In this document: positions 1 through 64,000 of the stretch, piece after piece | Layout of the letters: the number at the start of each line of letters is the position of its first letter | Numbering within the stretch: position 1 is the stretch's first letter | Assembly: GCA_030167145.1 (NCBI GenBank) | Contig: CP126532.1 | Coordinates: 1,857,052 to 1,921,051 of the forward strand | Direction of reading: 5' to 3' | DNA from: Ktedonobacterales bacterium | GTDB taxonomy: Bacteria > Chloroflexota > Ktedonobacteria > Ktedonobacterales > JADMIN01 | Length of the DNA stretch: 64,000 nucleotides | Notes under the pieces: generated by a model | Databases searched by the model: none | The model's input: only the letters and a program-made list of their open reading frames with translations | What the model was told of the DNA's origin: nothing | Made by a program: the position numbers and the translations under genes

Positions 1-373
1 CGGACGGAAGCGTGGAGGGCGGGATGGGTGGTGGGGCGAGGACGTAGCATGAATGCCACGGGTAATCGCGGTTGGGGATGAGCCGCTGAGACAGCGGCGC
101 TACAGGCGGGCGGAAGCGCGGGGGGCAGGATGGGTGGTAAAGCGAGAACTCGGCATGAATGCCGCATCTCATCCCGTGCGAGGGAGAGATCTGTGGGGCG
201 GCTGCGAAGATGTGGGCATGAGATTAGCGCCGGCCTTCAGGCTGGCGGCCTGCCTCACCACAATCGTGCCCATTGGCGGGAATCGTGCGGATGGGATTGG
301 CCCCGGCATTCATGCCCATGCGTCCGTGCTCTGGCCATTGATGGCCGAGACACCGCCCTGATTCGGGCAAGAA

Positions 374-1678
374 TTACCCGCCGAGGGAGTTCGGGTCGAG
401 GGCCAGTGCGCGGTCATAGGCGGCCAGTGCCTCACTATAGCGATTGAGGTCGGTGAGCGTGGCGCCCTTGTTGGCCCAGGCGAGGGCGTAATTGGGATCG
501 AGGGCCAGTGCGCGGTCATAGGCCGCCAGCGCTTCGTCATAGCGGTTCAGGTCGTTGAGTGCGTTGCCCTTGTTGGTCCAGGGGTGGACGGAGTTCGGGT
601 CGAGGGCCAGCGCACGGTCAAGAGCGGCCAGCGCTTCGTCATAGCGGTTCAGATTGCGGAGCGTGGCACCCTTGTTGTTCCAGGTCACGGCGTCGTTGGG
701 CATGATGGCCAGTGCGCGGTCATAGGCCGCCAGCGCTTCGTCATAGCGGTTCAGATTGCGGAGCGCGTTGCCCTTGTTGGCCCAGGCGAGGGCGTAATTG
801 GGATCGAGGGCCAGTGCGCGGTCATAGGCCGCCAGCGCTTCGTCATAGCGGTTCAGGTCGTTGAGTGCGTTGCCCTTGTTGGTCCAGGCGTCGACGGAGT
901 TCGGGTCGAGGGCCAGCGCACGGTCAAGAGCGGCCAGCGCCTCGTCGTTGTGGTTGAGGCCGTTGAGCGCGGCGCCCTTGTTGATCCAGGGTCCTGCGTC
1001 GTTGGGTTTGATGGTGAGCGCATGGTCGCTGGCGGTAAGTGACTCTGTCCAGTGGCTCGCCTCACCGTTCGCGTAGCCCAGGTTGAACCAGGCGTCGAAG
1101 TTGGTGGGGGCGAGGCGGGTGGCGCGCTCGAAGAGCGGGATCGCCTCCTCGTAGCGTTTCTGGGCACTGAGCGCCTTGCCGCGTTCGATCAGGTCGCCGG
1201 CGCTCTCGCTGGGCAGTGGCGCGGTGGGAGCGGGGGCCGCGCCGCGCGGGGTAAGCTGGAGCAGTTGCAGGGTGCGGGCGATGGCCTCATCTTTGGGGAA
1301 GGGCTGGTGGTTGGGGCCATCTATGCGGCGGAAATCATCCAGGAAGATCAGGTCGTCGAAGTCGGCGGGGTCAAGCTTGGCGGCGACGACGGGCAGGATG
1401 ATGCGGCTGGGGTCGCGGGTGTAGAACTTATACGCCCAGGTGCATTCGCGCGGCACCCACTCAGAGGCAAAAGCGGCTTTAGAGAGCACGACGAGGAAGA
1501 CGGGACGCTGGCGGATCTCACTGGTGATCTTGGTGAGCAGTTCACCGGTGCCCAGGCTGTGCTCGTCGTACCAGACATCGGCACCCGCCCCGCGCAGCGC
1601 AGACGTCAGGGCGTCGGCAAAGGCTTTGTCGGCGGAGCTATGGCTGAGGAAGATGCGCATCTGGTTCGTCTGGGTCAT
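374..1678 (-). CDS. TIR domain protein with C-terminal TPR repeat array
   Basis: ORF 374..1795. The likely start is the ATG at 1678 (MTQTNQMRIFLSHSSADK). The N-terminus is TIR-like (FLSHSSxD, DVWYDEHSL, SEWVPRE). The C-terminus holds about nine 34-aa TPR units (NRYDEALAAYDRALALDPN), several near-identical at DNA level. Confidence 0.8.
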   Translation of the reverse strand: MTQTNQMRIFLSHSSADKAFADALTSALRGAGADVWYDEHSLGTGELLTKITSEIRQRPVFLVVLSKAAFASEWVPRECTWAYKFYTRDPSRIILPVVAAKLDPADFDDLIFLDDFRRIDGPNHQPFPKDEAIARTLQLLQLTPRGAAPAPTAPLPSESAGDLIERGKALSAQKRYEEAIPLFERATRLAPTNFDAWFNLGYANGEASHWTESLTASDHALTIKPNDAGPWINKGAALNGLNHNDEALAALDRALALDPNSVDAWTNKGNALNDLNRYDEALAAYDRALALDPNYALAWANKGNALRNLNRYDEALAAYDRALAIMPNDAVTWNNKGATLRNLNRYDEALAALDRALALDPNSVHPWTNKGNALNDLNRYDEALAAYDRALALDPNYALAWANKGATLTDLNRYSEALAAYDRALALDPNSLGG

Positions 1679-1837
1679 GGCGGCGGCCTCCTCGCGGTGT
1701 GGACGCGCTCGTATGCAGGCGCGGTGGAATGGGAGTTGCGCGTGTATCGTGCGGGCATTATAGCATATGGGGCGGCGATGCGCGCTCTCGGCCATGATGC
1801 ACTTTTGCCAATTGATAGGGACACGCGCTCGATCTCT

Positions 1838-1958
1838 AACCCGCGCAGGCGGGGCCAGCCTGCGGCGCAGCTAGCGACGTGTAGGAGCGGAGCAGGCTGT
1901 GAGCGAAGCGGAGTGGCCGCAGGCCATACAGGCGCGGTTTCAACCGCCCGCTCCGCTC
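1838..1958. repeat. Mosaic intergenic repeat, long form (inverted copy)
   Basis: Its reverse complement aligns almost base-for-base with 14207-14351 and 18183-18301. Shared modules are GGCGGTTGAAACCGCGC, CGCTCACAGCCTGCTCCGCTCCTACACGTCGCTAGCTGCGCCGCAGGCTGGCCCCGCCTGCGCGGG. Confidence 0.85.
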
Positions 1959-2060
1959 CCTGGGCAGCCTGTGGCCGCGCACCGTATACTCTCTTGCATG
2001 ACACGTTGCCAGTGTACGAGGCGCCGGAGATGGGCTTTCCGGCGTGCGCGCGGCTGGTGG

Positions 2061-3164
2061 ATGGGAGCAATTGTCGTGGCGAACCACCCGCGCATCCTGG
2101 CGATAGCCAACGCCGACGCGCCCTACACCTTCGATCAGACGACCGTTCGCGCCTTCGCACAGGACCACATCCTCGGTCCCGATTGGCGCGAGCAGCCCGC
2201 GCAGGCAGAGCAGGCGCGCCTGATCGCACGGCTCTTCGCGGCCAGCCGCGTGGAGACGCGCCAGAGCGCGATTGACATCGCGCAGTATTACAGGCAGTCC
2301 CGCACGACCGGCGAACGCATGCAGGACTACCAGACGGCGGCGTATAGCATGGGCCGCGATGCGCTGACGGCGTGCCTGCGCGACGCGGGCGATCTGCACG
2401 GGGCGGGCGACATCAGCGACTTCGTGGTGGTCTCTTGCACGGGCTATAGCGCGCCGGGGCTGGACATCCAGCTTGCGCGGGATGAGGGGATGCGGCGCGA
2501 CGTGCGGCGGGTGATCGTCGGGCATATGGGCTGCTTCGGCGCGGTGGTGGGGCTGCGGCAGTGTCTCGCGGCGGTGCGGGCCTATCCAGGGGCGACGGCT
2601 GCGCTGCTGAGCGTGGAGCTGACCAGCCTGCACTTCTCGCCGACGCTGGACCCCGAAGTGTTGACGGCGCTGGCGCTCTTCGGCGACGCGGCGGCCTGCG
2701 CGCTCATCGGCGACGACCCAGCGGCGACCGGACCCGAACTGGTGGATGTGTACTGCGCCGCCGACTTCGCCAGCGCCGACCAGATCTCCTGGGTGATCGC
2801 CGACGAGGGCTTCATCATGGGCCTCTCGCCGCGTGTGCCCGTCACGCTGCGACGCAATGTGGCGGGGGTGGTGGAGGGGTTGTTGCAGCCGCATGGGCTG
2901 GCGGCGCGGGATGTGGCGCACTGGGTCGTGCATCCGGGCGGGCCGAGCATCCTCGATGCGGTGGCGCGGCGTCTGGAACTGAGCGACGAACAGATGGCGC
3001 TCTCGTGGGAGGTGTTGCGCGACCGGGGCAACTGCTCATCGGCGACGGTGCTGCTGATTCTGGAGCGGCTCATCCGCTCTGGGCGGGCGCGGCGCGGCGA
3101 GTGGTGTGTGCTGATGGCGTTCGGGCCGGGGCTGACGCTGGAAACGTGTCTGCTGCGCTTCTGA
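2061..3164 (+). CDS. Type III polyketide synthase (chalcone/stilbene synthase family)
   Basis: ORF 1899..3164; the internal ATG at 2061 (MGAIVVANHPRILAIA) is the likely start. It has the active-site Cys context VVSCTGYSAPG, plus HPGGPSILD and GNCSSATVLLILE and AFGPGLT near the C-terminus. Confidence 0.85.
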   Translation: MGAIVVANHPRILAIANADAPYTFDQTTVRAFAQDHILGPDWREQPAQAEQARLIARLFAASRVETRQSAIDIAQYYRQSRTTGERMQDYQTAAYSMGRDALTACLRDAGDLHGAGDISDFVVVSCTGYSAPGLDIQLARDEGMRRDVRRVIVGHMGCFGAVVGLRQCLAAVRAYPGATAALLSVELTSLHFSPTLDPEVLTALALFGDAAACALIGDDPAATGPELVDVYCAADFASADQISWVIADEGFIMGLSPRVPVTLRRNVAGVVEGLLQPHGLAARDVAHWVVHPGGPSILDAVARRLELSDEQMALSWEVLRDRGNCSSATVLLILERLIRSGRARRGEWCVLMAFGPGLTLETCLLRF

Positions 3165-3206
3165 AGCTCAACCCTGGTACGATGGTCCCTGGCAGCGCGG
3201 CATGCG

Positions 3207-3235
3207 TTGACAGGCTGACGCCGCACGGCTACAGT
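3207..3235 (+). promoter_or_regulatory. Candidate sigma70-type promoter for the M23 peptidase gene
   Basis: TTGACA (3207-3212), a 17 nt spacer, then TACAGT (3230-3235), about 85 nt upstream of the GTG start at 3317. Confidence 0.45.
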
Positions 3236-3316
3236 AGAAGGGAATAACCCGTACACGCACGAGCGGTTTGGCTCGGCGGAGACAATCGAGACGATTTTGC
3301 TGATAGTGGGAGGGTA

Positions 3317-4483
3317 GTGCGGATGGATCGGGGCCGATTCCCTCGCGACGGATACGAGCATGACGACGACTCGTATAATACCTACGACCACGACGCCTAT
3401 GCGTCGTCGCAACACAACGGCTATACCGGCGAAGATGGCGCCTATTCGTATGAGAGCGCGGCCTACACGGGCTACGACAACGCCTATGACACCAGCTACA
3501 GCGCCGAGGGGCGCGCGCTGCTGCCCATAGACGAAGACGCGAACCTGCCCGCGCTGGCAAGTAGCCAGATGCCGGTGACGCCGGTGATCATCCCTGGTAG
3601 CGGCGTCTCGATGGGCACGCCGTTCATCAAGCGGCGCGAGCGCCCGCTGACGCTGCGGCTGACGGTGCTGGCGCTGACGGCGTGCGTTCTGGTCTCCGGC
3701 CTCTTCGCGGTGACGCCGCTGGGCAGCAGTGCCGATTCGGGCATCAGCTCGTTCCAGGCGCTTTCGGGCGCGGTGGTCTGGAAAAAAACAGTCAGTTACC
3801 ACTGGTACATCGCGCAGTCCGGCGACACCCTCGAATCCATCTCCACGGCGCAACACGTGCAGATTGGCGGCATCTACGAGCTGAACGGCCTGTTCCTCGG
3901 CCAGGAAGTGCAGACGGGCATCGCGTACAAGATTCCCGACGACCCCTTCTATGGCAAGGGCTTCAAGCCGCGCACGCTGATTACGCCTGGGTCAGGGGCG
4001 ACGACCTTCGGTGATAGTCCGTGGACCTCGATTGCGGGCACGCCGACCCCCGAACAACCCTGCTCACCGAACGGCAACGGCAACCCCACGGCCTACAAGC
4101 TGGTCTCGCCGAATCCCGGTTCACACTGGGTGCGCGGCTTCACCTACTATCACAATGGCATAGACATCGCAGCGCCACAGGGAAATAAGGAGCGTGCGGC
4201 GCAGGCCGGGCAGGTGATCTGGGCGGGCTGGGATTTCTACGGCCTGGGCTATTCGGTGAAGATCAACAACTGCAACCACATCTCGACGATCTACGGGCAT
4301 ATGATTCAGATCATCGCCAAGGTGGGGCAGTTTGTGCAGCCGGGCGACATCATCGGCCTGGAAGGCTCGACCGGCTTCTCGACTGGCCCGCACCTGCACT
4401 TCATGGTGCTGTGGGATAACGTGCCGGTTGACCCGATGCCGTACTTCGGCTACAGCATCTGCAAAGCGACGGGCACCTGCTAG
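3317..4483 (+). CDS. LysM domain-containing M23 family metallopeptidase
   Basis: GTG start preceded by GGGAGGG. It has a TM segment (LTLRLTVLALTACVLVSGLF) and a LysM-like YIAQSGDTLESISTAQHVQIGGIYELNGL. The M23 motifs are HNGIDIAAP, IYGHM and GSTGFSTGPHLHF. Confidence 0.9.
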   Translation: MRMDRGRFPRDGYEHDDDSYNTYDHDAYASSQHNGYTGEDGAYSYESAAYTGYDNAYDTSYSAEGRALLPIDEDANLPALASSQMPVTPVIIPGSGVSMGTPFIKRRERPLTLRLTVLALTACVLVSGLFAVTPLGSSADSGISSFQALSGAVVWKKTVSYHWYIAQSGDTLESISTAQHVQIGGIYELNGLFLGQEVQTGIAYKIPDDPFYGKGFKPRTLITPGSGATTFGDSPWTSIAGTPTPEQPCSPNGNGNPTAYKLVSPNPGSHWVRGFTYYHNGIDIAAPQGNKERAAQAGQVIWAGWDFYGLGYSVKINNCNHISTIYGHMIQIIAKVGQFVQPGDIIGLEGSTGFSTGPHLHFMVLWDNVPVDPMPYFGYSICKATGTC

Positions 4484-4505
4484 CGGGTGAGCGGGTGAGC
4501 GGGTG

Positions 4506-4569
4506 AGCGGGCGGTTGAAACCGCGCCTACATGGCCTTCGGCCACAAAACCCGCCGTCGCGGGTTGGGC
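4506..4569. repeat. Mosaic intergenic repeat, short form
   Basis: AGCGGGCGGTTGAAACCGCGCC...CCGCCGTCGCGGGTTGGG shares its end modules with the long copies. It is preceded by GCGGGTGA x3 (4482-4505). Confidence 0.7.
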
Positions 4570-4656
4570 ATCGAGAAGGGTACATGAAGCGGCCAGTCTC
4601 CAGATGGGGGGCTGGCCGTTCTCGTTGTCTCCTTGCGCTGAGGGCGGGAATGTGTT

Positions 4657-4670
4657 ATCAATTAAGTGAT
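4657..4670. promoter_or_regulatory. Candidate ArsR/SmtB operator (imperfect palindrome)
   Basis: ATCAATTAAGTGAT is self-complementary at 12 of 14 positions. It is an AT-rich patch about 35 nt upstream of the arsR-family start at 4702. Confidence 0.4.
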
Positions 4671-4701
4671 GACTAAATCGTTTTTCCAATGAGGTAGCTA
4701 G

Positions 4702-5154
4702 GTGAAGACTCATGGAACAGCCAGCGCGCGCAGCCAGATGAGCGCGCAAGCGTGTACGCTGCCAGGGGCGGACCCAGAGCGGGTGGCACGTGGGCGCGCG
4801 GGGCTGTTGGACGAAGATAGCGCCTTCGCGCTGGCCGAGACGTTTCGGGCGCTGGCCGACTCGACGCGGGCGAAGATTCTGTACGCGCTGCTGCGCCAGG
4901 AACTCTGCACCTGCGATCTGGCGGCGATCATCGGCGCGTCGGAGTCGTCGGTCTCGCAGCACCTGCGGATGCTGCGGCAGTTGCGGCTGGTGAAGAGCCG
5001 CCGCGAGGGCAAGCGCGTCTTCTACGGGCTGGACGACCTGCACATTCGCGTGCTGCTGAGCGTGTGCCTGAGCCATGTGCGCGATACGGAGCGGGCGCAT
5101 GAAGGGCTGGAAAAGGTGCTGACCTTCTTCGATGTGGATGGAGAACCCGCCTGA
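4702..5154 (+). CDS. ArsR/SmtB family metal-responsive transcriptional repressor
   Basis: Winged-HTH signature LADSTRAKILYALLRQELCTCDLAAIIGASESSVSQHLRMLRQLRLVKSRREGKRVFY. It is the first gene of a metal efflux operon. Confidence 0.9.
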   Translation: MKTHGTASARSQMSAQACTLPGADPERVARGRAGLLDEDSAFALAETFRALADSTRAKILYALLRQELCTCDLAAIIGASESSVSQHLRMLRQLRLVKSRREGKRVFYGLDDLHIRVLLSVCLSHVRDTERAHEGLEKVLTFFDVDGEPA

Positions 5155-5165
5155 TGCGCGGGTAG

Positions 5166-6227
5166 GTGAGTCGCGTGGAGGCGCGTATGGCGAGCGAGCA
5201 TGGACATATCCATAGCATGGCGGGCCGGAAGCTGGGCATTGCCTTCGGCCTGACGGCGCTGATTCTGGCCGTGGAGTTGGTGGGCGGGCTGCTCTCGCAT
5301 TCGCTGGCGCTGCTCTCCGACGCGGGGCACGTGCTCACCGACATTGTGGCGCTGGGGCTGGCGTGGTTTGCCGCCGTGCAGGCCGAGCGGCCCGCCAACG
5401 CGCGCAAGACCTTTGGCTACCACCGCACGGGCATTCTCGCCGCGCTGGCCAACGCCGTCACGCTGATCGTCATCGTGCTGGTGATCGCCATCGAGGCAGT
5501 GCGGCGCTTGCAGCATCCAGAGCCAGTGACGCCATGGCTGATGTTCGTAGCGGCATCGGTGGGCATCCTCGTGAATCTCGCCATCGGCTTCGGTCTGCGC
5601 AGCGAGGGCAGCGACAACCTGAATGTGCGCGCGGCGCTGCTGCATGTCTTCGGCGATGTGGGGGCGTCGGCGGCGGTGATCATCGGCGGCATCGTGATTC
5701 TGCTGACGGGGTGGTATCCCGCCGACCCGATCATCTCGCTGGTGATCGCAGCGTTGATCGCCTGGGGCGCGTGGCGGGTGCTGCGCGAGACGCTGGACAT
5801 CCTGATGGAAGCCGCGCCGCGCGATGTGAATGTCACGGAGTTGGTGCGCGATATGGTGAATCTGCCAGGGATTCTGGGCGTGCATGATCTGCACGTGTGG
5901 TCCATCGCTGGCGGCATGCGGGCGCTTTCGGCGCATGTGCAGGTGAAGGAGCGACCGCTGAGCGCGTGTGATGGGCCACGCGACGAGATCAACGCGCTGC
6001 TGCGCGACCACTATCAGATCACGCACACGACGATCCAGTTTGAGTGCGTGGGCTGCATGCCCAATGACCTGTATTGCTCGCTGAACGCGGCGGGTGAGCA
6101 TAGCCATCATCACAGCCACACCCACGCGCATGCGCATGCGCACGGCGATACGCCGCACTCGCATGAGGCGACCGGCGATGGAGTGGATCCGCGGCGCGAT
6201 GATGCGCTACGGGAGAGCGCGCGATGA
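5166..6227 (+). CDS. Cation diffusion facilitator (CzcD/ZitB-like) metal efflux transporter
   Basis: HSLALLSDAGHVLTDIVAL, KTFGYHRTGILAAL and LHVFGDVGAS, with a cytoplasmic domain HDLHVWSI. The C-terminal tail is His-rich (HSHHHSHTHAHAHAHG). Confidence 0.9.
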   Translation: MSRVEARMASEHGHIHSMAGRKLGIAFGLTALILAVELVGGLLSHSLALLSDAGHVLTDIVALGLAWFAAVQAERPANARKTFGYHRTGILAALANAVTLIVIVLVIAIEAVRRLQHPEPVTPWLMFVAASVGILVNLAIGFGLRSEGSDNLNVRAALLHVFGDVGASAAVIIGGIVILLTGWYPADPIISLVIAALIAWGAWRVLRETLDILMEAAPRDVNVTELVRDMVNLPGILGVHDLHVWSIAGGMRALSAHVQVKERPLSACDGPRDEINALLRDHYQITHTTIQFECVGCMPNDLYCSLNAAGEHSHHHSHTHAHAHAHGDTPHSHEATGDGVDPRRDDALRESAR

Positions 6228-6931
6228 GCGTTCCACTGCACAGCCCGGCGGCGGCCACGGGCGCAGCGAGCGAGCGCGCCGAGGCGTTGCGCGCGGGGGT
6301 GCGGGTGGAGGCGCTGACGATGGGATGGATGACCATTGAGGCGGGTGTGGCGATTGGCGCGGGGCTGCTGGCGGGGAGCGTGCTGCTGGTGGCGTTCGGC
6401 GTAGATAGCGTGATCGAACTGCTGACCGGCGGCGTGCTGCTGTGGCGGCTGGCGACGGAGGCGCGCGGCGGCACACTGGCGCGGGTGGAGCGGGCGGAGC
6501 GGCGGGCGGCATGGGTGACTGGAATCGGGCTGGCGCTGCTCTGTGTCTATGTCGTGGCCAGCGCCGCCGTGGGGCTGCTGACGCAGACGCGGGCGGAGCG
6601 CTCGCTGATGGGGATCGCGCTGGCGGTGGCGGCGCTGCTGCTGATGCCCGCGCTGGCCTGGCGCAAGCGTGTGCTGGCGGCCCGCCTGGGCAGCGCGGCG
6701 CTGCGCGGGGACGCGGCGTGCTCGATCACCTGCGCCTATATGGCGGCGACGCTGCTGGTGGGGCTGCTGGCCAATGCGGCCTTCGGCTGGTGGTGGGCGG
6801 ATAGCGCCGCCGCGCTGGCGCTGCTGATCTGGCTCGTGCCGGAGGCGCGCGAGACGCTGGCGGCGGCACGCGAGGGGCGCGGCGGCTGTGGCTGCGGGGA
6901 TGACGATGTGTGCGAGTCGAATCGCGACTAG
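6224..6931 (+). CDS. CDF-like membrane protein with no obvious cytoplasmic domain and a Cys-rich tail
   Basis: ATGA start/stop overlap with the upstream CDF gene. It has multiple TM helices and GVDSVIELLTGGVLLWRL. The C-terminus is GGCGCGDDDVC. Confidence 0.65.
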   Translation: MSVPLHSPAAATGAASERAEALRAGVRVEALTMGWMTIEAGVAIGAGLLAGSVLLVAFGVDSVIELLTGGVLLWRLATEARGGTLARVERAERRAAWVTGIGLALLCVYVVASAAVGLLTQTRAERSLMGIALAVAALLLMPALAWRKRVLAARLGSAALRGDAACSITCAYMAATLLVGLLANAAFGWWWADSAAALALLIWLVPEARETLAAAREGRGGCGCGDDDVCESNRD

Positions 6932-7836
6932 CGCATACGCTGCCCATAGGCGACGTAGACCGGAGAGAGGCAGCGAACCTGAGACGACGCCGTATCCGCA
7001 CGGGCGGTGGCAAGGGTCGTGTCGAATTGCTCCTGTGTGGCGATGCCCTGGGCCACGATCAAGCTGCCGAGCGCCGGGAAACCGTTGAAGAAATCGGTCG
7101 CGAGCAGCATGCCCAGCCGGTCGCCATGTGCGCCGAATGGGAGAAGCATCTTGCGCGCGGTGATGTTGGCGAGGCCAGCGTCGCGCAACAGATCGCCTAC
7201 GGCGCCGCCATCGGAGAAGAGGACACCGCGCCGGGCGAGCATTTCCGTGACCCAGTGCATCAGCATGTCTACCGCTGGCCCGCCCTGCTCCAGCGTCGTC
7301 GCTTCGACGGACTCCACCCAGCCGCCAATGCGCGTCACCCGGACCATTTCGTTGACGACGAAGGGCCAGCGGTCGTGGGGCAGCGCGGTGACCAGCAAGC
7401 GCATATGTACGAAGTCGAAAGCGCCGTCGGCGAAGGGGAGTCCCTCTAAGATGTTGCCTGGCACGAACTCATAATTGCTGGGGCGCAGGTCCAGCCCCAC
7501 GCCGGTTCCCGCGCGCTCATCGGTCGGCGGGAGGTTGACATCCAGGCCGATGACTTTGGCGCGGGGAAAGTGGGTGGCCATTTCACGCGCCCAGACGCCG
7601 GTTCCAGTGCCGACATCCAGAATGCTGGCGGGATCGGTGACCGGCGCGGCGTAGATGCCCTGCAACGCATAGCGAAAGACGTAGTGCTGAAAGTCAAGTC
7701 GGTTTGTTTCCTCGATGTCAACCGGAAACGGATAGGGAACGCCGGGCGTCCGCCTGCGGCCATCCAGCGCCATGATCGGCACGGCATGCATTGCCACCTG
7801 CGCGGAACCGCGCCGCAACCAGCCAAACCATCTCAT
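6928..7836 (-). CDS. Class I SAM-dependent methyltransferase
   Basis: ORF 6928..8169; the likely start is the ATG at 7836 (MRWFGWLRR). Motif I is ILDVGTGTGVWAREMATHFPRAKVIGLDVN. Confidence 0.8.
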   Translation of the reverse strand: MRWFGWLRRGSAQVAMHAVPIMALDGRRRTPGVPYPFPVDIEETNRLDFQHYVFRYALQGIYAAPVTDPASILDVGTGTGVWAREMATHFPRAKVIGLDVNLPPTDERAGTGVGLDLRPSNYEFVPGNILEGLPFADGAFDFVHMRLLVTALPHDRWPFVVNEMVRVTRIGGWVESVEATTLEQGGPAVDMLMHWVTEMLARRGVLFSDGGAVGDLLRDAGLANITARKMLLPFGAHGDRLGMLLATDFFNGFPALGSLIVAQGIATQEQFDTTLATARADTASSQVRCLSPVYVAYGQRMR

Positions 7837-8586
7837 TGGGTTGTGTCCTTTCCGTTGTATGTTCGCACGGTCTGGTGTGTAGGGCTGGCAGCCAAACACG
7901 TGAAGCCGGAATCGCGCGATAGTTCCTATATGGGATAGAAGGGGATGCCGGGGAGGAAGTGATCTGGCTGATAGCGCTCTGGCAGGTAGAGCGTGAGCAG
8001 AGTCATTCCTACCTTGTTGGGAGGGTCTTCCACGAGATCGCCGCCGATTGCCTGGATGTCGCGCCGGGCGGCGCGCGCTCTTGCGATGTTCGTGGGGTTC
8101 GCGAGCATTGCCTGATAAACCACCATCCGCATAGATATGTGCTGCGCTTCCTTTGTTGGCGGCTATCATGCCTCAACCTTCGAAGCATATGGGCCGTCTT
8201 CCTGCCATTCCGTTCTCACCTGGTGTCAGCCATCCTGTATTCAGTCCACGGTCCACCTCCCTTCCTCCACGTGCCGTTCCTGTAGGCGCTCTCCCCGCGC
8301 AAAATTCCTGGCTCCGCCGCGCAACCACACCCTACGGTTGTCAGTGTACACCGGCTGTCAATAGCAAGTTGTCCCGATTTTGGTGTCTGGAATCCCAGCA
8401 CTACGCACAACGGCGCACAGTCACCATGACGCCGTGAATGGCATACTGGTTCATGAGATTCATGGCAGCGCTTATCTTCGAGACACAGGGAAGTTCATCG
8501 TTCATGCTCAAAACGAGAACCAGGACCGCACTCAATACGCCTTTGCACGGGCGAATGCTCTGGTGCTTTCGAGGAGACATCCATGT

Positions 8587-9606
8587 CTACTTGCCAAAGT
8601 ATTGATAGAGGACGTAGAGCAGGTAGAGCAGTAGCAGGACGAGGCCGATGCGCCAGTGCAGCCGCGTGCGCAAGAGCAGGACAAAGAGCAGCACGGTTGA
8701 GCCGATCATGACGAGAATGTCTATCCCTACCGCTTGCGTATTGGCGATGACCGGACTGGCCAGCGCGGAGAGGCCCAGCACGAGGGTGAGCACGAAGATG
8801 TTGCTGCCGATGGCATTGGCGACGACGATGCCGCTCTGGCGCTTCAGGCCGCCCGCGAGGCTGATGGCTTTGTCGGGGAGGGTGGTGCCGATGGCGACGA
8901 TGGTGAGGCCGACGATGGTTTCTGAGACGCCGAGGGCGTGCGCGAAGTAGACGGCAGGCTCGACGACGAGGTAGGCGCCCAGTGAGATCGCGACGACGCC
9001 GATGACGAGAAAGAGCAGATGGACGGGCAGTGAATGGCGCTCTGATGCTTCGTGCTCATCGTCGTCATCATCATCGTCGTCGTCTTCCGCTGGCAGCACG
9101 TCTTCCTGGCGCACGCGGCCAGCGCGGATGAGCAGGAGGATCGAAGCGGCATAGATGGCGAAGATGCCGATGAGCGCGCCGCCAATGGGGCGGGTGATGG
9201 GGCCAGCGACGAGGAGACCCGACACGAGCAGGGTGATCGCCAGCATGGCGAGGGCATAGAAACGCGCGGTGCGCTCCACGACGAGAGGCTTGCGGCCAAA
9301 CAGCCCCAGTGGAAACGAGCCTAACACATTGGCGATGGTCGAGCCGAGAATGTCGCCGATGGCAATGCCGCTATGCCCGCCGATCACGGCTGTGAGCACG
9401 ACGACCAGTTCTTCCCATTCGGCGCCAGCGGTGAGCAATCCGACGAGCGTCTGTGGGGCGTGCAGACGTTTGGCGATGTCGGCAATGGCATCGGTGAACC
9501 AGTCAGCGCCGCGCTCTAGCAGCAGCAATCCGGCGAGAAACGCGAGGATGTATGCTACGGCCCGCCAGGGTAGCGGTAGCGCGTCTACGAACGGCAGCAT
9601 GCTCAC
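8587..9606 (-). CDS. Ca2+/Na+ (CaCA family, YrbG-like) antiporter
   Basis: Two alpha-repeat motifs (GDILGSTIANVLG and GTTLPDKAISL...ANAIGSNIFVLT) are separated by an acidic loop (EDDDDDDDDDEHE). About 10 TM segments. Confidence 0.85.
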   Translation of the reverse strand: MSMLPFVDALPLPWRAVAYILAFLAGLLLLERGADWFTDAIADIAKRLHAPQTLVGLLTAGAEWEELVVVLTAVIGGHSGIAIGDILGSTIANVLGSFPLGLFGRKPLVVERTARFYALAMLAITLLVSGLLVAGPITRPIGGALIGIFAIYAASILLLIRAGRVRQEDVLPAEDDDDDDDDDEHEASERHSLPVHLLFLVIGVVAISLGAYLVVEPAVYFAHALGVSETIVGLTIVAIGTTLPDKAISLAGGLKRQSGIVVANAIGSNIFVLTLVLGLSALASPVIANTQAVGIDILVMIGSTVLLFVLLLRTRLHWRIGLVLLLLYLLYVLYQYFGK

Positions 9607-9656
9607 CCCCTCTGCGCTAAATCTATCACCATCATCCCGGCTTATTTCACCACATC

Positions 9657-10256
9657 TTAGTGGAGCGTGAAGGTCGTTGCGCCAGATGCCTTCTCATCGC
9701 GTCCGCCGGGTGGTGGCGCTTGTCCGGCTGCGCCTGGCCGCCAGTTGAACGAAACCGCGATGACGTATTCGGCGGCTTGGGGTTGCTGGATGAGTACACC
9801 GCCACTGGCTGAGAGATCGGCGGTCAGATGAAAGGTATGAGATGCGCCCGCTAGAATCGTAGGTGGGAAGTCAATAGTCGGCCCTGGCGGACACGAGTAG
9901 GTGTTCTGCGCGACAATGCTCTGCTGGCTGCCCACGGGCAGCACCTGCACGACGATGGGATCGAAGCCGCAGATGTACCAGAGATGGAGCGGTGTTGGCG
10001 TCTGGTTGCGTACCGTGACGTCCAGATCCAATGTGACGATGCGCAGCGCCACGGTTCCCCTCTGCTGGACCGCCACAGTAACCTGGACGATCTGCGTGCT
10101 TGCCGTTGGGCGCGCTGGCTGTGTCGCATGTATGTTGCCAAAGTGGGATGGTGTGCCGCAACTGGCCAATGTCAATGCTACAAGGGTGGCTAGAGCCGCG
10201 ACGCCGATGTAATAGCGACTTTTCCTGAGCCAAAACGGTTGGTTCATACCAGACAT
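9657..10256 (-). CDS. Hypothetical lipoprotein
   Basis: Lipobox-like signal VAALATLVALTLASCGTP. The start is at 10256 or 10247. No recognisable domain. Confidence 0.6.
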   Translation of the reverse strand: MSGMNQPFWLRKSRYYIGVAALATLVALTLASCGTPSHFGNIHATQPARPTASTQIVQVTVAVQQRGTVALRIVTLDLDVTVRNQTPTPLHLWYICGFDPIVVQVLPVGSQQSIVAQNTYSCPPGPTIDFPPTILAGASHTFHLTADLSASGGVLIQQPQAAEYVIAVSFNWRPGAAGQAPPPGGRDEKASGATTFTLH

Positions 10257-10340
10257 CCGCACACCACGCACCCTTCCACACATTCCACACATGGAGATTG
10301 ATGGCTTCGCGTTCTATCGTACTGGCTGCAAGCCGGTGAG

Positions 10341-11015
10341 TCAATTTTCTTGCGGAGGCTGGCCGAGCATGGGCAGGGAGCGGCGCTTGGGTTTCTCAGA
10401 TGGGGGAGTGGGGTCAGGGGACGCTGGGGGAGTGGCGGGCGCAGAAGTAGGGGCGCTGGGGAGCATCTGAAGCGGCTGGCGCTGGGGCTTCGAGGGCGTT
10501 GCGGGTGAGGTGGGCAACTCGCGGCCCTGAAGGGCCGGAGCACGGTCGGGGGCAGGGGGCGCGGGGAGGGTCTGCCAGCTCGCGGCGGCTTCGTCCATGA
10601 GGTCAATCAGCCGCTGGAGCTTGGCCATGACCATGGTGATGTTGGTGCGCTGGCGGGTGTAGCCGTCGGCGTGCATCTCGCGGACCCAGGCGCGCAGGTC
10701 GTCGTCTTCGAGGTCGTACCATTTCAGGTCGGCCTGGAGCCGGACATGGACTTTGTAGGCGGGGTCGAAGACTTTGCGCCCGCTGGCTACAGTGGCGTCG
10801 TCATCGGCGGGGGCGGGCTGGTCTTCGCCGGCGTGCAGTTCGGCGTAGAGCGCTTCGATGTCGCGGACGCGATAGAAGTTGCCCTTGCCGACGCCCTGGA
10901 AGGCGCGAAGGCGCTTGGCGGCGACGAGCGAGAGCAGCAGGTCGCGGTCAATGCCGAGCCGCCGCAGGGCTTCGCCTTCATCCACGAATGAGAATTTGCT
11001 GGGTTGGGCCATCAT
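10341..11015 (-). CDS. Helix-turn-helix (excisionase/MerR-like) domain protein with Pro-rich tail
   Basis: The ATG at 11015 (MMAQPSKFSFVDEGEALRRLGIDRDLLLSLVAAKRLRAFQGVGKGNFYRVRDIEAL) is the likely start. The longer ORF to 11525 overlaps rsmD out of frame and is discounted. Confidence 0.65.
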   Translation of the reverse strand: MMAQPSKFSFVDEGEALRRLGIDRDLLLSLVAAKRLRAFQGVGKGNFYRVRDIEALYAELHAGEDQPAPADDDATVASGRKVFDPAYKVHVRLQADLKWYDLEDDDLRAWVREMHADGYTRQRTNITMVMAKLQRLIDLMDEAAASWQTLPAPPAPDRAPALQGRELPTSPATPSKPQRQPLQMLPSAPTSAPATPPASPDPTPPSEKPKRRSLPMLGQPPQEN

Positions 11016-11025
11016 AGCGGTATTT

Positions 11026-11640
11026 TCACTCCTCGCTTGCGGGCGCAGGCTGGTCCTCGGTAGCGCCCGCACGCAACTCTTCAGCATGTTCATAGAAGAT
11101 GAGCAGCGTGCTGCCGTAGCGGCGCTCGTCAACCGGGCGCAGGCGGGTGAGCGCCAGGGTGTCGAGCGTGGTACGTTCGCGCGGGTCAATCTGCGCGATG
11201 ACCAGCCCGCCAGGGTCGGTGAGCGGCGCGGCATCGAGTTGGGTGAGCGCGCGGGCCGCCATGCCCTTGTACTGCGGCGGCGCGACATAGATGATGTCGT
11301 AGCGCCTGCCGTTGGCGGCGGCCTGCTCCAAGAATTGGAAGGCATCGGCGCGCAACACCTCGGCATTGCGGGCGAGGCCGGTGATCGCCAGATTCTCTTG
11401 CACGCAGCGCAGCGCTTCAGCGCCCAGTTCGATGAACGTGACCGAGGCTGCGCCTCGGCTGAGCGCTTCGATGCCGATGCCGCCGGTGCCCGCGAAGAGG
11501 TCGAGCATGCGGGAGTCGCGCACATCGCCGCTGAGGATGTCGAAGAGCGCGGTTTTGACGCGATCCATCACCGGGCGCGTGCCAGGCGTCTTGGGCGCTT
11601 TGAGCTTGCGGCCCTTGGCGATGCCTGAGACGACACGCAT
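11026..11640 (-). CDS. rsmD: 16S rRNA (guanine966-N2)-methyltransferase RsmD
   Basis: MRVVSGIAKGRKLKAPKTPGTRPVMDRVKTALFDIL...LDLFAGTGGIGIEALSRGA...IYVAPPQY. This is the typical RsmD N-terminus with the DPPY-like motif. Confidence 0.9.
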   Translation of the reverse strand: MRVVSGIAKGRKLKAPKTPGTRPVMDRVKTALFDILSGDVRDSRMLDLFAGTGGIGIEALSRGAASVTFIELGAEALRCVQENLAITGLARNAEVLRADAFQFLEQAAANGRRYDIIYVAPPQYKGMAARALTQLDAAPLTDPGGLVIAQIDPRERTTLDTLALTRLRPVDERRYGSTLLIFYEHAEELRAGATEDQPAPASEE

Positions 11641-11688
11641 GTGCTGCTCTCCTTTTGCTTTCCTTCTTGCCGCGCTGGCGCTGGTGCG

Positions 11689-13251
11689 CTAGTCGCCGTT
11701 GGGTGGCGCGGATGGCTGGGCGCGTCCGGTCGTGCGTGGGCGCGCGGACGGCGCTTTGCGCTCCGTAGTGGCGGGCGGCGCACTCGCATCGCTGTCCGCC
11801 GCGCTGGTTTCGGCGGTGGCGGCATGGGCCTGCACAGCGCGCAGTTCGGCCAGCACCAGCGCGACCTCTTCGGCGAAGGTATCGCGCTTGCCCCAGCTTA
11901 CCAAAGCTTCGATCTGCTCTGCGCCGAGCTTTTCGGGCGAGATCTTCCACAAGCCCTGGACGAGCGCCCGCGCGTTGACATCGCCAAGCTCCTGCACGAC
12001 GATGTTGCGATAGGCGCGGCGGATGTCCGCAGTGGGGACGCCGCCGCCCCGCACGCCGCGCATCTGGCCGATAAGCTGCATCGCGTGGCTCTGCTCGCCG
12101 CTGGCGAGCGGCGCGGATAGCTCGCGGCCTTCAAGGGGCGGAGTACGGGCGGGAGTGGTAGGCGGCTCGCGGCTCTCAACGGCCGGAGTACGGGCGGGGG
12201 CGCGGTGAGCGGCGGTGGATGGGGGCGGGCCGAAATCGGGCACGTCGTCGAGGTCAAAGTCGTCGTAGCCGAGGTCATCATCGTCGCTGGTGATGCCCAG
12301 AGGGAGCGGGGTGCGCTGGCTGGCGGCGGTGAAGTCGTCCTCCAGTTCGTCGTCTTCATCGGCTGTGAAGGAGACCTCGTACTCGCCGTCTTCCTCCTCG
12401 AAGTAATGCGCTGGCTCGGCGACGCGGGCGCTGGCGGGCGCGGATGTTGGGCGCGCAGACGCGGGGGGCGGCGCGGATTCGGTGGGCGCGGGCGAGCCGT
12501 CGCGAACAGCCTGGCGTCGCAGCCTGGCGAGCGCTTCGTTGAGGTTCAGGCCCGCAAGCGATTTGACACCGAGGCGGTCCATCGCCTGCTTGGGATTCAG
12601 CCCGAATTCACGCTGTGCGGCGGCGACGAACTCTGGGATGGTGAGCGGCGTCGCGGGGGGAGCGGGTGGCTCTGGCGCTGGCTTTGGTTCGGGCCTGGCG
12701 GCGGGTTTCGGCGCGGGCGGCTCACTGGCGCGTTGACGCGCGGCGGGCGCTTCTGGTGCGGGCGGTTCCGGCGTGGGCTTGGCGGCAGGAGCAACGGGTG
12801 TGGCGGGTGGCACGGATGGGCGAGCAGATGGCGGCGTGGCGTCGGTGTGGCTTTTGGCGATGCGTGCTGATGCGGCTGGTTCTGTGCGGGCGGGTGGCGT
12901 GGGTGGCGACTCGCGGCCCTGAAGGTCCGGAGCGCGCTCAGGGGCGGGGGCGGCGATTGGCGCGGGGGCAACGGCAGCGGGGGCGGCGATTGGCGCGGGG
13001 GCAACGGCAGCGGCTTCGACCGCAGGCGCGGGGGCGGAGGCGTCTAGGAGGGCGGCGACGCGGGTGTCGAGCTGGCGCGTGAGGAGGTCCATGCCAGCGG
13101 CGGCCTGGCGCAGCAGCACATCTATCTCGTCGGGGGTCGCGCCCAGGGGCAGCGGAACGCCGATCTCCAGCGTCCGTGTCTGGCCATTGACGGTCAGTGT
13201 CGCCGATTGACGCAGCCAGATATGTTCGCCGTCACGCTCGAATTGCCGCAC
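11689..13251 (-). CDS. Pro/Ala-rich hypothetical protein with conserved N- and C-terminal domains
   Basis: ORF 11689..13518. I propose the GTG at 13251 preceded by AAAGCGAGG; the start is uncertain. The long low-complexity centre carries in-frame hairpin repeats. Confidence 0.55.
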   Translation of the reverse strand: MRQFERDGEHIWLRQSATLTVNGQTRTLEIGVPLPLGATPDEIDVLLRQAAAGMDLLTRQLDTRVAALLDASAPAPAVEAAAVAPAPIAAPAAVAPAPIAAPAPERAPDLQGRESPPTPPARTEPAASARIAKSHTDATPPSARPSVPPATPVAPAAKPTPEPPAPEAPAARQRASEPPAPKPAARPEPKPAPEPPAPPATPLTIPEFVAAAQREFGLNPKQAMDRLGVKSLAGLNLNEALARLRRQAVRDGSPAPTESAPPPASARPTSAPASARVAEPAHYFEEEDGEYEVSFTADEDDELEDDFTAASQRTPLPLGITSDDDDLGYDDFDLDDVPDFGPPPSTAAHRAPARTPAVESREPPTTPARTPPLEGRELSAPLASGEQSHAMQLIGQMRGVRGGGVPTADIRRAYRNIVVQELGDVNARALVQGLWKISPEKLGAEQIEALVSWGKRDTFAEEVALVLAELRAVQAHAATAETSAADSDASAPPATTERKAPSARPRTTGRAQPSAPPNGD

Positions 13252-13559
13252 GCTGTGCCTCGCTTTCGGGCAGCGCGCGGGAGGCGGCTGCCGCTGGATC
13301 TGCTCTCTATTATATGCCACGCATCGGGGGATCGCTGAGTGTTGAGACGAGCGGATGGGGGCGCGCGGCACGGCTGGGAGACGGGTGTATGCGAGGCGAG
13401 CGGGCGCGGGTGTGGCCGCGATTGTGCTGAGAGGGCATACCAGGGCGCTGCGCGCGATGTGGCGCGAACACCGCCCGATGGCAATGAGTGATACCAATGA
13501 GACAAACAGGCGCCACACGGGTGTCCGCAGGTGGCAAGAACACGAAAGGATCGTAGACG

Positions 13560-14135
13560 ATGTCTACCGTTACACGTCCGCCAACGGGGCAGGCGGGCCA
13601 GGCAAAAGCGGGTATACCGGTTAAGTCGTATCCCGCGCCGAAGCAACTGGCGACCATTACCGATTTGACGCCGAAGGAGGCGCAGGCGATTACCGAGGCG
13701 GTCAATCCGCTGATCGCCGATGCGCTGGCGCTGTATATCAAGACCAAGAACTTCCACTGGCACCTGTCGGGGTCGCATTTCCGCGACTATCACCTGCTGT
13801 TCGACGAGCAGGCCGAGCAGTTGCTTGGCTCGGTTGACGTGCTGGCTGAGCGGGTGCGCCGGATTGGCGGGACGACGATTCGCAGTGTGTCGCATGTGGG
13901 GCAGTTGCAGACCATCGGCGATGACAATGATGAGTACGTCGCGCCGGGGGAGATGATACGGCGGCTGATGCGCGATAACCAGCATATCGCGGAGAAGCAG
14001 CGCGCGGCTATCGAGATCTGCGAGAAGAACCGCGATACGGTGACGAGCAATAACCTGCAAGAGATTCTGGACGAGACGGAGCGCCGCAAGTGGTTCCTGT
14101 TCGAGGTGTTGCAGGGCATCGAGAACGCGGAATAA
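13560..14135 (+). CDS. dps: Dps family DNA-binding ferritin-like protein
   Basis: LIADALALYIKTKNFHWHLSGSHFRDYHLLFDEQAEQL...RVRRIGGTT matches the Dps ferroxidase-site signature. Confidence 0.9.
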   Translation: MSTVTRPPTGQAGQAKAGIPVKSYPAPKQLATITDLTPKEAQAITEAVNPLIADALALYIKTKNFHWHLSGSHFRDYHLLFDEQAEQLLGSVDVLAERVRRIGGTTIRSVSHVGQLQTIGDDNDEYVAPGEMIRRLMRDNQHIAEKQRAAIEICEKNRDTVTSNNLQEILDETERRKWFLFEVLQGIENAE

Positions 14136-14166
14136 GCATTGGCTCACCTGTGAGATGTTCGTGTGT

Positions 14167-14199
14167 CGCCCCAGCCACACATGGCTGGGGCGTTCTTTG
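14167..14199 (+). terminator. Rho-independent terminator after dps
   Basis: Stem CGCCCCAGCC, loop ACACAT, stem GGCTGGGGCG, followed by TTCTTTGT. Confidence 0.75.
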
Positions 14200-14206
14200 T
14201 GTGGCA

Positions 14207-14351
14207 GCGGAGCGGGCGGTTGAAACCGCGCGACGGGCGCACGCCGTGCGCCCCTACAATGGCCTACGGCCGCTCCGCTTCGCTCACAGCCTGCTCCGCT
14301 CCTACACGTCGCTAGCTGCGCCGCAGGCTGGCCCCGCCTGCGCGGGTTTGG
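14207..14351. repeat. Mosaic intergenic repeat, long form with an extra hairpin module
   Basis: Same family as 1838-1958 and 18183-18301. This copy carries an inserted GGGCGCACGCCGTGCGCCCCTAC hairpin module, which also occurs alone at 22784-22808 and 34858-34878. Confidence 0.85.
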
Positions 14352-14579
14352 GACAGACGGGTGTCCGCAGGAATAGGTGAAAGCACATAATGCCGCGGCT
14401 CAACATCGTTCGATGGGGACGTAGAGGGCAACGCGGCATACCTTGCTCGCTACCATTACCAATTATTCGGACGATAGAGGGAACGGTGATGGTAGGTGTC
14501 CAGGAGGCTAGGATCTTTGTTGTCTCAGCGCATCTCATTTTCATAGTGGCAGCCGCCTGGCCGTAAGGGGAGAGTAGAG

Positions 14580-15272
14580 ATGGCGAATGCACTTCGGGTG
14601 ATGCTCGAAATCGGGCCAAGAGGCAAGAAGGTGGCGGCAGTGGCGGCGGATTGGCCTGGACTAGAGCGCGGCGCGAAGACCGAGGAGGCTGCAATTGAAC
14701 GGCTGCAATCCTATCTTCCACGCTATGCACGGGTGGCGAAGCTGGCTGGGATGGAGGCAGAGTTTGCGGACATCACCACGGTTGACGTGGTCGAGCGCTA
14801 TCCGGGGACTGGCTCAACCGACTTCTGGGGCATCTCGTTCGCGTTTTCGGAGTGCGATGGGCAAGCTATTTCGAGCGAAGAATTGGAACGTGAACTGACC
14901 CTGATGCAGGCGTGCTGGGCGTTTTTCGACGATGTACGTGGGCGGGTGTCGGCTGAGATGGAGAAGGGTCCGCGTGGGGGCGGGCGTGATCGGGACCGAA
15001 TCGTTCGGCATACGTTGGGCGCGGAGCAGGACTGGGCAGCGAAGCTGGGGCTGCGCGTTGATGAAGACGCACTGCTGACCGAAGAGGGCCTGCAAGTACA
15101 CCGCGACGCCTATTGCGGCGCTATTCGGGCGTTGCATACGGAGGGCAAAATGGCGCGAACCTGGCCGTTGCGGTATCTGATTCGGCACACGGCGTTTCAC
15201 ACGCTGGATCACGCCTGGGAAATGGAAGATAAAGACCTGACCGCCGGGGTCAGACTTGCGCGACAGTTGTAG
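14580..15272 (+). CDS. Hypothetical protein, DinB-like C-terminal region (tentative)
   Basis: Good RBS (GGGGAGAG). The C-terminal RHTAFHTLDHAWEMED resembles a DinB-superfamily His motif; the assignment is weak. Confidence 0.6.
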   Translation: MANALRVMLEIGPRGKKVAAVAADWPGLERGAKTEEAAIERLQSYLPRYARVAKLAGMEAEFADITTVDVVERYPGTGSTDFWGISFAFSECDGQAISSEELERELTLMQACWAFFDDVRGRVSAEMEKGPRGGGRDRDRIVRHTLGAEQDWAAKLGLRVDEDALLTEEGLQVHRDAYCGAIRALHTEGKMARTWPLRYLIRHTAFHTLDHAWEMEDKDLTAGVRLARQL

Positions 15273-15281
15273 CATGGAGGC

Positions 15282-15908
15282 ATGACTATGTCACGAGCAG
15301 CAACCCGCTACCTCTATCTCGCCCGCCACGGCGAGGCGTTGCCGGATGGGAGCGGCCTATCCGATGCCGGACGCCAGCAAGCAATCCTGCTTGGCCAGAG
15401 GCTCCGCACGCGACCGATCACCGTTGTGCATCATGGTCCGCTCCCCCGCGCGCTACAGACGGCGCGGATGATCGGCGAAGAGATGGGCGGCGTGTCTCTC
15501 ACCAGTTCGACGGCTGCGGGAGACTATGTTCCGTATGTACCTGATCGGAATGAGTTGCCAACGGACATCGCAGAGGTCTTTCTGCGGTTCCTTGAACAGG
15601 TTACGGCGGAGGCGGCTGAGGGGCAGGCGCTTGCCGAGCAAGCGGTAGCGCAGTTCACAGGCCCGACGGTGGGCGACACGGACCGGCATGAGCTGGTGAT
15701 CACGCACAACTTTCTGATTGCCTGGCTGGTGCGTCAGGCGCTCGACGCGCCCCGGTGGCGGTGGCTGGGCCTCAACTTTGGCAATGCTGCGCTCACGGTC
15801 ATCCGCTATGCGCCAGATCGCCCCCCGTCGTTGCTGATCTATAACGACATGAGCCATCTTCCGCCCGAACTGCGTTGGACCGGGTTTCCTCCTGAATGGC
15901 AGGTGTAA
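15282..15908 (+). CDS. Histidine phosphatase (phosphoglycerate mutase-like) family protein
   Basis: N-terminal catalytic motif YLARHGEA and a later ITHNFLI. RBS GGAGG. Confidence 0.8.
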   Translation: MTMSRAATRYLYLARHGEALPDGSGLSDAGRQQAILLGQRLRTRPITVVHHGPLPRALQTARMIGEEMGGVSLTSSTAAGDYVPYVPDRNELPTDIAEVFLRFLEQVTAEAAEGQALAEQAVAQFTGPTVGDTDRHELVITHNFLIAWLVRQALDAPRWRWLGLNFGNAALTVIRYAPDRPPSLLIYNDMSHLPPELRWTGFPPEWQV

Positions 15909-15990
15909 GGGCGCGCCACCAGCGCGGCGTTTGCCGGGCAACTATACTATCTCAGCGTTGCCCAAAGAGTTAAAAGCGGAGGCTGCGGTG

Positions 15991-16656
15991 ATGTTCGTGC
16001 GCTATCCGGCAGCCTACCGTGATGTGTGGGGGGAAGAGATAACCACCATTGAGAATGATAGTAAGCTCCTGCGGATGCGCGTGCGTGGCGCTGAATTCAC
16101 CGGTAGCTCGTTTGATAGCCTAGAAGCGCCACACGATGCGACTGAAGCGCAGCTATCCAGCTTCACGTTGATGACTTCGTACAAGATGCTTTGCTCGTGT
16201 TGTATTGACTGCGACATTCCTATCAAAGTTGTCGCTGGAAATGAATGCATGGAAGCCACCCTCCACATGCATCTTGACTTGGGGAGTCCACGACCAAATG
16301 GCCGCATTGAGCATGAATACCTACAGTTGACGCTCGCCATTGGCGATGCCACTTTCATTTCATCTGGCAAGAGTGGCGGCTGGTTCGAGGATGAACTAGG
16401 AGATATTCAACGTGCGTTGCCCGAAGGCATGTATACGAAATCCTGTATCAATTGCGCCTTCTCAGACTACTCAATATTTGGACAGGGCATGTTCGGCGAT
16501 ATGGCCTGCTTTCGCGACAATAGGCAGGCTTATTTGGCAGCGCGAGGTAAACGCGAGTTCATGCGCATTTGGGATACGAAGACCGAACAGGTGCAAGAGA
16601 CGTATCTCTGCCCCGAGTTTCAACGCCGTACACCCGGAACGGGCTATCGCGGTTGA
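15991..16656 (+). CDS. Cys-rich hypothetical protein in a lower-GC segment
   Basis: ATG at 15991 preceded by GGAGG. The sequence has many Cys (CSCCIDCD, CINCAFSDYS, CPEF). The segment is visibly more AT-rich than its flanks. Confidence 0.55.
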   Translation: MFVRYPAAYRDVWGEEITTIENDSKLLRMRVRGAEFTGSSFDSLEAPHDATEAQLSSFTLMTSYKMLCSCCIDCDIPIKVVAGNECMEATLHMHLDLGSPRPNGRIEHEYLQLTLAIGDATFISSGKSGGWFEDELGDIQRALPEGMYTKSCINCAFSDYSIFGQGMFGDMACFRDNRQAYLAARGKREFMRIWDTKTEQVQETYLCPEFQRRTPGTGYRG

Positions 16657-16700
16657 GTCCCCTCCCCGCGAACGATTGCGAGGAGAGGAAGCGCTTCGCT

Positions 16701-18008
16701 CTACGGTTCCAGGCGATGGAGGTCGCGCGGGAAGGTGGTGGCGAGCTTGACGTTGGGCAGGCCGGTGAGCTGGGTGAGCACGCGCTCCAGGCCGATGGCG
16801 AAGCCGCCTTCGGGCGGCATGCCGTAGCGGAACGCTTCGAGATAGGTCACGAAGGGCGCGACCGGCAGCCCCGCGCGCTCCAGCGCCGCCAGATAGTCGG
16901 CGTAGCGGTGTAGCCGCTGGCCGCCCGTCACCAGTTCCATCCCCCGAAAGAGCAGGTCGAACGAGTTCGAGTACTCAGGACGTTCCGGGTCGGGATGCGT
17001 ATAGAACGGGCGTTTGCTCATCGGATAGCCCGAAACGTAGAGGAAGTCGCTGCCGAACTCCTCACGCGCCCACTCGCCGAGCCAGCGTTCGTCCTGTGGC
17101 GAGAGGTCCGGCTCGCCACGCACGTCGAGGCCGTGGCGCTGAAAGATCCACTCCTGCGCCTCGCTGAAGTGCAGGTGGGGAATCTCTGCCGGGACGGTGG
17201 GCAGCGCGACACGCAATAGCTCTAGCTCGGCGGGGTAGCCTGCCGCGAGATGGGCAAAGATGTCCGCCAGCACGTCGCGTAGCAGCGCCATCACGGTGAA
17301 GTGGTTTTCGATGAAGCCGAATTCGGCGTCCAGGCTGACGTACTCGTTGATGTGGCGCGTGGTGTCGTGCGGCTCGGCGCGGAAGACGGGGCCGACCTCG
17401 AAGACGCGCTCGAAGACGCCGACGAGCATCTGCTTATAAAACTGCGGACTCTGCGCCAGATAGGCGGGGCGTCCGAAGTAGTCAAGCATGAAGACGTTGG
17501 CGCCACTCTCGGTGGCTGACGCGACGATCTTGGGGGTGGCGATTTCGGTGAAGCGGCGCGCGGTGAGCGCGGCGCGGAAGCCGGCCATGACGCCCGCGCC
17601 CAGCCGCAGGATTGCGCGGCGGGTTGGATGACGGTCGGCGACGACGGCGTGATCGAGGATCGTGGTGATGCTCGCTTTGATTTCACGCTTGTTGAGTGCG
17701 ACGGGTGGCGCTTCGGTGACGGCGGTAATCAGCTCGATATGCGGCGCAGTGAGTTCGACGCCACCGGGGGCCTGAGGCGCGGCGGTGGCCATACCGGTGA
17801 CGGCGATCACGCTCTCCACGCCCGCGCCTGCCGCCGTGAGCGGCGCGAGGGTGGCTTCATCTTCGACGACGGCTTGGACCGTGCCCCAGCCGTCGCGGAG
17901 GACGAGGAAGGTGATTCCGCCCATGCGGCGCAGGGAGTGGAGCCAGCCGGCGAGATGCACGCGCTCGCCAAGATGCGCGCCTACTTCGGTGGTATGGATG
18001 CGTTCCAT
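16701..18008 (-). CDS. aspS: Aspartate--tRNA ligase, short archaeal/type-2 form
   Basis: N-terminal OB fold (GWLHSLRRMGGITFLVLRDGWG). Class II motif 2 is VGPVFRAEPHDTTRHINEY and motif 3 is GGFAIGLERV. At 435 aa it lacks the bacterial insertion domain. Confidence 0.9.
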   Translation of the reverse strand: MERIHTTEVGAHLGERVHLAGWLHSLRRMGGITFLVLRDGWGTVQAVVEDEATLAPLTAAGAGVESVIAVTGMATAAPQAPGGVELTAPHIELITAVTEAPPVALNKREIKASITTILDHAVVADRHPTRRAILRLGAGVMAGFRAALTARRFTEIATPKIVASATESGANVFMLDYFGRPAYLAQSPQFYKQMLVGVFERVFEVGPVFRAEPHDTTRHINEYVSLDAEFGFIENHFTVMALLRDVLADIFAHLAAGYPAELELLRVALPTVPAEIPHLHFSEAQEWIFQRHGLDVRGEPDLSPQDERWLGEWAREEFGSDFLYVSGYPMSKRPFYTHPDPERPEYSNSFDLLFRGMELVTGGQRLHRYADYLAALERAGLPVAPFVTYLEAFRYGMPPEGGFAIGLERVLTQLTGLPNVKLATTFPRDLHRLEP

Positions 18009-18182
18009 AAACGTCTACTCCTGACTGTCATTCGTGTGGGGTCAACTCGGCGCATGGATGGGAAGCGCGCCCAGAGTGACCCCAGCACACACAGCGTCAG
18101 GCGCGTTCCCTCAGATCGTCGGCGTCGGCGTCGGCGTTTGCATCGTCTCCCATTGGGTGATCCTCTTTCTTTGGTTCAGATA

Positions 18183-18301
18183 GCGGGCGGTTGAAACCGC
18201 GCCTGCATGGCGTGCCGCCGCTCCGCTGCGCTCACAGCCTGCTCCGCTCCTACACGTCGCTAGCTGCGCCGCAGGCTGGCCCCGCCTGCGCGGGTTTGGG
18301 G
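18183..18301. repeat. Mosaic intergenic repeat, long form, inside the aspS 5' leader
   Basis: Near-identical to 14207-14351 (minus the inserted module) and to the reverse complement of 1838-1958. Confidence 0.85.
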
Positions 18302-18344
18302 CAGAGGCAGACAGGAATGTCTGCCCTACCAGGAGCGAATAGAG

Positions 18345-18386
18345 AGCAAATAAAAAGCCCTCATCCTCATATTGGAGGACGAGGGC
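18345..18386 (-). terminator. T-box terminator hairpin
   Basis: Minus strand: GCCCUCGUCCUCC, loop AAUAU, GAGGAUGAGGGC, followed by UUUUUAUUU. Confidence 0.8.
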
Positions 18387-18680
18387 CATTGCGCGCCGCT
18401 CGTGGTGCCACCACCATTCGCCCCGACGGCGGACGCATAGTACGCGCGGCGGAGCCTCTATCGGGTCCGCCCACGGGAAGTGGGAGCGAAACCGTCACGC
18501 GGTAACGGGCGTGTCCCGAAGCCGGTTAGTGCATTGCACATGAAGTGTGCGAATGGTTCGCCGGTTGGCTCTGGGGTGTCGCGTCGGAAGCGTTGGCGGC
18601 GGCGCTCGCAGCGTGTGCGCCGCTCTCTGAAGCGTCAGGATGCTTCCCGCATGGTCCCCATCATGGCCAGTATGATCTTG
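18345..18680 (-). promoter_or_regulatory. T-box riboswitch leader with Asp (GAC) specifier, upstream of aspS
   Basis: All on the minus strand. T-box core AAUGGUGGUGGCACCACGAG is the reverse complement of 18399-18418. The antiterminator has A1 GGUGG/CCUCC, bulge UGGCACC and A2 ACGAG/CUCGU, and it competes with the terminator. UGGC would pair with a GCCA tRNA end. F-box CCGUUA is the reverse complement of 18503-18508. Stem I spans 18567-18668 with a K-turn-like base (GGCCAUGAUGGGG / CCCCAGAGCC), an AGAGAG bulge and the specifier GAC followed by A (reverse complement of 18577-18580). Confidence 0.8.
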
Positions 18681-18911
18681 CGCCCCACTGTATCACAGAC
18701 GCCGGGCGAGCGTCAAATGCGATTCCTTCTCCCCACGAGCGCGGATGCCGGGGAGGTTATCACGTAGAGTCTCAAGAGCATGACCGGCGGGACTTTCCGC
18801 TTCATTGCGACTTTTATAGCAGCTAGGCGTATGATGGGATAGTCGGGGGAAGAGTGCCCTATCATCATAGCAATGTGGTGACATTTTGCCGACGCGAAGG
18901 GGGCAGGAGAC

Positions 18912-19421
18912 ATGCTTCAGCGTATTCGCTCTTTGGGTAAAGCTGGCCGGGGAGCGCTCGTCATCGCCCTGGCGTTGCTCGTGGCGCTTGCGTTTGCCGT
19001 GGTGTTCGGCAGCTTCGGGCGGACATTGCTTGCTGGAGGGGGCACAGCGGGGCCAACTACAGTTCATGTTGTCCGTCATGAAAACATCCCACAAAACCAT
19101 CTTCCACCGCTCGATATGACGATAAGGGACGCTGCCAAGGTGGGGAAGCTCGCGACTATGATTCGCGCTTTGCCTCGATTTGTCTTCACAGGCCCAATGA
19201 GCTGCCCGGCGGATTTTGGTGTGGAGTACGATATGACCTTCACCGATAGTCATGGCGACGCTGTGCTGTCAGTTCAAGCGAACCCATTTGGGTGTAGCGG
19301 CCTGACGATAAACGGGGGCGATCAGCGGCGGGCGACCGATGCATTTTGGGCACAAATGTCGGACACGATTAGTGTGCCATTGTCCACGCTGATGGCGATA
19401 CCAACCGGCACTTCTCGTTAG
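18912..19421 (+). CDS. Hypothetical membrane-anchored or secreted protein
   Basis: RBS AGGAGA. The N-terminus has a TM/signal segment (ALVIALALLVALAFAVVFGSF). No recognisable domain. Confidence 0.6.
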   Translation: MLQRIRSLGKAGRGALVIALALLVALAFAVVFGSFGRTLLAGGGTAGPTTVHVVRHENIPQNHLPPLDMTIRDAAKVGKLATMIRALPRFVFTGPMSCPADFGVEYDMTFTDSHGDAVLSVQANPFGCSGLTINGGDQRRATDAFWAQMSDTISVPLSTLMAIPTGTSR

Positions 19422-19449
19422 TTACAGGCGAACGGGAAGGCACAGAGCC

Positions 19450-19653
19450 GTGAAGGTCAAAGAGGCGATAGAATACATTGAACGCGATGGCTGGTTCATT
19501 GTGCGACAAGAGGGCAGTCATCACCAGTATCATCATCTGGCGAAGCCGGGAACGGTGACGATAGCCGGAAAGCCAAGCGCCGACCTAGACCCTGGAACCG
19601 CGCACAATATTTTCAAGCAGGCGCACATCCCCTGGCCGAAGGGTCGCAAGTAA
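19450..19653 (+). CDS. hicA: Type II toxin HicA (mRNA interferase)
   Basis: KVKEAIEYIERDGWFIVRQEGSHHQYHH..KPGTVTIAGKPSADLDPGTAHNIFKQA is a typical YcfA/HicA sequence. It lies directly upstream of hicB. Confidence 0.85.
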   Translation: MKVKEAIEYIERDGWFIVRQEGSHHQYHHLAKPGTVTIAGKPSADLDPGTAHNIFKQAHIPWPKGRK

Positions 19654-19660
19654 GGGAAGG

Positions 19661-19924
19661 ATGAGAAAGACGATGCGTTACCGCTATCTTGTGGTCTATC
19701 GCCCAACACCTACAGGCTATGCCGCCAGTGTCCCGGAGTTGCCAGGATGCGTGGCTGCTGGCGACTCACTCGGAGAAACACGCGAGCTGATGCGGAAGGC
19801 GCTAGAATGGCATCTCGAAGATATGCAGGCAACCGGGCAGGACATCCTGGCTACAGACCCTGCTGAGGTCGCCGAGTACCTGGAAGTTGACGTAGCCAGC
19901 CCGGCCAGCGTAGCAAGCAGCTAA
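19661..19924 (+). CDS. hicB: Type II antitoxin HicB
   Basis: YRYLVVYRPTPTGYAASVPELPGCVAAGDSLGETRELMRKALEWHLEDM is a typical HicB N-terminal domain. Confidence 0.8.
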   Translation: MRKTMRYRYLVVYRPTPTGYAASVPELPGCVAAGDSLGETRELMRKALEWHLEDMQATGQDILATDPAEVAEYLEVDVASPASVASS

Positions 19925-20523
19925 TTGTGCGGCGCGAGTTGGGCGGGTGATGGGGCATCGTCGGGCAGCAGGCGATACATACCGTCGTAGAAGCCGCGCA
20001 CGTAGGGCGGGATGAGACGCAGGTCGGCCATCATGCCAGATGCCATGCTGGCGTACATCTCCCAATCGTTGCGGTCCACGAGCATGCCTGCCCAGTTTTG
20101 CGCGGGAATGCCGTGAATGTAGCCGTAGGCGAGACTTTGCAGCCGGGCATAGCGCGGGTCGGTTTCCTTGGAAAGCGCGATGGTGGCGTCAATCAGCGCA
20201 TCCTCCTGGCCGATGCGGCGATAGTGCCACCAGGCGTGCGCCAGTTCGTGGATGGCGGCTTCGTACTGCGCGGTGAAGAGGAAGACTTTGTTCTGGTCGG
20301 GATACCAGTAGCCGCCGCCGCGCGTACTGCTCAGGTCGGCGACCTCGAAGCCGATGGCGGTGCTGAGCCAGTGCTTGGCCTCGTCGGTGTAGGGGAAGGT
20401 GGTGAGCACCTCCTGGAGAAAGGCGGCAGCATCTTCAGGCGTGACTGTCGCGGGCTGCGCGTCGTACTTCAGCGCGGATTGCTCTTTAGCCTGTCGCCAT
20501 GCTTCTCTGATGCGCTGCCACAT
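19921..20523 (-). CDS. Hypothetical protein with HExxH motif (putative metallopeptidase)
   Basis: AAIHELAHAWWHY is the only recognisable feature. Confidence 0.55.
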   Translation of the reverse strand: MWQRIREAWRQAKEQSALKYDAQPATVTPEDAAAFLQEVLTTFPYTDEAKHWLSTAIGFEVADLSSTRGGGYWYPDQNKVFLFTAQYEAAIHELAHAWWHYRRIGQEDALIDATIALSKETDPRYARLQSLAYGYIHGIPAQNWAGMLVDRNDWEMYASMASGMMADLRLIPPYVRGFYDGMYRLLPDDAPSPAQLAPHN

Positions 20524-20700
20524 ACGGTCATCTACCCTCGCTCAGGTGTGGTCGGTACATCGGCGCCAATGGATATATCATATCTCAAGCGGAATGTGAG
20601 TGGAGATTTCGCGTGCGGGCGTCTGATTCCGCGCTTGCGCCTCCTTGTATTTCGGGACTATGATGCATGCGCATAAGGTGTGATGCATGAGGAGGCGACG

Positions 20701-22023
20701 ATGAACGCCCCGACAACTCCGCCGCGTGCGGCGGCGCAACCCGTGGATCGCGGCAAGGCAGGGGGGACGCTGCGCGGTGTGTGGCTGTTCGTCGCGCGGG
20801 CGGCGTGGCTGGCGGTTGCGGCGCTGACCATCGGTAGCTTTGCGTTTGCGACCCCGCTACGCTACGCTCAGCTTGCCGCTGCGTGTTCGATGGCAGGGTG
20901 CGCTACGGGCGGGCTGCTGACGTCGGCACGGTTCGCGGCGCTCTTCGTCGTGCTGGAAGCCGTCTCGGCGCTGGTGTGGATACTGGTGGCGCTGGTGATC
21001 TTTCTGCGGCGATCTGCTGATCCCATGGCGCTATTTTGCGCGCTCGCCCTGCTCACGTTCGGCGGCGCGCGCTTTCCCGATGTACCAGTGGCATTGACGG
21101 GGGCGTATCCGACGTGGTGGCTGCCGGTAGAAGCATTGCGCTTCTTCGGCTCGGCCTGTCTCAGCATGTTCTGCTACACCTTCCCTGATGGGCGCTTTGT
21201 GCCGCGATGGACGTTGCCAGCCGCGCTGTTGTGGATCGCCGCGCAGGTACCAGAGTTCTTCGCCCCGACAACGAGTGTCAGTGCGGATGAATTACCAGGA
21301 TGGTTGCGGCTGGCGGGATTCGGCGGATTCGTGCTTTCGGTGGCAGTCGCGCAGGTCTATCGCTACCGGCGTGTTTCGTCGCCCCGACAGCGCCAACAAA
21401 CGAAGTGGGTGGTGTTCGGACTAGCGAGCGCGCTGACCGGCTATCTCGTCGTCGCGTTCGTGCTGCCGCTGTTCGTGCCAACGCTGGGGCATCCCACCTT
21501 ACTGACCTCGCTGGTGTTGACGGGCGCGACCGCTGTGGCGATGTTGATTGTGCCGCTGACGCTGGGCATTGCTATTCTGCGCCAGCATCTCTTCGACATT
21601 GATCGCATTATCAACCTCGCTCTGGTCTATGGCACGCTCACCGTGGCGCTGGCTACCGGCTATTTCGCAGGCGTGATCGCGTTGCAGACGCTGGTTACGC
21701 CGGTGCTGGGCGCAGACTCGCCGGTCGCCGTGGTGGTGACGACGTTGCTGATCGCGGCGCTGATCCAGCCGCTGCGCCGTCGCATTCAGACGATCATTGA
21801 CCAGCGATTCTATCGCGGCAAATACGATGCGGCGAAGATGCTGGCTGCCTTCGAGGAGACGCTGAAGAACGAAGTGGACCTGGCAACCTTGCAAGATCGT
21901 TTGCTTGCGGTGGTGGCGGAGACGATGCATCCAGTGTCGCTGTCGCTGTGGCTCGCACCGCAGGCGCAGAGCGATGGGGCGAGCACACCGACGCTGAGGG
22001 ATGATCTGGCAGAGGAAGCGTAG
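20701..22023 (+). CDS. Polytopic membrane protein with conserved C-terminal RFYRGKYDA region
   Basis: ATG at 20701 preceded by GAGGAGG. About 8 TM segments. The C-terminal DQRFYRGKYDAAKMLAAFEETLKNEVDLATLQDRLL resembles sensor N-terminal modules, but no kinase domain is present. Confidence 0.65.
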   Translation: MNAPTTPPRAAAQPVDRGKAGGTLRGVWLFVARAAWLAVAALTIGSFAFATPLRYAQLAAACSMAGCATGGLLTSARFAALFVVLEAVSALVWILVALVIFLRRSADPMALFCALALLTFGGARFPDVPVALTGAYPTWWLPVEALRFFGSACLSMFCYTFPDGRFVPRWTLPAALLWIAAQVPEFFAPTTSVSADELPGWLRLAGFGGFVLSVAVAQVYRYRRVSSPRQRQQTKWVVFGLASALTGYLVVAFVLPLFVPTLGHPTLLTSLVLTGATAVAMLIVPLTLGIAILRQHLFDIDRIINLALVYGTLTVALATGYFAGVIALQTLVTPVLGADSPVAVVVTTLLIAALIQPLRRRIQTIIDQRFYRGKYDAAKMLAAFEETLKNEVDLATLQDRLLAVVAETMHPVSLSLWLAPQAQSDGASTPTLRDDLAEEA

Positions 22024-22036
22024 GACGTCGTGCGCA

Positions 22037-22609
22037 TTACCCTGGCAGTGGTTCCGTGAAAGGATGCGCGCGGCGGGCCATGCGGGCGATGACGGCGACG
22101 GGCAGCAGCAGCCAGGGCAGGTTCGCCAGCAGCACGATGATGGGATGCGGTGTGGCGTGCGGGCCGGAGAACTCTTCGGAGAGGATGATGGCGACGTTGG
22201 TGAGCATGACTGAGGCCCAGATGATGCTGGGCAGGCGAATCCAGTCGCGGCCCGTGAGGTAGGCGTAGATGGCGACGGCATAGAAGGGGCCGAAGCCGAG
22301 CGCGTCAATCCAGATGGTCATCTTCCACCAGACGGGACGGGCAATCAGCAGCGGGTCGTAGGTGTGGCCCCACCAGTGGATCAGGTCTACCAGCGGCGCG
22401 GGCGGCCAGAGCGGATAGACGAAATGCGCGGGGTCAGGGATGATAAGCTGCTCGATGTCCACGATGTAGGTGATGAAGCCGATGTTGATGAGGAAGAAGG
22501 CGACGAAGAGCAGGTCGAGCTTGCGCTGGGAGAGCGGGATGCGGCGGCGCGGCGTGCTGGTGGTGGATGCGGTGCTGGGCGTCGCTGTCTTCGGTGGTGA
22601 ATCTGCCAT
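22037..22609 (-). CDS. Small polytopic membrane protein (EXPERA/TMEM97-like, tentative)
   Basis: ATG at 22609 (MADSPPKTA). It has four predicted TM helices. The family assignment is from recollection only. Confidence 0.55.
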   Translation of the reverse strand: MADSPPKTATPSTASTTSTPRRRIPLSQRKLDLLFVAFFLINIGFITYIVDIEQLIIPDPAHFVYPLWPPAPLVDLIHWWGHTYDPLLIARPVWWKMTIWIDALGFGPFYAVAIYAYLTGRDWIRLPSIIWASVMLTNVAIILSEEFSGPHATPHPIIVLLANLPWLLLPVAVIARMARRAHPFTEPLPG

Positions 22610-22629
22610 GGCATCCCTCCCGCGAACAG

Positions 22630-22714
22630 GCTGGCGGTTGAAACCGCGCGGAGGGCGTCCACCGGACGCCCCTACGGATGGCGTGCCGCCGCAAAGCCCG
22701 CCTGCGCGGGCTGG
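22630..22714. repeat. Mosaic intergenic repeat, intermediate form
   Basis: GGCGGTTGAAACCGCGC + GGGCGTCCACCGGACGCCCCTAC hairpin + GCCCGCCTGCGCGGGC. The hairpin module recurs at 36921-36944. Confidence 0.75.
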
Positions 22715-22845
22715 AGATAGAGAAGGTGGACGTAGCAATGAGTACAAGAGCATACGCCGTGTGACGGGCGCACATCGCGTCACTAGGGCGCACGGCGTGC
22801 GCCCCTACTTTATACTACCAGCCGCTGGGGGATGGCTACATGCGC

Positions 22846-23664
22846 TTATGACGAGGGGTGAGGCGCGGCGGCAGATGGCAGGTGCGTGGCGAAGCTGGTG
22901 ATGGCAGCCGCCAGTTCGGTGGGGCGGTCGAAGTAGGGCAGATGGCCCGCGCCTGCTAGGTCCACAAGCTGGCCGTTGGGCAGACTCTCCGCCATGATGG
23001 CGGCGATGTTGCGCAGCCCCGGAAGGCTCTCGTCGCCGCGAATGACGAGGCAGGGATGCGTAATGCGCGCCAGATCCGCAGATGTGACGGAAGGCAGCGG
23101 GCGGATCATGTCTTCGAGCAGACGCGGGCTATTCTGGCGATAGACGCGCTGGCGTTCCTCCGGCAAGGTCTCCCATAGGCCAGGGGCAATGACCGCCAGC
23201 AGTCCCACCACCGCGCCCTCCGGCCCCTCTCTGGCAACGGCGGCATCCATCGCTGGCCGTACCGTCTGGAAGAGCGCCTGAGCGCCCTGTGGATCAAGCG
23301 AGAAGATGCCCGGCTCGGCGAAGATGGCGGCGGTGATGAGCGTGGGATGCTGGCGCAGCAATTCAAGGGCGATTTGTCCACCTGAACTGATGCTGAAGAG
23401 CAGGCACGGCGCAATAGCGAGCGCGGTAATCAGCGCGGCGGCATCGTCTACGTCGAGTTGCAGCGACCGCTCCGCGACATCGCCGAGAGGGCTGCGCGAG
23501 TGGCCACGGTGGTCGTAGCTGATGCAGCGGAAATGCGGCGCGAGGCGTTGCGCCTGGCCGGATAGGTCATCCGCGCTGTCGCCCGCGCCATGGATCATGA
23601 GCATCGGCGGGCCAGAGCCGATGTCCTCATAGTAGAGGGTTGTGCCGTTCACGCCGAGCAGCAT
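22846..23664 (-). CDS. Alpha/beta hydrolase
   Basis: ATG at 23664 (MLLGVNGTTLYYEDIGSGPPMLMIHGAG). Nucleophile-elbow-like FSISSGG, and C-terminal AGHLPYFDRP. Confidence 0.8.
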   Translation of the reverse strand: MLLGVNGTTLYYEDIGSGPPMLMIHGAGDSADDLSGQAQRLAPHFRCISYDHRGHSRSPLGDVAERSLQLDVDDAAALITALAIAPCLLFSISSGGQIALELLRQHPTLITAAIFAEPGIFSLDPQGAQALFQTVRPAMDAAVAREGPEGAVVGLLAVIAPGLWETLPEERQRVYRQNSPRLLEDMIRPLPSVTSADLARITHPCLVIRGDESLPGLRNIAAIMAESLPNGQLVDLAGAGHLPYFDRPTELAAAITSFATHLPSAAAPHPSS

Positions 23665-23851
23665 GGCGCGTTCGTCCTTTCGCACGCCGTCCGCACGCTG
23701 GCGGGGTCTGTCACATCGCAGTGTAGCACGCAGGGGCGGAGAGGGCATCCGCCAAAATCACCACGTGGGAGGTGTCGTCACACTACGAAATGCGGCATAT
23801 CACTTCACGATGCTCTTGACAGGTCTCCGTCTGTCCGTGTACGCTCTGGGT

Positions 23852-23875
23852 ATAACTGACCCGTGGGTCAGTTAT
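23852..23875. promoter_or_regulatory. Perfect 11-2-11 inverted repeat, candidate TetR operator
   Basis: ATAACTGACCC-GT-GGGTCAGTTAT lies immediately upstream of the RBS and start of the ABC ATPase gene. A TTGACA sits at 23816-23821. The TetR gene is the third gene of the same cluster. Confidence 0.6.
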
Positions 23876-23884
23876 GGAGAGCAA

Positions 23885-24538
23885 ATGAAAGCGAGTGTGG
23901 TTTTCATGGCTGATGTGCTCCTGGATGCGCGGCACATTTCGCGGTCGTTCGGACGGCGGCCAATTCTGCGCGATGTCTCGTTCACGATTGGCCCTGGCAC
24001 GCTCACGGGCATTGTCGGCGAGAACGGCGCGGGAAAGTCTACACTGTTGCGTATCCTCGCCGGTGAGTTGCGGCCAAGCGCAGGCGAGGTGACACTGCAC
24101 GGTGCGCTGGGCTATTGCCCGCAGACGGTGGTGCTGAACGACGCGCTGACGGTAGAGCAGCATTTGCACTATTTTCGCGCCGCGTATAACATCGCCAGCC
24201 TGGACCGTGCGTATGCGCTGGTGGAGCGGCTCGACTTCGCGAAGTACCGCAAGACGCTGACTGGCGTGCTGAGCGGCGGGACGAGGCAGAAGCTGAATCT
24301 GACGCTGGCGCTGATGCATGATCCGACGGTGCTGCTGCTGGATGAGCCGTATCAGGGCTTCGACTGGGAGACGTATCTGCGCTTCTGGGATCTGACCGGC
24401 GAGCTACGGGAGCGCGGCTGTGCGCTGCTGGTGATCTCGCATCTGATCTTCGATCAGCAGCGCTTCGATCAGATACTGGCGCTGGAGCATGGCGAGTTGC
24501 ATCCTACGGCGGCATCTGAGGCTGCGCCCGCGCGCTAG
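23885..24538 (+). CDS. ABC transporter ATP-binding protein
   Basis: ATG at 23885 after GGAGAG. Walker A GENGAGKST, signature LSGGTRQK, Walker B LLLLDEP. Confidence 0.9.
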   Translation: MKASVVFMADVLLDARHISRSFGRRPILRDVSFTIGPGTLTGIVGENGAGKSTLLRILAGELRPSAGEVTLHGALGYCPQTVVLNDALTVEQHLHYFRAAYNIASLDRAYALVERLDFAKYRKTLTGVLSGGTRQKLNLTLALMHDPTVLLLDEPYQGFDWETYLRFWDLTGELRERGCALLVISHLIFDQQRFDQILALEHGELHPTAASEAAPAR

Positions 24539-24576
24539 AGTGCGGAACAGAGACGAGAAAGAAGGAGGGCGCATTC

Positions 24577-25356
24577 ATGCGTACCGCATATCTGACGGCG
24601 ACGCGCTATACCCTGCTGGAACTGGCGCGCAATCGTCTGGCAATTGGCTTGCTGGCGCTGTTCCTACCGATCTGGTATGTGCTGCTGGGCGAGGCCGTCG
24701 GCACGGGCGATGCCGAGTTCAAGCTCAAATCTACGGGCACATTCGTCTACGTGGACGCGCATACGCTCACGTTATTGACCGCTGGTTTCAACGCCATCAC
24801 GCTGATTATCGGCTTCCTGATCTTCGCATCTACGCGCAAGGGCGGGGACTTCGACCGCAGGCTGGTGCTAAGCGGGCTGTCGCAGCCGGTGATGGTGCTG
24901 GCGAAGCTCTCGGCGCTGGTGGTGACGGCGGCGGCGGTCTCGCTGTACGCCGTGCTGATCCTGCTGGTCTTCTGGCGGCCAGAGAATCTGGCGCTGGTCT
25001 GGATGGGGCTGTTCAGCGCGGCGCTGATCTACGGCACATTTGGCATGCTGTTGGGGGTGCTGGTACGCAGTGAGCTGGCGGGTTTCTTTATCATTATCAT
25101 GGTGAGCTTGCTCGATACGTTGTTTCAGAATCCGGTTGACAATCCGGCGGCGAACAAAGATTTTCTCGCCTGGTTCCCTTCGTTCGGGCCGACACAACTG
25201 GCGGTGGCGGGCGGATACCTGAACACGATGTCGGGGCGGATGCTGGCGCTCTCGCTGGCGTGGTTTGTCGGATTCGGGGTGCTGGCGCTGCTGATCTTCT
25301 GGCGGCGCACACGGGCGTGGAATGCGCGCGGGCGCGCTCAGCAACGGGCGGGGTGA
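24577..25356 (+). CDS. ABC-2 type transporter permease
   Basis: Six hydrophobic segments, directly downstream of the ATPase gene. Confidence 0.75.
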   Translation: MRTAYLTATRYTLLELARNRLAIGLLALFLPIWYVLLGEAVGTGDAEFKLKSTGTFVYVDAHTLTLLTAGFNAITLIIGFLIFASTRKGGDFDRRLVLSGLSQPVMVLAKLSALVVTAAAVSLYAVLILLVFWRPENLALVWMGLFSAALIYGTFGMLLGVLVRSELAGFFIIIMVSLLDTLFQNPVDNPAANKDFLAWFPSFGPTQLAVAGGYLNTMSGRMLALSLAWFVGFGVLALLIFWRRTRAWNARGRAQQRAG

Positions 25357-25452
25357 CGCCGGGTGGCGGAAATAGAGGTTGGCGGGAATCGGCGGCGGCG
25401 GGCTAGAATAATATGGATGAGAGCCAGCAGAAGCCAAAGGACGCGCCAGCCC

Positions 25453-26049
25453 ATGCCACGCCCGAATGTGAGCGAAGAACGCAAGAATCAAATATTGGAA
25501 GCCGCGATGACGGTGTTCGCGGAGCGCGGCTTCCACGAGGCGCGCATGGATGACATTGCCCAGAAATCGGGGTTGAGCAAGGGCGCGCTGTATTTGTATT
25601 ACAAGAGCAAAGATGCGATCATCGCCGCGATGTTGCGCTATTTCTTCACGCTTGCCATGAAGAATCTGCGCCATATGCACACCTTCGAAGGTTCTGTCAG
25701 TCAGCAATTGCTGGACTACACGCGCCGTATTGGCGCGGAGGCCGAGCGCATGGCGTTCTTCACGCCGATTGCGTGGGAGTTCTATGCCGTGGCGGGGCGG
25801 CAGAAAAGCGTGCGACTCCTCTTGAAAGACTATTTCGCGGAGTACCGCCAGACGCTGGCCGTGCTGATCCAGAAAGGCATTGACAGCGGAGAGTTCCGGC
25901 AGGTGAACGCCGAGACGGTAGCGACGACGGTGGCCAGCCTGCACGAGGGGCTGGCGCTGCTCAGTGTGGTGGATCCCAAGGCAGTGAATTGGAGTGAGCA
26001 GGGTATGGAGGCCGTGCGGCTGCTGCTCGACGGCCTCAGGACGCGCTAG
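25453..26049 (+). CDS. TetR/AcrR family transcriptional regulator
   Basis: ILEAAMTVFAERGFHEARMDDIAQKSGLSKGALYLYYKSKDAI is the TetR HTH. The start at 25453 (MPRPNVSEERK) is likely. Confidence 0.9.
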   Translation: MPRPNVSEERKNQILEAAMTVFAERGFHEARMDDIAQKSGLSKGALYLYYKSKDAIIAAMLRYFFTLAMKNLRHMHTFEGSVSQQLLDYTRRIGAEAERMAFFTPIAWEFYAVAGRQKSVRLLLKDYFAEYRQTLAVLIQKGIDSGEFRQVNAETVATTVASLHEGLALLSVVDPKAVNWSEQGMEAVRLLLDGLRTR

Positions 26050-26345
26050 TTCGTGTGATGACTGACAATTTCGAAGATGGAGAGGGATGGTTCCGCGCCC
26101 GCTCCGCGAAAGAACAGCACACCACCAGGGGTTTCGACAGAGCGGCGATATTCATCGAGCGCGTCGCGGCTGTGCCAGACTGAGATACCGCGCCATAGTG
26201 TCGGATCATCCGCGCTCTGCACGAGGAACGTCTGGACCATCTGTGAGGGCAGGCGGCTACTGCTCTGGTTGAATGCTGACTGAAGCGTGGGCCACTGCTC
26301 ATGCGCGACATGCGCTTCGAGAACGGTCATCACCATGTTCGCCAT
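26046..26345 (-). CDS. Small ABM/Dabb-fold-like protein (tentative)
   Basis: ATG at 26345 (MANMVMTVLEAHVAHEQW). About 99 aa; the size and pattern resemble antibiotic-biosynthesis-monooxygenase-like proteins. Confidence 0.5.
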   Translation of the reverse strand: MANMVMTVLEAHVAHEQWPTLQSAFNQSSSRLPSQMVQTFLVQSADDPTLWRGISVWHSRDALDEYRRSVETPGGVLFFRGAGAEPSLSIFEIVSHHTN

Positions 26346-26711
26346 ATTCTTCTTCTCTGTATTTCTTCTCTCGCGAGTGATGGGGGCAGTACAGGACGTG
26401 TGTACGATGATGCGCGCTACGGATGAGGCACTAAAAGGGAGAAGAGTGGGGGCCGAGATAGATGCGCCGCGATCAACTTTTCGCGCGGCACTAGGGATTA
26501 TACACGGCACCGGTGTACGATGCGGTAATGGGTATTGCGTTCACTTACGTATGCGGAATCCAACATACGCGGTCAAGTGAGAGGGTAGGCCCGCGCGAAA
26601 GCGCGTAGCGCGGGGCGATGCGAAGGCAGGCACGGTTGTTGCTGAGGTGGTGGTGATGCGCCTGGGCATGTCTGCGAGGGCCGCGATGCGAACAACAGGA
26701 GGGTTACGGAT

Positions 26712-26969
26712 ATGGTGCGAAACGTGCTGCGCTGGAGCGACCAGACGGGTTGCTATGAAGGGGTGACCAGCGATCTGAAGCATGTGGTGCGCGTACCAGC
26801 GCGGGAGATTGTGGAACGTATGCTGGCGCTGGCACATCATCCGTCCACACCCGATGCCCAGGGGGAGACGGTGAGCATGTGGGATGCCATGGTGCGCCTG
26901 CTCTACCCCGATACCTGGTACGAGACGGCGGCGAACAACCCATCGGTGGAGGTGGCGGATTGGAAGTAG
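26712..26969 (+). CDS. Small hypothetical protein
   Basis: Strong RBS AGGAGGG 8 nt upstream of the ATG. 85 aa, no recognisable domain. Confidence 0.45.
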   Translation: MVRNVLRWSDQTGCYEGVTSDLKHVVRVPAREIVERMLALAHHPSTPDAQGETVSMWDAMVRLLYPDTWYETAANNPSVEVADWK

Positions 26970-27044
26970 GAGCGTTGGCGGCGTTCCGTAGGGTCGGGAT
27001 GTCGCCGCCACGTGTGTTCACCGGGAGAGGAGACGCAGAAAGGG

Positions 27045-27872
27045 CTATGCTGGCCGACAATCGGAGCAGGGATGATAGCCAGCGAGGATGGCGGCCTTTT
27101 CCGAGGCGAAGTAGATGCGATGCTCGTCGGCTTCCCGGTGGCCGTGGCCGCAGGATGGGTAGCAGAAGGCGTGGGTGGTGGTAGTGCCGAAGTAGCGCAC
27201 GCCCTCGCGTGCGAGTTCTTCGAGCGTATCGGGGTCGGCGCCTTCCGCCGTCAGCATCGCGCGCTTGGCATCATTCCCACCCAGCGAATACTGGCCGAGG
27301 TGGCCGTCGCTGCGGACGACGCGATGGCAGGGAATCAGGATGGGCACGGGATTGTGGGCCAGCGCGGTACCCACCGCACGCACCGCTTTGGGCGAGCCAA
27401 TCTCACGCGCGATCCAGGCATAGGGGCGCACCTCGCCGCGCGGAATCTCCAGCGCCTTGAGCAGCACGGCGCGCTCGAACTCTGAGAGGCCGCGCAGATC
27501 GAAGCGCAGTTGGGGACGAGCTTCACCACGAATGCAGCTTTCCAGGGTGTGTACCAGGGTCGCGGGTGGCTCTTGCGCCGGATAGATTGGCCCGCCCATC
27601 TGCTCGCGGAATGCCTGCTCGAACGCTGCATCGGAGATGGCGCGTGTGACGGTGGAGATACCACGCGGATTGTAGGCGACGTAGACCAGCCCGAGGGGAG
27701 TGGCCAACTCAAAATAGGCGTCGCCGATGCCGAGCGTCTTCATTACCGCTGAGCGCAGTGTCGGTGGCGCTTCGACCGCGCTGAGCGCACGCAGATTGCT
27801 TACCAGGAGCCGCGCTTGATCCAGCGTCGTATTTCCTGACGTATCCTGTGGTGTATCTCGTGTCTTGTTCAT
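27045..27872 (-). CDS. ogt: Methylated-DNA--protein-cysteine methyltransferase (Ogt/MGMT) fused to a C-terminal Ada-type Zn-binding-like domain
   Basis: MGMT active site IPCHRVV with the preceding HTH (YAWIAREIGSPKAVRAVGTALAHNP). The C-terminal FCYPSCGHGH...YFASEKAAILAGYHPCSDCRP is Cys-rich and Ada-N-like. ATGA overlap with the upstream sigma gene. Confidence 0.85.
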   Translation of the reverse strand: MNKTRDTPQDTSGNTTLDQARLLVSNLRALSAVEAPPTLRSAVMKTLGIGDAYFELATPLGLVYVAYNPRGISTVTRAISDAAFEQAFREQMGGPIYPAQEPPATLVHTLESCIRGEARPQLRFDLRGLSEFERAVLLKALEIPRGEVRPYAWIAREIGSPKAVRAVGTALAHNPVPILIPCHRVVRSDGHLGQYSLGGNDAKRAMLTAEGADPDTLEELAREGVRYFGTTTTHAFCYPSCGHGHREADEHRIYFASEKAAILAGYHPCSDCRPA

Positions 27873-28486
27873 CCCGCTACCTCTTCCAGGCGTCTGCGCG
27901 TCACCAGCGCCTCGCGTAACAGCCGCGTGCCTCGATGGACATTCGCTTTCACGGTGCCGACCGGCTGACCCAGCGTTTCGGCAATCTCGCAGTAGCCCAC
28001 GCCCTCGACATGGCGTAGCACCACGGCGATGCGGTAGCGCGGTGGCAACCCGGCGATCACCATCGCCAACTCACGGCGCTGCTCAGCCGCTTCGGCGGCA
28101 ACCTCTGGCCAGTCGTGCGCGTCGCCGACGATTTGCAGATGCGGTGTATCGTCGTCGTCATCGTCGAGCGGCGTCTGTGCGGGCTGGTGGCGGCGCACGC
28201 GATTGCGATAGATATTGAGCGCAATGGAGAAGAGCCAGGGCCGGAGCGCGAGGGCGCAGACCCGCGCCGCTTCATAGGTTTGCAGCGCGCGGTAGGCGCG
28301 CACGAAGGCATCCTGCGCGATCTCCTCGGCATCCTGGGGGCTGCCGGAGATGCGTAGGGCGAAGGCGAAGAGCCGGTGCTGGTAGGCCAGCACCACTTGC
28401 TCGAAGCCCGCGTCCAGCCGCGTCGCCAGCGCCGCCGTCAGAGCGTCATCGGTCACGTTACCCGGCCTTCCTGTTGGCATGTTCAT
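27869..28486 (-). CDS. ECF-type RNA polymerase sigma-70 factor
   Basis: ATG at 28486 (MNMPTGRPG). Region 2 is QDAEEIAQDAFVRAYRAL...RPWLFSIALNIYRNRVR. Region 4 is VVLRHVEGVGYCEIAETLGQPVGTVKANVHRG. Confidence 0.9.
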   Translation of the reverse strand: MNMPTGRPGNVTDDALTAALATRLDAGFEQVVLAYQHRLFAFALRISGSPQDAEEIAQDAFVRAYRALQTYEAARVCALALRPWLFSIALNIYRNRVRRHQPAQTPLDDDDDDTPHLQIVGDAHDWPEVAAEAAEQRRELAMVIAGLPPRYRIAVVLRHVEGVGYCEIAETLGQPVGTVKANVHRGTRLLREALVTRRRLEEVAG

Positions 28487-28529
28487 CGTCGCATACAGTA
28501 GAACACATGGCGCGGGGGAATGGTTGCAC

Positions 28530-29855
28530 ATCCCCTCGTGTATCGTCCAAGCGTATATCCTGGCAAGTGATGATGTCATAGACCCCATGGCGAAAGCCAG
28601 GGGCTTGTAGCTACCCCGCGCGGGGCGCCACGTCTGGCGGTATGACTGCCGCCCGGCTGCGAACACGAATGTTCACCGCCGCGTTCAGGTCGGCATGGGC
28701 GGAGAACCCACACACGACACAGAGGAACCTGGCTTGCGACTTCCGATTCGCCTTCGCACAATGCCCACAGCGGCTACAGGTCTGACTCGTGTACGCTGGG
28801 TCTACCAAAACCACACGCACGCCTGCCAGTTGCGCCTTGTAGGCAATGAAGGCGCGCAACTGCGCGAAGGCCCAGGAATGCAGCACTCTCCGCTGGCGTT
28901 TGCCCGTAACCGTTTGCTTCGCGCGGATCCGTTCGCGGATGTGCTTGAGGTCTTCAAGCGCAATCCCACGCGAAGTGCCTTTTGCCGTGCTGACCATGGC
29001 CTTCGAGAGACAATGATTCACATCCTTGACGAAGCGCCGTTCGCGTCCGCTGCGCTTCTTGAGCAGCCGTTTCGCGCTCTTGGTGCCCTTCTTCTGCAAC
29101 TTTTGGCGGAAGCGGCTGTAACGCGCGCGCACTTGATTGACATGGGCATGCTTGGGGCCGGTGGAGGAGTTCAAGAACTCGCCATCACTGGTGGCTGCCA
29201 GGGTAATAATGCCCAGGTCAACGCCCAAGAAATCGTCTGGCTCAGTGGGCGTGGGTTCGGGCGTGTCCACGGTCACCGCCAGAAAGAAGGTGTCGCTGCG
29301 CTTGCGGTAGAGCAAGTCCGCTTGCCCGCGTATGCGCGCCAGCATCCCTGCGGCATAGGCTCCGAACCGCAAGGGCAGTTCAATGCGTCCATCCAAGGTC
29401 AACAGCGAGACACGATCAATGCGCGGGAAGGAGCAGATACGCTCATCATAGACCATCGCGCCATGCGGGCGGAAACGTGGCTGAATCGTCTTGTCGCGTT
29501 TGTACGCTTCGCTGACTTTGCTAATGGCGCGAATGGTCATCTGCGACGACAGCCCAAACCGCTCGCGGATGTCGTAGTAGACCAGCTTTTGCAACTCGAC
29601 TTTGTTGGCGCACTGCTCGCTAAACGCCGTCGCCGCGATGGCATTGCAGGCGGCGTTGAACGCCTCCAGTGTCCGCAACAGGGCGGCATGCTGGTCGGCG
29701 GTCGGGGCCAATTTGACGAGCAGTGTTTGTTTCATACCGACAGTGTATCACGATTGAGGATACACATCAATTGGATTGTGCCGCCTGTCGGCGGGGCGCA
29801 TTCCCCCCCATGCCTGAAGGCAGGGCATCCGGCGCCGATTTGGGTGAAAGGACAG
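28530..29855 (-). mobile_element. IS200/IS605-family (IS1341-like) TnpB-only element, boundaries approximate
   Basis: It contains tnpB only, with no Y1 tnpA nearby. Subterminal hairpins lie upstream of tnpB (GTGTATC..GATACAC at ~29747-29769; GCCGCCTGTCGGCGG at ~29782-29796). A hairpin AAGCCCCTGGCTTTCGCCATGGGGT lies just past the tnpB stop. Confidence 0.6.
28611..29735 (-). CDS. tnpB: TnpB (IS605 OrfB family RNA-guided endonuclease/transposase accessory protein)
   Basis: MKQTLLVKLAPTADQHAALLRTLEAFN at the N-terminus. RuvC and Zn-finger region VVLVDPAYTSQTCSRCGH...FLCVVCGFSAHADLNAAVNI. Confidence 0.9.
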   Translation of the reverse strand: MKQTLLVKLAPTADQHAALLRTLEAFNAACNAIAATAFSEQCANKVELQKLVYYDIRERFGLSSQMTIRAISKVSEAYKRDKTIQPRFRPHGAMVYDERICSFPRIDRVSLLTLDGRIELPLRFGAYAAGMLARIRGQADLLYRKRSDTFFLAVTVDTPEPTPTEPDDFLGVDLGIITLAATSDGEFLNSSTGPKHAHVNQVRARYSRFRQKLQKKGTKSAKRLLKKRSGRERRFVKDVNHCLSKAMVSTAKGTSRGIALEDLKHIRERIRAKQTVTGKRQRRVLHSWAFAQLRAFIAYKAQLAGVRVVLVDPAYTSQTCSRCGHCAKANRKSQARFLCVVCGFSAHADLNAAVNIRVRSRAAVIPPDVAPRAG

Positions 29856-29858
29856 ACG

Positions 29859-30662
29859 ATGAGCGCCACCATTGTCTTTATCCACGGCGCGTGGATGACG
29901 CCATTGTGTTGGGAACCGTTTGTTGGCTATTTCCAGCAGCAGGGCTACACCTGCGTCGCCCCGCCCTGGCCGTACCGGGATAAATCAGTTGAGGAGTTGC
30001 GGAGCAATCCGCCCGCTGCCCTGGCAGGGCTGGGCGTCGCCGAGATCGTTGACCATTACGCGCGCATCATCAGCGCGCTCGATGAGCCACCGATCTTGAT
30101 CGGGCATTCGTTCGGCGGGCTGTTCGTACAGATGCTGCTCGACCAGGGATTGGGGCGCGCAGGTGTCGCGCTCGATCCCGCGCCGCCCAAGGGTGTCCCC
30201 GCCTTCAAACTGACAGCCATCAAAGCGCTCTCAGGCGTCCTGACGACATGGATGGGCTGGAAACGCATCCTACGGATGTCGCTGCAAGAGTTTCAGTATG
30301 CTTTCGTCAACACGCTGCCGCCGAGCGAGCAAAAGGCGACATACGAGCGGCAGGTGGTGCCAGAAACCGGGCGCATCTTCTTTCAAGCCGCCCTCGCGCC
30401 ACTGAACCGCCATAGCGCCATTCGGGTGCGCTTCGACAACGGCACGCGGGCGCCACTGCTACTCATCGCCGGGGCAGCGGATAACATCGTGCCGGCGAGC
30501 GTGGTGAAAGCCAATCATGCGAAATACAAACACTCACCCGCGCGGACCGACTTCAAGCTGTTCCCTGGCCGCACCCACTGGCTCATCGCCCAAGACGGCT
30601 GGGCAGAGGTCGCGGGCTACGCGGCGGACTGGCTGCGTCAATTGCCGGGGACGCCCGCGTAA
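29859..30662 (+). CDS. Alpha/beta hydrolase
   Basis: ATG at 29859 (MSATIVFIHGAWMTP). Nucleophile elbow GHSFGG. The upstream part of ORF 28695..30662 is antisense to tnpB and is discounted. Confidence 0.8.
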   Translation: MSATIVFIHGAWMTPLCWEPFVGYFQQQGYTCVAPPWPYRDKSVEELRSNPPAALAGLGVAEIVDHYARIISALDEPPILIGHSFGGLFVQMLLDQGLGRAGVALDPAPPKGVPAFKLTAIKALSGVLTTWMGWKRILRMSLQEFQYAFVNTLPPSEQKATYERQVVPETGRIFFQAALAPLNRHSAIRVRFDNGTRAPLLLIAGAADNIVPASVVKANHAKYKHSPARTDFKLFPGRTHWLIAQDGWAEVAGYAADWLRQLPGTPA

Positions 30663-32797
30663 GGTGTCTCAGTCTGCTGCGTAGCATTCGCTGTATTGCT
30701 GGTGTTCTCGACGGCGCGCACGTCCACCAGATTGCTGTGGAAGGTGCTCTGCCCCGCGAGATCGGCGAGGGCATCGGAGGTGGTCCAGTTCGCGTTGCGG
30801 CCGTCGGGGGCGAGCGACCCCCACTGGCCCTTCGGCGCGACGGCGACGCCCGGCGGCACGCTCTCCGTCACCACCGCGCGGAGCTGGCATGCGCCGCGCG
30901 CACTGGCCACGCGCACAGTGTCGCCATGCGTGATGCCCCGCGCCGCCGCGTCGCGCGGGTTGATCTCGATGTGTGGCTCGCCCTCTTTGGCGCGCAGGCC
31001 GGGCTGGTTGCCCATGCTGCTGCTGACGTAGTGGTGCGCCGCGCCAGAGATGAGCACCAGCCGCTCATCGTCTGCGCGCAGGTCCGCAAACTCCGCCGGT
31101 GGTGTGTAGTCGGGCAGTGGGTCCAGTCCGGCAGCGGCCATCGCTTCGCTTCGTAGCTCCACTTTGCCCGATGGCGTGGGGAAGCGTCCATCGCTGAACG
31201 GCACCTCCTGGCCGGGCGCGAATTGCAGCGGCACGGTGCCCTCGCGTTGCAAGCGTTCCAGCGTCACACCCGCCAGCAGCGGGTTGGTGGCGCGGGTGGC
31301 GTCGAGCACCTCGGCGATCACTTCTTCGGCGCTCTGCCGCAGCCATGGTTCGTCGTAGCCAAGCGCCGACGCCAGCAGCCGCATCACCTCCCAATTGCTC
31401 TTCGCCTCGCCCAGCGGGGCAATCGCGGCGGTGTTGTACTGGAGATTACGATGCCCATAGGCTTTGTGCAGGTCGGTCTGCTCAAGCTGGCTGGTGGCGG
31501 GGAGCACGATGTCGGCGTAGCGCGCGGTGTCGGTGAGGAAGAGGTCGTGGACGACGGTGAAGAGGTCGTCGCGCAGCAGGCCGCGCACGGTGAGGCTGGC
31601 ATTGGGCGACGAGGTGACGGGATTCGCGCAGAAGACGTAGAGCGATTGAATCGGCGGGCCGCTGACCTCGCCGGTGAGCGCCGCGCCGATGCGGTTCATG
31701 TTGACGATGCGCGGTGTCGGCGGGCACTCGCTCGCGTGCCCCAGCGCTTCGAGATCCCAGCGCACATAGTCGCTGGTGCTATAGGCGAGGCCGCCACCAC
31801 GCACACCGATCTGCCCGACAATGGCGGGCAGGCACGCGAGCGCGCGGGCCGTCTGGCCGCCGTTGCCGTGGCGCTGCACGCCATCGGCGAACTTCAGCAG
31901 TGCGGGCTTGGTCGTGCCGTAGCGCCGCGCCAGCGATTCGATGACCGCGACCGGCACGCCGGTGATGGCCGCGACGCGCTCCGGCGGATACTGTTCGGCG
32001 CGCTGGCGCAGGTCTTCCCAGCCGGTGGTATGGGCGGCGAGCCAGGTTTCGTCGTGCAGCCCATCGCGGAAGAGGACGTGCATCAGGCCGAGCGCCAGCG
32101 CCGTGTCGGTGGCGGGGCGCGGCTGGATATGCTCGTCGGCTGAGCGCGCGGTGAGCGTGCGGCGCGGATCAATCACGACGACATACGCGCCGTTGCGCTG
32201 GGCATCGCGCAGCAACGGCATGAGGTGCGGGCCGGTGCTGGCGGGATTGTGCCCCCAGATGACGATCAGCTTGCTTGCGAGCAGGTCCGCCGGATCGGGC
32301 GACCAGCGCGCGCCGAGGGTGGCGCGGACCGCTGCTTCGGCAGCCGCGCCGCAGATCGAGCGCTCCAGGCCGCTCGCCCCCATGCGATTCCAGAGCCGCG
32401 CGTTGCAGACGCCGAGTTGCAGCATGCCGAGCGTGCCGCTGTAGGAGTACGGCAGAATCGCCGCCGCGCCATGCTCGGCGATGATGCGTTGCCACTGCAC
32501 GGCGATCTCGCCGATGGCCTCATCCCACGAGATGCGCTGCCACTGGCCCGCACCCTTGGGGCCGACGCGGCGCAGTGGATATTCCAGACGGTCGGGAGAG
32601 TAGACGCGGTCCAGATAGGGGCGCACCTTGGCGCAGAGCCAGCCCTGGGTGACGGGGTGGTCATGGTCGGCGTAGAACGCTACGGCGCGCCCGTCCCGCA
32701 CTTCGGTGACGGTGGCACAGCAGTCGGGGCAGTCGTGGGGGCATGCACCACGCACGCGCACGATGTTCTCCGGGCCGGTGGTATCAGCGGTGGCCAT
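30638..32797 (-). CDS. Molybdopterin-dependent oxidoreductase (DMSO reductase/formate dehydrogenase superfamily)
   Basis: ATG at 32797. N-terminal 4Fe-4S motif CPHDCPDCCATV, a long MopB domain and a C-terminal beta-barrel (IEINPRDAAARGITHGDTVRV). Confidence 0.85.
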   Translation of the reverse strand: MATADTTGPENIVRVRGACPHDCPDCCATVTEVRDGRAVAFYADHDHPVTQGWLCAKVRPYLDRVYSPDRLEYPLRRVGPKGAGQWQRISWDEAIGEIAVQWQRIIAEHGAAAILPYSYSGTLGMLQLGVCNARLWNRMGASGLERSICGAAAEAAVRATLGARWSPDPADLLASKLIVIWGHNPASTGPHLMPLLRDAQRNGAYVVVIDPRRTLTARSADEHIQPRPATDTALALGLMHVLFRDGLHDETWLAAHTTGWEDLRQRAEQYPPERVAAITGVPVAVIESLARRYGTTKPALLKFADGVQRHGNGGQTARALACLPAIVGQIGVRGGGLAYSTSDYVRWDLEALGHASECPPTPRIVNMNRIGAALTGEVSGPPIQSLYVFCANPVTSSPNASLTVRGLLRDDLFTVVHDLFLTDTARYADIVLPATSQLEQTDLHKAYGHRNLQYNTAAIAPLGEAKSNWEVMRLLASALGYDEPWLRQSAEEVIAEVLDATRATNPLLAGVTLERLQREGTVPLQFAPGQEVPFSDGRFPTPSGKVELRSEAMAAAGLDPLPDYTPPAEFADLRADDERLVLISGAAHHYVSSSMGNQPGLRAKEGEPHIEINPRDAAARGITHGDTVRVASARGACQLRAVVTESVPPGVAVAPKGQWGSLAPDGRNANWTTSDALADLAGQSTFHSNLVDVRAVENTSNTANATQQTETPYAGVPGN

Positions 32798-33018
32798 AAC
32801 GTTTGCTCTCCCTCTTCCCTCACGCGAATGGATGCTCATATGGTAGGCGAGTTGGTCGCGCTGGCACAAGGGCCAGTTTGCGTGGGAGGGTGTAGGCCGC
32901 TCAGTTCACCCCGTGGCGAGGGAACAGCGGATGGCGAGATGGGTGATAAGGGAGTTCCCAGCATGAATGCTGCGGCTAATCCCGATTGCAGGGGTGCGAA
33001 CTGATTCGCCCACGCTGC

Positions 33019-34728
33019 TCAGGCATCCACGGCGTAGAGGTAGCTGTCACCTGAGCCGATATAGACCACATTGCCCGCTATGGTCGGTGCGGCGTAGACA
33101 GCGTTGTCCGCTTGGAAGCGCCAGCGCTGCGCGCCCGTGGTTGCATCGAATGCATAGACATAGCCGTCAAACGAGCCGGCATAGACGGCGCCATTAGCCG
33201 CCGCGGGCGCGCTCACAGCGCCGCCCGCCTGGAAACGCCAGATCTGTACGCCGGTCATCGCATCTACGGCGTAGAGGTAGTAGTCTTCGGAGCCGACATA
33301 AGCAGCGCCGTTCGCGACGGCGGGAGCGCTCACAATGTCACCCGTTTTGAAGCGCCAAAGTTGTGTACCCTTCACCGCATCCACCGCGTAGAGGTAATGA
33401 TCCTTTGAGCTGACATAAACCACGTCATTCGCCACCGCCAAAGATGAAGACGCGATGGCGCCGCCCGTTTTGAAGCGCCAGAGTTGCGTACCTTTTGTCG
33501 CGTCCACCGCGTAGAGATAGTGATCAAACGAGCCGACATAGACCACGCCATTCGCCACTATTGGCGAGGCGAAAACAACGTCACCCGTTTTGAAGCGCCA
33601 AAGTTGGTTGCCAGTTTTCGCGTCCACGGCATAGAGATAGTGATCAAACGAGCCAGCATAAACGATGCCGTTCACCACAGATGGAGAGGAGACCGCATTG
33701 TTGTTGGTTTGGAAGGTCCAAATCTGTGCCCCCGTGTTGGCGTCCACGGCGTAGAGATAGCCATCTGTTGAGCTAAAATAGAGAATGCCATCCACAACCA
33801 TTGGCGAGGAGTTCACAGGGCCACCTGTCTGGATACGCCATAGCTGTGTACCTGCACTCGCATCCACAGCATACAGATAGTGGTCATTTGAGCCGACATA
33901 GATCACGTCATACGCCACTGCGGGCGAGGAGTCCACAATGCCGCCCGTCTGGAAGCGCCAGCGCAGGTTACCCGGAATCGGAATCGGGGTTGAAGTCGGA
34001 GTGGGCGCGAGCGTCGCTGTGGGCATGGGCGTAGGTGTGGGTGTGCGGGACAACTGCGTGTGCGCTGAAATCACATCATGTGATGCAACCAGCCAGGCTG
34101 AGCTTCCAATGGTCGCCAGGGCAGCCAAACTCACTCCGGTCCGTATGAGTAGCTTGCGTCTCGACACGACTGGCATGGGAGGCGTCGGATGAGAAGCAGG
34201 ATACGGGCTGGATGTTGGGGTTGGCTGTATATGCCACGTCGGAGACGAAACCGAGGGCGTCAACGGCATCGGGGGTGGAGGCGTGTTCGGCGTAAGGGGT
34301 TTCGGATCTATCAAGGTAGGGGTCTGCGTGGCGCTTACGGCAGCGACAATACTATCTATGATCTGCTCAAAGGGTATCGCTAACGCATCAATCCAGAAGA
34401 AGGCGCTGAGCATCGGTGGCACTGTGCATGGACCGATGCGCACCGGCAGGAGCAGGCGCGTCGGATCATCCGGCATCAAGCCAAGCGCGGTCTGTATTTC
34501 GAGCTTGACCCAGAAGGAGTCGAGCGCATGCTGCGTCAGTAGCACAATGAAGGTTGGGCGCTGCTGGATCTCCCGCTCAATCATTGCGCCAAGTATCTGC
34601 CCGTTCTGCGCATTGTTTCGGTCGTACCATACATCGAGGCTACGTGCCCGCAGCGCCGCCACATACCGGTCGCACAGCTCATTATCGGCGTGCGAATGGC
34701 TCACGAAAACGGCGTGCGTAGTGTCCAT
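33019..34728 (-). CDS. TIR domain - transmembrane - PQQ-like beta-propeller repeat protein
   Basis: ATG at 34728 (MDTTHAVFVSHSHADNEL...DVWYD...FWVKLE) gives the TIR domain. A Pro-rich linker follows, then one TM helix (LLIRTGVSLAALATIGSSAWLV). Next comes a Thr/Pro linker and about nine repeats of YLYAVDAxxGxQLWRFKTGG. Confidence 0.8.
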   Translation of the reverse strand: MDTTHAVFVSHSHADNELCDRYVAALRARSLDVWYDRNNAQNGQILGAMIEREIQQRPTFIVLLTQHALDSFWVKLEIQTALGLMPDDPTRLLLPVRIGPCTVPPMLSAFFWIDALAIPFEQIIDSIVAAVSATQTPTLIDPKPLTPNTPPPPMPLTPSVSSPTWHIQPTPTSSPYPASHPTPPMPVVSRRKLLIRTGVSLAALATIGSSAWLVASHDVISAHTQLSRTPTPTPMPTATLAPTPTSTPIPIPGNLRWRFQTGGIVDSSPAVAYDVIYVGSNDHYLYAVDASAGTQLWRIQTGGPVNSSPMVVDGILYFSSTDGYLYAVDANTGAQIWTFQTNNNAVSSPSVVNGIVYAGSFDHYLYAVDAKTGNQLWRFKTGDVVFASPIVANGVVYVGSFDHYLYAVDATKGTQLWRFKTGGAIASSSLAVANDVVYVSSKDHYLYAVDAVKGTQLWRFKTGDIVSAPAVANGAAYVGSEDYYLYAVDAMTGVQIWRFQAGGAVSAPAAANGAVYAGSFDGYVYAFDATTGAQRWRFQADNAVYAAPTIAGNVVYIGSGDSYLYAVDA

Positions 34729-34996
34729 TTCGCGCTTTCCCCTACACGGCACACACACGTGCAACACGCTCATTCGCTCTCCACGTGGAGCGCACGCTGC
34801 GTCTGTATCGTGCGAGCATTGTAGCACGGACCGTCTAGCGGCGCACGCCGGAGAGCGCACGGCGTGCGCCCCTACGGATGGGGTGGCAGGCAGACAGGAA
34901 GGGCCGCCTCGCCAGCGAGCGAGGGCAGACAGGAAGATCTACCCTACCGCCGAGGCCGGCGGGACGCCGGCGGTACAACGGATGCAGCGGCGAGCG

Positions 34997-35665
34997 CTAG
35001 CGCAGGATGGCCTGGCCGATGGCAGTGATGCGGTCGCCGATGTCCTTTAGATGCACGCCGACCAGTAGCAGCCGGTGCAGTGGCGCGCCAGGGGTGTTGG
35101 CGCTGATCGCCTGCTCGACGATGGCCTTGAAGGATAGATACAGCCGTCCAAGTTCGGCATCTTCCTGGAGCAGCCGCCGCGCCAGCGACTTGCGGCGGGT
35201 GGTGGTGAGGATGACCACGCCGCGCACCTCGATATACGTCTGGCGCACCATCTGCGTGAGCAGCAGCGAGGCATCGGTGCCGACGCGCACCAGTTCCGCA
35301 TCGCTCATCGCCCCCAGCCAGAGCGCATGCTCGGCGATGCGGCGGCCATCCTCGGCGATACGCGCCAGTTCGCCCGCGATCTGCTGAAGCTCCACGACGC
35401 GCCGAATCTCATCGGCGCCGGGCTGATGCCAGGCGAGAATCGAGAGTCCTTTCTGATGGATGGCGGTATGCCGCTGCTCGCAGACGCGGGCCGTGTCAAT
35501 CGCCATGCGCGCCACTTCGGCGGGCTGCTCGTAGAGCGCCGCCGCCGCATTTTTGAAGATGTCCTCGGCAAAGAGGCCAAGCTCCGTCGTCTCATCGGCC
35601 AGGCTGCCGATCTCGTCCTCCAGGCGTCCCACTCGCTCTGCCATCTCCACCACAAACTGCCCCAT
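34997..35665 (-). CDS. PhoU domain-containing protein
   Basis: Two helical PhoU-like repeats with the E/D..D signature (AEDGRRIAEHA, LKDIGDRITAIGQ). Confidence 0.7.
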   Translation of the reverse strand: MGQFVVEMAERVGRLEDEIGSLADETTELGLFAEDIFKNAAAALYEQPAEVARMAIDTARVCEQRHTAIHQKGLSILAWHQPGADEIRRVVELQQIAGELARIAEDGRRIAEHALWLGAMSDAELVRVGTDASLLLTQMVRQTYIEVRGVVILTTTRRKSLARRLLQEDAELGRLYLSFKAIVEQAISANTPGAPLHRLLLVGVHLKDIGDRITAIGQAILR

Positions 35666-35746
35666 CTTTATTCAGTGTCACCACCAGCTATAGGCATCCG
35701 CCGGTTGTTGCGCTTCTCCACTGCTACGCCCGCCAAACACTGCGGG

Positions 35747-36781
35747 TTACGAAGTGCGCCCGAAAGGACGCAGGTGATCCCAGCCACGCGGCTCAAGCGC
35801 CTGCTCCGCGCCGTCAGGTAGACGCAGACGCATGCCGCGCTCCGGCTCGGTCAGTCGGCCAATGACGGTTGCGTCTGCGCCCACGGCGCGAACGGCATCC
35901 AGGGCAAGCGCAACCTGGTCGGGCGGCACGGCGAAGAGCAATTCGTAGTCTTCGCCGCCGGTGAGCGCGAGCGCGAGTGGATCGCGCCCAAACGCCCGCG
36001 CCACAGCCTCTGCCTCCGGCGCGACGGGAATGCTCTCTGCCGTCAACAGCGCGCCGGTGGCGCTGGCCGCGCAGAGGTGGCTGAGATCCGCCGCCAGCCC
36101 ATCGCTCACGTCTAGCATAGCGTCTACCACACCTGTCGCGGCAAGAGCGCGCCCTTCGACAACCCGTGGGAAAGGCGCGACCATCGCCTGCCGCGCGCTC
36201 GCTCTCATATCAGCGAGAATCGTGCCAGTTTCCTGGCTGTCGCCGCTGGTCGCCAGCAAGACGCCAGCGGCGGCGGCGCCGAGGCGTCCCGTCACGAGGA
36301 GCACATCACCTGGCTTGCCGCCGGAGCGCCGCAGTTCCGCGCCACGCCGCACGCGGCCCAGCAGCGTCACATCCAGCGCGAACGGCCCATCGGTCGCCGC
36401 GACATTGCCGCCGACCACCGCGACAGCGAAACGCGCGGCCAGTTGGCGCATACCAGCGTAGATGCCGTCGAGGGCGTCCACGGAGAGCGTCGGGGGCAGC
36501 AGCAGCGAGACGAGCGCCCAGAGCGGCTCCGCGCCCATCGCCGCGATGTCGCTGAGATTCACGGCGAGCGCCTTGTGCCCGATCTCTTCGGGCGTGGCGA
36601 CACCCCAGAGAAAGTGCCGCCCCGCGACCTGGGCGTCGCAGGTCGCCACCAGCAGCGCGTCTGGCCCCAGGTCGAGCAGTGCGGCGTCGTCACCCACCCC
36701 CAGCGCTACATCCGGGCGCGTGGCCAGGCCCGCCGTCAAGCGCGCGATCAGCCCGAACTCGCCCAGGTCGCGCGCCAGCAT
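35747..36781 (-). CDS. thiL: Thiamine-monophosphate kinase
   Basis: GEFGLIARL, GVGDDAALLD, ATCDAQVAGRHF, GHKALAVNLSDIAAMGAEP, GDVLLVTGRLG. The start is at 36781 or 36835. Confidence 0.85.
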   Translation of the reverse strand: MLARDLGEFGLIARLTAGLATRPDVALGVGDDAALLDLGPDALLVATCDAQVAGRHFLWGVATPEEIGHKALAVNLSDIAAMGAEPLWALVSLLLPPTLSVDALDGIYAGMRQLAARFAVAVVGGNVAATDGPFALDVTLLGRVRRGAELRRSGGKPGDVLLVTGRLGAAAAGVLLATSGDSQETGTILADMRASARQAMVAPFPRVVEGRALAATGVVDAMLDVSDGLAADLSHLCAASATGALLTAESIPVAPEAEAVARAFGRDPLALALTGGEDYELLFAVPPDQVALALDAVRAVGADATVIGRLTEPERGMRLRLPDGAEQALEPRGWDHLRPFGRTS

Positions 36782-37065
36782 GCCTGGTTCGCCCGCAATC
36801 TGCGCGCAATCTCGTGCGCTGTCTGATGGCTCCATATCCTGCCTCGCAAATACCAGAGTAACCCGCCAAGTATACACAAAGGCTTATTATTTCGCAACGC
36901 GCGGTTGGCGGAAATCGCGCAACGGGCGTCCACCGGACGCCCCTACAGAGGATTTGGCGAAGCGTTTGGCACGCGAAGTGTAAGGCAACGCATGGTGATG
37001 CTGGCCTGTTTGCGCAGCGCATGGTGCGTGACCCATGTGCGGGATGAAGGGAGGACGCGCCCGCG

Positions 37066-38001
37066 ATGCTGATATCTGACCTGCTGCGCCGCCTGCGCGC
37101 GCTACCACCAAAGCGACAGGCCGGGCTACTCGCCGGATGCGCGGCACTGTGTTCGTTCGCGCTCACGCTCCTGCTGCCGATGGGGGCGCTGCTGCCCGCG
37201 CCGCGTTCGCTGCTGGGCGGCGACTATGGCGACACCACGGCAGGCGGTTCGGAGCAGGGGTGGTCATCAATCGTCATATTGACTCCCGATCCATCCACAC
37301 CGACCGCTGTTCCCTGCCCCACGTATACGGGTGAGCGGCCGGACCGGGATGAGGTGAGCCGCGCGTTGGAGCGCGCCGCCGACGCCTATCATCTGCCGCG
37401 CAATCTGCTGTTCGCCGTCGCGTGGCAAGAGAGTAGCTGGCGGCAGGATGCGCGCTCGTGTGACGGCGGCGTCGGCCTGATGCAGATCCAGAACACCACG
37501 TGGGAATGGCTGAACGCGCAGCAGGCGCCCGCTTGCGCGCTGCGCCAGACGAGCTACGACCCGACGACGCTGCAAGGCAACGCGGACCTCGGCGCGAAGT
37601 TCCTCGCCTGGCTGAGTTGCTACTACACGTATTGGGGCGGCAACGGTGGCGTATCGGTCAGCGCGCCTGGTAATATGACGGCTGCATGGTATTATCAGCA
37701 GGCGGGGCTGCGGCTGCCCGACACCAGGACAACCGATGGCTCGCCCAATCCGGCGAGCCTCTGCGCCGCCGTCCTCGACGACCCGGCGTATCCCGAATAT
37801 GAGGCGCTGCACACGGCATCCGCCGAGGTGTGGAGTTGCCCCTACGATGCGACCAGCGATGATCCGACGCTGCTCGATTTTGTGCTCAGCGCGTATAACC
37901 AGGGCGTCCACCGCACCAACGACAGCGGCATCCAAAACTGGGGCTATGTGCGAAGTGTGGAGGCGTATATTTCGCTGTTCGCTATTGGCGCGCTGCCATA
38001 G
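37066..38001 (+). CDS. Lytic transglycosylase (SLT domain) protein
   Basis: N-terminal TM segment. The catalytic region is LLFAVAWQESSWRQDARSCDGGVGLMQI. Confidence 0.8.
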   Translation: MLISDLLRRLRALPPKRQAGLLAGCAALCSFALTLLLPMGALLPAPRSLLGGDYGDTTAGGSEQGWSSIVILTPDPSTPTAVPCPTYTGERPDRDEVSRALERAADAYHLPRNLLFAVAWQESSWRQDARSCDGGVGLMQIQNTTWEWLNAQQAPACALRQTSYDPTTLQGNADLGAKFLAWLSCYYTYWGGNGGVSVSAPGNMTAAWYYQQAGLRLPDTRTTDGSPNPASLCAAVLDDPAYPEYEALHTASAEVWSCPYDATSDDPTLLDFVLSAYNQGVHRTNDSGIQNWGYVRSVEAYISLFAIGALP

Positions 38002-38012
38002 ACGCCGGGCGC

Positions 38013-39149
38013 TCAGGGCAGGATGAGGTGCAGGTCGCCGAACTCGTGCCAGAGGTAGCGTTCGCGCAGCGCCTCGGCGTAGGCGAGTTGCAGGTGCGCG
38101 CGCCCCGCCAGCGCTTCGAGCATCGCCAGATGCGACGCCTTCGGCTCGTGCAGGCCGGTCAGCAGGCCATCCACCACGCGGATGCCGCGCTCCGGCGTGA
38201 CGATGAGCGGCGTCCAGCCTGCGCCGGGATGCGCCACGCCCGTTGTGTCTGCGACAGTCTCTAGCGCGCGAACGACGGTGGTGCCGACGGCGATCACATG
38301 CCGCCCGCCAGCGTGCGCCGCATTGACCAGCCGCGCCGTCTCCTCCGGCACGCGGTAGTGCTCTTCATAGGGCGGCTCGTGCTCTTCGAGGCTGGCGACG
38401 CCGGTATGCAAGAGCAGCGGCGCGATCTGCACGCCCTGGGCCACCAACTGGGTGAGCAGCTCCGGCGTGAAGGCGCGGCCCGCGGATGGCATCTCAGCGC
38501 TGCCTAGCTCGGTCGCGTAGACGGTCTGGTAATAGCGCGAAGGCCAGGCGCGCGGCACATAAGCGTAGCGGATCGGATAGCCATAGCGCGTGAGGTAGTC
38601 GTGTAGTGGCGCGGGCAGGGCAAGCGTGGCGACCCAGAGCCGCACTGGCCCATCGGGCGGGAGCGCGGCGCGGTCGGTGGCATAGGGGGTGTGCAGCGTG
38701 GCACTGGCTCCGCCTGGCAGGCAGAGTGTCTCGCCGACGACGGCCTCGCGAAATGGGCGGGTACCATGTTCGCTGGGCAGCCGTAGCTCGACGGTCCAGA
38801 GGTCGCCGGGCAGGTGCGTGGAGAGGTGCAGCGCCAGCGGCGTGCCATCGGCGCGTAGCACGTCCAGGGCGGCGTTCATCGTGCCGCTGGTGTTGATGAC
38901 CAGCACGTCACCGGCGCGCAAGAATTGCGTGATCTCGCGGAATTGTGTATGGACGATGCAGTTGGACTCGCGATAGGAGACCATCAGCCGCACGCCGTCG
39001 CGGCCCAGGCCGCGCGCCTCTGGCGGTTCGCTCGCCTCTAGCTCCGGCGGCAGGGTGAAATCGAGCGCGTCGTGCGTGGCCTCGTCGGCCTCAGGCGGCG
39101 ATGAAGAGCATGCCGTCGCATCGAGCGAATAGATGTGCTTGCGTGACAT
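38013..39149 (-). CDS. queA: S-adenosylmethionine:tRNA ribosyltransferase-isomerase (QueA-like)
   Basis: FTLPPELEASEPPEARGLGRDGVRLMV, GDVLVINTSGTMNAAL, and C-terminal AYAEALRERYLWHEFGDLHLI resembling the QueA YRFxSYGD end. Confidence 0.75.
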   Translation of the reverse strand: MSRKHIYSLDATACSSSPPEADEATHDALDFTLPPELEASEPPEARGLGRDGVRLMVSYRESNCIVHTQFREITQFLRAGDVLVINTSGTMNAALDVLRADGTPLALHLSTHLPGDLWTVELRLPSEHGTRPFREAVVGETLCLPGGASATLHTPYATDRAALPPDGPVRLWVATLALPAPLHDYLTRYGYPIRYAYVPRAWPSRYYQTVYATELGSAEMPSAGRAFTPELLTQLVAQGVQIAPLLLHTGVASLEEHEPPYEEHYRVPEETARLVNAAHAGGRHVIAVGTTVVRALETVADTTGVAHPGAGWTPLIVTPERGIRVVDGLLTGLHEPKASHLAMLEALAGRAHLQLAYAEALRERYLWHEFGDLHLILP

Positions 39150-39204
39150 AGGGAAGCGACTTTCTCTGGGCTAGCAACGCAGCGTATGCGGGAGGCATCC
39201 CCGG

Positions 39205-40341
39205 CTAGCCCTCTGGTTCGGCCTCACCTTCGACGGGCGGATGGAAGAGCGTCAATTGCATGCCGTCCACGGCGCGCAGCCGCTGGCTGGGATTGCCCCA
39301 GGAGGAGGATACGGGCGGACCCTCTGCGGTCGCGCCGTGCGCGGCCAGCGCCGCCGCCGTCGCCGCGACATCGCCGACCGCGAACGCCAGCCGCACTGGA
39401 CCGGATACGCGTCGTCCAGCTTCTATCTGGTCGGTGTAGGCGGAATCCGCTGAGTCGAGAAGCTCAAGCGTCGCGCGGCCCGCGTCCAGGAGCATCCCGC
39501 GCCCCTCTGGGGTGTTCCACTCCCGCGTGACGGGCAGCCCGAAGCCCTCGCGATACATCCGCGCGGCGGCATCGAAGTCTGGCACGGTGAGCGCGACGCG
39601 CAGTTCACATCCCGCGCCCGCCGCATCGGCAATTTCCGTCGCAGCGTTGAGCTCGCGGGCTTTGTAGCGTCCGCTGGGGAAATCGGTAGTGAGCAGGGCA
39701 AGGAGGCCGGGCACGCTCGTTTCTGGCAGTGGCCTATCGGAAATGTCCTCGCCAGGGAAGGCTTGCTGGTGAAGCGCGGTTCGCATATCACCCGGATCAA
39801 CCCAGTACACGCGCCACTCAGGATGCTCGGCGGCGAGGATGTTGGTGAGTTGCTCTAGCGCGGCCTTGCTGGAGCCGTAGCCGCCCCAGCCTTCGTATGG
39901 TTCGATGGCGGCGTCGCTGGTAATGTTGAGGATGTGGGCGTTGGGTCGTAGATGCGTGCGAACGGCCTGGAGCAGCGCCAGCGGAGCGATGGTGTTGGCA
40001 AGATAGACTTGCGCAAGGACATCGAGGGGGTAATCGAGCAGCGCGGGTTGGGGGCTGGGGCCGAGGATGCTGGCATTGTTGATGACGGCATCGAGGCCGC
40101 CCAGATTGCGTGCAGTGGCGGCCAGCGCCTGGCGGTGCGCGGGATCGGTGACGTCGCCGGCAAGGGCGACGACGTGGGTGTGCGCGGCAAGTTCGCGGCG
40201 GGCGGCTTCGAGGGCGTCGGCGCCACGGGCATCCAGAATAAGTGTCCAGCCCTGCGCGGCAAGGGCGCGGGCGAGGGCGAGGCCCAGCCCACGTGAGGCG
40301 CCGGTGATGAGCGCGGTATGGGGAGATGTTGAGGTGGGCAT
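39205..40341 (-). CDS. Short-chain dehydrogenase/reductase fused to a glyoxalase/VOC-like domain
   Basis: TGASRGLGLALARALA (Rossmann) and YGSSKAAL (catalytic YxxxK). The C-terminal ~120 aa are VOC-like (VALTVPDFDAAARMYREGFGLPV). Confidence 0.8.
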   Translation of the reverse strand: MPTSTSPHTALITGASRGLGLALARALAAQGWTLILDARGADALEAARRELAAHTHVVALAGDVTDPAHRQALAATARNLGGLDAVINNASILGPSPQPALLDYPLDVLAQVYLANTIAPLALLQAVRTHLRPNAHILNITSDAAIEPYEGWGGYGSSKAALEQLTNILAAEHPEWRVYWVDPGDMRTALHQQAFPGEDISDRPLPETSVPGLLALLTTDFPSGRYKARELNAATEIADAAGAGCELRVALTVPDFDAAARMYREGFGLPVTREWNTPEGRGMLLDAGRATLELLDSADSAYTDQIEAGRRVSGPVRLAFAVGDVAATAAALAAHGATAEGPPVSSSWGNPSQRLRAVDGMQLTLFHPPVEGEAEPEG

Positions 40342-40475
40342 TGCGTTTCCCTCTTTTCGCGAAGGGGCATAACATACCTTCTGAGGGTCATTCTATGCCG
40401 CCGCTTCACCATTCATCATCCCGCAAGAGGCCAGGTTTTGCCCCGTACAAAGGGACAGTGGCGAAGCAGGTGTGG

Positions 40476-42512
40476 TTAGTCTGCGTTGAGTGCTTTTATC
40501 GCGGCGGCGAGGGGTTCGCCGTAGAAGATGGGATCGACTTGCTCAACGACATCAGCCGATACCTCTAAGAAGGAGCGCTTATTTTCGCTCGGGATCAGGG
40601 CGCGCCGAGCGCCGTTATCCATGGCAACCTGAAGTAGCTCAGCGAGTGAGCGCGGAGGCAGGATGTTGCCTTGAATGGTCAGATCGCCGATGACAACGAG
40701 TGCTGGACGTACTGAGCGTTCCTTGATGGCGGAGTAGAGCGCAATGAAGAATGCGATGCCAGCCTGGGCGCGCTGACCCGAACCGGTGAGGTCAACGGCT
40801 TGAACATGGTAATCGTAGCTGGCAAGATCACGATCTACCCCCAGTTCGCGGGCACGCGCACGCATGTAATCATAGGCGGTGGTCAGTGAGGCTTTGGTAG
40901 CAGTGTCAGGGCTGCCAGTAATCTTGAGTTTGCCGCTGCCGTTGCCAATTTTGCCCACTTCGATGCGGTGGAGCGCGACCTTGTCTTCGTCAGTGAAGGT
41001 GGCGGAGTAGATGCTTCCGGGCGGAAGGGGGTCAGATGAGATGAGATCGCGGCCACCCTCCTCAGGTACACCGACAAAGTACTCTTGCATCGTTTCGTGG
41101 TCGATATACGAAAAGCTGGTCTGATAGTACTCGAAGGAGCCGAGCTTCTTCAGTTGCTCTTTGACCCGCCGGCGCCCTTCCAACGCGAACTCCAGATAGT
41201 CGCGCAGCTCGCCAGGCGTGACCTGACGGTCGGGATGAAGCAGTTTCACCAGCCCCGAGACGGTCTTGCGGACGGCTTTGGCATCACGCGTATTGAGATG
41301 TGCGCCAAGGGAAAAATGGGTATCAATGATATCGGTAAAGTTTTGCTTGCGTAGCTCGCGGACGGCCTCGGCAAGATAGTCTACGACGAAGCCATAGCGT
41401 TCGGTTTGGAGGTGCGTTGCCATTTTCGGCATCTCCCAACCGGGCAGATAGTAGTGAAGGCGATCAATGAACGCCATGTCGTCACGCATGGCGTCAGGCA
41501 ATGGCGCGAAGAGATGCGACGTTCTGACAAGCACATCAATAGGTTGGTTGGTATTGCCCAGGAAGACCATTGAGGCATCGGCGCCTAATTCTTCGCGCCC
41601 ACGGCTGAACGAACCGGATTCCATGTAATCTTTGAGGATCTGGATAGCGGATGTGTCGCTGAATTGGATACCAGCAACTTCGTCGAAGGCGACGACGTCC
41701 CAGAGGCCGACGAGTCCCATCTTGCCGGTGCCCATGTTGTAGAAGAGGTTGGCAACGGTGGTTTTGCCGCCGGAAACGAGAATGGCATAGGGAGTGGTTT
41801 CGCGGTAGATGAAGCTTTTGCCGGTGCCGCGCGGACCTAGCTCGATGAAGTTATAGTTGCGCTCGATCATCGGGATGAGGCGTGCGAGGAAGAGCAGCTT
41901 GAGGCGCCACTGCATGCCGTCAGGTTCGATGCCGATGCTGCGGAGTACGAGGTCGGCCCACTCGCTGGTGGTGAAGTGCTGGCGCGCTTCGACGTAGTCG
42001 GTGAGGGTGAAGCCCGCGAGTTGGATCGGCTTGAGATCGGTGACGTAGAAGGGATGGCTCTTGGGATCGTCATCTTTGTCGTCGCCGCGATAGTCGAGGT
42101 TGACCTGTGCCCAGATGCCGCCTTCGAGCAGGCGCGGATACTGGCGGACGAGGTGGTCGGGGACATGGAGGTAGCGATTGCCGAAGTTGGCCATCTCGCC
42201 CCAGTCATCTTTCTCGGTGGAGCGCACGCGGATCTTGTCTATGTAGACGCCCTGGCCGCGGTCCTTGACGGCGAACATCGCTTTGTTGGCTTCGTCGGGG
42301 CGGATGAAGTTTTCGGAGAGGGTGAAATTGACGAGGCGCAGACCAGCTTGAATGGCGGCGGGGTCATCGGTCGCGCAGTATTTGCCCAGCAGGTATTCGA
42401 GGACATAGACCGGTACATTGGCACCGACTTTGACCGCGTGGACGAGGTCTTTGCGGACGACTTTGCCGGCGAAGATATCCGTGACTTTGCGGTCTAGCTC
42501 TGACGCGGACAT
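40476..42512 (-). CDS. brxL: BREX Lon-like protease BrxL
   Basis: The N-terminus FAGKVVRKDLVHAVKVGANVPVYVLEYLLGKYCATDD is the hallmark BrxL start. Also an AAA-like GPRGTGKSF and a C-terminal Lon protease-like domain. Confidence 0.9.
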   Translation of the reverse strand: MSASELDRKVTDIFAGKVVRKDLVHAVKVGANVPVYVLEYLLGKYCATDDPAAIQAGLRLVNFTLSENFIRPDEANKAMFAVKDRGQGVYIDKIRVRSTEKDDWGEMANFGNRYLHVPDHLVRQYPRLLEGGIWAQVNLDYRGDDKDDDPKSHPFYVTDLKPIQLAGFTLTDYVEARQHFTTSEWADLVLRSIGIEPDGMQWRLKLLFLARLIPMIERNYNFIELGPRGTGKSFIYRETTPYAILVSGGKTTVANLFYNMGTGKMGLVGLWDVVAFDEVAGIQFSDTSAIQILKDYMESGSFSRGREELGADASMVFLGNTNQPIDVLVRTSHLFAPLPDAMRDDMAFIDRLHYYLPGWEMPKMATHLQTERYGFVVDYLAEAVRELRKQNFTDIIDTHFSLGAHLNTRDAKAVRKTVSGLVKLLHPDRQVTPGELRDYLEFALEGRRRVKEQLKKLGSFEYYQTSFSYIDHETMQEYFVGVPEEGGRDLISSDPLPPGSIYSATFTDEDKVALHRIEVGKIGNGSGKLKITGSPDTATKASLTTAYDYMRARARELGVDRDLASYDYHVQAVDLTGSGQRAQAGIAFFIALYSAIKERSVRPALVVIGDLTIQGNILPPRSLAELLQVAMDNGARRALIPSENKRSFLEVSADVVEQVDPIFYGEPLAAAIKALNAD

Positions 42513-42541
42513 GGGCAGGTATCCTCTCTTCTCAGTGTCGT

Positions 42542-45157
42542 TTAGAATAGAATGTCCAGATCAATTTCGTCGAGACGTTGTAACTCGCGTCCGGTGGTGG
42601 CATCGAGCAGGTGGATGGAGACGCGCTGTGGCGGCAGGTGGTCGCGCTCGATATGCAGGATGGCGGTGTCGGGCGCTATGGTGAGCGGGTCATCATCCTG
42701 AAAGCGCGGTTGTATCTCACCAGTGGCTTCACTATAGCCGTAGTCTGCGGCAACCAGCCGGGAGATGATGTCGCTCCCCGCGCGAATCTCGACCCGCACG
42801 GGCGGGAGCGCGGTGTCGAATAAGCTGACGCGCTGCCCGGCGATCTGGACGGAGCAGACACGGGAGGTGATTTTCTGCGAGCCAAGGGTGAGTCGCCATG
42901 CAATCTCGCGCCCCTCGCTGCTCGCGAGTGCTGCCGCGCGCGCCGTTGGGGTGATCACGACGACGGGAATCGCCATTTCTTGGGGGGATAGCCCGCCGTG
43001 GAAATAGGCGCGCGCGCCTCCGGGTAGTTTGAAGGCGCCAAAGCCCCAGGGTGTGGCAAGCTCCAGATCGGTGTCGTCCAGGTCGAAGGCGGCCAGCGGC
43101 GCGCGCAGATAGGCTTCGCTGGCAGCGCCACCACGCCCGATCCAGACACGACGGTGCAGGTCGCAGGTGTGGCCGCCGGGTGGCTCAATTTTCATGTCGC
43201 TGCCGAGTTCATCACTGAAGAGAAAGCCGTGGTCGGCGGTGACGATGATCTGTTTGCAGTGCAGCTCACTCAGTCGGCGGACGCCGCGCACCAGATTGGC
43301 GAGCAGTGCGTCCATGACGGTGTGCGCGAGGCTGATATTGTCCAACTCGCAAATGGCGTCAATTTCTTGTGAGGTAACGAGGATCAGGTCAGCGTCTTCG
43401 ATGTTTTTCTTTACGGCATTTTGGGTTGTGAGCAGAGCATCAAGCGTGGTTGCAAATACGCGTGTCGGGCGGTGGGCGGTGGATGGGACCTGTTCTTTGA
43501 GCCATTTGATGCGGCTGTCGCGGTCGCGCAGGACGGTGTCACGCAGGTGCAGGGCAAGATTGCCATTGGGGGCGGGCACAACCTTCACCCCTTCTTCGGC
43601 GCCAGGGAGGAGCGCGGCCATACCAATGGGCGTGATGGTGGGTACGGTACCTGCGGCAACGGCGAGGCGCGCGTCGTACCAGTCACCCAGGCTCTGGACG
43701 AAGATGCGCGCCATCTCATAGCGCAGGGCATCTACCAGGATGTATGCGGTTTTGCCAGCGCGCAGCGCTTCGGTGACATGGCGTGTGTAGATCTCGGTCT
43801 GGCGCTGGATGCCCGGAAGTTGGAAGCCTGCGTCCACCAGCGCATGGGTATAGCGCACCGCAAGGGTATCGCCGACGCGCATGTACCGCTGGCGGGCGTG
43901 GGTGAGGAGCTGTTCGAGGGTGGGGTGGCGCGCGATGGACTCAAAGCGACGGCTCTGTTGCTCTAGCTCGCGCTGGAGGGTATCTAGCTCGCACCAGGGG
44001 CGCTCGCCGTCGGTGTACGCATGCAGGATAGCGGCCGCCGAGAGGGTAGCGTGCTGGAGCGCGGCTTCGATCTCTGCCGCGCACAGCAGGAGGTTGCCCG
44101 CCGTGGCGCTGAGGGTCCAGCGGTCGTAGGCGTCAGGCAGGCGCTGCGCCCAATAGTCGCGCTTGCGCTGCTGGATGAGGTCGAGCAGTGTGGTGGATGG
44201 CGCGTCGCGTAGCGTGGTCTCCAGGGCGGTTTGGAGCGCGGTTTCGATGGCGGCGAAGGTTTCGCAGTCGCGTAGCTGCGCAAGGTCGAAGGGAATGCTG
44301 GACAGGCCAAGTTCGCGCTCGACGCGGTTGGCGTAGTCGGCATAGCTGTCGGCGAGGTCGCGCGTTTGGCGCCACCGCCGGACGAGCCGGAGGCACGCCT
44401 CACGCGGAGCCAGCTCCGTGGCAATGTTGACGGTGGCAAGCTGTGGAGGAACCGGCGGGTGAAGGCTGGCGAGAAGTTCAGTACACAGGAGGTGGCGCGC
44501 GAGACGCAGGCGCAACGTGGGGAGCGGCTCATCTGGCGGTAGCGGAATGCCGTAGGTTTCGCCAAGCAGCGCCGTGAGGTCGGGTTGAGCGTGTTTGGCG
44601 GCGATCTCGGTGTCGAATGTGTCGCCGGAGAGCAACTTGAGCGCCACTTCGTCGGGTATACCCGTGCCGAAGATGACGGCGATGACGCCGTGCGCTTCGG
44701 GGCTGCTGACGTGATCGCCGAGGCGATCCAGGTCGGCGAGGGAAAGCTGCCCTTCGTTGGCCTGCTTTTCGATGCGCTGAGCGTGTTCTACGCCGAGTAC
44801 GTCTTTCAGCGCGGCCTTGGCGATGACTGAGAGGCGGGTGTTGCGCTGCCAGGGCTGCTGGCCGGGCTTGAGAACGACGCCAGCGGCGGTCAGTTCGATG
44901 AGCGCATCGTGGGTGTCGTCTTCAGCGAGGGGCACGTAGACGACGAGGCGCGGCGGCTGTTCGCCCTCCAGTAGCGGCGCGACATCGTGGCGGAGTTGAA
45001 AGAAGCTGCCTGCGTAGCGGGCGATGGTGGTATCGGGGAGGGTGAGCGCGGAGGCGAGGTCGCTATAGTGTCGTTCGGGGTCGAACCAGACGACGAGCCG
45101 CTTTTCGGTGACCTGTTTGGCGATCAGGTCGCGTAGATAGTCGCTGACGATTCCCAT
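42542..45157 (-). CDS. pglZ: BREX alkaline-phosphatase-superfamily protein PglZ
   Basis: 871 aa. YILVDALRYEM and VTADHGFLF match the PglZ phosphatase-fold motifs. It sits between pglX and brxL. Confidence 0.85.
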   Translation of the reverse strand: MGIVSDYLRDLIAKQVTEKRLVVWFDPERHYSDLASALTLPDTTIARYAGSFFQLRHDVAPLLEGEQPPRLVVYVPLAEDDTHDALIELTAAGVVLKPGQQPWQRNTRLSVIAKAALKDVLGVEHAQRIEKQANEGQLSLADLDRLGDHVSSPEAHGVIAVIFGTGIPDEVALKLLSGDTFDTEIAAKHAQPDLTALLGETYGIPLPPDEPLPTLRLRLARHLLCTELLASLHPPVPPQLATVNIATELAPREACLRLVRRWRQTRDLADSYADYANRVERELGLSSIPFDLAQLRDCETFAAIETALQTALETTLRDAPSTTLLDLIQQRKRDYWAQRLPDAYDRWTLSATAGNLLLCAAEIEAALQHATLSAAAILHAYTDGERPWCELDTLQRELEQQSRRFESIARHPTLEQLLTHARQRYMRVGDTLAVRYTHALVDAGFQLPGIQRQTEIYTRHVTEALRAGKTAYILVDALRYEMARIFVQSLGDWYDARLAVAAGTVPTITPIGMAALLPGAEEGVKVVPAPNGNLALHLRDTVLRDRDSRIKWLKEQVPSTAHRPTRVFATTLDALLTTQNAVKKNIEDADLILVTSQEIDAICELDNISLAHTVMDALLANLVRGVRRLSELHCKQIIVTADHGFLFSDELGSDMKIEPPGGHTCDLHRRVWIGRGGAASEAYLRAPLAAFDLDDTDLELATPWGFGAFKLPGGARAYFHGGLSPQEMAIPVVVITPTARAAALASSEGREIAWRLTLGSQKITSRVCSVQIAGQRVSLFDTALPPVRVEIRAGSDIISRLVAADYGYSEATGEIQPRFQDDDPLTIAPDTAILHIERDHLPPQRVSIHLLDATTGRELQRLDEIDLDILF

Positions 45158-45273
45158 TGCTGTGCTGTTCCCTCTCGACTCACGTACTCGTTCACGCGGC
45201 GTTATGCGCGTTTATACGCGCGCGTATAAGTGCGTGTGAATGTTTATACGCGCGCTCATAACCGCTCATAAGT

Positions 45274-47385
45274 CTATTTGCCCTTCACGTAGCCCTTCGC
45301 GCGCAGTTGCTGGCCGATGGAGGACCAGTCGTATTTGCCGGTAAGCAGTTGTTGCCATGCTGCTTTGGCTTCTTTCCATGGTATCACTTCGCAGAAGGGG
45401 GCGATGTTGAGGAGCACGCCGTCGTTGAGGTCGGGGGTGAGGTAGTGGCGGGCGGCGCGGTCGAGGGCGTCGTGAAATTCGCGCAGGTCGGCGAGCAGGG
45501 TTTCTTGGCGGTCCAGGGCCTGGGCGGCGCGCCGGGCTTCGGGGCCGGTGGGTCCGGCGGCGGCTTTGGCGGCGTGTAGTTCGTCGAGGCGCTGTTCTTC
45601 GAGCCGGATTTTGGGCAGGAGGTGGAGGGTGAGGGCTTTGAAGATGAGGTCGGCGTCGAGGCGGTGGTAGTAGAGCCAGATGGCGTAGTGGCGTTTGGGG
45701 GATTGCAGCAGCCAGTAGATGGGGGCTTTGCGGCGGCTCTTGGAGTAGCGCGAGATGTGGAAGTCGAAGAAGAGGCGCGGGTTGCGGAGATATTCGCGCA
45801 GGTCGCGCACGCCGAGCAGCGCGCAGGCTTCGGCTTCGATGGCGCTGGCGCGGTCGCCCCAGAGGTGATCGAGGACGAGGCGGATGCGGCGCAGGAGGTC
45901 GTTGGGGGCGTCGGGGTCGTCTACGAGGATGCCGTCCCAGGCGATACCTAACCCCCCGGCCCCCTTCCCTGCGAGGGAAGGGGGAGTGGAGGGGGCGTCG
46001 AGCGTGGTGGGGTCGGGGAGGGTGATGGCGTTGGGACGGGTGCGGAGCCAGGCTTCGCTGGCGATGTGGTCGCGGGTGGCGGGGAGGCCGTCGTGGCCGA
46101 CCAGCGCGCCGGGGGCGCAGACGGGCAGCGGGGCGAAGGGGTCGGCAAGGCGCGGGGCGAGCGTGGGGTCGTGGGCGATACGCACGTCCCAGCGGCCAAA
46201 GGCGCAGCCGAGGGCGTACATGATGAGGTTGGCAGCTTCGGTGCGGGCGCGCTGAAGTCCGTTGCCGGCATTGGCGTTGGATTGAGCATCGCGCTCTTCG
46301 TCGCGGTCGTCGCCAGCTTCGTCGCCAGTCGCCACGGCTCCTACTTCCGCTGGCGGCGAAGATGCCTCGATATGGGCGCGATCATCGGGGGAGAAGCCGT
46401 AGAGGGCGTAGCAGCGGTCATCTATCTCGCGCTGGATGGTGGCGAGGCGCTGGACGCGGGCGGCGTCTGCGTTGGCGAGGAGGCTGAGGGCGGCGGCGAG
46501 GGTGGGCTGGGCGCGCAGGCGGACGAGCGCGGGGACGGTGAAGGGGTGGGTGACTTCGTCGTCGCGGTCAGATTCCCGCTTGCAGTCGTGGGCCTCGCGG
46601 GCGAGGGTGGCGAGGGTGTGCGCGTCATCGGCGCTGAGGTCGGGGACGGGGGTACGCTGGACGACACCGACTTCGTAGGAGCCGAACGCCATTTGCATCG
46701 AGAGCAGCGCGCCGAAAGAGGCTGAGTTGACCATGGCGAGCAACGCGAGGAGATCTGTCGGCTCGTCATCTGAGACGAATAGGGCCGGGCCTTTGTCGGC
46801 GAAGATGCAGCCAGCGGGCATGACGCGCACGCTGAAGCCGCCTTGCGTGCGGCGGGGGTAGGTGAGGCCGGGGCGGAAGTAGTAGTCGAGGGCCTCGGGG
46901 CGCTCTATCTCGCGACCGGGGCGTCCATAGAAGTTGCGGTAGGTGTGGCGCGATTCGTCCCAATCAGCAAGTAGGTGCATATCGTAGTAGAAGGGCGAAT
47001 AGCTACCGCCTTTCGCAAATGTTGCCCATCTGATGTTCCAGCTAACTGTAATGGGTAATACCTCCCACCACGTTCGAACACGTTGGAAATCATCGCCAGT
47101 GCTTGAGCCTCGGCGCGCCTCACGTCCATCCCCTTCGAAGGGCGGGAGTTCGGTGAAGAGTCGGCGTACATCCTCGCTGACCCAGTAGGCGAAGGGGGAG
47201 CCGGGGATCTGGCGGAAGGAGGCGGGGTCGAGGGTGAAGAGACCTAACCCCCCCAGCCCCCCTTCCCTACGTGGGAAGGGGGGAGTGGTGGCGGCGCGGT
47301 GGGCGGCGGTGGCGGCGCGTAGGGCGGCGGGTTTGTCGTCGGCGGCGAGGAGGCGGATGAAGGTGGTGGTGTGGGGCATGGTCAT
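45274..47385 (-). CDS. pglX: PglX-like protein, C-terminal half (specificity and C-terminal domains) of the split second paralog
   Basis: It is colinear with residues after the MTase core of the full-length paralog (FRQIPGSPFAYWV vs FDAIPGSPWVYQI; KAPIYWLLQSPKRHYAIWLYYH vs KRPIYWLLQSPKRGYGVYLFAE; DLNDGVLLNIAP vs ELDDGILINLAP). Confidence 0.8.
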   Translation of the reverse strand: MTMPHTTTFIRLLAADDKPAALRAATAAHRAATTPPFPRREGGLGGLGLFTLDPASFRQIPGSPFAYWVSEDVRRLFTELPPFEGDGREARRGSSTGDDFQRVRTWWEVLPITVSWNIRWATFAKGGSYSPFYYDMHLLADWDESRHTYRNFYGRPGREIERPEALDYYFRPGLTYPRRTQGGFSVRVMPAGCIFADKGPALFVSDDEPTDLLALLAMVNSASFGALLSMQMAFGSYEVGVVQRTPVPDLSADDAHTLATLAREAHDCKRESDRDDEVTHPFTVPALVRLRAQPTLAAALSLLANADAARVQRLATIQREIDDRCYALYGFSPDDRAHIEASSPPAEVGAVATGDEAGDDRDEERDAQSNANAGNGLQRARTEAANLIMYALGCAFGRWDVRIAHDPTLAPRLADPFAPLPVCAPGALVGHDGLPATRDHIASEAWLRTRPNAITLPDPTTLDAPSTPPSLAGKGAGGLGIAWDGILVDDPDAPNDLLRRIRLVLDHLWGDRASAIEAEACALLGVRDLREYLRNPRLFFDFHISRYSKSRRKAPIYWLLQSPKRHYAIWLYYHRLDADLIFKALTLHLLPKIRLEEQRLDELHAAKAAAGPTGPEARRAAQALDRQETLLADLREFHDALDRAARHYLTPDLNDGVLLNIAPFCEVIPWKEAKAAWQQLLTGKYDWSSIGQQLRAKGYVKGK
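45947..45986. repeat. Palindromic element (GGKG family), single copy, in-frame in the pglX C-half
   Basis: CCTAACCCCCCGGCCCCCTTCCCTGCGAGGGAAGGGGGAG, with a 10-11 bp hairpin core. It is translated as PPSLAGKGAGGLG. Confidence 0.85.
47243..47284. repeat. Palindromic element (GGKG family), single copy, in-frame in the pglX C-half
   Basis: CCTAACCCCCCCAGCCCCCCTTCCCTACGTGGGAAGGGGGGA, translated as PPFPRREGGLGGLG. Confidence 0.85.
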
Positions 47386-47451
47386 GGTGGTGTCCTGGTG
47401 TTAGAATGAGCGCAATCCAGTGATCTAGAGGGGGAAGGTTGGAGCCTTCGG

Positions 47452-47478
47452 CGGCCCTGTATAGGGCCGTTTTTGTTT
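47452..47478 (+). terminator. Plus-strand rho-independent terminator inside the BREX operon gap
   Basis: CGGCCCT, loop GTAT, AGGGCCG, followed by TTTTTGTTT on the plus strand, which is antisense to the operon. Confidence 0.5.
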
Positions 47479-47496
47479 ATGCGAGTTGTGACTGAT

Positions 47497-47928
47497 CTAG
47501 GGAATGTACCAGCCTCTACGCGAGCGGCGGCCTTTGCCATATTGCGCTGGGATGCCGATGCCTAGCTCGTCTTCGGTGCGGTGCGTGCGGTGGGTGCGGG
47601 TAATGTTGGTGTCGCGGTATTCGGTCTCCCAGTCGTGGTGTTTGTGGCGCGGTCGGTCAGGCTTTTTGCGCGTGCGCTTCGCCGGTGGTCGTGGCTGGGC
47701 GGGACGGGTGAACCAGTCGGTGATGCCTCGCGCGGGCTTGGTTTCGAGTCCGGCGGGCGTGGGCAGCCCAGGGCCGGTCACGTAGTAGAAGCAGTGTGTG
47801 CCTTTCGCTGGCTGCTGCCGGAGCTTGTCCGCGTGGGTGGTGGCTTCGGCGAGCGTCTTGAAGCTGGCGGCTAGCTTATGCTGGTCCCCGATGCGGCGGT
47901 AGACCGAGTATTTGCTCATGGTACCCAT
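47497..47928 (-). CDS. Small basic hypothetical protein inserted between the two pglX halves
   Basis: RBS GGAGAGGA precedes ATGGGTACCATG. 143 aa. The structured-looking N-terminal ~55 aa are followed by a strongly basic tail (KRTRKKPDRPRHKHH...GKGRRSRRGW). Confidence 0.6.
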   Translation of the reverse strand: MGTMSKYSVYRRIGDQHKLAASFKTLAEATTHADKLRQQPAKGTHCFYYVTGPGLPTPAGLETKPARGITDWFTRPAQPRPPAKRTRKKPDRPRHKHHDWETEYRDTNITRTHRTHRTEDELGIGIPAQYGKGRRSRRGWYIP

Positions 47929-47997
47929 CCTCTCCGCGAGTTCAAGGGCGAACGTCTGTCGCGATCATGCCAACAGTATGAGTATGGCGACGATAGT

Positions 47998-50358
47998 TCA
48001 TGGGTTTTTCTCCAGAACGTAGGCGGCGGTTTCGACCATGGCGGTATCGAGGACGCCGTAGCCGAGGTCGGCGAGGGCGATGGGGCGGGCTTCGGTGAGC
48101 AGGATGTCTTCGCGCCACTTCTGGAACGAGGTGAGGAAGAAGCCGGTGCGCGAGGTAATGGCGCCGAGGCGTCCGCTGGGTTCGAGCAGGGCGAGGCCGC
48201 GTTCGACGAAGGCGGCGTAAAGATCATTTTTGGTGCGGGGATAGGTTTTCTCGATGTAGGGCTTGGCGGGGGCGCTGGGTTCGCCGAACGGGGGATTCAT
48301 CAGTACGACGCTGTAGCACTTCTCCAGCAGTTCGATGAGCGCGAAGCCACGGGCGGCGTCCTCGGCGAAGAGGTGGCGAGTGTAGTCGTCGTCGCTGGTG
48401 GTGGCGTCTTCGGCAAAGCGGCGCAAGGCGGCGAGGACGCGCGGCTCGGCCTCGGTTTCGTAGAAGCGCGCGTCGGAGACACCTTCGTAGTTGAGCGTCT
48501 GCTGTTGTGGTGGCTGCCCCTGCGCGAAGAGGGTAAGCTGGACGTTGCCACCGCCGGTTCTGATCCACTCGCGTTTGGCGTTGGCGATCTCCTGGCGCAG
48601 GGCGACCTCGACCTGGAGCAGCGAGCCAGCCTCACCGGCGAGGCGCATCTCACCCCATATATCGCGGACAAAGGGGTCGAGCGCGGGCGGATCGAGGGTC
48701 TTGGTGAAGGCGTCGAGCAGGTCACGCTCGCCGGGCATTGGCTCGGCATAGACGAGATTGGCGCGGCGGATGGGCGGGCGCTGGTCGCGCGGGAGGCTGA
48801 GCGCGGCGTATTCGCGCTGGGCGCGCAGCCAGAGGGCGAGCGCGGCGATCTGGACGGCGCGGAGGTCAATATCTACGCCGTGCAGGTTGTGGCGTAAGAT
48901 CAGGGCGGGAACGGCGGCTTGATACGCGGGGAAGTCGCTGGCGAACTCGCTCTGGAGCGCGGGGCCGAGGTCATCATCTGCCCAGGCTTCGTGATAGATG
49001 CGCACGAGCAGGTCGAAGCAGTAGAGCAGGAAGTGGCCGCTGCCGCAGGCGGGATCAAGGATACGTAGTTCGCGGGGGTCGCGCTTGGCGCGATGGGGGA
49101 TGATTTCGACTTCGCGATTCCACGCCTCGCAGATGGCGCGATGGAGTGCCCGCCAGTAGTCCAGGTCTTTGCCCTCTGGCGTCTCGCCGAAGTGATGCCA
49201 GCGGCGCTGCTCAAAGAAGAGACAGAGGCGTAGCTCTTCGAAGCTGCCGTTGATATTGCCCGTCTCGACGTATTCTTGCTGCTTGTCGTTCGCAATGGAA
49301 GCGACCATATCGAAATCGCGCGCTTCCGCAGATGTATCGTGCGCCAGGTGTGTCTGGGCGTAGGCATAGCCGTCTACCGTGAGCGCATAGCGCATTATGG
49401 CGTCAACAGAGGTTGCGGCGGGATTGGGGCGGGTCCACAGCTCTCCACCACCCTCGCCCGGCATCACCCACGCGTCCTGTTCGGCATTGAACATGAGCGG
49501 CTCGTGCTGACCACGGCGCAGCCAGATGGGGTGTGGGGTGATGAGCATCGTTTCACAGAGGGTGGCGAGGCTGGTGTGGCCGTGGGTCATCTCCCACCAG
49601 AGGCGCCCAAGCGTGTTATCTGCCAGGAATTCGACGACGTAGCGCGGGGTGTAGAACTGATTGCGGAAGGCTAACTCGTAGCTGTTGCGCGGGGCCTGGC
49701 TGGCTTTGCGCGCCTCGTCGCGTAGCTCTTTGGGGGTGAAGTACTGGTAAATCCAGCCGATGGTCTCGTCGGCGTCCCAGACGCTGGCTAGCTCGGCATC
49801 GTTGAGGAGGGCGAGCACGTCTTCGAGCACGCGCTGTGGCGGGAAGAGCCGGTTGGCGGGGTCGTGCGGCGAGAAGAGGGCGGGCAGCTCGCTGGCCAGG
49901 GTCTGCCCAGTCCATTCGAGGAAGTGGCGATAGGCGAGATCCTGGCGGCCAGCGGACCAGAGGGTTTCTTCGCCGGGATTGTCGGCGAGATAGAACTTGA
50001 AGCCGTTGCTGTTGAGGCTACGGGAGACGGTCTCGCGGATGAGCTTGCGGCGTTCGAGCAGCTTGTAGGCGCAGAGGCGATTGAGATGCGTGAAGGCGAC
50101 TTCGCGGATAAGCTGAGCGACGGCATCGTGCGCGGAGAAGCGGCGGGCGCCGAGGTGGGCGAGATACCGCACGACCTGCGCGCGATAGGCGAGGTCGGCG
50201 GGGGAGAGGTGGGCCATGCGCGCGGCTGGCTCGACTGCGCCGTGGCGGTGGATGCCAAACTGGCCTTCGAGTAGCTCGGCGACGGTGTCTTCGAGCAGCT
50301 TGCGGCACTGTGTGACGGCGAGGCGCAGGGTGTTGCGGATAGATTTATCGAGTGTCAT
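47998..50358 (-). CDS. pglX: PglX-like N6-adenine methyltransferase, N-terminal half of the split second paralog
   Basis: N-terminal helical domain (REVAFTHLNRLCAYKLLERRKLI; DETIGWIYQYF). MTase motif I is ILDPACGSGHFLLYCFD and motif IV is VLMNPPFGEPS. It ends right after the MTase core (AAYVLEKNP*). Confidence 0.85.
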   Translation of the reverse strand: MTLDKSIRNTLRLAVTQCRKLLEDTVAELLEGQFGIHRHGAVEPAARMAHLSPADLAYRAQVVRYLAHLGARRFSAHDAVAQLIREVAFTHLNRLCAYKLLERRKLIRETVSRSLNSNGFKFYLADNPGEETLWSAGRQDLAYRHFLEWTGQTLASELPALFSPHDPANRLFPPQRVLEDVLALLNDAELASVWDADETIGWIYQYFTPKELRDEARKASQAPRNSYELAFRNQFYTPRYVVEFLADNTLGRLWWEMTHGHTSLATLCETMLITPHPIWLRRGQHEPLMFNAEQDAWVMPGEGGGELWTRPNPAATSVDAIMRYALTVDGYAYAQTHLAHDTSAEARDFDMVASIANDKQQEYVETGNINGSFEELRLCLFFEQRRWHHFGETPEGKDLDYWRALHRAICEAWNREVEIIPHRAKRDPRELRILDPACGSGHFLLYCFDLLVRIYHEAWADDDLGPALQSEFASDFPAYQAAVPALILRHNLHGVDIDLRAVQIAALALWLRAQREYAALSLPRDQRPPIRRANLVYAEPMPGERDLLDAFTKTLDPPALDPFVRDIWGEMRLAGEAGSLLQVEVALRQEIANAKREWIRTGGGNVQLTLFAQGQPPQQQTLNYEGVSDARFYETEAEPRVLAALRRFAEDATTSDDDYTRHLFAEDAARGFALIELLEKCYSVVLMNPPFGEPSAPAKPYIEKTYPRTKNDLYAAFVERGLALLEPSGRLGAITSRTGFFLTSFQKWREDILLTEARPIALADLGYGVLDTAMVETAAYVLEKNP

Positions 50359-51170
50359 CAGGAAACACCCCTCAGCGTGACGACGAGGTCGGCGTGTTGG
50401 GCGTGTTCGGCCACGAGTTCATCGAGGGCGAGGCAGATGTGCTTGATGGTATCCACGGATTGCGTGGCCCAGGAATAGCTGATCTCCTGCACCTTGCCGT
50501 CGGGGCTGGCTTGTGCGCGGTCGGCGCGGTGGACGATGTCGTTGCGGCGGCGAGTGGTTTCGTCAATGACGCTCATCAGCTCTTTCTTGTCGCGCTGGAG
50601 CTTGGCGGCGATCTGATCCCAGGGCTTTTCGAGGCTGAGCAGCGCGCCGACAACATGCACACCCTTGCGCGAACTGAGGTATTTGAAGGAGGTCTGCGCG
50701 AGGATGCGGTTGGCGATGAAGAGCGGGGCGTCGGGATCGCCGAGCAGCCGGAGGGTCTCGGAGAGCGAGAAGGTGAGGTCTTTGAAATACTCTTCGATGC
50801 TGGGATCGGGTGGCAGGAAGTCGCGCCCGCGCGCGGCGATCACCTGGGGGAGATTGGCGCGGAGCACGGATGGCAAGTAGGCGTCGAGTGCGGTGCAAGC
50901 GGCGACGACCGATTGGCGCAGCAGGTTGGCGAGCGACTGGCGTCGCAGGGCGCTCTTGGGGATCTGGGCGCTCTCGCGGACGAGGCCGACGAAGATCTCG
51001 TTGTAGATCAGCATCAGGTCTTCGTCGTGCTGGGCATGGACGATGCCGGCCAGCGCGGTGACCAGCTCGCCATCGGTCTGGATGGTCTGGCAGTCGAGCA
51101 GGCGGTAGACGCGCAGCAGCAGTTCGGCGGGGCGCATGGTGTCTTCGAATACCTGGCGTGGACTCGTCAC
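50358..51170 (-). CDS. HEPN-like (RiboL-PSP-type) protein embedded in the BREX operon
   Basis: Alpha-helical 270 aa protein with an Rx4H motif (ETTRRRNDIVHRAD) in the C-terminal third. Its stop overlaps the pglX-N start (TGATG). It lies 23 nt downstream of brxC. Confidence 0.65.
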   Translation of the reverse strand: MTSPRQVFEDTMRPAELLLRVYRLLDCQTIQTDGELVTALAGIVHAQHDEDLMLIYNEIFVGLVRESAQIPKSALRRQSLANLLRQSVVAACTALDAYLPSVLRANLPQVIAARGRDFLPPDPSIEEYFKDLTFSLSETLRLLGDPDAPLFIANRILAQTSFKYLSSRKGVHVVGALLSLEKPWDQIAAKLQRDKKELMSVIDETTRRRNDIVHRADRAQASPDGKVQEISYSWATQSVDTIKHICLALDELVAEHAQHADLVVTLRGVS

Positions 51171-51193
51171 GTGTGGCCCTCCTTCTCCTTGTC

Positions 51194-54100
51194 CTATTCG
51201 ACGATGATGCTGGCGCCCTGGGCGAGCAGCTTGAACAGTTCGTCGCGGAGCTTGTCGAGCGCGGCGTTCACGGCGGCTTCGGTGTCCAGGGAGTCGGGAA
51301 AGAATTCGGCGGCGCGCACGTGCGAGATGGCGCTCTGGCCGCGCTCCGCCGTATCGGGCGCAAGGGTCAGCTCCTGGATGCGCGCGAGCGCCTGGGATTT
51401 GAGGCCAGCGAGGGCGAGCAGGTCGGATTCGATTTGGCTGAGCGTCGCGTGGCAGTGCGGGCAGACGCTGGCCGTATCGTCGAGATGAAGACCTTCGATG
51501 CAGGCGCGCTGGGTCAGGGGATCGAGCAGCGCCGGACGGGAGGCTTCGGGCACATTGGGCCAGTTGGCGCTGCCCTTGATCGCGTCAATCGCGGCATCGA
51601 AGTGACTGTGCCGTTTCGCGTGCAGCCCCTCGTAGACATCGGCGTAGGCGGCGGCGAGCGCGCGGGTCATGTCGCGCAGGTGGGGCAAGCGCTCGTAGAG
51701 CGTGCTGTCACCGAGGATGTGCTGTATTTCCGCGGCTTTGTCGTCCAGCCCGTCGGTTGCGCCACGGGCTTGCAGGATGGGCCATTGCTGGTCGAGGACA
51801 CGCCGGGCGTCGCGGACGGTGGCGACGATGTGCTGCTCGGTCAGCGCTTCGCGGATGCGCCGGGCCTGGGCGCGCAGCTCTTTGAGGGAGGTGCTTTCGC
51901 CGGCGAGGGTGCGCACGCAATCGTCTGAGGCGGCGTTCTGGATGGCGGTGAGGGACTGGTAGTAGTCGTCGAGCAGGTCCATGCCGGGGAGGTCGTTGGC
52001 GCGGACCTCGGCGCGGGCGGGCAGCAGGAGCGCAATCTCCGCGTTGGCCAGCTTCTTCAGGCTTTCGGCGATGGCGCCTTCTTCGACATCCACCTCATCG
52101 CCGGTGAGGGTCTCGAAGCCACGCACGGCGGCGGTGAGGGTGCGCAAATCAATAGATTCGCGCGGGGTGAACGAGGCGCTGCGGAAGGCGGGGTTGGAGG
52201 TGAGCGGAGTGCGGCAGAGTGGGTCTTGCGCGTTGCGGTAGCGCCGGCCCTGATAGGTCACCTCGACGGCGCCCGCGCGCAGCAGCAGCGCCAGCACCAG
52301 CTTGATGACGTCGAGTTCCCAGCCGTAGGAAAGGCCGGTGAAGTGGGCCTCCAGCTCTTTGCCGGTGACGCGGTTGCCGTAGGAGTGCTCTTTCTTGAGA
52401 TAGTCGAGCACCTCTTTGGCGATCTCGGCGTGGACATGGGGGACGAACTTCGCGCCCTCTTTGGTGACGAGGTTGAGGCCGTGCTCGCCACCGTAGAATA
52501 CTTGCGGGAGCGCGTTGAGGTTGGCGGCTTTGAGCACTTCGTCGGCTTCGTTGCCAGTGAGGCCGGGGCGAGCGCCCATCTCGAGCTTGGGATAGAGGTC
52601 GGGGACGACGGCGTTGAAGAGATTTCGGAAGATTTCGGCGAGCGATCTGCCGAGGTCGGAGGCGTCTTTGGAGATGCCGCGAAAGATGCTCTGGCCGCGT
52701 GCGAGCGCCGCCTCCAGCTTCTCGCGCAGGCGACTCTGGTAGCGCGCTTGCTCGCGTTTCTCGGCATCGAGGAGGGGGGTAAGCTCGGCGGCACGCTCGC
52801 CCTGCGCGCCCGCCTGGCTATATTTGGCGATCATCTGGCTGGAGGCATGCACCTGATTGATCAAGGTGTCTAACTCGGCATCCAGGGCGAAGATCCAGTA
52901 GATGTCGTTGGTGTGGTCGCCCATGCGGCTCTCGCTGCGGGCGTCTTCCAACCGGCTGGCAAGCTCGGTCGGCGCGTCGGCGACGCGGAGGGTGAGCGGA
53001 ATATCGCCCGTCGCAAGGCGCACGTCGTCCATGGTCAGTCCGACCTTGAAGGTGCGCTTGAGCGGGTGCTGGTAGGTGAGCAGTTTTTGGTCGGAGAAGA
53101 TTTTTAGCAGGGACTCGCGTTGAATCTCGTTGCGCTCGCGGGGTTTGGGTTCGAGATACTGCTTGCGCTCGGTATCCCAGTTCTTCTCCTGGGCGGTGAG
53201 CAGTTTCCAGCCTTCTTCGGTATGGCGGACGAACTGCGCTTGCTCCAACCTGCGGATCGCCGCTTGTACCTGCGGCAGCGGCGCGGACGCGCCCACCTGA
53301 TCCACCAGCACGGCGGCGACGTTGGCGTCGGTGCGAGGCAGGTCGCGCACGAATTCGAGCAGGCAGAGCGCCTTGGCGACGCGGGCGGCCCAGCCGGCAT
53401 CGTCGCGGTCACTCTTGAAGCGTTCGGTGATGTCGCTGATGTCTTTCTGCTTCTCAGACGAGAGACTGCCCTCGACCAGCTCGTAGATCAGATCGAGGGT
53501 GACGAGCCGCCCGACGGGCTGCCGCGCGAGATCGGTGCGCGGCGCGGTGAGCATGGAGTGCGCTTGTTTGATGATGGTGCGGTTGCTGCCGCTGATGTGG
53601 CGCGGCGCGCCGGGTTGGGAGCGGATGCCAGTCATGATATCTATCGAGAGGTCAATGTAGTGCGGCAGGTAGGGGTAGAAGCGCACGAAGTCGTCTTCGC
53701 GCACCTCACTCTTGCGGCTGGTGCGCTCCAGATGGCAGGAGGTGTTGAGCTGGCCCTGCGCCTGGGCGAAGATCTGGCGCAGTTCGGGGACGGCGCTGGG
53801 CTTCTTATCGAGCACGCGCTTGGTGGCGACTTCGCTGATGTCGGCGGGGGTGAGGTCCACGCGATGGCGGAAGCGGTCCTGCACCATGGCGAGCTGCACG
53901 CGGCGCGAGTCGAGGGCGGAGACGACTTCTTCGAGTTTCTCCTGGCTGGTGACGATGATCCAGATGGGGGCGATGGCCTGGCGGGCGCGGATGCGGTTCT
54001 TGCTCTCCTGGCCGAAGTGTTCGACCACGGCGCGCAGATCGTTGAGCTTGTCGGCGCTCTGCGAGACATACTGGCCCACTTCGTCTACGATGAAGGTGAG

Positions 54101-54862
54101 CGCTTTGCCGGGGCGGCGGCGCGCCATTAGCTCGAAGGCGCGATCCACCAGCTTTTTCGTGTTGATGTCTGCGGTACGCCCAGCCAGTGACCGCGCCCAA
54201 GAGTCGGCGGCGGGGTAGGTGCGTGGGTCGAGTTCGTGCAGCGCGGCACTGGCGCGATTCAGCTTCGTTGCGCCAGTGCGGACAACCTCCCAGGGTGGGC
54301 CGCCGTGCGCCTGAGCACAGGCGACGAATGCGTCGAGCTGGCCATCGCGCTCAAGCTCAATTTCTAGCTCGGCGATATCGAAGTCTTCGGCGTAACCCAG
54401 CGAGCGCAAGAGCTGGGCGTAGAGAAGCTCAGTGATGCGCTCGTTATTGGTACGTGCGGAACGCTCGACCATGACATCGAACATGATGACTTCGGTGGGG
54501 ATGCGCGCGGTGATGAAGTCTACCAGTTGCGAGATGGCGGGGTCGTCAAGCTGCTGCTTAAAGAGGTCGGCGGCGCGGTGGCCGAGCACGGTGCGATTGG
54601 CGAGGACGTAGCCGAGGTTTTTGGCGAAGGAGGATTTGCCGGAGCCGAAGAAGCCAGAGATCCAGATGCCGACGCCTTCGGTGAGATCGGTGGGCGCGTC
54701 GGCCATGGCTTTGAGCAATCCGTGATAGTGTTCGCGGATGCGTTTGGTGGCGACGTATTCGGTGAGTTCACTGTAGACGGTCTTTTCGTCTTCCTGGGTC
54801 ACCTTGATGATTTCTTCGATGTGCTGGTTCAGGTCGCGGCTGAGCAGGTCTTGTATGTGCAT
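51194..54862 (-). CDS. brxC: BREX P-loop ATPase BrxC/PglY
   Basis: 1222 aa. Walker A is GIWISGFFGSGKSSFAKNLGYVL and Walker B-like is LTFIVDEVGQY. Size and position are typical of BrxC. Confidence 0.9.
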   Translation of the reverse strand: MHIQDLLSRDLNQHIEEIIKVTQEDEKTVYSELTEYVATKRIREHYHGLLKAMADAPTDLTEGVGIWISGFFGSGKSSFAKNLGYVLANRTVLGHRAADLFKQQLDDPAISQLVDFITARIPTEVIMFDVMVERSARTNNERITELLYAQLLRSLGYAEDFDIAELEIELERDGQLDAFVACAQAHGGPPWEVVRTGATKLNRASAALHELDPRTYPAADSWARSLAGRTADINTKKLVDRAFELMARRRPGKALTFIVDEVGQYVSQSADKLNDLRAVVEHFGQESKNRIRARQAIAPIWIIVTSQEKLEEVVSALDSRRVQLAMVQDRFRHRVDLTPADISEVATKRVLDKKPSAVPELRQIFAQAQGQLNTSCHLERTSRKSEVREDDFVRFYPYLPHYIDLSIDIMTGIRSQPGAPRHISGSNRTIIKQAHSMLTAPRTDLARQPVGRLVTLDLIYELVEGSLSSEKQKDISDITERFKSDRDDAGWAARVAKALCLLEFVRDLPRTDANVAAVLVDQVGASAPLPQVQAAIRRLEQAQFVRHTEEGWKLLTAQEKNWDTERKQYLEPKPRERNEIQRESLLKIFSDQKLLTYQHPLKRTFKVGLTMDDVRLATGDIPLTLRVADAPTELASRLEDARSESRMGDHTNDIYWIFALDAELDTLINQVHASSQMIAKYSQAGAQGERAAELTPLLDAEKREQARYQSRLREKLEAALARGQSIFRGISKDASDLGRSLAEIFRNLFNAVVPDLYPKLEMGARPGLTGNEADEVLKAANLNALPQVFYGGEHGLNLVTKEGAKFVPHVHAEIAKEVLDYLKKEHSYGNRVTGKELEAHFTGLSYGWELDVIKLVLALLLRAGAVEVTYQGRRYRNAQDPLCRTPLTSNPAFRSASFTPRESIDLRTLTAAVRGFETLTGDEVDVEEGAIAESLKKLANAEIALLLPARAEVRANDLPGMDLLDDYYQSLTAIQNAASDDCVRTLAGESTSLKELRAQARRIREALTEQHIVATVRDARRVLDQQWPILQARGATDGLDDKAAEIQHILGDSTLYERLPHLRDMTRALAAAYADVYEGLHAKRHSHFDAAIDAIKGSANWPNVPEASRPALLDPLTQRACIEGLHLDDTASVCPHCHATLSQIESDLLALAGLKSQALARIQELTLAPDTAERGQSAISHVRAAEFFPDSLDTEAAVNAALDKLRDELFKLLAQGASIIVE

Positions 54863-54863
54863 A

Positions 54864-55085
54864 CCTATCCCCCTGGCCCCCTTCCCTACGAGGGAAGGGG
54901 GGAATGTACCTATCCCCCTGGCCCCCTTCCCTACGAGGGAAGGGGGAAGACGGACCTATCCCCCTGGCCCCCTTCCCTACGAGGGAAGGGGGGAATGTAC
55001 CTATCCCCCTGGCCCCCTTCCCTACGAGGGAAGGGGGAAGACGGACCTATCCCCCTGGCCCCCTTCCCTACGAGGGAAGGGGGAA
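54864..55085. repeat. Tandem array of five GGKG-family palindromic elements (45/46 bp units alternating)
   Basis: CCTATCCCCCTGGCCCCCTTCCCTACGAGGGAAGGGGG(GAATGTA/AAGACGGA) x5 fills the whole gap between the DUF559 stop (55089) and the brxC ATG (54862). The last unit supplies the GGGGGA Shine-Dalgarno of brxC. Confidence 0.9.
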
Positions 55086-55088
55086 GTG

Positions 55089-55487
55089 TTAGTGTGCGGC
55101 GTCGGGCGCTGGTGGCGCTGATGTCCGACAGGCGGCGGCGATGCGTGCGAGAACGCTGGGCAGATCGCGCTGGATGTCGTGATTGGATATGCGCAGCACG
55201 CGCAATCCATGGCCGACGAGCACTTGATCTCTCTCTGTATCATACTCCACCTGCTCGTTGTGAATGCTACCATCCACTTCGACGACAAGTGCGGCTGCGT
55301 GACAGTAGAAATCCACGATAAATCCGGCGATCACTTGCTGACGCCGGAAGTGAAGCCCTTGCAAGCGATTCGCGCGCAGCCAGTGCCAGAGCAGTTCTTC
55401 CTCCTCAGTCATCGCCGCCCGAAATGCCCTGGCTTGTTCCACCTTCACTGGCGCCACTCGCTGTCCACGGACGATCTTTCGTGCCAT
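55089..55487 (-). CDS. DUF559 (Vsr/restriction-endonuclease-fold) domain protein
   Basis: LWHWLRANRLQGLHFRRQQVIAGFIVDFYCHAAALVVEVDGSIHNEQVEYDTERDQVLVGHGLRVLRISNHDI is the typical DUF559 core. Confidence 0.85.
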   Translation of the reverse strand: MARKIVRGQRVAPVKVEQARAFRAAMTEEEELLWHWLRANRLQGLHFRRQQVIAGFIVDFYCHAAALVVEVDGSIHNEQVEYDTERDQVLVGHGLRVLRISNHDIQRDLPSVLARIAAACRTSAPPAPDAAH

Positions 55488-55597
55488 ATCGCTGTATTCC
55501 TCTCTTATACTGCCCTTATACCGCCCTTATACCGCCCTTATACTGGATGGTCTTGACCTGTTTGGACTAGCGCATCGCAGCCTGTATCGGGATGCGC

Positions 55598-58500
55598 TCA
55601 CCTCTCCTCCCCCTTCCCTCCCAGGGAAGGGGGCTGGGGGGTTAGGTCCGTCTCCCCCTTCCCTCCCAGGGAAGGGGGCTGGGGGGTTAGGTCCGTCTCC
55701 CCCTTCCCTCCTAGGGAAGGGGGCTGGGGGGTTAGGTCCGTCTCCCCCTTCCCTCCTAGGGAAGGGGGCTGGGGGGTTAGGTTCTGCGCGATGGCGTAGC
55801 TCTGGTTCGCGCGGCAAGCGGCGAGGACGCGGTCGGGCCAGTAGCGCATGGCGGTGCGGGACCAGTCGTAGTCGCCGCGCTCCAGCGCCTGCCAGCATTG
55901 CCGGGGTTCGGTGGACCAGGCGGGCATGAGGGTATGAAGCGGGGCGAGGTTGATGAGGATGCCGTCGTCTAGCTCTGGCGCCCAGCCGGTCGTCTCGCCG
56001 CGCGCGTTGGGCTGGGTGGTGACGGCGGCGAGGGCTTTGTCGAAGGCTTCGAGGTCGTTGAGGGTGGATTCGAGCGCTTCGAGGGCGCGTTCGGCGCGGC
56101 GGCGCTCGGCGCCCTGGGGCAGCGCGGGCAGGCGCTGGCGCTGCTCGGCGATGTCGCGCCGGACGGAGGCGATGCGGCCGCCCAGGTAACGGCTGCCGCG
56201 CAGCAGGTGCAGGGTGTCGCGGGTGACGCATTCGGCGAAGAGGTAGACGCCGTAGCCGCGCTTGGGCGATTGCAGCAACCAGTAGATGGGGCGCTTACGA
56301 TAGCGTTTGTGGTGGTCTTTGAAGAAGTCTTTGGCGAGCCAGTCGTGCAGCGGGCGCCCGCCAGTGGCGGTGGCGAGCAGGCCCTCGACCTTATCGTCGC
56401 CGAGCAGGACTTCGAGCACGTGGGTGACGCGGGCGGCGAGGTCGTCGGGGTGGCCAGGATCGAGTACGGCGATGGGGGACCCCTCCCCCAGCCCCTCCCC
56501 CACAGGGAGAGGGGAGTTGAGAGTGAGGGGGGTAATGGCGAGGCTGGCGGCTGGGGGTGTGCCATCGGGCGCAGGGAGCGGTGCGACGCCGTTGCCAAGC
56601 GCGCCAAGGATGCCGGGGGAGAAGCGACCGAGGGCGATGCCGACGGCGTAGCTGACCCAGCGCGCGGCGAGGGATGACCTATCCCCCCCGGCCCCCCTTC
56701 CCTGGGAGGGAAGGGGGGAGAGAGAGGCATGCGCGCCGTTTGCGCAAGATTCGCCATCTGCGCTATTGATGGCATCCGCGTCCGCGTCCGCTTCTTCGTA
56801 TTTCTCCGCGTCACGATCATCGCCAGCCAGCGCCGCCGCCTCGTCTTCCTCCTCCCCCTCACGCGCCCCACCTGCTAGCGCCGCCGCCACCTCGTCTTCC
56901 TCCTCCCCCTTCCCTCCCAGGGAAGGGGGCTGGGGGGATAGGTCCGCTTCGATGGCGGCGCGGTCTGCGGGGCTGATGTCGTAGAGGCGGTAGACTTCTT
57001 CGTTTATTTCGCGCTCGATGGCGGCGAGCTCGGCGTGACGGGCGGCGACGCGGGCCAGACCATCGGGCCAGGCGGGCGGGGCGACGAACTCGTAGGTGGT
57101 CTCGTCTTCGGCGCTGTCGGCGCGGGCGAGGGCTATCGCCCGCTCGACGAGGCCGCGCAGGGTGTCGCTGGACACGGTGGGGATGGGGAGACGCTTCAGA
57201 TCGCCCAGGTAAAAGTGAAACGTTGGATTCAGCACCGCAAGTAAGTGATTAGCAACTGACGAGTTCAATATGCCAAGCAGCTTATATAAAATGCTGCTCT
57301 GCTCAGAGAAAATACAGTTGCCTGCATGATCAAAGAGAAAGCCAGCAGGCATGTAGCGTATGCTTAAACCTTTGGATGTGAGATCAGTGAAAGTCAGTCC
57401 TTGGTGGAAATAGAGTTGTCTGCTTGGAAGTTTGTTGCCTCTTTCGGAAAGAATGCGGAAGTGGGGCAAGTCGTAAGCAATTACAAATTCTTGGTTACCC
57501 CACCAGCGTCGGAACTCACCGCCCTTCATATGTGGAAACCACCGCTTCCCTGTGTACCAGGCTTCCTCGGCAGATGTGCAACCGAATCCAATACTAGAAA
57601 TGCCTACCTCCCACCAGAATCGCAAGAAACGCGAATTTCCTGATGTTGCCAGCCCTTGTCGCGGATTAGCACTATTGACAAGTTTAGGCAAATTAGCGAA
57701 GAGTGATCGTAGAGACGGGGTTATTTGGTAGACCCAGGGGGAGCCGGGGATGGCATCGAAGTCGCGCTGGCGGTAGGCGTAGACGGCGGGGTCGGTTGCG
57801 CCAGCCTGGAAGGCGGCGACGGCACGCTCGAAGCCACGGCGCTTGGCTTCGGCGTCGGGTTCGCGGACGAGGCGGATATACCTGCCGGTGGCGTGGTCGC
57901 GGCGGGCGGCGTCGGGTTCGGCGCGGAGGACGAAGAGGGTAGTGTTGACTATCTCGCCGTCGATCTCGGCAAAGGCGCGCGGGCCGACGTGGATCATCGT
58001 TTCGATGGCGGTCAGGTGGCGCAGCTTGTCGCGCAGCGCTTCGTAGCTGCTGATGAACATGAACGACTGCTGTGTAATCATCGCCAGCCGTCCGCCGGAG
58101 GCGAGCATCTGTGCGCAGCGGTCAATGAACGCGGCGTAGAGGTTGTCTTCGGATGCTGGAAATTCCACTTCCAGATATTTGCGCATGGTGGCTGACATGT
58201 TGTCGCTACCCATATAAGGCGGGTTGGCGGCGACGACATCGTAGCGGCGGAGCATCACGTCGAGCAGGCGCATGCCCTTGACGGCTTCGCCGGCGAAGTA
58301 GGCCTGGTCTATGCCTTCGCGGGCCTGCTGGCGGGCGAATTCGTCGAAGGCCTGGACGATCTGCGCTTCGAGGATGCCCCAGTATTCGTCGTCGTCGGCG
58401 TCTTCTTCGAAGAGCGTGCGCAGCTCGGGGAAGGGCAGGCGCCCCTGGCCTTCGAGGCGGAAACGCTGGCGTTCGGCCAGGATGATGGCGCGAATCTCGT

Positions 58501-59953
58501 CTTCGAGCCGCAGCAGCGAGCCAAGCTGGTTGGCGTCGCGCAGGCGCTGCCAGACGGCGCGAATCACGCGCTCGTAGATCGGGCGCGAGAACTTCGCCGT
58601 GTCAATAAACGCATCCAGACGCTTGCCGTTGAGCAGCAGCACATCGGCGCAGGCGAGGTTGCTGTGGCGGATGGTGACGTGAGGGTTAAGCGCGGCGGCT
58701 TTGAGATAGAGCGTCAGCGCGGAGAGCTGCACGGCGCGCAGGTCAATATCTATGCCGAAGAGGTTGTGCTCGACGATGGCGGCGGGAATCTCACTGGCGT
58801 CGGGCACGGGTGGCGTCGCGGGCCAGCCTGGCTCACCGGCGCGCTCGATCTCCTCCTGATACATCGCCGCGAAGAGATCGAAGGCGACCAACCCAAAGTG
58901 CATCGTGCCGCAGGCCGGATCCAGCAGCGTCATCTCCCGCACCGACCTCATTCCCTCTCCCCCCTTCCCTCCTAGGGAAGGGGGGCTGGGGGGGTTAGGT
59001 TCCGCTCCCCCCTTCCCTCCTAGGGAAGGGGGGCTGGGGGGGTTAGGTTCCGCTCCCTCCTTCCCTCCCAGGGAAGGGGGGCTGGGGGGGTTAGGTTCCG
59101 GGACGAGCGAGGTGAGGGAGTCGCGCAGGCGGCTGTCGGGGTGCATCTGGAGCCAGAGGCGGCCAAGGGAGTTTTCGACCAGCGCGCGGACAATCCAGCG
59201 CGGGGTGAAGAGTTGGGTTGCGGCGGGAATCTCGCTGGCGGTGATCTTCGCGCCTTTGTTCAGCCGGGCAAAGACCTCGGCTTTCTCCTGCTCGTTGAAA
59301 TACTGATAGATCCAGCCGATGGTTTCGTCGTCGGCCCAGGCGGGGGCAACGTCGGCGGCGTTGACCAGCGCGAGCAGGCTGGCGAGGGCGCGGGGGCGCG
59401 GGCAGAGGCGGCTGGGGAGGTCGGTGGGGTCGAAGAGCGCGCGAATCTGGCTGGCCATGGCGGCGCAGAGGTGCAGCAGGTAGTGGCGATAGGCGGTGTC
59501 GCGCGGGCCTTCGCCGAGGGCATCGAGCGGCAGCGAGCCAGATTCATAGCGGGCGTAGTCGTCTTCGTGGCCCGGCTCGGTGAGCCAGAGCATGAAGCCG
59601 CCGGACTGCTGGCCCTTGCCGACGCTGGCCTTGATGAGCTTGCGGGCTTCGAGCATCTTGAACGCGGAGACGCGGTTGAGCCAGGTGTAGGCGACCTCTT
59701 TGGTGAGCTTGGCGACGGCCTCGCGCGGGGTGAGTCCGGCGGTCTTTTCGTCGGCCAGCAGACGTTCTAAGCGGGCACGGGTGTCGCGGGCGTCGGATAG
59801 CTGCTGGATGGCGGGGAGGGTATCGGCTGGCTCGAAGCGGCCATCGCGATGCAGGCCATAGACGCCTTCGAGGAGGTCGGTTGTCTCGGTGGTGAGCAGG
59901 TGGCGGGCGTCGAGGGTGAGGTCGTGCAGGCGGGTGCGGAGCGTACTTTCCAT
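55598..59953 (-). CDS. pglX: Full-length PglX-like N6-adenine methyltransferase located between brxB and brxC
   Basis: ATG at 59953 (MESTLRTRLHDL); the longer ORF to 60520 overlaps brxB and is discounted. KEVAYTWLNRVSAFKMLEARKLI, DETIGWIYQYF. Motif I is LLDPACGTMHFGL and motif IV is VAANPPYMGSD. C-terminal KRPIYWLLQSPKRGY. It contains at least 9 in-frame palindromic element copies. Confidence 0.85.
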   Translation of the reverse strand: MESTLRTRLHDLTLDARHLLTTETTDLLEGVYGLHRDGRFEPADTLPAIQQLSDARDTRARLERLLADEKTAGLTPREAVAKLTKEVAYTWLNRVSAFKMLEARKLIKASVGKGQQSGGFMLWLTEPGHEDDYARYESGSLPLDALGEGPRDTAYRHYLLHLCAAMASQIRALFDPTDLPSRLCPRPRALASLLALVNAADVAPAWADDETIGWIYQYFNEQEKAEVFARLNKGAKITASEIPAATQLFTPRWIVRALVENSLGRLWLQMHPDSRLRDSLTSLVPEPNPPSPPSLGGKEGAEPNPPSPPSLGGKGGAEPNPPSPPSLGGKGGEGMRSVREMTLLDPACGTMHFGLVAFDLFAAMYQEEIERAGEPGWPATPPVPDASEIPAAIVEHNLFGIDIDLRAVQLSALTLYLKAAALNPHVTIRHSNLACADVLLLNGKRLDAFIDTAKFSRPIYERVIRAVWQRLRDANQLGSLLRLEDEIRAIILAERQRFRLEGQGRLPFPELRTLFEEDADDDEYWGILEAQIVQAFDEFARQQAREGIDQAYFAGEAVKGMRLLDVMLRRYDVVAANPPYMGSDNMSATMRKYLEVEFPASEDNLYAAFIDRCAQMLASGGRLAMITQQSFMFISSYEALRDKLRHLTAIETMIHVGPRAFAEIDGEIVNTTLFVLRAEPDAARRDHATGRYIRLVREPDAEAKRRGFERAVAAFQAGATDPAVYAYRQRDFDAIPGSPWVYQITPSLRSLFANLPKLVNSANPRQGLATSGNSRFLRFWWEVGISSIGFGCTSAEEAWYTGKRWFPHMKGGEFRRWWGNQEFVIAYDLPHFRILSERGNKLPSRQLYFHQGLTFTDLTSKGLSIRYMPAGFLFDHAGNCIFSEQSSILYKLLGILNSSVANHLLAVLNPTFHFYLGDLKRLPIPTVSSDTLRGLVERAIALARADSAEDETTYEFVAPPAWPDGLARVAARHAELAAIEREINEEVYRLYDISPADRAAIEADLSPQPPSLGGKGEEEDEVAAALAGGAREGEEEDEAAALAGDDRDAEKYEEADADADAINSADGESCANGAHASLSPLPSQGRGAGGDRSSLAARWVSYAVGIALGRFSPGILGALGNGVAPLPAPDGTPPAASLAITPLTLNSPLPVGEGLGEGSPIAVLDPGHPDDLAARVTHVLEVLLGDDKVEGLLATATGGRPLHDWLAKDFFKDHHKRYRKRPIYWLLQSPKRGYGVYLFAECVTRDTLHLLRGSRYLGGRIASVRRDIAEQRQRLPALPQGAERRRAERALEALESTLNDLEAFDKALAAVTTQPNARGETTGWAPELDDGILINLAPLHTLMPAWSTEPRQCWQALERGDYDWSRTAMRYWPDRVLAACRANQSYAIAQNLTPQPPSLGGKGETDLTPQPPSLGGKGETDLTPQPPSLGGKGETDLTPQPPSLGGKGEER
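55603..55782. repeat. Tandem array of four GGKG-family elements (45 bp units), inverted relative to 54864-55085
   Basis: TCTCCCCCTTCCCTCC(C/T)AGGGAAGGGGGCTGGGGGGTTAGGTCCG x4. It is read in-frame as the C-terminal tail of pglX (LTPQPPSLGGKGETD x4). Confidence 0.9.
56678..56720. repeat. Palindromic element (GGKG family), single copy, in-frame in pglX
   Basis: CCTATCCCCCCCGGCCCCCCTTCCCTGGGAGGGAAGGGGGGAG, translated as SPLPSQGRGAGGDR. A related but distinct palindrome CCCCTCCCCCACAGGGAGAGGGG lies at 56475-56516. Confidence 0.85.
56905..56945. repeat. Palindromic element (GGKG family), single copy, in-frame in pglX
   Basis: CCCCCTTCCCTCCCAGGGAAGGGGGCTGGGGGGATAGGTCC, translated as LSPQPPSLGGKGEEE. 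Confidence 0.85.
58955..59100. repeat. Tandem array of three GGKG-family elements (48 bp units), in-frame in pglX just upstream of MTase motif I
   Basis: CTCCCCCCTTCCCTCCTAGGGAAGGGGGGCTGGGGGGGTTAGGTTCCG x3, translated as PNPPSPPSLGGKGGAE x3. Confidence 0.9.
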
Positions 59954-60057
59954 TGCGTGACGTGTCCTTCTCTTTCCAGTGTCGTACTCTCGTCGTTGTC
60001 TCGTGGTTTGCTCGTCGTACTCTCGCCGTTCATTTCTCAGCGAGCGCATGATGACGA

Positions 60058-60639
60058 TCACCCGTAGACTTTGACGCGATAGTTGCCCATGGCCTCGCGG
60101 TTCTTGAGATCCATGAAGCGCAGGCCGACGGTACCCTCGAGTGTGCCGGGGTAGAAGAGGATGGCGGGGACGGCGGTGCGGCGCTGCATCTCGTCGAGTA
60201 GCCGCGACATCTGGTAGATGGAGGGCGCCATGGCTGAGGCGCGGGTGAGGAAGACGAGGTCGCGCTGCGGATCGAAGGGGCGCATGCGCTCGGCCAGGGT
60301 ATCGGGCAGGGGCCGCCAGAAGGGATGGGAGAGATAGGTCGTCGCCTGCTCCTCGGCGGCGGCGAAACCACTCATGCGCTCTAGCTCTACCAGCGCATCC
60401 AGTCCTTCGGTCTGCGCGATGGTTTCCCAGAGCAGGCCAGCGAGCGAGATGGTGTGAACGCGCTTGCCGGTCTGTGCGAGACTGTCGGCGAGCAGCCGGG
60501 CGCGGCGGCGCATATCCCACTCGGCCTCTGGCTCGTAGCGCAGGATGGCGAACGGGAGGTCGGTATGGTTGGCGATGCGCATCGGCGTGGCGGTGAGGTC
60601 GCGTTCGAGCAGGTCAAAGCGGTCTTTGAGTGAGAGCAT
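60058..60639 (-). CDS. brxB: BREX protein BrxB (DUF1788)
   Basis: 193 aa with LPFAILRYEPEAEWDMRRR, VPAILFYPGTLEG and GNYRVKVY, matching the BrxB pattern. It sits directly after brxA. Confidence 0.85.
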   Translation of the reverse strand: MLSLKDRFDLLERDLTATPMRIANHTDLPFAILRYEPEAEWDMRRRARLLADSLAQTGKRVHTISLAGLLWETIAQTEGLDALVELERMSGFAAAEEQATTYLSHPFWRPLPDTLAERMRPFDPQRDLVFLTRASAMAPSIYQMSRLLDEMQRRTAVPAILFYPGTLEGTVGLRFMDLKNREAMGNYRVKVYG

Positions 60640-61432
60640 GCGCGTACTCCTCTAGCGAACGGGTAGGAAACTCAACGCGGATGACCCGTCCAGCGGCTTG
60701 ATAGGTGAGCAGGCGCTCCTGGTGCGCTTCGAAGAAGAGCAGTTCGACGGCGGGCTGCGCGAGGAAGAAAAGCTGCCAGGATGGGTCGTGCAGCAGCTTC
60801 GCGCCGGACGGCTGGTCGCGGCTGAGCAGCAAGGCGAGCAGGGCGAAGGCGGGTGGGGCAAGGTAGATGGGGCCGAGCCGCTTCGCGACCTTGCCTTGCA
60901 GGATGCCGAAGTCGCGCAGCGTTGCCAGCAGCCCGACTGCCAGGCGGCGGATGGTGACATCGGACCATGGGCGCTGTGTTTTGCCAGCGGCCATCTGTTC
61001 GTTGAGCCAGCGCACCACGTCTTCGGGTCGCACGAGGGTGTGCCCACGGGCGAGCATCGGCCCCAGCAGATCCAGCACCACATCGCGGAGCAGCGGGTCG
61101 GTGCGTGTCGCCAGCACGTACAAGATGGGGTCCAGGAGCGAACTGGGGGCACTAGAACTGGAACTGGCAAGGGTCACGAGCATCCGCAGGATCTCGGGGT
61201 CGGTGAGATAGCGCTCGCGGAAGATATCGAGCATCTCGGGGATGCGGGAACGCGAGGCCTTGGCGAAGATGTTGTCGGCGCGCATGCGTTCCAAGTTGGC
61301 GGGCACAGTGGCGGAGAGATCCCAATGGGCGAGCATGAGTTTGGTATCGGGTAGGAGCGCGCCGACGTGATTGATGCGGGTGGAATAGCGTTGGGAGTGC
61401 TGGGAGTGCCCGGATTTAGCCGTGACTGCCAT
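60614..61432 (-). CDS. brxA: BREX protein BrxA (DUF1819)
   Basis: 272 aa and the first gene of the operon. YSTRINHVGALLPDTKLMLAHW...ADNIFAKASRSRIPEMLDIFRERYL is typical of DUF1819. 26-nt overlap with brxB. Confidence 0.8.
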   Translation of the reverse strand: MAVTAKSGHSQHSQRYSTRINHVGALLPDTKLMLAHWDLSATVPANLERMRADNIFAKASRSRIPEMLDIFRERYLTDPEILRMLVTLASSSSSAPSSLLDPILYVLATRTDPLLRDVVLDLLGPMLARGHTLVRPEDVVRWLNEQMAAGKTQRPWSDVTIRRLAVGLLATLRDFGILQGKVAKRLGPIYLAPPAFALLALLLSRDQPSGAKLLHDPSWQLFFLAQPAVELLFFEAHQERLLTYQAAGRVIRVEFPTRSLEEYAHALTQRPL

Positions 61433-61755
61433 GCGCCGCTTCTCTCTCGTGTTCTCGCTAGTGTTCTCGCGTTGCCCCGCCGGTATCGGTCGCCTATCTA
61501 TAGCCTATCTGTCGCGCTAGCTTATGACGTGCAGGCGGAAGTATGCGAAAGATGGGCAGCGGGTACACATTCTATTATTAGCATACTATCTGAAAGAGCA
61601 CTCGCGCGCAAGCGGAGAGGTATGGCATGGCGGGATAGAGCGGGCAATGGGGAACGAGATGGAGCGGGGAACGAGATGGGGCCGGCAAGACAGAACGACG
61701 CGGCACACCTCGCTATGGAGGTATGCCGCGTCATGTCAGCGCGCGAATAGCACGA

Positions 61756-62514
61756 TTACGCGAGTTGGTCGGTGTCGCCGGGGCGACGGCTGCGCTCGAA
61801 GTGGTAGCAGACTTCGGTGAAGAGCGCAAAACGCGCTTTCTCCTCGTCGCCGCGCTGCTCGTAGCGCTTCGCGCGTTTGATCGCGTCGCGATAGTAGCGC
61901 TTGTCGGTCTTGTGATACTCTACCAGCTCCTGGCAGATGCCCGCGCGGGGTCCGCCGCTCACCACGCGCCAGATGCGGGTGAAGAAGCCCACCCGCGCTA
62001 CCGGCTGCGTCGGCACGGTTTCGCGGTCGGGGAGCACTTCGTGGCGGAGGCGCAGAACCTGGCGCTCGACTTTGCGGCGTTCCAGCCACTTCGTCACGGA
62101 CTGGCCGCGTTGGGCGGTGGCCATGCCGTAGAGCTTGAGCGCCTCATCGGCGTGACGGTAGCGCGCCCAGAGCAGCGCCCGCTGGGCGCTGGCCGCTTTG
62201 CCCTGGCGACGATAGCGCTTGGCCTCGCCGAGGCTGGAATGGCTGTTGTCATACTCACCACGCACAAGCCGCGCATAGTAGGCCGCGAAGGTCATGCCTT
62301 CGGGCAGCGTTTCGTCGGTCTCACCGCCGCCACGCAGCGCGGACTCCACCCACTCGCGCGCTGTCGCAGCGCCCTCGCGCAGCCGCTGGGGCGCGCGCAT
62401 CTGCACGGCGTATGGCCCGAACGCCTTCGCCATGCCAGCGATGCCGATTCCTGCCGCAATGGGCAGGATGCTCTTCTTTGTGAGACGCATTGTCTTGCCC
62501 TTTCTTCTCATCAT
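61756..62514 (-). CDS. Hypothetical membrane-anchored, highly charged helical protein
   Basis: N-terminal TM segment (SILPIAAGIGIAGMAKAF); the rest is rich in R/K/E. The start is at 62514 or 62490. No recognisable domain. Confidence 0.55.
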   Translation of the reverse strand: MMRRKGKTMRLTKKSILPIAAGIGIAGMAKAFGPYAVQMRAPQRLREGAATAREWVESALRGGGETDETLPEGMTFAAYYARLVRGEYDNSHSSLGEAKRYRRQGKAASAQRALLWARYRHADEALKLYGMATAQRGQSVTKWLERRKVERQVLRLRHEVLPDRETVPTQPVARVGFFTRIWRVVSGGPRAGICQELVEYHKTDKRYYRDAIKRAKRYEQRGDEEKARFALFTEVCYHFERSRRPGDTDQLA

Positions 62515-62753
62515 CGGTCTAGATCACCGGTCTAGATCCCACCGCACTACGTTCAGAAATCGTGCGCTGACGGACGCCCACCACGCGACCCGATCATGCG
62601 CACGATACTACGCGACCCCCTCCCCACCACTGCATCGTAAAACATTATCTTTGCGATTGTCAAGACTAGATACAAAACTGCATCAAATTCGATTTGCTGA
62701 CGTTTTGACAGTGTGGCTCTGGCAGGTACGGAGACAAGCGATGGGGTTGGGCG

Positions 62754-63080
62754 CTATGGCTTGCAGACCAGTGTATTCGCGGGAAGGAAATAGGGCGCGA
62801 GCAGATACGTCACCTGACCAAATGGCTTTTGGTCGCGTGCGGGAAGCACCACGAGCGCCAGTTTGCAGGCATCAATGAACGGCAGCCCGGCGGCCTGCGG
62901 ATGGCCGAACGGCCAGAGGTCCATCTGTTCGAGGGTTTGCAGCCCGGCAGCCACCTTGCCGGCATCGCCCCACTGGTCGAATCCAGCGGCATAGAGGGCG
63001 TCACCCCATTCCTTGAGTGTCTTCCGTTGCAACGCACGCCAACCCGCAAGCTCCGCGCCCAGGCCCAGAATATATACCAT
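62754..63080 (-). CDS. Small hypothetical protein
   Basis: ATG at 63080 (MVYILGLGAELAGW). 108 aa. It lies downstream of, and on the same strand as, the XRE-like gene. Confidence 0.45.
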   Translation of the reverse strand: MVYILGLGAELAGWRALQRKTLKEWGDALYAAGFDQWGDAGKVAAGLQTLEQMDLWPFGHPQAAGLPFIDACKLALVVLPARDQKPFGQVTYLLAPYFLPANTLVCKP

Positions 63081-63232
63081 GTGGCGTCTTCTCCAGTGAG
63101 GGCCGCAGGATTGCGACCTGCTGGTGAAGAGCATACCGGACCGCAAGGCATGGCGTCAAGCGTGATGGTGCGCGTGCGCTTTAGCTCGCGGCGTGTGGCT
63201 ACCTGGGCGTGTAACACAGCGAGAGAGCGCCT

Positions 63233-63745
63233 TCACTGGCGAGGGTCCGCGTGGGACGACGCGAGCCGCAGCGCCTCCGCGCCGCGCGGAACCATGGCTG
63301 CCGCTAGCTCCGGCCCGGCATGGCGAGCCAGTAAGTCATAGGCGTATTGCTGCCGCAGCAGGACGCGGTATTTGTCTGCTGGGCCGATGGCGAGACATTG
63401 ACTGATCGCGTCGAGGAAGATCTCTGGGTCTTTGGGGAGCGTCTTGCCGGATTCGAGCAGGCTGTAGGATCCACTGGTCATGCTGGGATAGCCGCAGTCG
63501 GTGAGACAATCTATCAATGAGAGCGCGGTGAGCGTAATTTTGGGGGCGCCAGGACGGTTCTGTCCGGTTCGTTCGCCATAGGTGACCCGCAGATAGCGTA
63601 AGAGTTCGCCAAAACTCTGAAAGTCTTCCTGGCCGACAAAGGGCGCCAATGGTGTCGCATCGTTTGCTCTGCTGCTGGTTATGCCCCGTGTGTAGGTGCG
63701 CTTGTCTGATTCGGGCGCATTGGGGGGATGTCGCGGGGTAGCCAT
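63233..63745 (-). CDS. XRE-family helix-turn-helix protein
   Basis: FGELLRYLRVTYGERTG...ITLTALSLIDCLTDCGYPSMTSGSYSLLESGKTLP resembles an HTH_XRE domain with an insertion. Confidence 0.6.
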   Translation of the reverse strand: MATPRHPPNAPESDKRTYTRGITSSRANDATPLAPFVGQEDFQSFGELLRYLRVTYGERTGQNRPGAPKITLTALSLIDCLTDCGYPSMTSGSYSLLESGKTLPKDPEIFLDAISQCLAIGPADKYRVLLRQQYAYDLLARHAGPELAAAMVPRGAEALRLASSHADPRQ

Positions 63746-64000
63746 GGCTCATGCTCCTATGCTGTGTGTCGCGCGCGGCGACGGCAAAATGTGCGCTTGG
63801 ATATCAGAGGGGTGATGTGAGTTCCGTTTGACTAGGGGTGGTGCGGAAGAGTCAAAAGGCGCATCGTTGGGGGATGAGCGTCGCGCCTGCTATTCGTCGT
63901 ATTCGCTGCGCTCGCGTGTTCGTGCCAAACCGGATCTGAGCCGTCGCTTGTCTGCATACAACAGTGGTTGGCGCCACAGTGAAACCAGTGACGCAGTGGC

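Follow-up and report, generated by a model that had tools for sequence, protein, structure and literature searches.

To our knowledge, the leader of Bacillus subtilis rtpA is the only well-known case in which a T-box stands in tandem with a leader peptide. There, the T-box is combined with a Trp leader peptide (Chen & Yanofsky 2003, 2004, as cited in PMC10327191). A leader ORF and a pseudoknot are also found in the actinobacterial LEU element upstream of leuA (Seliverstov et al. 2005), together with a base stem that extends to the Shine-Dalgarno (SD) sequence (PMC1262725); mutation of its Leu codons reportedly left regulation unchanged, and the authors doubted that a ribosome does the sensing (PMC1262725). 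In Clostridium acetobutylicum, an Asn T-box is placed on the operon of the non-discriminating aspartyl-tRNA synthetase (AspRS) and GatCAB (Saad et al. 2012, as cited in PMC4206432). AsnRS is absent from Chloroflexi (PMC2494555). For the Ktedonobacteria (Chloroflexota), the host group of the locus described here, the early surveys that are accessible catalogue only a few T-boxes (ileS, trp).

The window analyzed here (64,000 nt of the genome of a Ktedonobacterales bacterium) possesses a T-box upstream of aspS and, between the two, a short ORF with many Asp and Asn codons, the end of which forms one strand of a predicted pseudoknot. As judged from sequence and comparison, a full-length, terminator-type T-box with a GAC (Asp) specifier is confirmed at 18348-18673 (minus strand) 5' of aspS. 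Taken alone, it adds one ordinary member to a family that is well known; of greater interest at this locus is the leader ORF/pseudoknot module. We consider it fairly probable that the two act as sensors in series on one leader of ~670 nt to control aspS, first the T-box and then the leader ORF with its pseudoknot.

Table 1. Features of the aspS leader and gene, in the order of transcription (positions within the window).
Feature	Position	Strand	Details
Promoter-like site	18687..18716	-	TTGACG 18711-18716, 18-nt spacer, TG-extended TACAGT 18687-18692
Stem I	18567..18668	-	K-turn base, specifier loop, AGAGAG bulge 18623-18628, distal loop ACACGCUGCGA 18606-18616
Specifier	18577..18580	-	codon GAC 18578-18580 and conserved purine A 18577; at the RF00230 specifier position
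Stem II with S-turn (GAA/ACUA)	18520-18566	-	from the Rfam alignment
Stem IIA/IIB pseudoknot region	18492..18566 (including Stem II)	-	F-box CCGUUA 18503-18508
T-box core	18399..18418	-	AAUGGUGGUGGCACCACGAG; 7-nt bulge UGGCACC 18404-18410
Antiterminator 3' strand	18374-18383	-	CUCGUCCUCC; within the terminator 5' strand
Intrinsic terminator	18348..18387	-	13-bp stem 18356-18387, -26.1 kcal/mol, z = -5.8
Dispersed repeat	18182..18296	.	115 nt, MITE/REP-like; between T-box terminator and leader ORF
SD of leader ORF	18161..18168	-	AAAGAGGA; 7 nt 5' of the leader ATG; read from sequence
Leader ORF	18097..18153	-	MGDDANADADADDLRERA; 18 codons and stop; 6 Asp, 1 Asn
Putative regulatory codon	18115-18117	-	GAT, position -3 of the leader ORF
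S1 5' strand	18100..18110	-	GGGAACGCGCC; last codons of the leader ORF
S3 5' strand	18096..18101	-	CCUGAC; overlaps the end of S1 and the leader stop UGA 18097-18099
S2 5' strand	18077..18090	-	GUGUGCUGGGGUCA; predicted independently by RNAalifold
S1 3' strand	18060..18071	-	GGCGCGCUUCCC; at the start of the S2 loop
S2 3' strand	18034..18044	-	UGACCCCACAC; ends 25-28 nt before the aspS ATG
S3 3' strand	18018..18025	-	GUCAGG 18020-18025; overlaps the aspS SD AGGAG 18018-18022
aspS	16701..18008	-	435 aa, non-discriminating (archaeal-type) aspartyl-tRNA synthetase

The Rfam T-box model (RF00230) aligned over its whole length (positions 1-219) to 18372-18673 (-) with E = 1.1e-6 in a search of 1.2 kb, so that the match anticipated in an earlier note on this DNA is significant locally, yet with 38.3 bits it stays far below the gathering cut-off of 93. 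A scan of the whole window with Rfam at the gathering threshold gave zero matches, and the T-box surfaces only at an E-value threshold. Stem I, aligned to model positions 1-103, has a GA/K-turn at its base (GGCCAUGAUGGGG ... CCCCAGAGCC), is regained by minimum-free-energy folding (-43.3 kcal/mol, z = -2.5) and is kept in 75 relatives. Its K-turn-like base and AGAGAG bulge, the GAC codon followed by a purine A, the F-box CCGUUA (in the region CGGGACACGCCCGUUA, 18503-18518 of the Rfam alignment) and the T-box core with its 7-nt bulge had been read from the minus strand in the earlier note, and all of them are present. The UGGC of the bulge is complementary to a 3' GCCA acceptor end. The antiterminator helices named there are present as well; what had gone unmentioned is a central U-U mismatch in helix A1 (GGUGG/CCUCC), the place of which is taken by U-A in the L064/L074/L079 subgroup. 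As the terminator 5' strand includes the antiterminator 3' strand, the two structures are mutually exclusive, just as had been claimed, and the terminator is followed by the U-tract UUUUUAUUU (18348-18356). A promoter-like site with 9 of 12 matches and a TG preceding the -10 box lies ~15 nt upstream of the T-box, and in the alignment the relatives show TGnTAnAnT-like -10 boxes at the matching place.

The gene downstream encodes an aspartate--tRNA(Asn) ligase (NF003483, 521 bits, cut-off 353; TIGR00458, 373 bits), that is, the archaeal-type, non-discriminating enzyme expected of the type-2 aspS that had been proposed, and the name nondiscriminating aspartyl-tRNA synthetase (Ktedonobacterales) is attached to it. 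Control of this type-2 aspS by an Asp-specific T-box is supported by these data. Binding of uncharged tRNA-Asp via the GAC specifier and the UGGC bulge would stabilize the antiterminator and allow RNA polymerase to pass the terminator; for this T-box step of the two-sensor model, sequence and comparison are the evidence.

The T-box is widespread among the relatives. The core GGUGG[C/U]ACCACG was found 5' of orthologous aspS in 75 of the 79 related Chloroflexota loci possessing upstream sequence, and the T-box core is identical or near-identical in 76 leaders. In the clade-wide alignment, the specifier is GAC in 70 of 74 leaders and AAC (Asn) in the remaining four (L056, L064, L074, L079; confirmed by Rfam alignment for L056 and L079). 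The terminator and antiterminator are conserved and mutually exclusive, with the U-tract kept, in all 42 aligned relatives; in the RNAalifold consensus of 42 sequences, the terminator 5' strand is nearly invariant and its 3' strand drifts via G-U pairs. None of the 20 relatives tested reaches the Rfam cut-off of 93, and the two relatives scored at an E-value threshold gave 64 bits (L056) and 43 bits (L079) against RF00230. The curated model thus under-scores this clade, and T-box censuses of Chloroflexota that rely on its cut-off, which misses the window and all 20 relatives, are likely undercounts.

No tRNA-Asp gene was found in the window or in 60 related loci, and three ARAGORN calls in the window, which sit inside a hairpin-repeat array, were rejected as false positives. 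G73 is the established discriminator of tRNA-Asp and tRNA-Asn. The variable base of the bulge is C in 36 leaders (UGGC) and U in 40 (UGGU), never A or G, and since only G pairs with both C and U, a discriminator G in the tRNA partner of the bulge is supported indirectly.

The T-box had been described as lying about 340 nt from the gene, and this distance holds; treated as mere distance in the earlier note, it contains a 115-nt dispersed repeat, a leader ORF with its own ribosome-binding site (RBS) and a pseudoknot. The repeat (96% match to an inverted copy at 1838-1952 and 95% to 14259-14357; the three copies were also aligned) makes up one third of the gap and is outside the regulator proper; merely 17-70 nt are found at the corresponding place in relatives, and the leaders of Dictyobacter and Ktedonobacter robiniae are free of the insertion. 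As it separates the two modules, their coupling in the window may be looser than in relatives. The 199 nt between terminator and leader ORF were considered as an additional element and rejected, as they fold no better than shuffled sequences (z = -1.9); the repeat insertion accounts for this stretch. Two long ORFs across the leader (92 aa, 18111-18389; 186 aa, 18693-19253) have no family matches and were discarded, the JGI annotation places no gene calls between 18693 and 18008, and no Rfam family matches the leader/pseudoknot region 18030-18180 even at E <= 10.

The leader ORF of the window has 6 Asp/Asn within 10 residues, a number reached by none of 500 shuffles. Asp/Asn-rich ORFs with an SD and an ATG recur in the gaps of other long-gap loci: among the 41 gaps of at least 100 nt, at least 5 Asp/Asn in 10 residues were found in 18 on the sense strand and in none on the antisense strand, and the enrichment is significant against dinucleotide shuffles (p <= 0.01) in 16 of the 41. 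Purine-rich, SD-like sequences precede the leader ATG by 4-12 nt in all listed relatives. The ORF and the pseudoknot are found together in 24 loci, where the codon register relative to the helix is strict. Counted from the central, helix-forming GAA codon of S1 as codon 0, all 24 loci have Asp or Asn at -3, 20 of them have it at -5, and none has it at -2 to 0. Both synonymous codons of each amino acid are used (GAC 54, GAT 38, AAC 19, AAT 10), and Asp and Asn swap with each other across loci. Most loci have the stop codon at +3 (range -1 to +9, with one read-through, L037). It is separated from the aspS ATG by 88 nt in the window, and by 80-156 nt in those relatives that carry the pseudoknot module. 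As an independent parallel, an Asp/Asn-rich ORF without a pseudoknot lies directly over the SD and start of aspS in the Caldilineae loci L053, L063 and L057.

The pseudoknot consists of hairpin S2 and of helix S1, in which the loop of S2 pairs with the final codons of the leader ORF. Over the 24 loci, 92.4% of the alignment cells of S1+S2 are paired, versus 35-50% when slid, and 16 of 20 pairs show compensation. For S1 alone, which was absent from the model structure used for aligning, the figures are 93.1% versus 41-65%, with compensatory changes in 6 of 9 pairs; for S2, 91.9% of cells are paired and 10 of 11 pairs compensated. In one subgroup, the S1 3' strand turns into GGCGCGCUCC together with a 5' strand GGAGCGCGCC, and the residues encoded over S1 vary (EEGT, RERA, GEDA, WERA) with the pairing retained. 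Six of the 24 loci came to light through the covariance model and had no part in its construction. The module is always present as a single copy per locus, on the sense strand, between T-box and aspS. Its S2 3' end lies 25-39 nt from the aspS start in 16 of 17 loci (in the window, 25 nt by coordinates and 28 nt by alignment columns 113-124).

Furthermore, the linker behind S1 may pair with a stretch downstream of S2 (helix S3). As S3 begins at or overlaps the last bases of S1, S1 and S3 are mutually exclusive. In the window locus alone, the S3 duplex has -13.1 kcal/mol (p = 0.10); of the 24 loci, 11 have a linker-to-downstream duplex better than 95% of shuffles, and in the other 13, the window among them, it falls short of significance. 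Compensatory variants of S3 are seen among close relatives.

We propose the following course of events. Transcripts that have read through the T-box terminator would carry the short Asp/Asn-codon-rich ORF, the last codons of which are the 5' strand of S1; pairing of S1 with the loop of the S2 hairpin would give an H-type pseudoknot just 5' of the aspS RBS. The Asp/Asn codon three before the central GAA corresponds approximately to the nearest point at which a ribosome could stall without unwinding S1. When Asp-tRNA-Asp or Asn-tRNA-Asn is scarce, the ribosome would stall before S1 and the pseudoknot would form, with the post-S1 linker stretched across it, the aspS ribosome-binding region open and AspRS made. 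With both tRNAs charged, the ribosome would traverse S1 to the stop codon and be released, whereupon the linker containing the stop codon would zip onto the stretch adjoining or overlapping the aspS SD, lengthening S2 by S3 into a long hairpin and lowering translation initiation. The T-box would thus provide the input from uncharged tRNA-Asp, and the leader ORF that from charged Asp- and Asn-tRNA. Such a second input would be useful because the T-box reads one tRNA only, the enzyme charges both tRNA-Asp and tRNA-Asn, and Chloroflexi have no AsnRS. The anatomy of the leader ORF and the pseudoknot is shown by the alignments; the sensing function we infer. The output, on with the pseudoknot and off with the extended hairpin, is suggested with partial support, and its direction we infer from physiology and the relative stabilities of the helices.

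For the window, the aspS SD is predicted to be unpaired with a probability of 0.33 when the hairpin is formed and of 0.71 when the pseudoknot is. Over all loci, the mean predicted gain in accessibility is small (from 0.43 to 0.53), and a gain of at least 0.2 was obtained in only 6 of 24. Nested folds in which a ribosome occupied the first Asp codons or the stop, or in which the S1 strands were blocked, changed SD accessibility inconsistently, nested folding being unable to represent the S1+S2 pseudoknot. Moreover, S3 would be melted by the very ribosome that arrives at the leader stop codon, and the coupling might then be positive.

Several other contacts and outputs were considered and rejected. 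The near-invariant CUUCC of the S1 3' strand is no anti-SD sequence, as its duplex with the aspS initiation region was no better than chance in 17 of 18 loci when controlled with random coding windows and shuffled targets. The S1 5', S2 5' and S2 3' strands as contacts of the RBS gave median ranks of 0.61-0.91 and p <= 0.05 in none of 17 loci. S2 is not an intrinsic terminator, as a U-tract is absent in every group and the loop has 30-45 nt; a terminator scan of the leader returned the T-box terminator alone. As an intrinsic-terminator output is absent, the module was not filed as a classical transcription attenuator. Finally, a tRNA-Asp anticodon mimic (GUC) in the S2 loop, which would serve AspRS feedback, was dismissed, for GUC, present by inspection in Dictyobacter-type loops, is absent in the GC-rich group that includes the window.

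Four other explanations have to be weighed against the proposed switch. The first, which we regard as unlikely, reverses its polarity: the hairpin of S3 and S2 would be the resting state that masks the aspS RBS, and translation of the leader up to its stop codon would unwind S3 and activate aspS by translational coupling. In that case, less AspRS would be synthesized upon stalling at Asp/Asn codons, or the leader would be a plain translation enhancer. The location of the leader stop codon inside the S3 5' strand fits this explanation, as does the rise in predicted SD accessibility caused by a ribosome at the stop (from 0.22 to 0.45 in the window, from 0 to 0.68 in L003 and from 0.21 to 0.57 in L014). 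However, it explains neither the Asp/Asn codon before S1 in 24 of 24 loci nor the existence and covariation of S1, and it would counteract the upstream T-box, which is on when tRNA-Asp is uncharged. Besides, the predictions for most loci give S1 a higher stability than S3, so that the hairpin is an unlikely ground state.

A little less plausible still is that the pseudoknot or hairpin is a binding site for a protein or a small molecule (AspRS feedback as in E. coli thrS, or a regulator of the LEU type), with the ORF being incidental or a folding aid. The compactness and covariation of the structure and its constant spacing to the RBS would suit such a site, the near-invariant CUUCC/CUCC segment is not explained by pairing with the RBS, and the authors describing the LEU element preferred a protein factor (PMC1262725). 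On the other hand, start codon, SD, frame, stop position and Asp/Asn register are all kept, with synonymous variation; the loops are highly variable in length and sequence, with few conserved unpaired bases, unlike a ligand pocket; the GUC anticodon mimic is, by inspection, not conserved; and the Caldilineae loci retain the Asp/Asn ORF without the structure.

It also appears improbable that the leader ORF acts on transcription, the position of the ribosome setting Rho-dependent termination or RNA decay in the structured region. Rho has been proposed for terminator-less leader peptides (PMC1262725), and SD sequestration is weakly supported, but no U-tract follows S2 even in AT-richer relatives, although the T-boxes of the same leaders have clear U-tract terminators; the fixed spacing of 25-39 nt to the start codon points to the RBS as the target, and no C-rich, G-poor, rut-like tract is apparent by inspection. 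That the T-box alone is functional, the short ORF and helices being neutral or stabilizing a long 5' untranslated region, is very improbable: the closest AspRS relatives (L002, L004-L007) carry the T-box only, so that the module is dispensable, and a mobile repeat is tolerated within the leader, but this explanation does not account for the Asp/Asn enrichment, the codon register and the covariation in two crossing helices, nor for the recovery of six divergent members by the covariance model or the persistence of the module across lineages with AspRS only ~70% identical.

Compared with known systems, the T-box of the window shares with the canonical RF00230 element all parts in order (Stem I, II, IIA/B, III), a specifier matching the gene, the UGGN bulge, the exclusive antiterminator and terminator and the U-tract. 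It differs in its low score (38.3 vs 93), the U-U mismatch in A1, its GC-richness and additional hairpins between F-box and Stem III. The leader ORF with the pseudoknot as a sensor is apparently undescribed: searches of the openly accessible literature for Asp leader peptides, for riboswitches or T-boxes of Ktedonobacter, and for synthetase leader peptides with a pseudoknot returned no earlier description. More tentatively than the serial arrangement as such, and as a claim on which we remain divided, we suggest that it may represent a new class of ribosome-actuated pseudoknot/extended-hairpin switch that would read charged Asp-tRNA-Asp and Asn-tRNA-Asn, in series with a T-box reading uncharged tRNA-Asp.

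Like classical attenuators (E. coli pheST; Streptomyces trpS and leuS), the module possesses a short ORF whose cognate codons run up to the first strand of the proposed alternative structures, the stop codon following soon behind that strand; unlike them, it has no intrinsic terminator after the structure, and it has crossing helices, codons for two amino acids and a T-box in addition. With the C. acetobutylicum system, the locus shares T-box control of a non-discriminating AspRS for tRNA-dependent Asn synthesis, and the relatives L056, L064, L074 and L079 of the window's locus likewise have an AAC (Asn) specifier. In the window, however, the T-box reads Asp, an Asn input, if any, would come from the leader ORF, and aspS stands alone, outside any gatCAB operon. 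If the model is true, a dual-substrate synthetase would receive a matching dual-input control, for which a mixed Asp/Asn leader ORF would be a simple route; with the AAC specifiers and the structure-free Caldilineae ORFs, evolution appears to try several solutions to the same problem.

The likeness to the LEU element is architectural only, by description: a short cognate-codon ORF, a conserved pseudoknot, the lack of a terminator and, as predicted for the window, an alternative hairpin and a base stem reaching the SD are common to both. Phylum, sequence and amino acid are different, and no T-box precedes the LEU element. In the latter, the codon run itself pairs with the SD, whereas in the window the codons immediately precede S1, and it is the linker with the stop codon that is predicted to pair close to the SD. 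The Leu-codon result cautions against presuming that cognate-codon uORFs are sensors. A pseudoknot with one strand embedded in the ORF and putative regulatory codons at a fixed three-codon offset makes a compact, testable model; it concerns the way in which a translating ribosome sets an RNA structure and may help in interpreting the LEU element.

The rtpA leader has the same order of elements, a T-box (uncharged tRNA, transcription) followed by an ORF for the same amino acid (charged tRNA, translation), the rtp leader peptide having three Trp codons and the leader of the window Asp and Asn codons. The stop codon of the rtp leader peptide reportedly adjoins the rtpA SD, which is then blocked directly by the terminating ribosome. 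The leader stop of the window, in contrast, is not adjacent to the SD, and a conserved pseudoknot/hairpin lies between it and the aspS ATG; among the relatives, only the three Caldilineae loci resemble the rtpA layout. Moreover, the regulated gene here is the synthetase itself. If the proposed control is true, it would be a second, independent tandem of T-box and leader peptide, found in another phylum and on a synthetase gene.

The aspS product of 435 amino acids matches aspartate--tRNA(Asn) ligase (NF003483, 521 bits; cut-off 353) as well as TIGR00458 (373 bits), and is a non-discriminating, archaeal-type AspRS. The JGI annotation contains no gene call in the 685 nt upstream of aspS. An earlier note had proposed that an Asp-specific T-box controls this gene, and the structural elements, the conservation in relatives and the literature on T-boxes in Chloroflexi all agree with this. 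An Rfam scan of the whole window at gathering thresholds gave no matches. However, a local scan with an E-value threshold aligned RF00230 (T-box) over its full length with 38.3 bits (E = 1.1e-6), i.e., the anticipated match exists, although with a score below the gathering cut-off. The alignment placed the elements recognized before (K-turn base, AGAGA bulge in Stem I, specifier GAC followed by A, F-box CCGUUA, and core AAUGGUGGUGGCACCACGAG with the bulge UGGCACC) together with the Stem II S-turn and the antiterminator 3' strand (CUCGUCCUCC). As this strand lies inside a 13-bp terminator (-26.1 kcal/mol, z = -5.8) followed by UUUUUAUUU, antiterminator and terminator are mutually exclusive, in line with the note, which had also seen the U-tract. 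The proposed antiterminator helix A1 (GGUGG/CCUCC) is present as well, but a central U-U mismatch interrupts its pairing. A TG-extended sigma-70-like promoter is located directly upstream. With all tested structural features of RF00230 found and just the curated score not reached, the element is almost certainly a T-box; taken alone, it adds one more routine case to a known family.

We compared 80 orthologous aspS loci from Chloroflexota genomes, 79 of them with upstream sequence. The core GGUGG[C/U]ACCACG precedes aspS in 75 of the 79; its distance to the aspS start is 75-480 nt among relatives and 404 nt in the window. Of 74 leaders in the Stem I alignment, 70 carry the specifier GAC, and the other four (L056, L064, L074, L079) have AAC (Asn), which Rfam's alignment confirmed for two of them, L056 at 64 bits and L079 at 43 bits. 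Judged by their specifiers, these lineages have the same non-discriminating AspRS gene tuned to tRNA-Asn. At the variable position of the bulge, 36 leaders have C, 40 have U and none has a purine, the pattern that a G discriminator would predict; neither the window nor 60 related loci contain a tRNA-Asp gene. All 42 aligned relatives keep the terminator and U-tract; the 5' strand of the terminator is almost invariant and its 3' strand drifts via G-U pairs, as would be expected when one strand alternates between two partners. None of 20 relatives tested reached Rfam's cut-off of 93 bits (the T-boxes of the window, L056 and L079 score 38-64 bits with the E-value threshold), and low scores therefore characterize the clade and do not point to a false positive. 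Annotation pipelines using this cut-off will miss the whole group of Chloroflexota aspS T-boxes. Two cores upstream of one aspS in L043 (269 and 124 nt) and L054 (653 and 125 nt) suggest that some genomes of Ardenticatenaceae and Ktedonobacteria have T-boxes in tandem. T-boxes are known to occur in Chloroflexi, and AsnRS is absent from them (PMC2494555).

Downstream of the T-box, a Shine-Dalgarno (SD) sequence (AAAGAGGA) is followed by an Asp/Asn-rich leader ORF of 18 codons, and equivalent leader ORFs are found among relatives with long gaps. Among 41 gaps of at least 100 nt, a stop-free 10-residue stretch with at least five Asp/Asn is present in 18 on the sense strand and in none on the antisense strand. 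Dinucleotide-preserving shuffles gave p <= 0.01 for the Asp/Asn enrichment in 16 of the 41, and none of 500 matched the enrichment in the window. Both synonymous codons are used (GAC 54, GAT 38, AAC 19, AAT 10), Asp and Asn exchange between relatives, and nearly all leaders include Asn codons.

The last codons of the leader ORF form the 5' strand of a helix, S1 (GGGAACGCGCC in the window, GAGGAAGGCAC in Dictyobacter), complementary to a 3' strand (GGCGCGCUUCCC) at the start of the hairpin loop of a second helix, S2. The strand order S1-5', S2-5', S1-3', S2-3' is that of an H-type pseudoknot. When 19 loci were aligned with MAFFT, 89.9% of the S1+S2 cells were paired versus 34-49% with the partners slid, and 14 of 20 pairs had compensatory changes; S2 was independently predicted by RNAalifold. 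A covariance model of the module with S2 as the only imposed structure gave exactly one match per locus, on the sense strand and always between T-box and aspS, and one in the 64-kb window. It also recovered six non-seed loci (L064, L073, L074, L077, L079, L081), where concerted changes have turned the two S1 strands into GGAGCGCGCC and GGCGCGCUCC. In the resulting 24-sequence alignment, pairing is 92.4% versus 35-50% slid for S1+S2 (16 of 20 pairs compensated) and 93.1% versus 41-65% for S1 alone, which was never imposed on it. As the residues encoded over S1 vary between loci (EEGT, RERA, GEDA, WERA) and the pairing is kept, the constraint over S1 acts on the RNA and not on the peptide. In 16 of 17 loci, 25-39 nt separate the 3' end of S2 from the downstream start codon of aspS. 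The pseudoknot is very probably real.

The loci with the AspRS nearest to that of the window (L002, L004-L007; 75-79% identity) have the T-box only, without leader ORF or pseudoknot, and 84-102 nt from core to start codon; even Ktedonobacteraceae thus show a patchy distribution of the module, through gain or loss. The whole leader of the window is most closely matched by that of L003 (CAZYCD010000259.1), which shares the leader SD and the peptide end ...WERA. Its AspRS is of Ktedonobacteria type (79% identical), and the contig, labelled 'uncultured Micromonosporaceae', is probably mis-binned.

If the central GAA/GGA/GAG codon of S1 is taken as codon 0, Asp or Asn stands at codon -3 in all 24 loci, at -5 in 20, at -4 and -6 in about half, and never at -2, -1 or 0; the stop codon is mostly at +3. 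A divergent group, including three AAC-specifier loci, has a minimal leader core (e.g., ...GDANLWERA). L064, L074 and L079, three of the four AAC-specifier loci, have the minimal GD[A/T]N leader. Published footprint and helicase distances would place the first pair of S1 about at the entrance of the ribosomal mRNA channel when codon -3 is in the A site. The leader ORF is probably a sensor of charged tRNA. In L037, the leader ORF lacks a stop after S1 and reads through S2 into aspS out of frame (97 codons), which is either a real variant or a MAG assembly error.

Positions of features in the window and in orthologous aspS loci (L numbers) of other Chloroflexota
Feature	Locus	Position (strand)	Sequence or remark
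aspS	window	16701-18008 (-)	
RF00230 alignment	window	18372-18673 (-)	
Terminator	window	18356-18387	
AAC-specifier T-box	L056	2639-2957	
AAC-specifier T-box	L079	2186-2471	
AAC-specifier T-box	L064, L074		
Leader ORF	window	18097-18153	MGDDANADADADDLRERA
Leader peptide	L003		MADDCDCDCDGDNDPWERA
Leader peptide	L008		MADDENDNDIEEGA
Leader peptide	L062		MDDDDDTGDANPGGDA
Leader peptide	L032		MDKDGDDNDLEEGTRSL
Leader peptide	L033		MMDNDGDDNDREEGAHGLL
Leader peptide	L069		MPMESDDGNDDDDNNTINILGST
Stop-less leader ORF	L037	2870-3163	
S1 strands	window	18100-18110; 18060-18071	
S2 strands	window	18077-18090; 18034-18044	
S3 (linker; partner near SD)	window		CCUGAC; GUCAGG
S3 (linker; partner near SD)	L003		CUCCUG; CAGGAG
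S3 (linker; partner near SD)	L014		GUCUCCU; AGGAGAU
Caldilineae Asp/Asn ORF	L053	2877-3035	MNDGDADNADNANK...
Caldilineae Asp/Asn ORF	L063	2880-3008	MDDDDDNNDNPYD...
Caldilineae Asp/Asn ORF	L057	2946-2993	MDTDFQDVEEEKDDE
115-nt repeat, leader copy	window	18182-18296	
115-nt repeat, other copies	window	1838-1952; 14259-14357	96%; 95%
115-nt repeat, partial relatives	window	near 4506, 14211, 22625, 36896	
45-nt hairpin repeat family	window	45943-59108	CCCCCUUCCCUnnnAGGGAAGGGGG
45-nt repeat tandem arrays	window	54860-55090; 55592-55796; 58943-59108	
ARAGORN 'tRNA' calls	window	55627-55753, 58982-59070	three calls
Long in-register tandem repeats	window	287-1198; 33022-33972	
HicA/HicB pair	window	19450-19924 (+)	PF07927, PF15919; JGI calls

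Concerning the output of the module, plain SD sequestration by S1 or S2 strands lacks support, as their complementarity to the aspS initiation region is in no case better than chance. A better candidate for contact with the ribosome-binding site (RBS) region is the linker after S1; it includes the stop codon of the leader ORF and starts at the final bases of S1 or overlaps them. This linker tends to form a helix (S3) with sequence between S2 and the start codon, and S3 often extends as far as the SD. In 11 of 24 loci (chance expectation roughly one), the duplex outperforms 95% of shuffles, and it has compensatory variants among close relatives. With S3 added, S2 would become a long hairpin; S3 cannot coexist with S1 because it consumes the linker and part of S1. 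A ribosome stalled at Asp/Asn codons would leave S1 free to form, giving an on state with the S1+S2 pseudoknot and an unpaired RBS region; a ribosome past codon -3 would invade S1 and, once released, favour the S3+S2 hairpin with the RBS region paired (off state). A less probable alternative is the reverse polarity, with S3 melted by a ribosome that terminates. The direction with stalling as the on signal would be consistent with the upstream T-box and with physiology, and we propose it, together with this output, tentatively; SD accessibility is predicted to rise modestly, on average from 0.43 to 0.53 and in the window from 0.33 to 0.71.

A possible reason for two sensors is that this AspRS charges both tRNA-Asp and tRNA-Asn, AsnRS being absent from Chloroflexi, and a T-box reads one tRNA only, so that a mixed Asp/Asn leader ORF would supply the missing input. 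Such a rationale fits the Asn codons in leaders, the AAC specifiers in four relatives and the ORFs of Caldilineae. In the latter (L053, L063, L057), an Asp/Asn-rich ORF without pseudoknot follows the T-box and crosses, or stops at, the SD and start codon of aspS, in a layout resembling that of B. subtilis rtpLP; it may represent a solution that is simpler or arose independently.

A copy of a dispersed 115-nt repeat separates the T-box terminator from the leader ORF; without it, their spacing in the window would be ~79 nt; in most relatives it is 17-70 nt. The repeat is GC-rich, hairpin-forming and MITE/REP-like, with at least three near-identical copies in 64 kb. A 45-nt hairpin repeat family has 13 or more copies, and three mutually overlapping ARAGORN 'tRNA' calls inside its arrays are very likely false positives; the Rfam tRNA model had no matches in the 64-kb window. 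Long tandem repeats (102-nt units in 7-9 copies, 117-123-nt units in 8) probably encode repeat-domain proteins. The opposite strand encodes a HicA toxin/HicB antitoxin pair, at ~800 nt upstream of the aspS promoter.

Searches of Rfam 15 and of the searchable literature gave no description of an Asp/Asn leader peptide or of the present pseudoknot, and the locus appears to be new in combining, in series, a T-box and a module of Asp/Asn leader ORF and pseudoknot that is kept in 24 loci. It differs from a classical transcription attenuator, as no terminator follows the structure. For the tandem of T-box and leader ORF, one precedent is well known, the rtpA leader of B. subtilis. There, the stop codon reportedly abuts the SD, with no structured switch between them. 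The rtpA leader combines a T-box with the Trp leader peptide rtpLP (Chen & Yanofsky 2003, 2004, as cited in PMC10327191), and the non-discriminating AspRS operon of C. acetobutylicum is under an Asn-specifier T-box (Saad 2012, as cited in PMC4206432). The actinobacterial LEU element, which has no T-box and whose mechanism is unsettled, resembles the present module in its leader ORF, pseudoknot and base stem to the SD (PMC1262725).

Follow-up and report, generated by a model that had tools for sequence, protein, structure and literature searches.

An ECF sigma factor gene and, translationally coupled to it, the gene of a protein that joins an MGMT domain to an Ada-type Zn(Cys)4 domain (hereafter MGMT-AdaZn) lie on the minus strand of the DNA studied here, and a functional link between the two products is strongly supported. 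As to the nature of this link, we consider it an evenly balanced proposition that the fusion protein acts as a single-use anti-sigma factor, which would bind the sigma factor via its N-terminal helices and let it go upon alkyl transfer. The window, i.e., the whole 64-kb stretch of Ktedonobacterales DNA that was analysed, carries the following features of the two genes (evidence in brackets):

27869..28486, minus strand: ECF (group IV) sigma factor gene, 205 aa (Pfam, NCBIfam, orthologues)
27869..27872, minus strand: ATGA stop/start overlap, translational coupling (direct reading of the sequence)
27045..27872, minus strand: gene for the 275-aa MGMT/Ada-Zn fusion protein (Pfam, AlphaFold2 model, Foldseek)
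27726..27872, minus strand: N-terminal extension, aa 1-49, two helices and an EAPP loop, candidate sigma-binding module (AlphaFold2 model, conservation)
27240..27725, minus strand: O6-alkylguanine-DNA alkyltransferase core, N- and C-domains, aa 50-211 (PF01035, Foldseek)
27327..27329, minus strand: codon of the alkyl-acceptor Cys182, in PCHRV, residues 181-185 (direct reading)
27051..27203, minus strand: Ada-type Zn(Cys)4 domain, aa 224-274 (PF02805, N-Ada alignment, Foldseek)
27162..27164, minus strand: codon of Cys237, which aligns to Ada Cys38, the methylphosphotriester acceptor (alignment)

The sigma factor is encoded within a minus-strand ORF (27869-28666) in which Pfam finds only the two domains of an ECF (group IV) protein, i.e., Sigma70_r2 (residues 32-101) and Sigma70_r4_2 (residues 138-186, numbering from the ATG at 28486), with neither region 1.1 nor region 3. 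It scores 90.6 bits against the NCBIfam model TIGR02937 for sigma70-ECF proteins (cut-off 42.9), and the nearest named models are of the SigW, SigE, and SigH types. The start at 28486 is uncertain: translation begins around 10 codons later in relatives, and the gene could instead start from the GTG at 28456, which follows a GGAAGG. A TnpB/IS605 OrfB gene (28611-29735) lies directly upstream. At the other end, the sigma stop codon TGA (27871-27869) overlaps the ATG (27872-27870) of the 275-aa ORF, and the junction reads GGGATGAAC. Such a 4-nt overlap is typical for stoichiometric sigma/anti-sigma pairs.

The central part of the downstream product is an alkyltransferase of the MGMT/Ogt kind. Indeed, residues 131-211 match DNA_binding_1 (PF01035, the MGMT C-domain, E 8.5e-29), the PCHR motif lies in this domain, and an N-terminal alpha/beta domain stands ahead of it. 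In the AlphaFold2 model of the protein alone (mean pLDDT 89), residues ~50-215 superpose on C-Ada (1sfe) and on the M. tuberculosis OGT (Foldseek; E 1.3e-12 for 1sfe and 3.5e-12 for 4wxc, TM-scores on the target of 0.78-0.80). Cys182 and the PCHRV motif are invariant among all aligned homologues. The C-terminal tail matches Ada_Zn_binding (PF02805, residues 224-274, E 8.8e-9) in Pfam, aligns from residue 223 to 274 with residues 24-74 of N-Ada (phmmer against PDB chains), and fits the N-Ada structure 1u8b over 51 columns with an rmsd of 2.2 (Foldseek). In the phmmer alignment, FCYPSC pairs with FCRPSC of Ada (Cys38/42) and PCSDCRP with PCKRCQP (Cys69/72); together with Cys237, the Zn ligands comprise Cys241, Cys269, and Cys272, which align to Ada Cys42, Cys69, and Cys72, and all four are invariant in the homologues that keep the domain. 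Pfam detects no HTH_18/AraC domain in the fusion protein, which reaches 95 bits with the Ada equivalog model NF011964, versus a cut-off of 345. In front of the alkyltransferase, AlphaFold2 predicts two helices, at residues 14-31 and 37-47, and the first beta-strand of MGMT comes only after them, at residue 51; the ~45-aa extension described in the sequence-only reading that preceded this work is therefore real. The other parts of that description hold as well: the ATGA overlap is seen by direct reading, the complete MGMT domain with PCHRV is recovered by PF01035 and Foldseek, and the C-terminal Cys-rich module likened to N-Ada aligns with E. coli Ada at all four ligands.

The pairing of the two genes is not a matter of chance, since it is kept in 46 of the 48 species-level genomes that encode MGMT-AdaZn, in Chloroflexota, Actinomycetota, and Eremiobacterota, with an ECF sigma gene immediately upstream each time. 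The conserved sigma-MGMT adjacency by which the first reading proposed to be judged thus exists over three phyla. Orthology is clear for 45 of these 46 upstream sigma genes (38-61% identity), the remaining one having diverged further. The only loci without a sigma gene (L053 and L054) are also devoid of both the N-terminal extension and the Ada-Zn domain; at L037, the sigma gene, the extension, and the MGMT domain are present and the Ada-Zn domain is absent. The junction is conserved too: 28 of 52 gene pairs have a 4-nt overlap (ATGA or GTGA), and most others are spaced by -1 to +6 nt. Two homologue searches yielded about 8,000 and 4,800 sequences, and in metagenomes such pairs number in the thousands. 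A candidate natural fusion of the two proteins (L047, one frame with no stop, a possible "Rosetta stone") was rejected, because the record is frameshifted in its Ada-Zn part and because close relatives have the stop at the junction.

The pair is also preceded by a recurrent promoter motif. Upstream of 28486, where it had been advised to look for an ECF promoter, we found TGCAAC-N16-GTGTTC:

28523..28528, minus strand: -35 element TGCAAC of a predicted ECF-type promoter (two-block motif search, 44 upstream regions)
28501..28506, minus strand: -10 element GTGTTC, after a 16-nt spacer and 14 nt before the ATG at 28486 (motif search)

The pattern TGCAAC-N15-17-GTGTT has one exact match in the 64-kb window (28502-28528), versus 0.05 expected, and no second copy there. 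Of 54 related loci, 37 have it upstream of the sigma gene, nearly always as a single copy and on the + strand, and orthologous pairs from Actinomycetota are among them. Over the 40 nt upstream of the -35 element, nothing is conserved in 35 promoters (information content of at most 0.3 bit), and Rfam gives zero matches on 25500-30500. We infer that the motif is recognised by the sigma factor of its own operon.

Further genes tie some of these operons to alkylation repair. AlkA is encoded in the operon at L001, L005, L007, and L010, and a PF09859 DNA-repair oxygenase (AlkB-like) at L031, L035, and L044; the window itself contains no alkA and no pseudogene remnant of it at E<=1e-3. This kind of system and E. 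coli Ada have in common the two alkyl-acceptor modules, i.e., a Zn(Cys)4 domain with Cys38 or its equivalent and a PCHR alkyltransferase, and an association with alkA and with an AlkB-like oxygenase. Unlike Ada, the fusion protein has the reversed order, MGMT first and Zn domain last, and no AraC-type HTH, promoter recognition coming from a separate ECF sigma factor. The conserved pair, its coupling, the ECF-type promoter, and the AlkA or PF09859 partners therefore make "alternative wiring of the adaptive response", as the sequence-only reading had put it, a fair description. Our literature search found no experimental work tying an ECF sigma factor to alkylation repair.

The sigma-MGMT gene context is not new as such, since the group ECF122 has already been described with that neighbourhood, which answers the earlier suggestion to search the ECF classification for groups with conserved MGMT neighbours. 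ECF122, exemplified by the actinobacterium Cellulomonas, has a 6-O-methylguanine DNA methyltransferase as conserved neighbour, is listed with an unknown mechanism and among the groups without cognate anti-sigma factor, and has no experimentally studied member (PMC8999054). The sources for this group are Huang et al. 2015 and Casas-Pastor et al. 2021, with WP_057211282.1 of Cellulomonas sp. Root930 as the model; Casas-Pastor et al. leave ECF122 unmentioned in their main text, and our literature search met it only in the 2022 review. The locus of the window resembles ECF122 in that the MGMT-AdaZn gene lies directly downstream of an ECF sigma gene with no canonical anti-sigma gene nearby (no HxxxCxxC ORF and no zf-HC2 match). 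It differs in its origin, the example of the review being actinobacterial and this locus coming from Ktedonobacterales (Chloroflexota). A homologue search with an actinobacterial sigma orthologue returned only Acidimicrobiales and related MAGs, and no Cellulomonas, among the 120 matches listed. Assigned by gene neighbourhood, the locus is a new Chloroflexota member, or a close relative, of this catalogued sigma-MGMT kind. The Ada-Zn domain, the extension, the promoter motif, and the AlkA or oxygenase partners are not mentioned in the ECF122 papers that the search covered.

How could such a sigma factor be controlled? A sigma factor under positive autoregulation has to be held in check, and no canonical anti-sigma gene adjoins the related operons either; the sole true ZAS-type gene found (L024) adjoins a separate, second sigma gene. 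We propose that the locus would form an alkylation-damage module driven by the ECF sigma factor and complete in itself. The sigma factor would transcribe its own bicistronic operon from TGCAAC-N16-GTGTTC, and in other genomes the same promoter would also drive alkA or the PF09859 oxygenase. The co-translated MGMT-AdaZn protein would be repair enzyme and sigma regulator in one. In the resting state, its two-helix extension would act as a minimal anti-sigma module of the CnrY type and keep the sigma factor bound. Upon damage, Cys182 would irreversibly accept an alkyl group from O6-alkylguanine, and/or the Zn-bound Cys237 one from methylphosphotriesters, and the protein so modified would be changed or destabilised, freeing the sigma factor. 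Fresh MGMT-AdaZn protein would then repair DNA and recapture the sigma factor, so that the response would scale with the damage. That the protein is, in the full sense, a "suicide" anti-sigma factor, i.e., a stoichiometric acceptor whose irreversible self-alkylation at the MGMT and/or the Ada-type Zn-bound cysteine releases the ECF sigma factor, we put forward tentatively, as a little short of evenly balanced. In E. coli Ada, the methylphosphotriester transfer to Cys38 is mainly a signal; that the Ada-Zn domain is kept here although no HTH domain accompanies it therefore speaks for a regulatory function.

The extension is the part of the protein that would contact the sigma factor. Its motif L.xL..L....AP..L...V recurs in the different phyla, and Pro36 is conserved at 90% or above. 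Pfam gives zero matches for three extensions at E<=10, as does phmmer with the single extension of the window against the PDB. The profile of the extension has four matches in the PDB at E<=10, all at chance level, the anti-sigma factor RsiW being among them (hmmsearch E 1.8). The second half of the extension can be aligned with residues 50-71 of RsiW, the L4' and alpha4' stretch, at 41% identity over 22 columns, with weak statistics (pairwise P 7.8e-4, hhalign probability 25%). This alignment weakly suggests a likeness to the sigma2-binding helix 4 of anti-sigma factors, which is statistically non-significant by itself. The L4'/alpha4' portion of RsiW contacts sigma2, and CnrY blocks its sigma factor with just the alpha3'-alpha4' equivalent (PMC5358783); a two-helix anti-sigma factor touching both sigma4 and sigma2 is established (PMC7406223). 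The short two-helix segment predicted for the extension may likewise cover sigma4 and sigma2. The class I features, i.e., the four-helix ASD and the HxxxCxxC zinc motif, are both absent from the extension (AlphaFold2, Pfam at E<=10). Unlike proteins of the RsiW/CnrY type, MGMT-AdaZn has neither a transmembrane segment nor a zinc motif of this kind, and the partner to which the segment is fused is a cytoplasmic enzyme, not a membrane sensor.

On the other hand, MGMT-AdaZn could be a target only, namely the main product of an alkylation-repair operon driven by a sigma factor whose activity is set elsewhere, for instance by proteolysis, by transcription from a different promoter, or by a regulator that is not linked to it. 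In that case, the role of the extension would lie in repair, through oligomerisation or DNA binding for example, and MGMT proteins do bind DNA cooperatively via N-terminal parts (PMC10779285). The place of ECF122 among the groups without cognate anti-sigma factor agrees with this explanation, as does the lack of a significant match between the extension and any anti-sigma family; the authors of the ECF classification warn, moreover, that neighbours may be targets and that gene neighbourhood alone cannot separate these from regulators (PMC7826278). We nevertheless regard it as unlikely. Indeed, both the overlap and the place of MGMT-AdaZn immediately behind the sigma gene have persisted in three phyla, whereas the other repair genes move or are missing. 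The extension is found in the sigma-linked proteins and is missing from the two unlinked ones (L053 and L054). A methylphosphotriester-acceptor domain would by itself be of little repair value, and an autoregulated sigma factor deprived of a brake would lock on.

Methylated Ada contacts the sigma70 and alpha subunits of RNA polymerase. By analogy with its action on sigma70 region 4, the self-methylated MGMT-AdaZn protein, rather than letting go of the sigma factor, could bind the sigma-RNA polymerase holoenzyme and/or DNA more tightly and stimulate transcription, the ECF sigma factor standing in place of the AraC-type DNA-binding domain of Ada. The Zn(Cys)4 domain, as aligned with N-Ada, is the switch that turns Ada into an activator, and the co-expression and conservation data fit such a co-activator as well as they fit the single-use anti-sigma factor. 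Against it, the fusion protein has no HTH/AraC domain, the lack of conservation upstream of the -35 element in the 35 promoters leaves no candidate for an "Ada box", and L037 lacks the Ada-Zn domain yet keeps sigma gene, extension, and MGMT domain; besides, ECF sigma factors normally work without an activator. We hold this second alternative to be quite improbable. A fortuitous or local adjacency, made for instance by the TnpB element directly upstream, is refuted, barring the slightest of chances, because the comparative data show the same pair, junction, and promoter motif recurring in 46 of 48 genomes, mostly without a TnpB gene.

The single-use anti-sigma factor has a conceptual relative in the RsrA-sigmaR system, since in both the covalent change of a Zn-bound cysteine would release an ECF sigma factor. 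RsrA, a zinc-thiolate anti-sigma factor that thiol modification inactivates, has its sensor in its own ASD, which responds to oxidation or electrophiles directly and in a reversible way. By this analogy, the fusion protein would differ in that its cysteines lie in DNA-repair domains and their modification would be irreversible. The adaptive response to alkylation is the textbook case of a repair protein doubling as a transcription factor and, to our knowledge, almost all understanding of it comes from Proteobacteria and Firmicutes, with their Ada/AraC design. Our results suggest that large soil phyla have solved the same problem with an ECF sigma factor and a protein in which both acceptor cysteines of Ada are found but a DNA-binding regulator domain is not. 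This ECF122-type group can be probed by way of its promoter motif, of the conserved extension, and of the variation among its operons. If MGMT-AdaZn is indeed an anti-sigma factor, its mechanism would be a hitherto undescribed one, and ECF signalling would gain a new input, the irreversible transfer of alkyl groups from damaged DNA. The lesions repaired would be converted directly into sigma molecules freed, a damage-counting switch that could also suit synthetic circuits, and an adaptive response without an Ada/AraC-type activator would extend across Chloroflexota, Actinomycetota, and Eremiobacterota.

The locus comprises the following features, all on the minus strand:
28611-29735: TnpB/IS605 OrfB gene (Pfam OrfB_IS605 and Cas12f1-like TNB domain), upstream of the sigma gene
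28528-28523: predicted -35 element (motif), between the TnpB and sigma genes
28506-28501: predicted -10 element (motif), between the TnpB and sigma genes
27869-28666: ORF within which the ECF sigma factor gene lies (Pfam, NCBIfam)
27045-27872: MGMT-AdaZn gene, 275 aa, three parts (Pfam, AlphaFold2, Foldseek)

As the sequence-only reading had it, the ECF sigma gene runs into the next gene through an ATGA overlap, i.e., its TGA stop shares 4 bases with the ATG of the MGMT-AdaZn gene (GGGATGAAC). The gene does lie within ORF 27869-28666; the start proposed for it, ATG 28486 (giving a protein of 205 aa), may have to be replaced by GTG 28456. The sigma factor contains the Pfam domains Sigma70_r2 (32-101) and Sigma70_r4_2 (138-186) and no others. 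It passes the threshold of the NCBIfam ECF superfamily model, and its top named models, of the SigW, SigE and SigH types, each remain under their own cut-off.

The three-part architecture proposed for the neighbouring protein (N-terminal extension, complete MGMT with PCHRV, C-terminal Ada-like Cys module) is borne out by Pfam, HMMER, AlphaFold2 and Foldseek. In the AlphaFold2 model (mean pLDDT 89, pTM 0.79), the extension consists of two helices (14-31 and 37-47) linked by an EAPP loop; a family match was sought for its residues 1-49 and none was obtained. Residues ~50-211 form a complete two-domain O6-alkylguanine alkyltransferase (PF01035, E 8.5e-29), with PCHRV at 181-185 and with C-Ada 1sfe and M. 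tuberculosis OGT as best Foldseek matches. Residues 224-274 constitute an Ada-type zinc domain (PF02805, E 8.8e-9), which HMMER aligns to N-Ada residues 24-74, FCYPSC falling on FCRPSC (Cys38, Cys42) and PCSDCRP on PCKRCQP (Cys69, Cys72). The acceptor zinc domain is thus common to Ada and MGMT-AdaZn, whereas the latter has no DNA-binding regulator domain.

The adjacency of the two genes is conserved in other genomes. Using the fusion protein as query and one genome per species, we obtained 48 loci, from Ktedonobacterales, Chloroflexia, Thermomicrobiales, Anaerolineae, Herpetosiphonaceae, Acidimicrobiia, Streptosporangiaceae and Eremiobacterota/Vulcanimicrobiota. By tblastn, an orthologue of the window sigma factor (38-61% identity) is found directly upstream on the same strand in 45 of them, and a more divergent ECF sigma factor holds the same position at locus L042. 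The only two loci devoid of a sigma gene, L053 and L054, encode plain MGMT proteins without extension and without Ada-Zn domain. The 4-nt ATGA/GTGA overlap is present at the junction in 28/52 pairs, most of the others lying within a few bases. In the protein alignment of homologues, the MGMT cysteine is invariant, as are the four zinc cysteines wherever the Ada-Zn domain is kept, and the extension motif L.xL..L....AP..L...V is common across phyla (proline at least 90%).

At L037 (3971-4534, Chloroflexota), the sigma gene, promoter, extension and MGMT domain are kept and the ORF stops before the Ada-Zn domain. At L047 (3443-5026), no stop separates the sigma frame from the MGMT frame, and the Ada-Zn part contains a frameshift; we rejected it as a natural sigma-MGMT fusion, since its relatives L029, L030 and L033 do have a regular stop at the junction and a faulty assembly of this long-read MAG is the probable cause.

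ECF122, a group of ECF sigma factors, figures in a 2022 review on ECF sigma factors of non-canonical type, which cites Casas-Pastor et al. 2021 for it. This review treats groups without cognate anti-sigma factor, whose conserved neighbours are possible regulators, and names '6-O-methylguanine DNA methyltransferases (ECF122)' as one neighbour type; the model protein is WP_057211282.1 (Cellulomonas sp. Root930) and the status is given as 'unknown mechanism' (PMC8999054). The sigma-MGMT neighbourhood was therefore already catalogued. Orthologous sigma/MGMT pairs with the same promoter motif were found in Actinomycetota. In kind, the window locus, from Chloroflexota, is a putative member or a near relative of the ECF122 neighbourhood and no new class.

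An ECF-like promoter motif was sought upstream of 28486 and is present. Two-block words were enumerated in the upstream regions (220 nt) of 44 sigma genes: TGCAAC ... GTGTT occurred in 21 of these sequences, whereas no word pair exceeded 11 in shuffled sets. Exact TGCAAC-N15-17-GTGTT is found in 37/54 loci, nearly always single, on the coding strand and upstream of sigma; the 64-kb window contains one match, at 28502-28528 (minus strand), for 0.05 expected. Because the motif resembles ECF promoters ('AAC' -35, 'GTT' -10) and co-varies with the presence of the sigma factor, the operon is predicted to be autoregulated. An alignment of 35 promoters reveals no conservation in the 40 nt preceding the -35, hence no hint of an activator site of the Ada-box kind.

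A distance of just 7-9 nt separates the -10 from the GTG start of the sigma gene in Actinomycetota and some Chloroflexia (among L029-L052), suggesting that their transcripts are leaderless. A second motif copy, back to back and in the opposite direction, is seen at L016 (3087-3113, minus strand) and L011 (80-106, minus strand); that of L016 faces an ORF resembling, by eye, an EamA-type transporter, a hint that the regulon has additional members. Between promoter and sigma gene, four loci have a small ORF with a hydrophobic segment, C-terminal in L019 (3024-3356) and L021 (1910-2152), N-terminal in L001 (4138-4356) and L027 (3206-3430), those of L019 and L021 having a '[ST]ESHWRW' motif in common; either these ORFs encode genuine small membrane proteins belonging to the operon or, the DNA being GC-rich, they arose by chance. 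The same interval holds a luciferase-like monooxygenase (PF00296) in two Chloroflexia/Thermomicrobiales genomes (L024, 2462-3436; L026, 2399-3358).

The sequence-only interpretation is supported in part: the functional link between sigma factor and alkylation repair is strong, resting on the conserved pair and on the operon variants, while the mechanism proposed for it is a hypothesis. Several Ktedonobacterales (L001, L005, L007, L010) display the order sigma - MGMT-AdaZn - AlkA, and at L012 the opposite strand carries a second motif copy, directed at an alkA-like gene. In two genomes of actinobacteria, L031 and L035, a PF09859 oxygenase gene (Pfam: 'oxygenase, catalysing oxidative methylation of damaged DNA') comes after MGMT-AdaZn and again overlaps it by 4 nt; in a Vulcanimicrobiaceae genome (L044) such a gene precedes sigma. 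Through these genes, the link of the module to alkylation repair extends past its MGMT domain, and the locus is very probably a dedicated ECF-controlled alkylation-repair module.

In close relatives, alkA lies directly 3' of the MGMT-AdaZn gene (window 26046-27045 versus L001 6000-6995). It is absent from the 64-kb window, with no detectable remnant; in its place come ~0.7-1 kb without family match, then a weak ABM-like ORF, a TetR gene and ABC transporter genes. On the upstream side, 83 nt separate the end of the TnpB gene from the -35, and the 3' flank of this gene matches no Rfam RNA family. Beyond it lies a molybdopterin oxidoreductase gene, 77% identical to that upstream of the operon of L001, a syntenic relative with no TnpB gene between oxidoreductase and sigma.

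The fusion protein may well be the brake (anti-sigma factor) of the ECF sigma factor, a reading to which we give an even chance. Its position and coupling match those of an anti-sigma factor and are conserved while other repair genes vary. Moreover, autoregulation calls for a negative regulator of the sigma factor, for which no second conserved candidate was found beside these operons. In Ada, the methylphosphotriester-acceptor zinc domain is a sensor, with no necessity for repair; that MGMT-AdaZn keeps it without a DNA-binding regulator domain also argues for a brake. So does the extra two-helix segment of the sigma-linked proteins, whose second half aligns with RsiW residues 50-71 (41% identity, 22 columns; hhalign P 7.8e-4, probability 25%), RsiW being one of just four PDB matches at E<=10 in a profile search with the extension. 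In the SigW-RsiW structure, loop L4' and helix alpha4' touch sigma2, and CnrY inhibits its sigma factor with the equivalent of alpha3'-alpha4' alone (PMC5358783); dual sigma4/sigma2 contact is general, as few as two helices being enough (PMC7406223). Alkyl transfer to Cys182, the MGMT acceptor, and/or Cys237, aligned to Ada Cys38, would loosen or destabilise the protein and free the sigma factor; newly made MGMT-AdaZn would repair DNA and re-capture it.

The authors of the ECF classification caution that neighbours can be regulators or targets (PMC7826278), and MGMT-AdaZn could be a mere operon product with sigma controlled elsewhere, which we regard as rather unlikely. Positive action once methylated, like Ada, is improbable: MGMT-AdaZn shares the acceptor domain of Ada but lacks any HTH domain, no conserved site lies upstream of the -35, and the zinc domain is missing from L037, which does have sigma, extension and MGMT. 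Adjacency by chance is excluded by the comparative data.

No experimental work tying alkylation repair to an ECF sigma factor came up in our literature search, and a 2023 alkyltransferase review covers EndoV and histone-like fusions with no sigma link (PMC10779285). The system is well defined, and its promoter motif, conserved extension and varied operon make-up provide handles for tests.

What the first reader, a model, noticed from the sequence alone, without database searches (positions are those of the whole stretch)
33019..34728. Toll-like-receptor-style topology: cytoplasmic TIR, single TM helix and an extracytoplasmic beta-propeller
An N-terminal TIR domain with no signal peptide (VFVSHSHAD...DVWYD...FWVKLE) is followed by a Pro-rich linker and one TM helix. 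About nine PQQ-like propeller blades (YLYAVDAxxGxQLWRFKTGG) come after that. This predicts an outside sensor coupled to an inside TIR, which may be an NADase or a signalling domain. Most characterised bacterial TIR defence proteins are cytosolic, so a transmembrane receptor architecture is unusual. It may sense an envelope or extracellular cue.
Basis: partly seen in the sequence, partly recalled or inferred. Interest (0 to 1): 0.6.

Follow-up and report, generated by a model that had tools for sequence, protein, structure and literature searches.

The report
Membrane-anchored TIR protein with outside propeller
A soil-type Chloroflexota bacterium encodes a protein with a probable NAD-cleaving TIR domain inside the cell, and a weakly hydrophobic, export-signal-like segment probably anchors it to an eight-bladed propeller outside; this would be a bacterial counterpart in layout to Toll-like receptors, it recurs in metagenomes, and no paper found here describes it.

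Summary
Window 33019..34728 (minus strand) encodes a 569-aa protein. It has an N-terminal TIR_2 domain (E=2.7e-19; AF2 pLDDT 90; the catalytic Glu E77, in a WxxxE motif, is invariant). Then come a Pro/Thr-rich linker, one hydrophobic segment (193-216) and a second linker. The C-terminus is an eight-bladed (not nine) BamB/YxaL/AfsK-type propeller that is not a quinoprotein. The membrane segment is the weak point. It is only marginally hydrophobic and AF2 gives it no helix. However, it follows an S-R-R-K-L-L twin-arginine-like motif and has +4 charge on the N side. An equivalent segment is present in 10 of 10 TIR+PQQ proteins inspected, but in 0 of 36 TIR-TPR or TIR-FGE relatives. An inverted homologue has signal peptide, propeller, TM and then TIR. 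The closest TIRs (56-66% identical) sit on cytoplasmic TIR-CLec proteins, one of them a DGR target. The closest anchor-plus-propeller belongs to receptor Ser/Thr kinases. The gene is therefore a domain-shuffled chimera. I read it as an N-in/C-out receptor whose clustering switches on a TIR NADase. About one third of close TIR relatives carry a TM, so the architecture is uncharacterised rather than rare. Verdict: new variant of a known kind; interest about 0.55.

The parts
33019..34728 (-). Complete CDS of 569 aa plus TGA stop at 33019-33021: TIR, linker, signal-anchor, linker, 8-blade propeller
34738..34743 (-). AGGGGA ribosome-binding site, 9 nt upstream of the ATG at 34728. It supports this start over the upstream GTG at 34860.
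   Evidence: homologue N-termini
34327..34716 (-). TIR domain, residues 5-134, with a five-stranded flavodoxin-like fold
   Evidence: Pfam TIR_2 E=2.7e-19. PDB sequence hits are PdTIR, L6, TcpB/BtpA and AbTir. AF2 gives pLDDT 90 and pTM 0.86. Foldseek top hits are SPARTA TIR-APAZ (TMq about 0.8), SARM1, BtpA and L6.
34498..34512 (-). W73-V-K-L-E77 (WxxxE). E77 (codon 34498-34500) is the predicted catalytic glutamate.
   Evidence: E77 aligns with the Glu of L6 'WCLMEL' and PdTIR 'WPQKEL'. I identify this Glu as the catalytic residue from memory. It is invariant in 17 of 17 aligned sequences and at least 90% conserved in 110 close relatives.
34165..34326 (-). Cytoplasmic Pro/Thr/Ser-rich linker, residues 135-188, predicted disordered
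34147..34164 (-). S189-R-R-K-L-L194, a twin-arginine (Tat consensus S/T-R-R-x-F-L-K)-like motif directly before the hydrophobic core
   Evidence: The same S-R-R-x-[LFV]-[LV] motif occurs in P0038, P0064, P0173, P0161, L021 and the kinase L056.
34081..34152 (-). Hydrophobic, uncharged segment, residues 193-216 (core 197-215). It is the predicted N-in/C-out membrane anchor or uncleaved export signal.
   Evidence: K+R count is 4 within the 15 residues N-terminal of the core and 1 (offset by D218) within the 15 residues C-terminal (sequence). Kyte-Doolittle 1.46 and Hessa sum +3.0. An equivalent segment is present in 10 of 10 TIR+PQQ proteins and 0 of 36 TIR-TPR/FGE proteins.
33970..34080 (-). Extracytoplasmic Pro/Thr-rich stalk, residues 217-253
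33022..33969 (-). Eight-bladed beta-propeller, residues 254-569, PQQ_2/BamB/YxaL/AfsK type. Blades are 39-41 aa. A 120-nt tandem periodicity is detectable over blades 4-7.

Best explanation
The gene encodes a single-pass, N-in/C-out membrane receptor of a Ktedonobacteria-like, probably monoderm (from memory) Chloroflexota bacterium.

Shown:
- The protein has a well-formed TIR domain that keeps the catalytic WxxxE glutamate.
- It has an eight-bladed, non-quinoprotein propeller.
- Two disordered Pro/Thr linkers flank one hydrophobic segment between these domains.

Inferred:
- The TIR folds and stays in the cytoplasm.
- The S-R-R-K-L-L motif plus the weakly hydrophobic segment 193-216 acts as an internal, uncleaved signal-anchor. 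It may be read by the Tat pathway, which could export the propeller already folded. The result is a propeller on a 37-residue stalk outside the membrane.
- The propeller binds an envelope-derived or foreign ligand that is still unknown.
- Ligand-driven clustering of receptors brings the cytoplasmic TIR domains into the head-to-tail assemblies that every characterised NADase TIR needs to form its active site.
- The TIRs then cleave NAD+. This either depletes NAD+ (growth arrest or death of the cell or hyphal compartment) or makes an ADPR-type signal.

I favour a surveillance or conflict role over housekeeping signalling. The gene was built by domain shuffling. Its TIR comes from a clade otherwise fused to cytoplasmic sensors (DGR-diversified CLec, TPR, WD40). 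Its anchor-plus-propeller cassette is shared with receptor Ser/Thr kinases of the same phylum.
For: Domains.

Catalytic residue: E77 is invariant and W73 and E77 are at least 90% conserved in 110 relatives. The best structural matches are NADase TIRs: SPARTA, SARM1, BtpA and L6.

Topology:
- There is no N-terminal signal.
- The charge bias is +4 on the N side against about 0 on the C side.
- The hydrophobic segment co-occurs strictly with the propeller. It is present in 7 of 7 TIR+PQQ proteins against 0 of 36 TIR-TPR/FGE proteins (Fisher p about 3e-8, not corrected for relatedness). It is also present in P0058, P0074 and the L017 652-aa paralogue.
- These TIRs are only 17-27% identical to the window's TIR, so the architecture has been assembled repeatedly.
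- P0106 has the mirror order: signal peptide, propeller, TM, coiled coil, TIR.
- Of the 120 best propeller hits, 46 by my count are kinase fusions, many with an internal Arg-flanked TM. Many others start with signal peptides.
- All natural structural neighbours are extracytoplasmic as I recall them: BamB, secreted YxaL (30% identity) and tetrathionate hydrolase.

Tat idea: S-R-R-x-[LFV]-[LV] followed by a Gly/Ala/Thr-rich core recurs in TIR-PQQ, TIR-WD40 and kinase-PQQ proteins. An internal Tat signal that exports a C-terminal domain has a precedent in the Streptomyces Rieske protein (PMC13186574).

Conflict role:
- The nearest TIRs (56-66% identical) are TIR-FGE-sulfatase proteins. One sits in a DGR with RT, bAvd and TR (PMC10907252).
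- Distant TIR-TM-PQQ loci carry SLATT_1, caspase, extra TIR paralogues and RyR-domain proteins. RyR domains bind or cleave 2'/3'cADPR (PMC13232231).
- A BREX cluster starts 5.7 kb away.
Against: - The segment is the least hydrophobic of all homologous anchors: +3.0 kcal/mol, against -3.4 to +2.8 in the other anchors scored.
- AF2 predicts no helix there and pLDDT is <50.
- No dedicated topology or Tat predictor could be run.
- Some kinase-PQQ proteins, including the Streptomyces kinase-PQQ hits (AfsK is the named member of this type), show no TM. This propeller type can therefore also work in the cytoplasm.
- The immediate neighbours are housekeeping genes: Mo-oxidoreductase, PhoU, ThiL, SLT and QueA. 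The 64-kb window contains no SLATT, RyR or second TIR gene and no ThsA-like domain among the ORFs scanned. No downstream partner is visible.
- No orthologue was found to test conservation of the anchor.
- NADase activity, ligand and oligomerisation are all inferred.
- R-R pairs are common in high-GC positive-inside flanks, so the Tat motif could be coincidental.
Confidence: 0.55

Rival explanations
1. The protein is a soluble cytoplasmic TIR-propeller sensor. Segment 193-216 is only a hydrophobic patch in a disordered linker. Both domains are cytoplasmic, and the propeller recognises an intracellular ligand, as in the TIR-WD40, TIR-TPR and TIR-CLec relatives.
For: Hydrophobicity is marginal (Kyte-Doolittle 1.46; Hessa sum +3.0). 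AF2 shows no helix. The closest TIR relatives are cytoplasmic fusions. Six of 13 TIR-WD40 proteins and a number of kinase-PQQ proteins lack any TM.
Against: An equivalent uncharged segment of at least 19 residues, preceded by Arg/Lys, is present in all 10 N-terminal-TIR+PQQ proteins inspected, although their linkers are unrelated. It is absent from all 36 TIR-TPR/FGE proteins. The mirror-image homologue has a signal peptide. The nearest anchor-plus-propeller cassette belongs to a receptor kinase. The natural structural neighbours are exported proteins.
Confidence: 0.2
2. The topology is the same, but the role is physiological signalling. The protein would be an envelope, growth or development sensor equivalent to the PQQ-propeller receptor kinases. 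The TIR would serve as an alternative output, either as a non-lethal nucleotide-signal generator or as a scaffold, rather than as an immune or suicide effector.
For: The sensor cassette is shared with receptor Ser/Thr kinases. Propeller identity reaches 55% with Chloroflexota kinases, and L056/L062 are 55-59% identical over residues 145-299. The flanks are housekeeping genes and the window holds a single copy.
Against: The TIR clade is otherwise attached to hallmark conflict-system sensors, namely DGR-diversified CLec, TPR and WD40. Distant homologues lie among SLATT, caspase, RyR and TIR paralogues. The catalytic Glu is retained.
Confidence: 0.2
3. The segment is a cleavable signal peptide. 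After export, signal peptidase cuts behind the hydrophobic core (for example LVA|S or ISA|H) and releases a free extracytoplasmic propeller. The TIR is then uncoupled from it.
For: Possible small-residue sites follow the core (sequence). P0173 has an A-L-A|T site.
Against: No cleavage motif is conserved among homologues: P0038, P0064 and L056 lack one. A 190-residue folded domain in front of a cleaved signal has no obvious rationale. The repeated independent fusion of TIR or kinase to this cassette argues for physical coupling.
Confidence: 0.05

Closest known systems
Metazoan Toll-like and IL-1 receptors
   Same: Both are single-pass membrane proteins that couple an extracellular ligand-binding repeat domain to a cytoplasmic TIR. 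Signalling by receptor clustering is the natural model for both.
   Different: The orientation is opposite: the TIR is N-terminal, giving a type II protein with no cleaved N-terminal signal. The ectodomain is a propeller rather than LRR or Ig. Box 2 (RDxxPG), which the TIR survey reports as typical of these receptors, is absent from the sequence; Box 3 was not examined. The TIR keeps the catalytic Glu typical of NADase TIRs (from memory). The profile match is to TIR_2, with only 21.2 bits to the animal/plant-type TIR PF01582. This is analogy, not membership.
PQQ-propeller receptor Ser/Thr kinases of Chloroflexota and Actinobacteria (AfsK-type propeller)
   Same: The sensor cassette is the same: Pro/Thr linker, Arg-flanked and often S-R-R-x-L-L-type anchor, Pro/Thr stalk, and an 8-blade propeller of about 40 aa per blade. 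Identity reaches 55-59%.
   Different: The cytoplasmic output is a TIR instead of a Pkinase domain. As I recall, AfsK itself has no TM, and the Streptomyces kinase-PQQ hits show none. The NF053615 score of 228 is far below its cut-off of 1300.
Characterised bacterial NADase TIR systems (SPARTA TIR-APAZ, Thoeris ThsB, TIR-SAVED, TIR-STING, AbTir, BtpA, PdTIR)
   Same: The TIR fold and the WxxxE catalytic glutamate are shared. The best fold and sequence matches are these proteins. All of them use activation by oligomerisation (established knowledge).
   Different: From memory, all of those TIR modules are cytosolic and sense intracellular cues such as nucleic acids, cyclic nucleotides or phage proteins. 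Here the sensor is predicted to be outside the membrane, and the window holds no Ago, SAVED, STING or ThsA partner.
TIR-FGE-sulfatase (C-type-lectin fold) proteins of Ktedonobacterales, including DGR targets
   Same: These carry the closest TIR domains, at 56-66% identity, with the same N-terminal position and a Pro-rich linker. One locus has the full DGR set of RT, bAvd and TR. This fits the class described in PMC10907252.
   Different: They have no hydrophobic segment and are cytoplasmic. Their sensor is a CLec fold, hypervariable in the DGR case, rather than a propeller.
BamB / YxaL / designed Cake8 eight-bladed propellers
   Same: The propeller fold is the same: Cake8 TMt 0.94 at 40% identity, YxaL 30% identity, BamB TMt about 0.8.
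   Different: Those are stand-alone extracytoplasmic proteins (BamB is a lipoprotein of the outer-membrane BAM complex), without a TIR or an N-in anchor. The TIGR03300 score of 189 is below its cut-off of 285.

Membership tests
TIR domain superfamily (Pfam TIR_2, PF13676) | Profile match above the curated threshold | tested here: met
   70.3 bits against a gathering score of 28, E=2.7e-19, residues 7-116
TIR domain superfamily (Pfam TIR_2, PF13676) | Flavodoxin-like beta-alpha fold that superposes on solved TIR domains | tested here: met
   AF2 gives pLDDT 90 and pTM 0.86. Foldseek reports probability 1.00 and TMq 0.7-0.82 to SPARTA, SARM1, BtpA and L6.
Enzymatic (NADase) TIR domains | Catalytic glutamate in the alpha-C WxxxE motif | tested here: met
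   W73-V-K-L-E77 aligns to L6 WCLMEL and PdTIR WPQKEL. E77 is invariant in 17 of 17 sequences and at least 90% conserved in 110.
Enzymatic (NADase) TIR domains | NAD+ cleavage activity that depends on self-association | not testable with these tools
   Needs a biochemical assay of TIR(1-140) with and without E77A
Toll-like receptors (metazoan) | Type I topology: signal peptide, N-terminal LRR ectodomain, TM, C-terminal TIR | tested here: not met
   The TIR is N-terminal, there is no signal peptide, and the ectodomain is a PQQ_2-type propeller
Thoeris (ThsB with ThsA) | ThsB-type TIR encoded next to a ThsA effector (SIR2 or Macro with SLOG) | tested here: not met
   ThsB_TIR scores 21.8 bits against a cut-off of 21.2, which is borderline. 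No SIR2/Macro/SLOG domain was hit among the 20 ORFs scanned across the window; not every ORF was scanned.
PQQ-dependent dehydrogenases (quinoproteins) | Full-length match to the quinoprotein family models | tested here: not met
   TIGR03075 scores 122 against a cut-off of 480, and TIGR03074 scores 64 against 833. The blades are minimal 39-41-aa units.
BamB | Equivalog score, lipoprotein signal and an outer-membrane BAM context | tested here: not met
   TIGR03300 scores 189 against 285 and NF008351 scores 151 against 423. There is no lipobox. From memory, the host phylum is generally regarded as monoderm.
Tat (twin-arginine) substrates | S/T-R-R-x-F-L-K-like motif followed by a weakly hydrophobic uncharged h-region | tested here: met
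   S189-R-R-K-L-L, then 20 uncharged residues (197-216) with a Hessa sum of +3.0
Tat (twin-arginine) substrates | Signal located at the N-terminus | tested here: not met
   The motif is at residue 189, after a folded domain. The precedent for an internal Tat signal is the Streptomyces Rieske protein (PMC13186574).
Tat (twin-arginine) substrates | Tat-dependent export (TatA/TatC present; RR-to-KK abolishes export) | not testable with these tools
   The window holds no identified tat genes; this needs the whole genome and experiments
Single-pass membrane receptors (N-in/C-out) | One membrane-spanning segment with a positive-inside charge bias | tested here: inconclusive
   The charge bias is clear, and the comparative co-occurrence is 10 of 10 against 0 of 36. 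But hydrophobicity is marginal, AF2 predicts no helix, and no dedicated predictor was available.

The most novel reading that the evidence does not exclude
This would be a bacterial functional analogue of Toll-like receptors. An extracytoplasmic propeller senses an external or envelope cue and switches on a cytoplasmic TIR NADase across the membrane. The folded propeller is delivered outside by an internal, uncleaved twin-arginine signal-anchor. The same anchor-plus-propeller cassette is interchangeable between Ser/Thr-kinase and TIR outputs. In some lineages the TIR signal may feed RyR-domain or SLATT effectors.
Probability: 0.35. Interest if true: 0.8.

Novelty: new variant of a known kind. 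Interest (0 to 1): 0.55.

Why it matters
As far as I know, every experimentally understood bacterial TIR system detects something inside the cell. A TIR wired to an extracytoplasmic sensor would mean outside-in activation of NAD+ cleavage. That could allow detection of phage adsorption, competitors, kin or wall damage before the cytoplasm is breached. It would also show that the receptor logic of animal TLRs has an independent bacterial counterpart with an enzymatic TIR.

The comparative data give a concrete and testable family. It includes TIR-TM-PQQ, TIR-TM-WD40 and TIR-TM-Vgb-lyase proteins, plus a mirror-image archaeal-looking form. Output swapping with receptor kinases offers natural chimeras for experiments.

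The recurrent internal S-R-R-x-L-L anchor raises a separate question: can Tat export a C-terminal domain behind a folded cytoplasmic domain in a bitopic protein?

Current annotation pipelines label these proteins only 'BamB' or 'PQQ-binding repeat protein', so the class is effectively hidden.

Tried and rejected
Rejected readings:
- The upstream GTG start at 34860 (613 aa). It has no homologue support, and the SD sits before the ATG at 34728.
- A quinoprotein or BamB identity for the propeller. Scores are far below the cut-offs.
- Thoeris, CBASS or SPARTA membership. The PADLOC hits are TIR-domain-only, and no partner genes were found.
- A DGR in the window. None was seen, and the window gene has no FGE domain.

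Searches that found nothing:
- The exact protein and close orthologues. The protein is absent from the 5.8-billion-protein set; the best colinear relatives are 36-40% identical. It is also absent from genome contigs and metagenome contigs, where only TIR-only or propeller-only matches appeared. Synteny and anchor conservation among orthologues therefore could not be tested.
- The promoter and terminator scan was no better than shuffles.
- The listing of cluster members gave no organism names for the homologues.
- Five literature searches found no description of a TIR-TM-propeller protein. This is absence from the held library, not proof of absence.

Tool failures:
- The afdb50 fold library was unavailable.
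- One look-up of encoding contigs failed and was repeated.

Weak statistics:
- Enrichment of R-R before the anchors is 28 of 72 in propeller proteins. It is suggestive only, because Arg-rich positive-inside flanks are expected at 63% GC.
Full report
**What is there**

The finding's coordinates hold a minus-strand ORF (33019..34860). The real start is almost certainly the ATG at 34728. An AGGGGA ribosome-binding site lies 9 nt upstream. The closest homologues begin a few residues before the same F-V-S-H-[AS]-H strand. The product is 569 aa.

- TIR domain. Pfam places TIR_2 on residues 7-116 at E=2.7e-19 and 70.3 bits, against a cut-off of 28.
- Propeller. PQQ_2/Beta-prop_ACSF4/PQQ cover residues about 275-569 at E from 1e-91 to 1e-33.
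- Repeat count. The C-terminal domain consists of eight 39-41-aa repeats, each ending in Y[LV]YA[VF]DA.
- Between the domains lie a Pro/Thr/Ser-rich linker (135-188), the sequence S-R-R-K-L-L-I-R followed by an uncharged stretch T197-S216, and a second Pro/Thr-rich linker (217-253).

**TIR domain**

Sequence search of the PDB finds PdTIR (8.8e-5), flax L6, Brucella TcpB/BtpA and AbTir. In those alignments E77, within W73-V-K-L-E77, falls on the Glu of L6 'WCLMEL' and of PdTIR 'WPQKEL'. I identify this from memory as the catalytic glutamate of NADase TIRs.

E77 is the only invariant column among 17 aligned close and distant relatives. In 110 representatives of the nearest TIR clade, F8, S10, H11, H13, D15, S71, W73, V74 and E77 are each at least 90% conserved.

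An AF2 model of residues 1-140 has pLDDT 90 and pTM 0.86. Its best Foldseek matches are SPARTA TIR-APAZ (TMq about 0.8), SARM1, BtpA and L6. The only low-confidence part of the TIR is residues 40-44. I take this to be the BB-loop, which is an inference.

The TIR assignment and the presence of the catalytic residue are therefore established. Enzymatic activity is inferred.

**Propeller**

The full-length AF2 model gives an eight-bladed ring with pLDDT >95. It superposes on the designed 8-blade protein Cake8 (TMt 0.94, rmsd 1.2 Å, 40% identity). Among natural proteins it matches BamB, secreted YxaL (30% identity) and tetrathionate hydrolase. As I recall them, all of these are extracytoplasmic.

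NCBIfam scores are far below the cut-offs for quinoproteins, BamB and AfsK. 'PQQ' is therefore only the repeat family's name.

**Is the middle segment a membrane anchor?**

This is the weakest link.

Evidence against:
- The Kyte-Doolittle 19-mer maximum is 1.46.
- A simple Hessa-scale sum is +3.0 kcal/mol. Homologous anchors range from -3.4 to +2.8.
- AF2 leaves residues 153-251 unstructured.

Evidence for:
1. Four Arg/Lys lie within the 15 residues N-terminal of the core. On the C side there is one Arg, offset by one Asp. This predicts an N-in orientation.
2. Among the nearest TIR relatives I cross-tabulated C-terminal domain type against a post-TIR hydrophobic segment. The counts were PQQ 7 of 7, WD40 7 of 13, TPR 0 of 25 and FGE-sulfatase 0 of 11. 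Adding P0058, P0074 and the L017 paralogue by inspection, 10 of 10 N-terminal-TIR+PQQ proteins have exactly such a segment. Their TIRs are only 17-27% identical to this one and their linkers are unrelated.
3. P0106 has the mirror arrangement: signal peptide, propeller, TM, coiled coil, C-terminal TIR.
4. Of the 120 best propeller hits, 46 by my count are Ser/Thr-kinase fusions, many with an internal Arg-flanked TM before the propeller. Many others begin with signal peptides.
5. The metagenomic kinase L056/L062 matches residues 145-299 at 55-59% identity. That span covers linker, anchor, stalk and first blade. Its anchor reads L-S-R-R-S-V-L-I-G-L-A-G-L-V-G-V-G-A-A-G-T-G-I-A-W-L-L.

The S-R-R-x-[LFV]-[LV] motif followed by a Gly/Ala/Thr-rich core recurs in TIR-PQQ proteins (P0038, P0064, P0173, L021), in TIR-WD40 proteins (P0161, P0181, P0222, P0176) and in kinase-PQQ proteins. 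From memory, this is the signature of twin-arginine signal peptides, whose h-regions are characteristically weakly hydrophobic. An internal Tat signal that exports a C-terminal domain has a precedent in the Streptomyces Rieske protein (PMC13186574).

I therefore read residues 189-216 as an internal, uncleaved signal-anchor, possibly Tat-dependent. I put the probability of TIR-in/propeller-out topology at about 0.7, and of Tat involvement at about 0.4.

**Origin and context**

QueA in the window is 77-78% identical to sequences from Ktedonobacterales MAGs. The organism is therefore a Ktedonobacteria-like Chloroflexota not represented at species level.

The exact protein is absent from the databases. 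No orthologue was found in the genome or metagenome collections.

The nearest TIR domains (56-66% identical) belong to TIR-linker-FGE-sulfatase proteins without any hydrophobic segment (L009, L022). In L001 this gene is followed by a DGR reverse transcriptase, bAvd and a template repeat. That makes it a DGR-diversified C-type-lectin sensor of the kind described for multicellular bacteria (PMC10907252).

The exhaustive search gave 9362 TIR hits at E of 1e-3 or better. Of 110 close representatives, 26 carry TPR, 11 WD40, 11 FGE-sulfatase and 2 PQQ.

TM-containing examples include TIR-TM-Vgb-lyase propeller, TIR-TM-WD40, TIR-TM-FKBP, TIR-TM-SBP_bac_5 and TIR-RDD. Roughly a third of the non-truncated relatives have at least one predicted TM.

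The window gene thus joins a TIR from a 'cytoplasmic sensor' clade to the anchor-plus-propeller cassette of receptor kinases.

**Neighbourhood**

The immediate neighbours are housekeeping genes: Mo-oxidoreductase downstream, and PhoU, ThiL, SLT, QueA and an SDR-glyoxalase upstream. There is no terminator or promoter signal above background. No RyR, SLATT or second TIR gene is present in the 64 kb.

A BREX-type cluster (BrxL, PglZ, PglX-like methyltransferases, BrxC-like) occupies 40476-60520, 5.7 kb away. A TnpB gene lies 3.3 kb on the other side.

In distant homologues the context is clearly conflict-like:
- L017 and L021 have a SLATT_1/DUF4231 membrane protein directly upstream of tandem TIR-(TM)-PQQ paralogues, plus extra TIR genes and a caspase.
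- L017 and L019 have large AAA+RyR-domain proteins.
- L019 has a TrkA_N+RyR protein.

RyR domains were recently shown to bind or cleave 2'/3'cADPR (preprint PMC13232231). This fits a signal-generating TIR in those loci.

**Mechanism proposed**

The domain composition, catalytic residue and propeller fold are shown. The following steps are inferred:
- membrane insertion N-in/C-out, perhaps through Tat;
- ligand binding by the propeller;
- clustering-dependent assembly of the TIR active site, as in SARM1, SPARTA, TIR-SAVED and AbTir (established knowledge);
- NAD+ depletion or ADPR-type signalling as the output;
- a surveillance or conflict role.

Rivals are a wholly cytoplasmic sensor (0.2), the same topology with a physiological signalling role parallel to the receptor kinases (0.2), and cleavage that releases the propeller (0.05).

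**Comparison and novelty**

The protein works like a Toll-like receptor only in layout. It fails the TLR membership features of type I order, LRR ectodomain and signal peptide. It is a bona fide TIR_2 protein of the NADase type. It is not a Thoeris, CBASS or SPARTA component, and it is not a quinoprotein or BamB.

Five searches of the held literature found no description of a TIR-TM-propeller architecture. Source annotations call the homologues 'BamB'.

It is best filed as a new, uncharacterised variant of the known TIR sensor-effector fusions. The variant recurs in metagenomes rather than being unique to this genome.

Noticed in passing
window 40476-60520 (minus strand): A BREX-type defence cluster: BrxL (40476-42512), PglZ (42542-45157), a 703-aa protein with no Pfam hit (45274-47385), a PglX-like Eco57I/MmeI methyltransferase (47998-50358), a BrxC-like 1222-aa protein (51194-54862) and a second 1640-aa Eco57I/N6_Mtase protein (55598-60520). 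It starts 5.7 kb from the TIR gene, and five housekeeping genes separate the two.
   Followed up: partly
window 28611-29735 (-) and 28695-30662 (+): A TnpB/IS605 OrfB-like gene (Cas12f1-like TNB plus OrfB_IS605) overlaps a long plus-strand ORF. The alpha/beta-hydrolase domain of that ORF lies only in residues 390-640, so the hydrolase gene probably starts much later than the listed ATG.
   Followed up: no
L001 8001-11200; L009 7938-9312; L022 525-1895: The closest relatives of this TIR (56-66% identical) are TIR-linker-FGE-sulfatase (C-type-lectin fold) proteins without a TM. In L001 the gene is followed by a DGR reverse transcriptase, bAvd and a template repeat. The L001 genes are broken by frameshifts, which are probably assembly errors; L022 has an intact 457-aa ORF.
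   Followed up: partly
L017 37-5984; L019 1067-5775; L021 2448-4067: Distant TIR-TM-PQQ genes and the inverted PQQ-TM-TIR gene sit beside RyR-domain proteins (AAA+RyR of 878-897 aa; TrkA_N+RyR of 608 aa) and SLATT_1/DUF4231 membrane proteins. RyR domains were recently shown to bind or cleave 2'/3'cADPR (PMC13232231). These may therefore be receptors or effectors for a TIR-made signal. None is present in the window.
   Followed up: partly
P0161, P0171, P0176, P0181, P0222 (TIR-WD40); P0037, P0044, P0086, P0118 and L056 (kinase-PQQ): An internal S-R-R-x-[FLV]-[LV] motif followed by a Gly/Ala/Thr-rich, weakly hydrophobic segment recurs between a cytoplasmic output domain (TIR or kinase) and a beta-propeller. 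This suggests a class of bitopic proteins whose propeller is exported by an internal Tat-type signal-anchor.
   Followed up: partly
window 33255-33678: A 120-nt tandem periodicity (3.5 copies, 71% matches) covers blades 4-7 of the propeller. These blades are much more alike than the outer ones, which is consistent with recent blade duplication or conversion.
   Followed up: no
P0267 (567 aa, metagenome): This protein has a TIR-TPR-TM-PQQ architecture. A cytoplasmic TPR module is inserted between the TIR and the anchor, so cytoplasmic and extracytoplasmic sensor modules can be combined on one TIR.
   Followed up: no
window 1-64000: GC skew is positive in 31 of 32 2-kb bins (the exception is 36001-38000) and cumulative skew rises almost monotonically across the window. 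Most long genes are on the minus strand.
   Followed up: no
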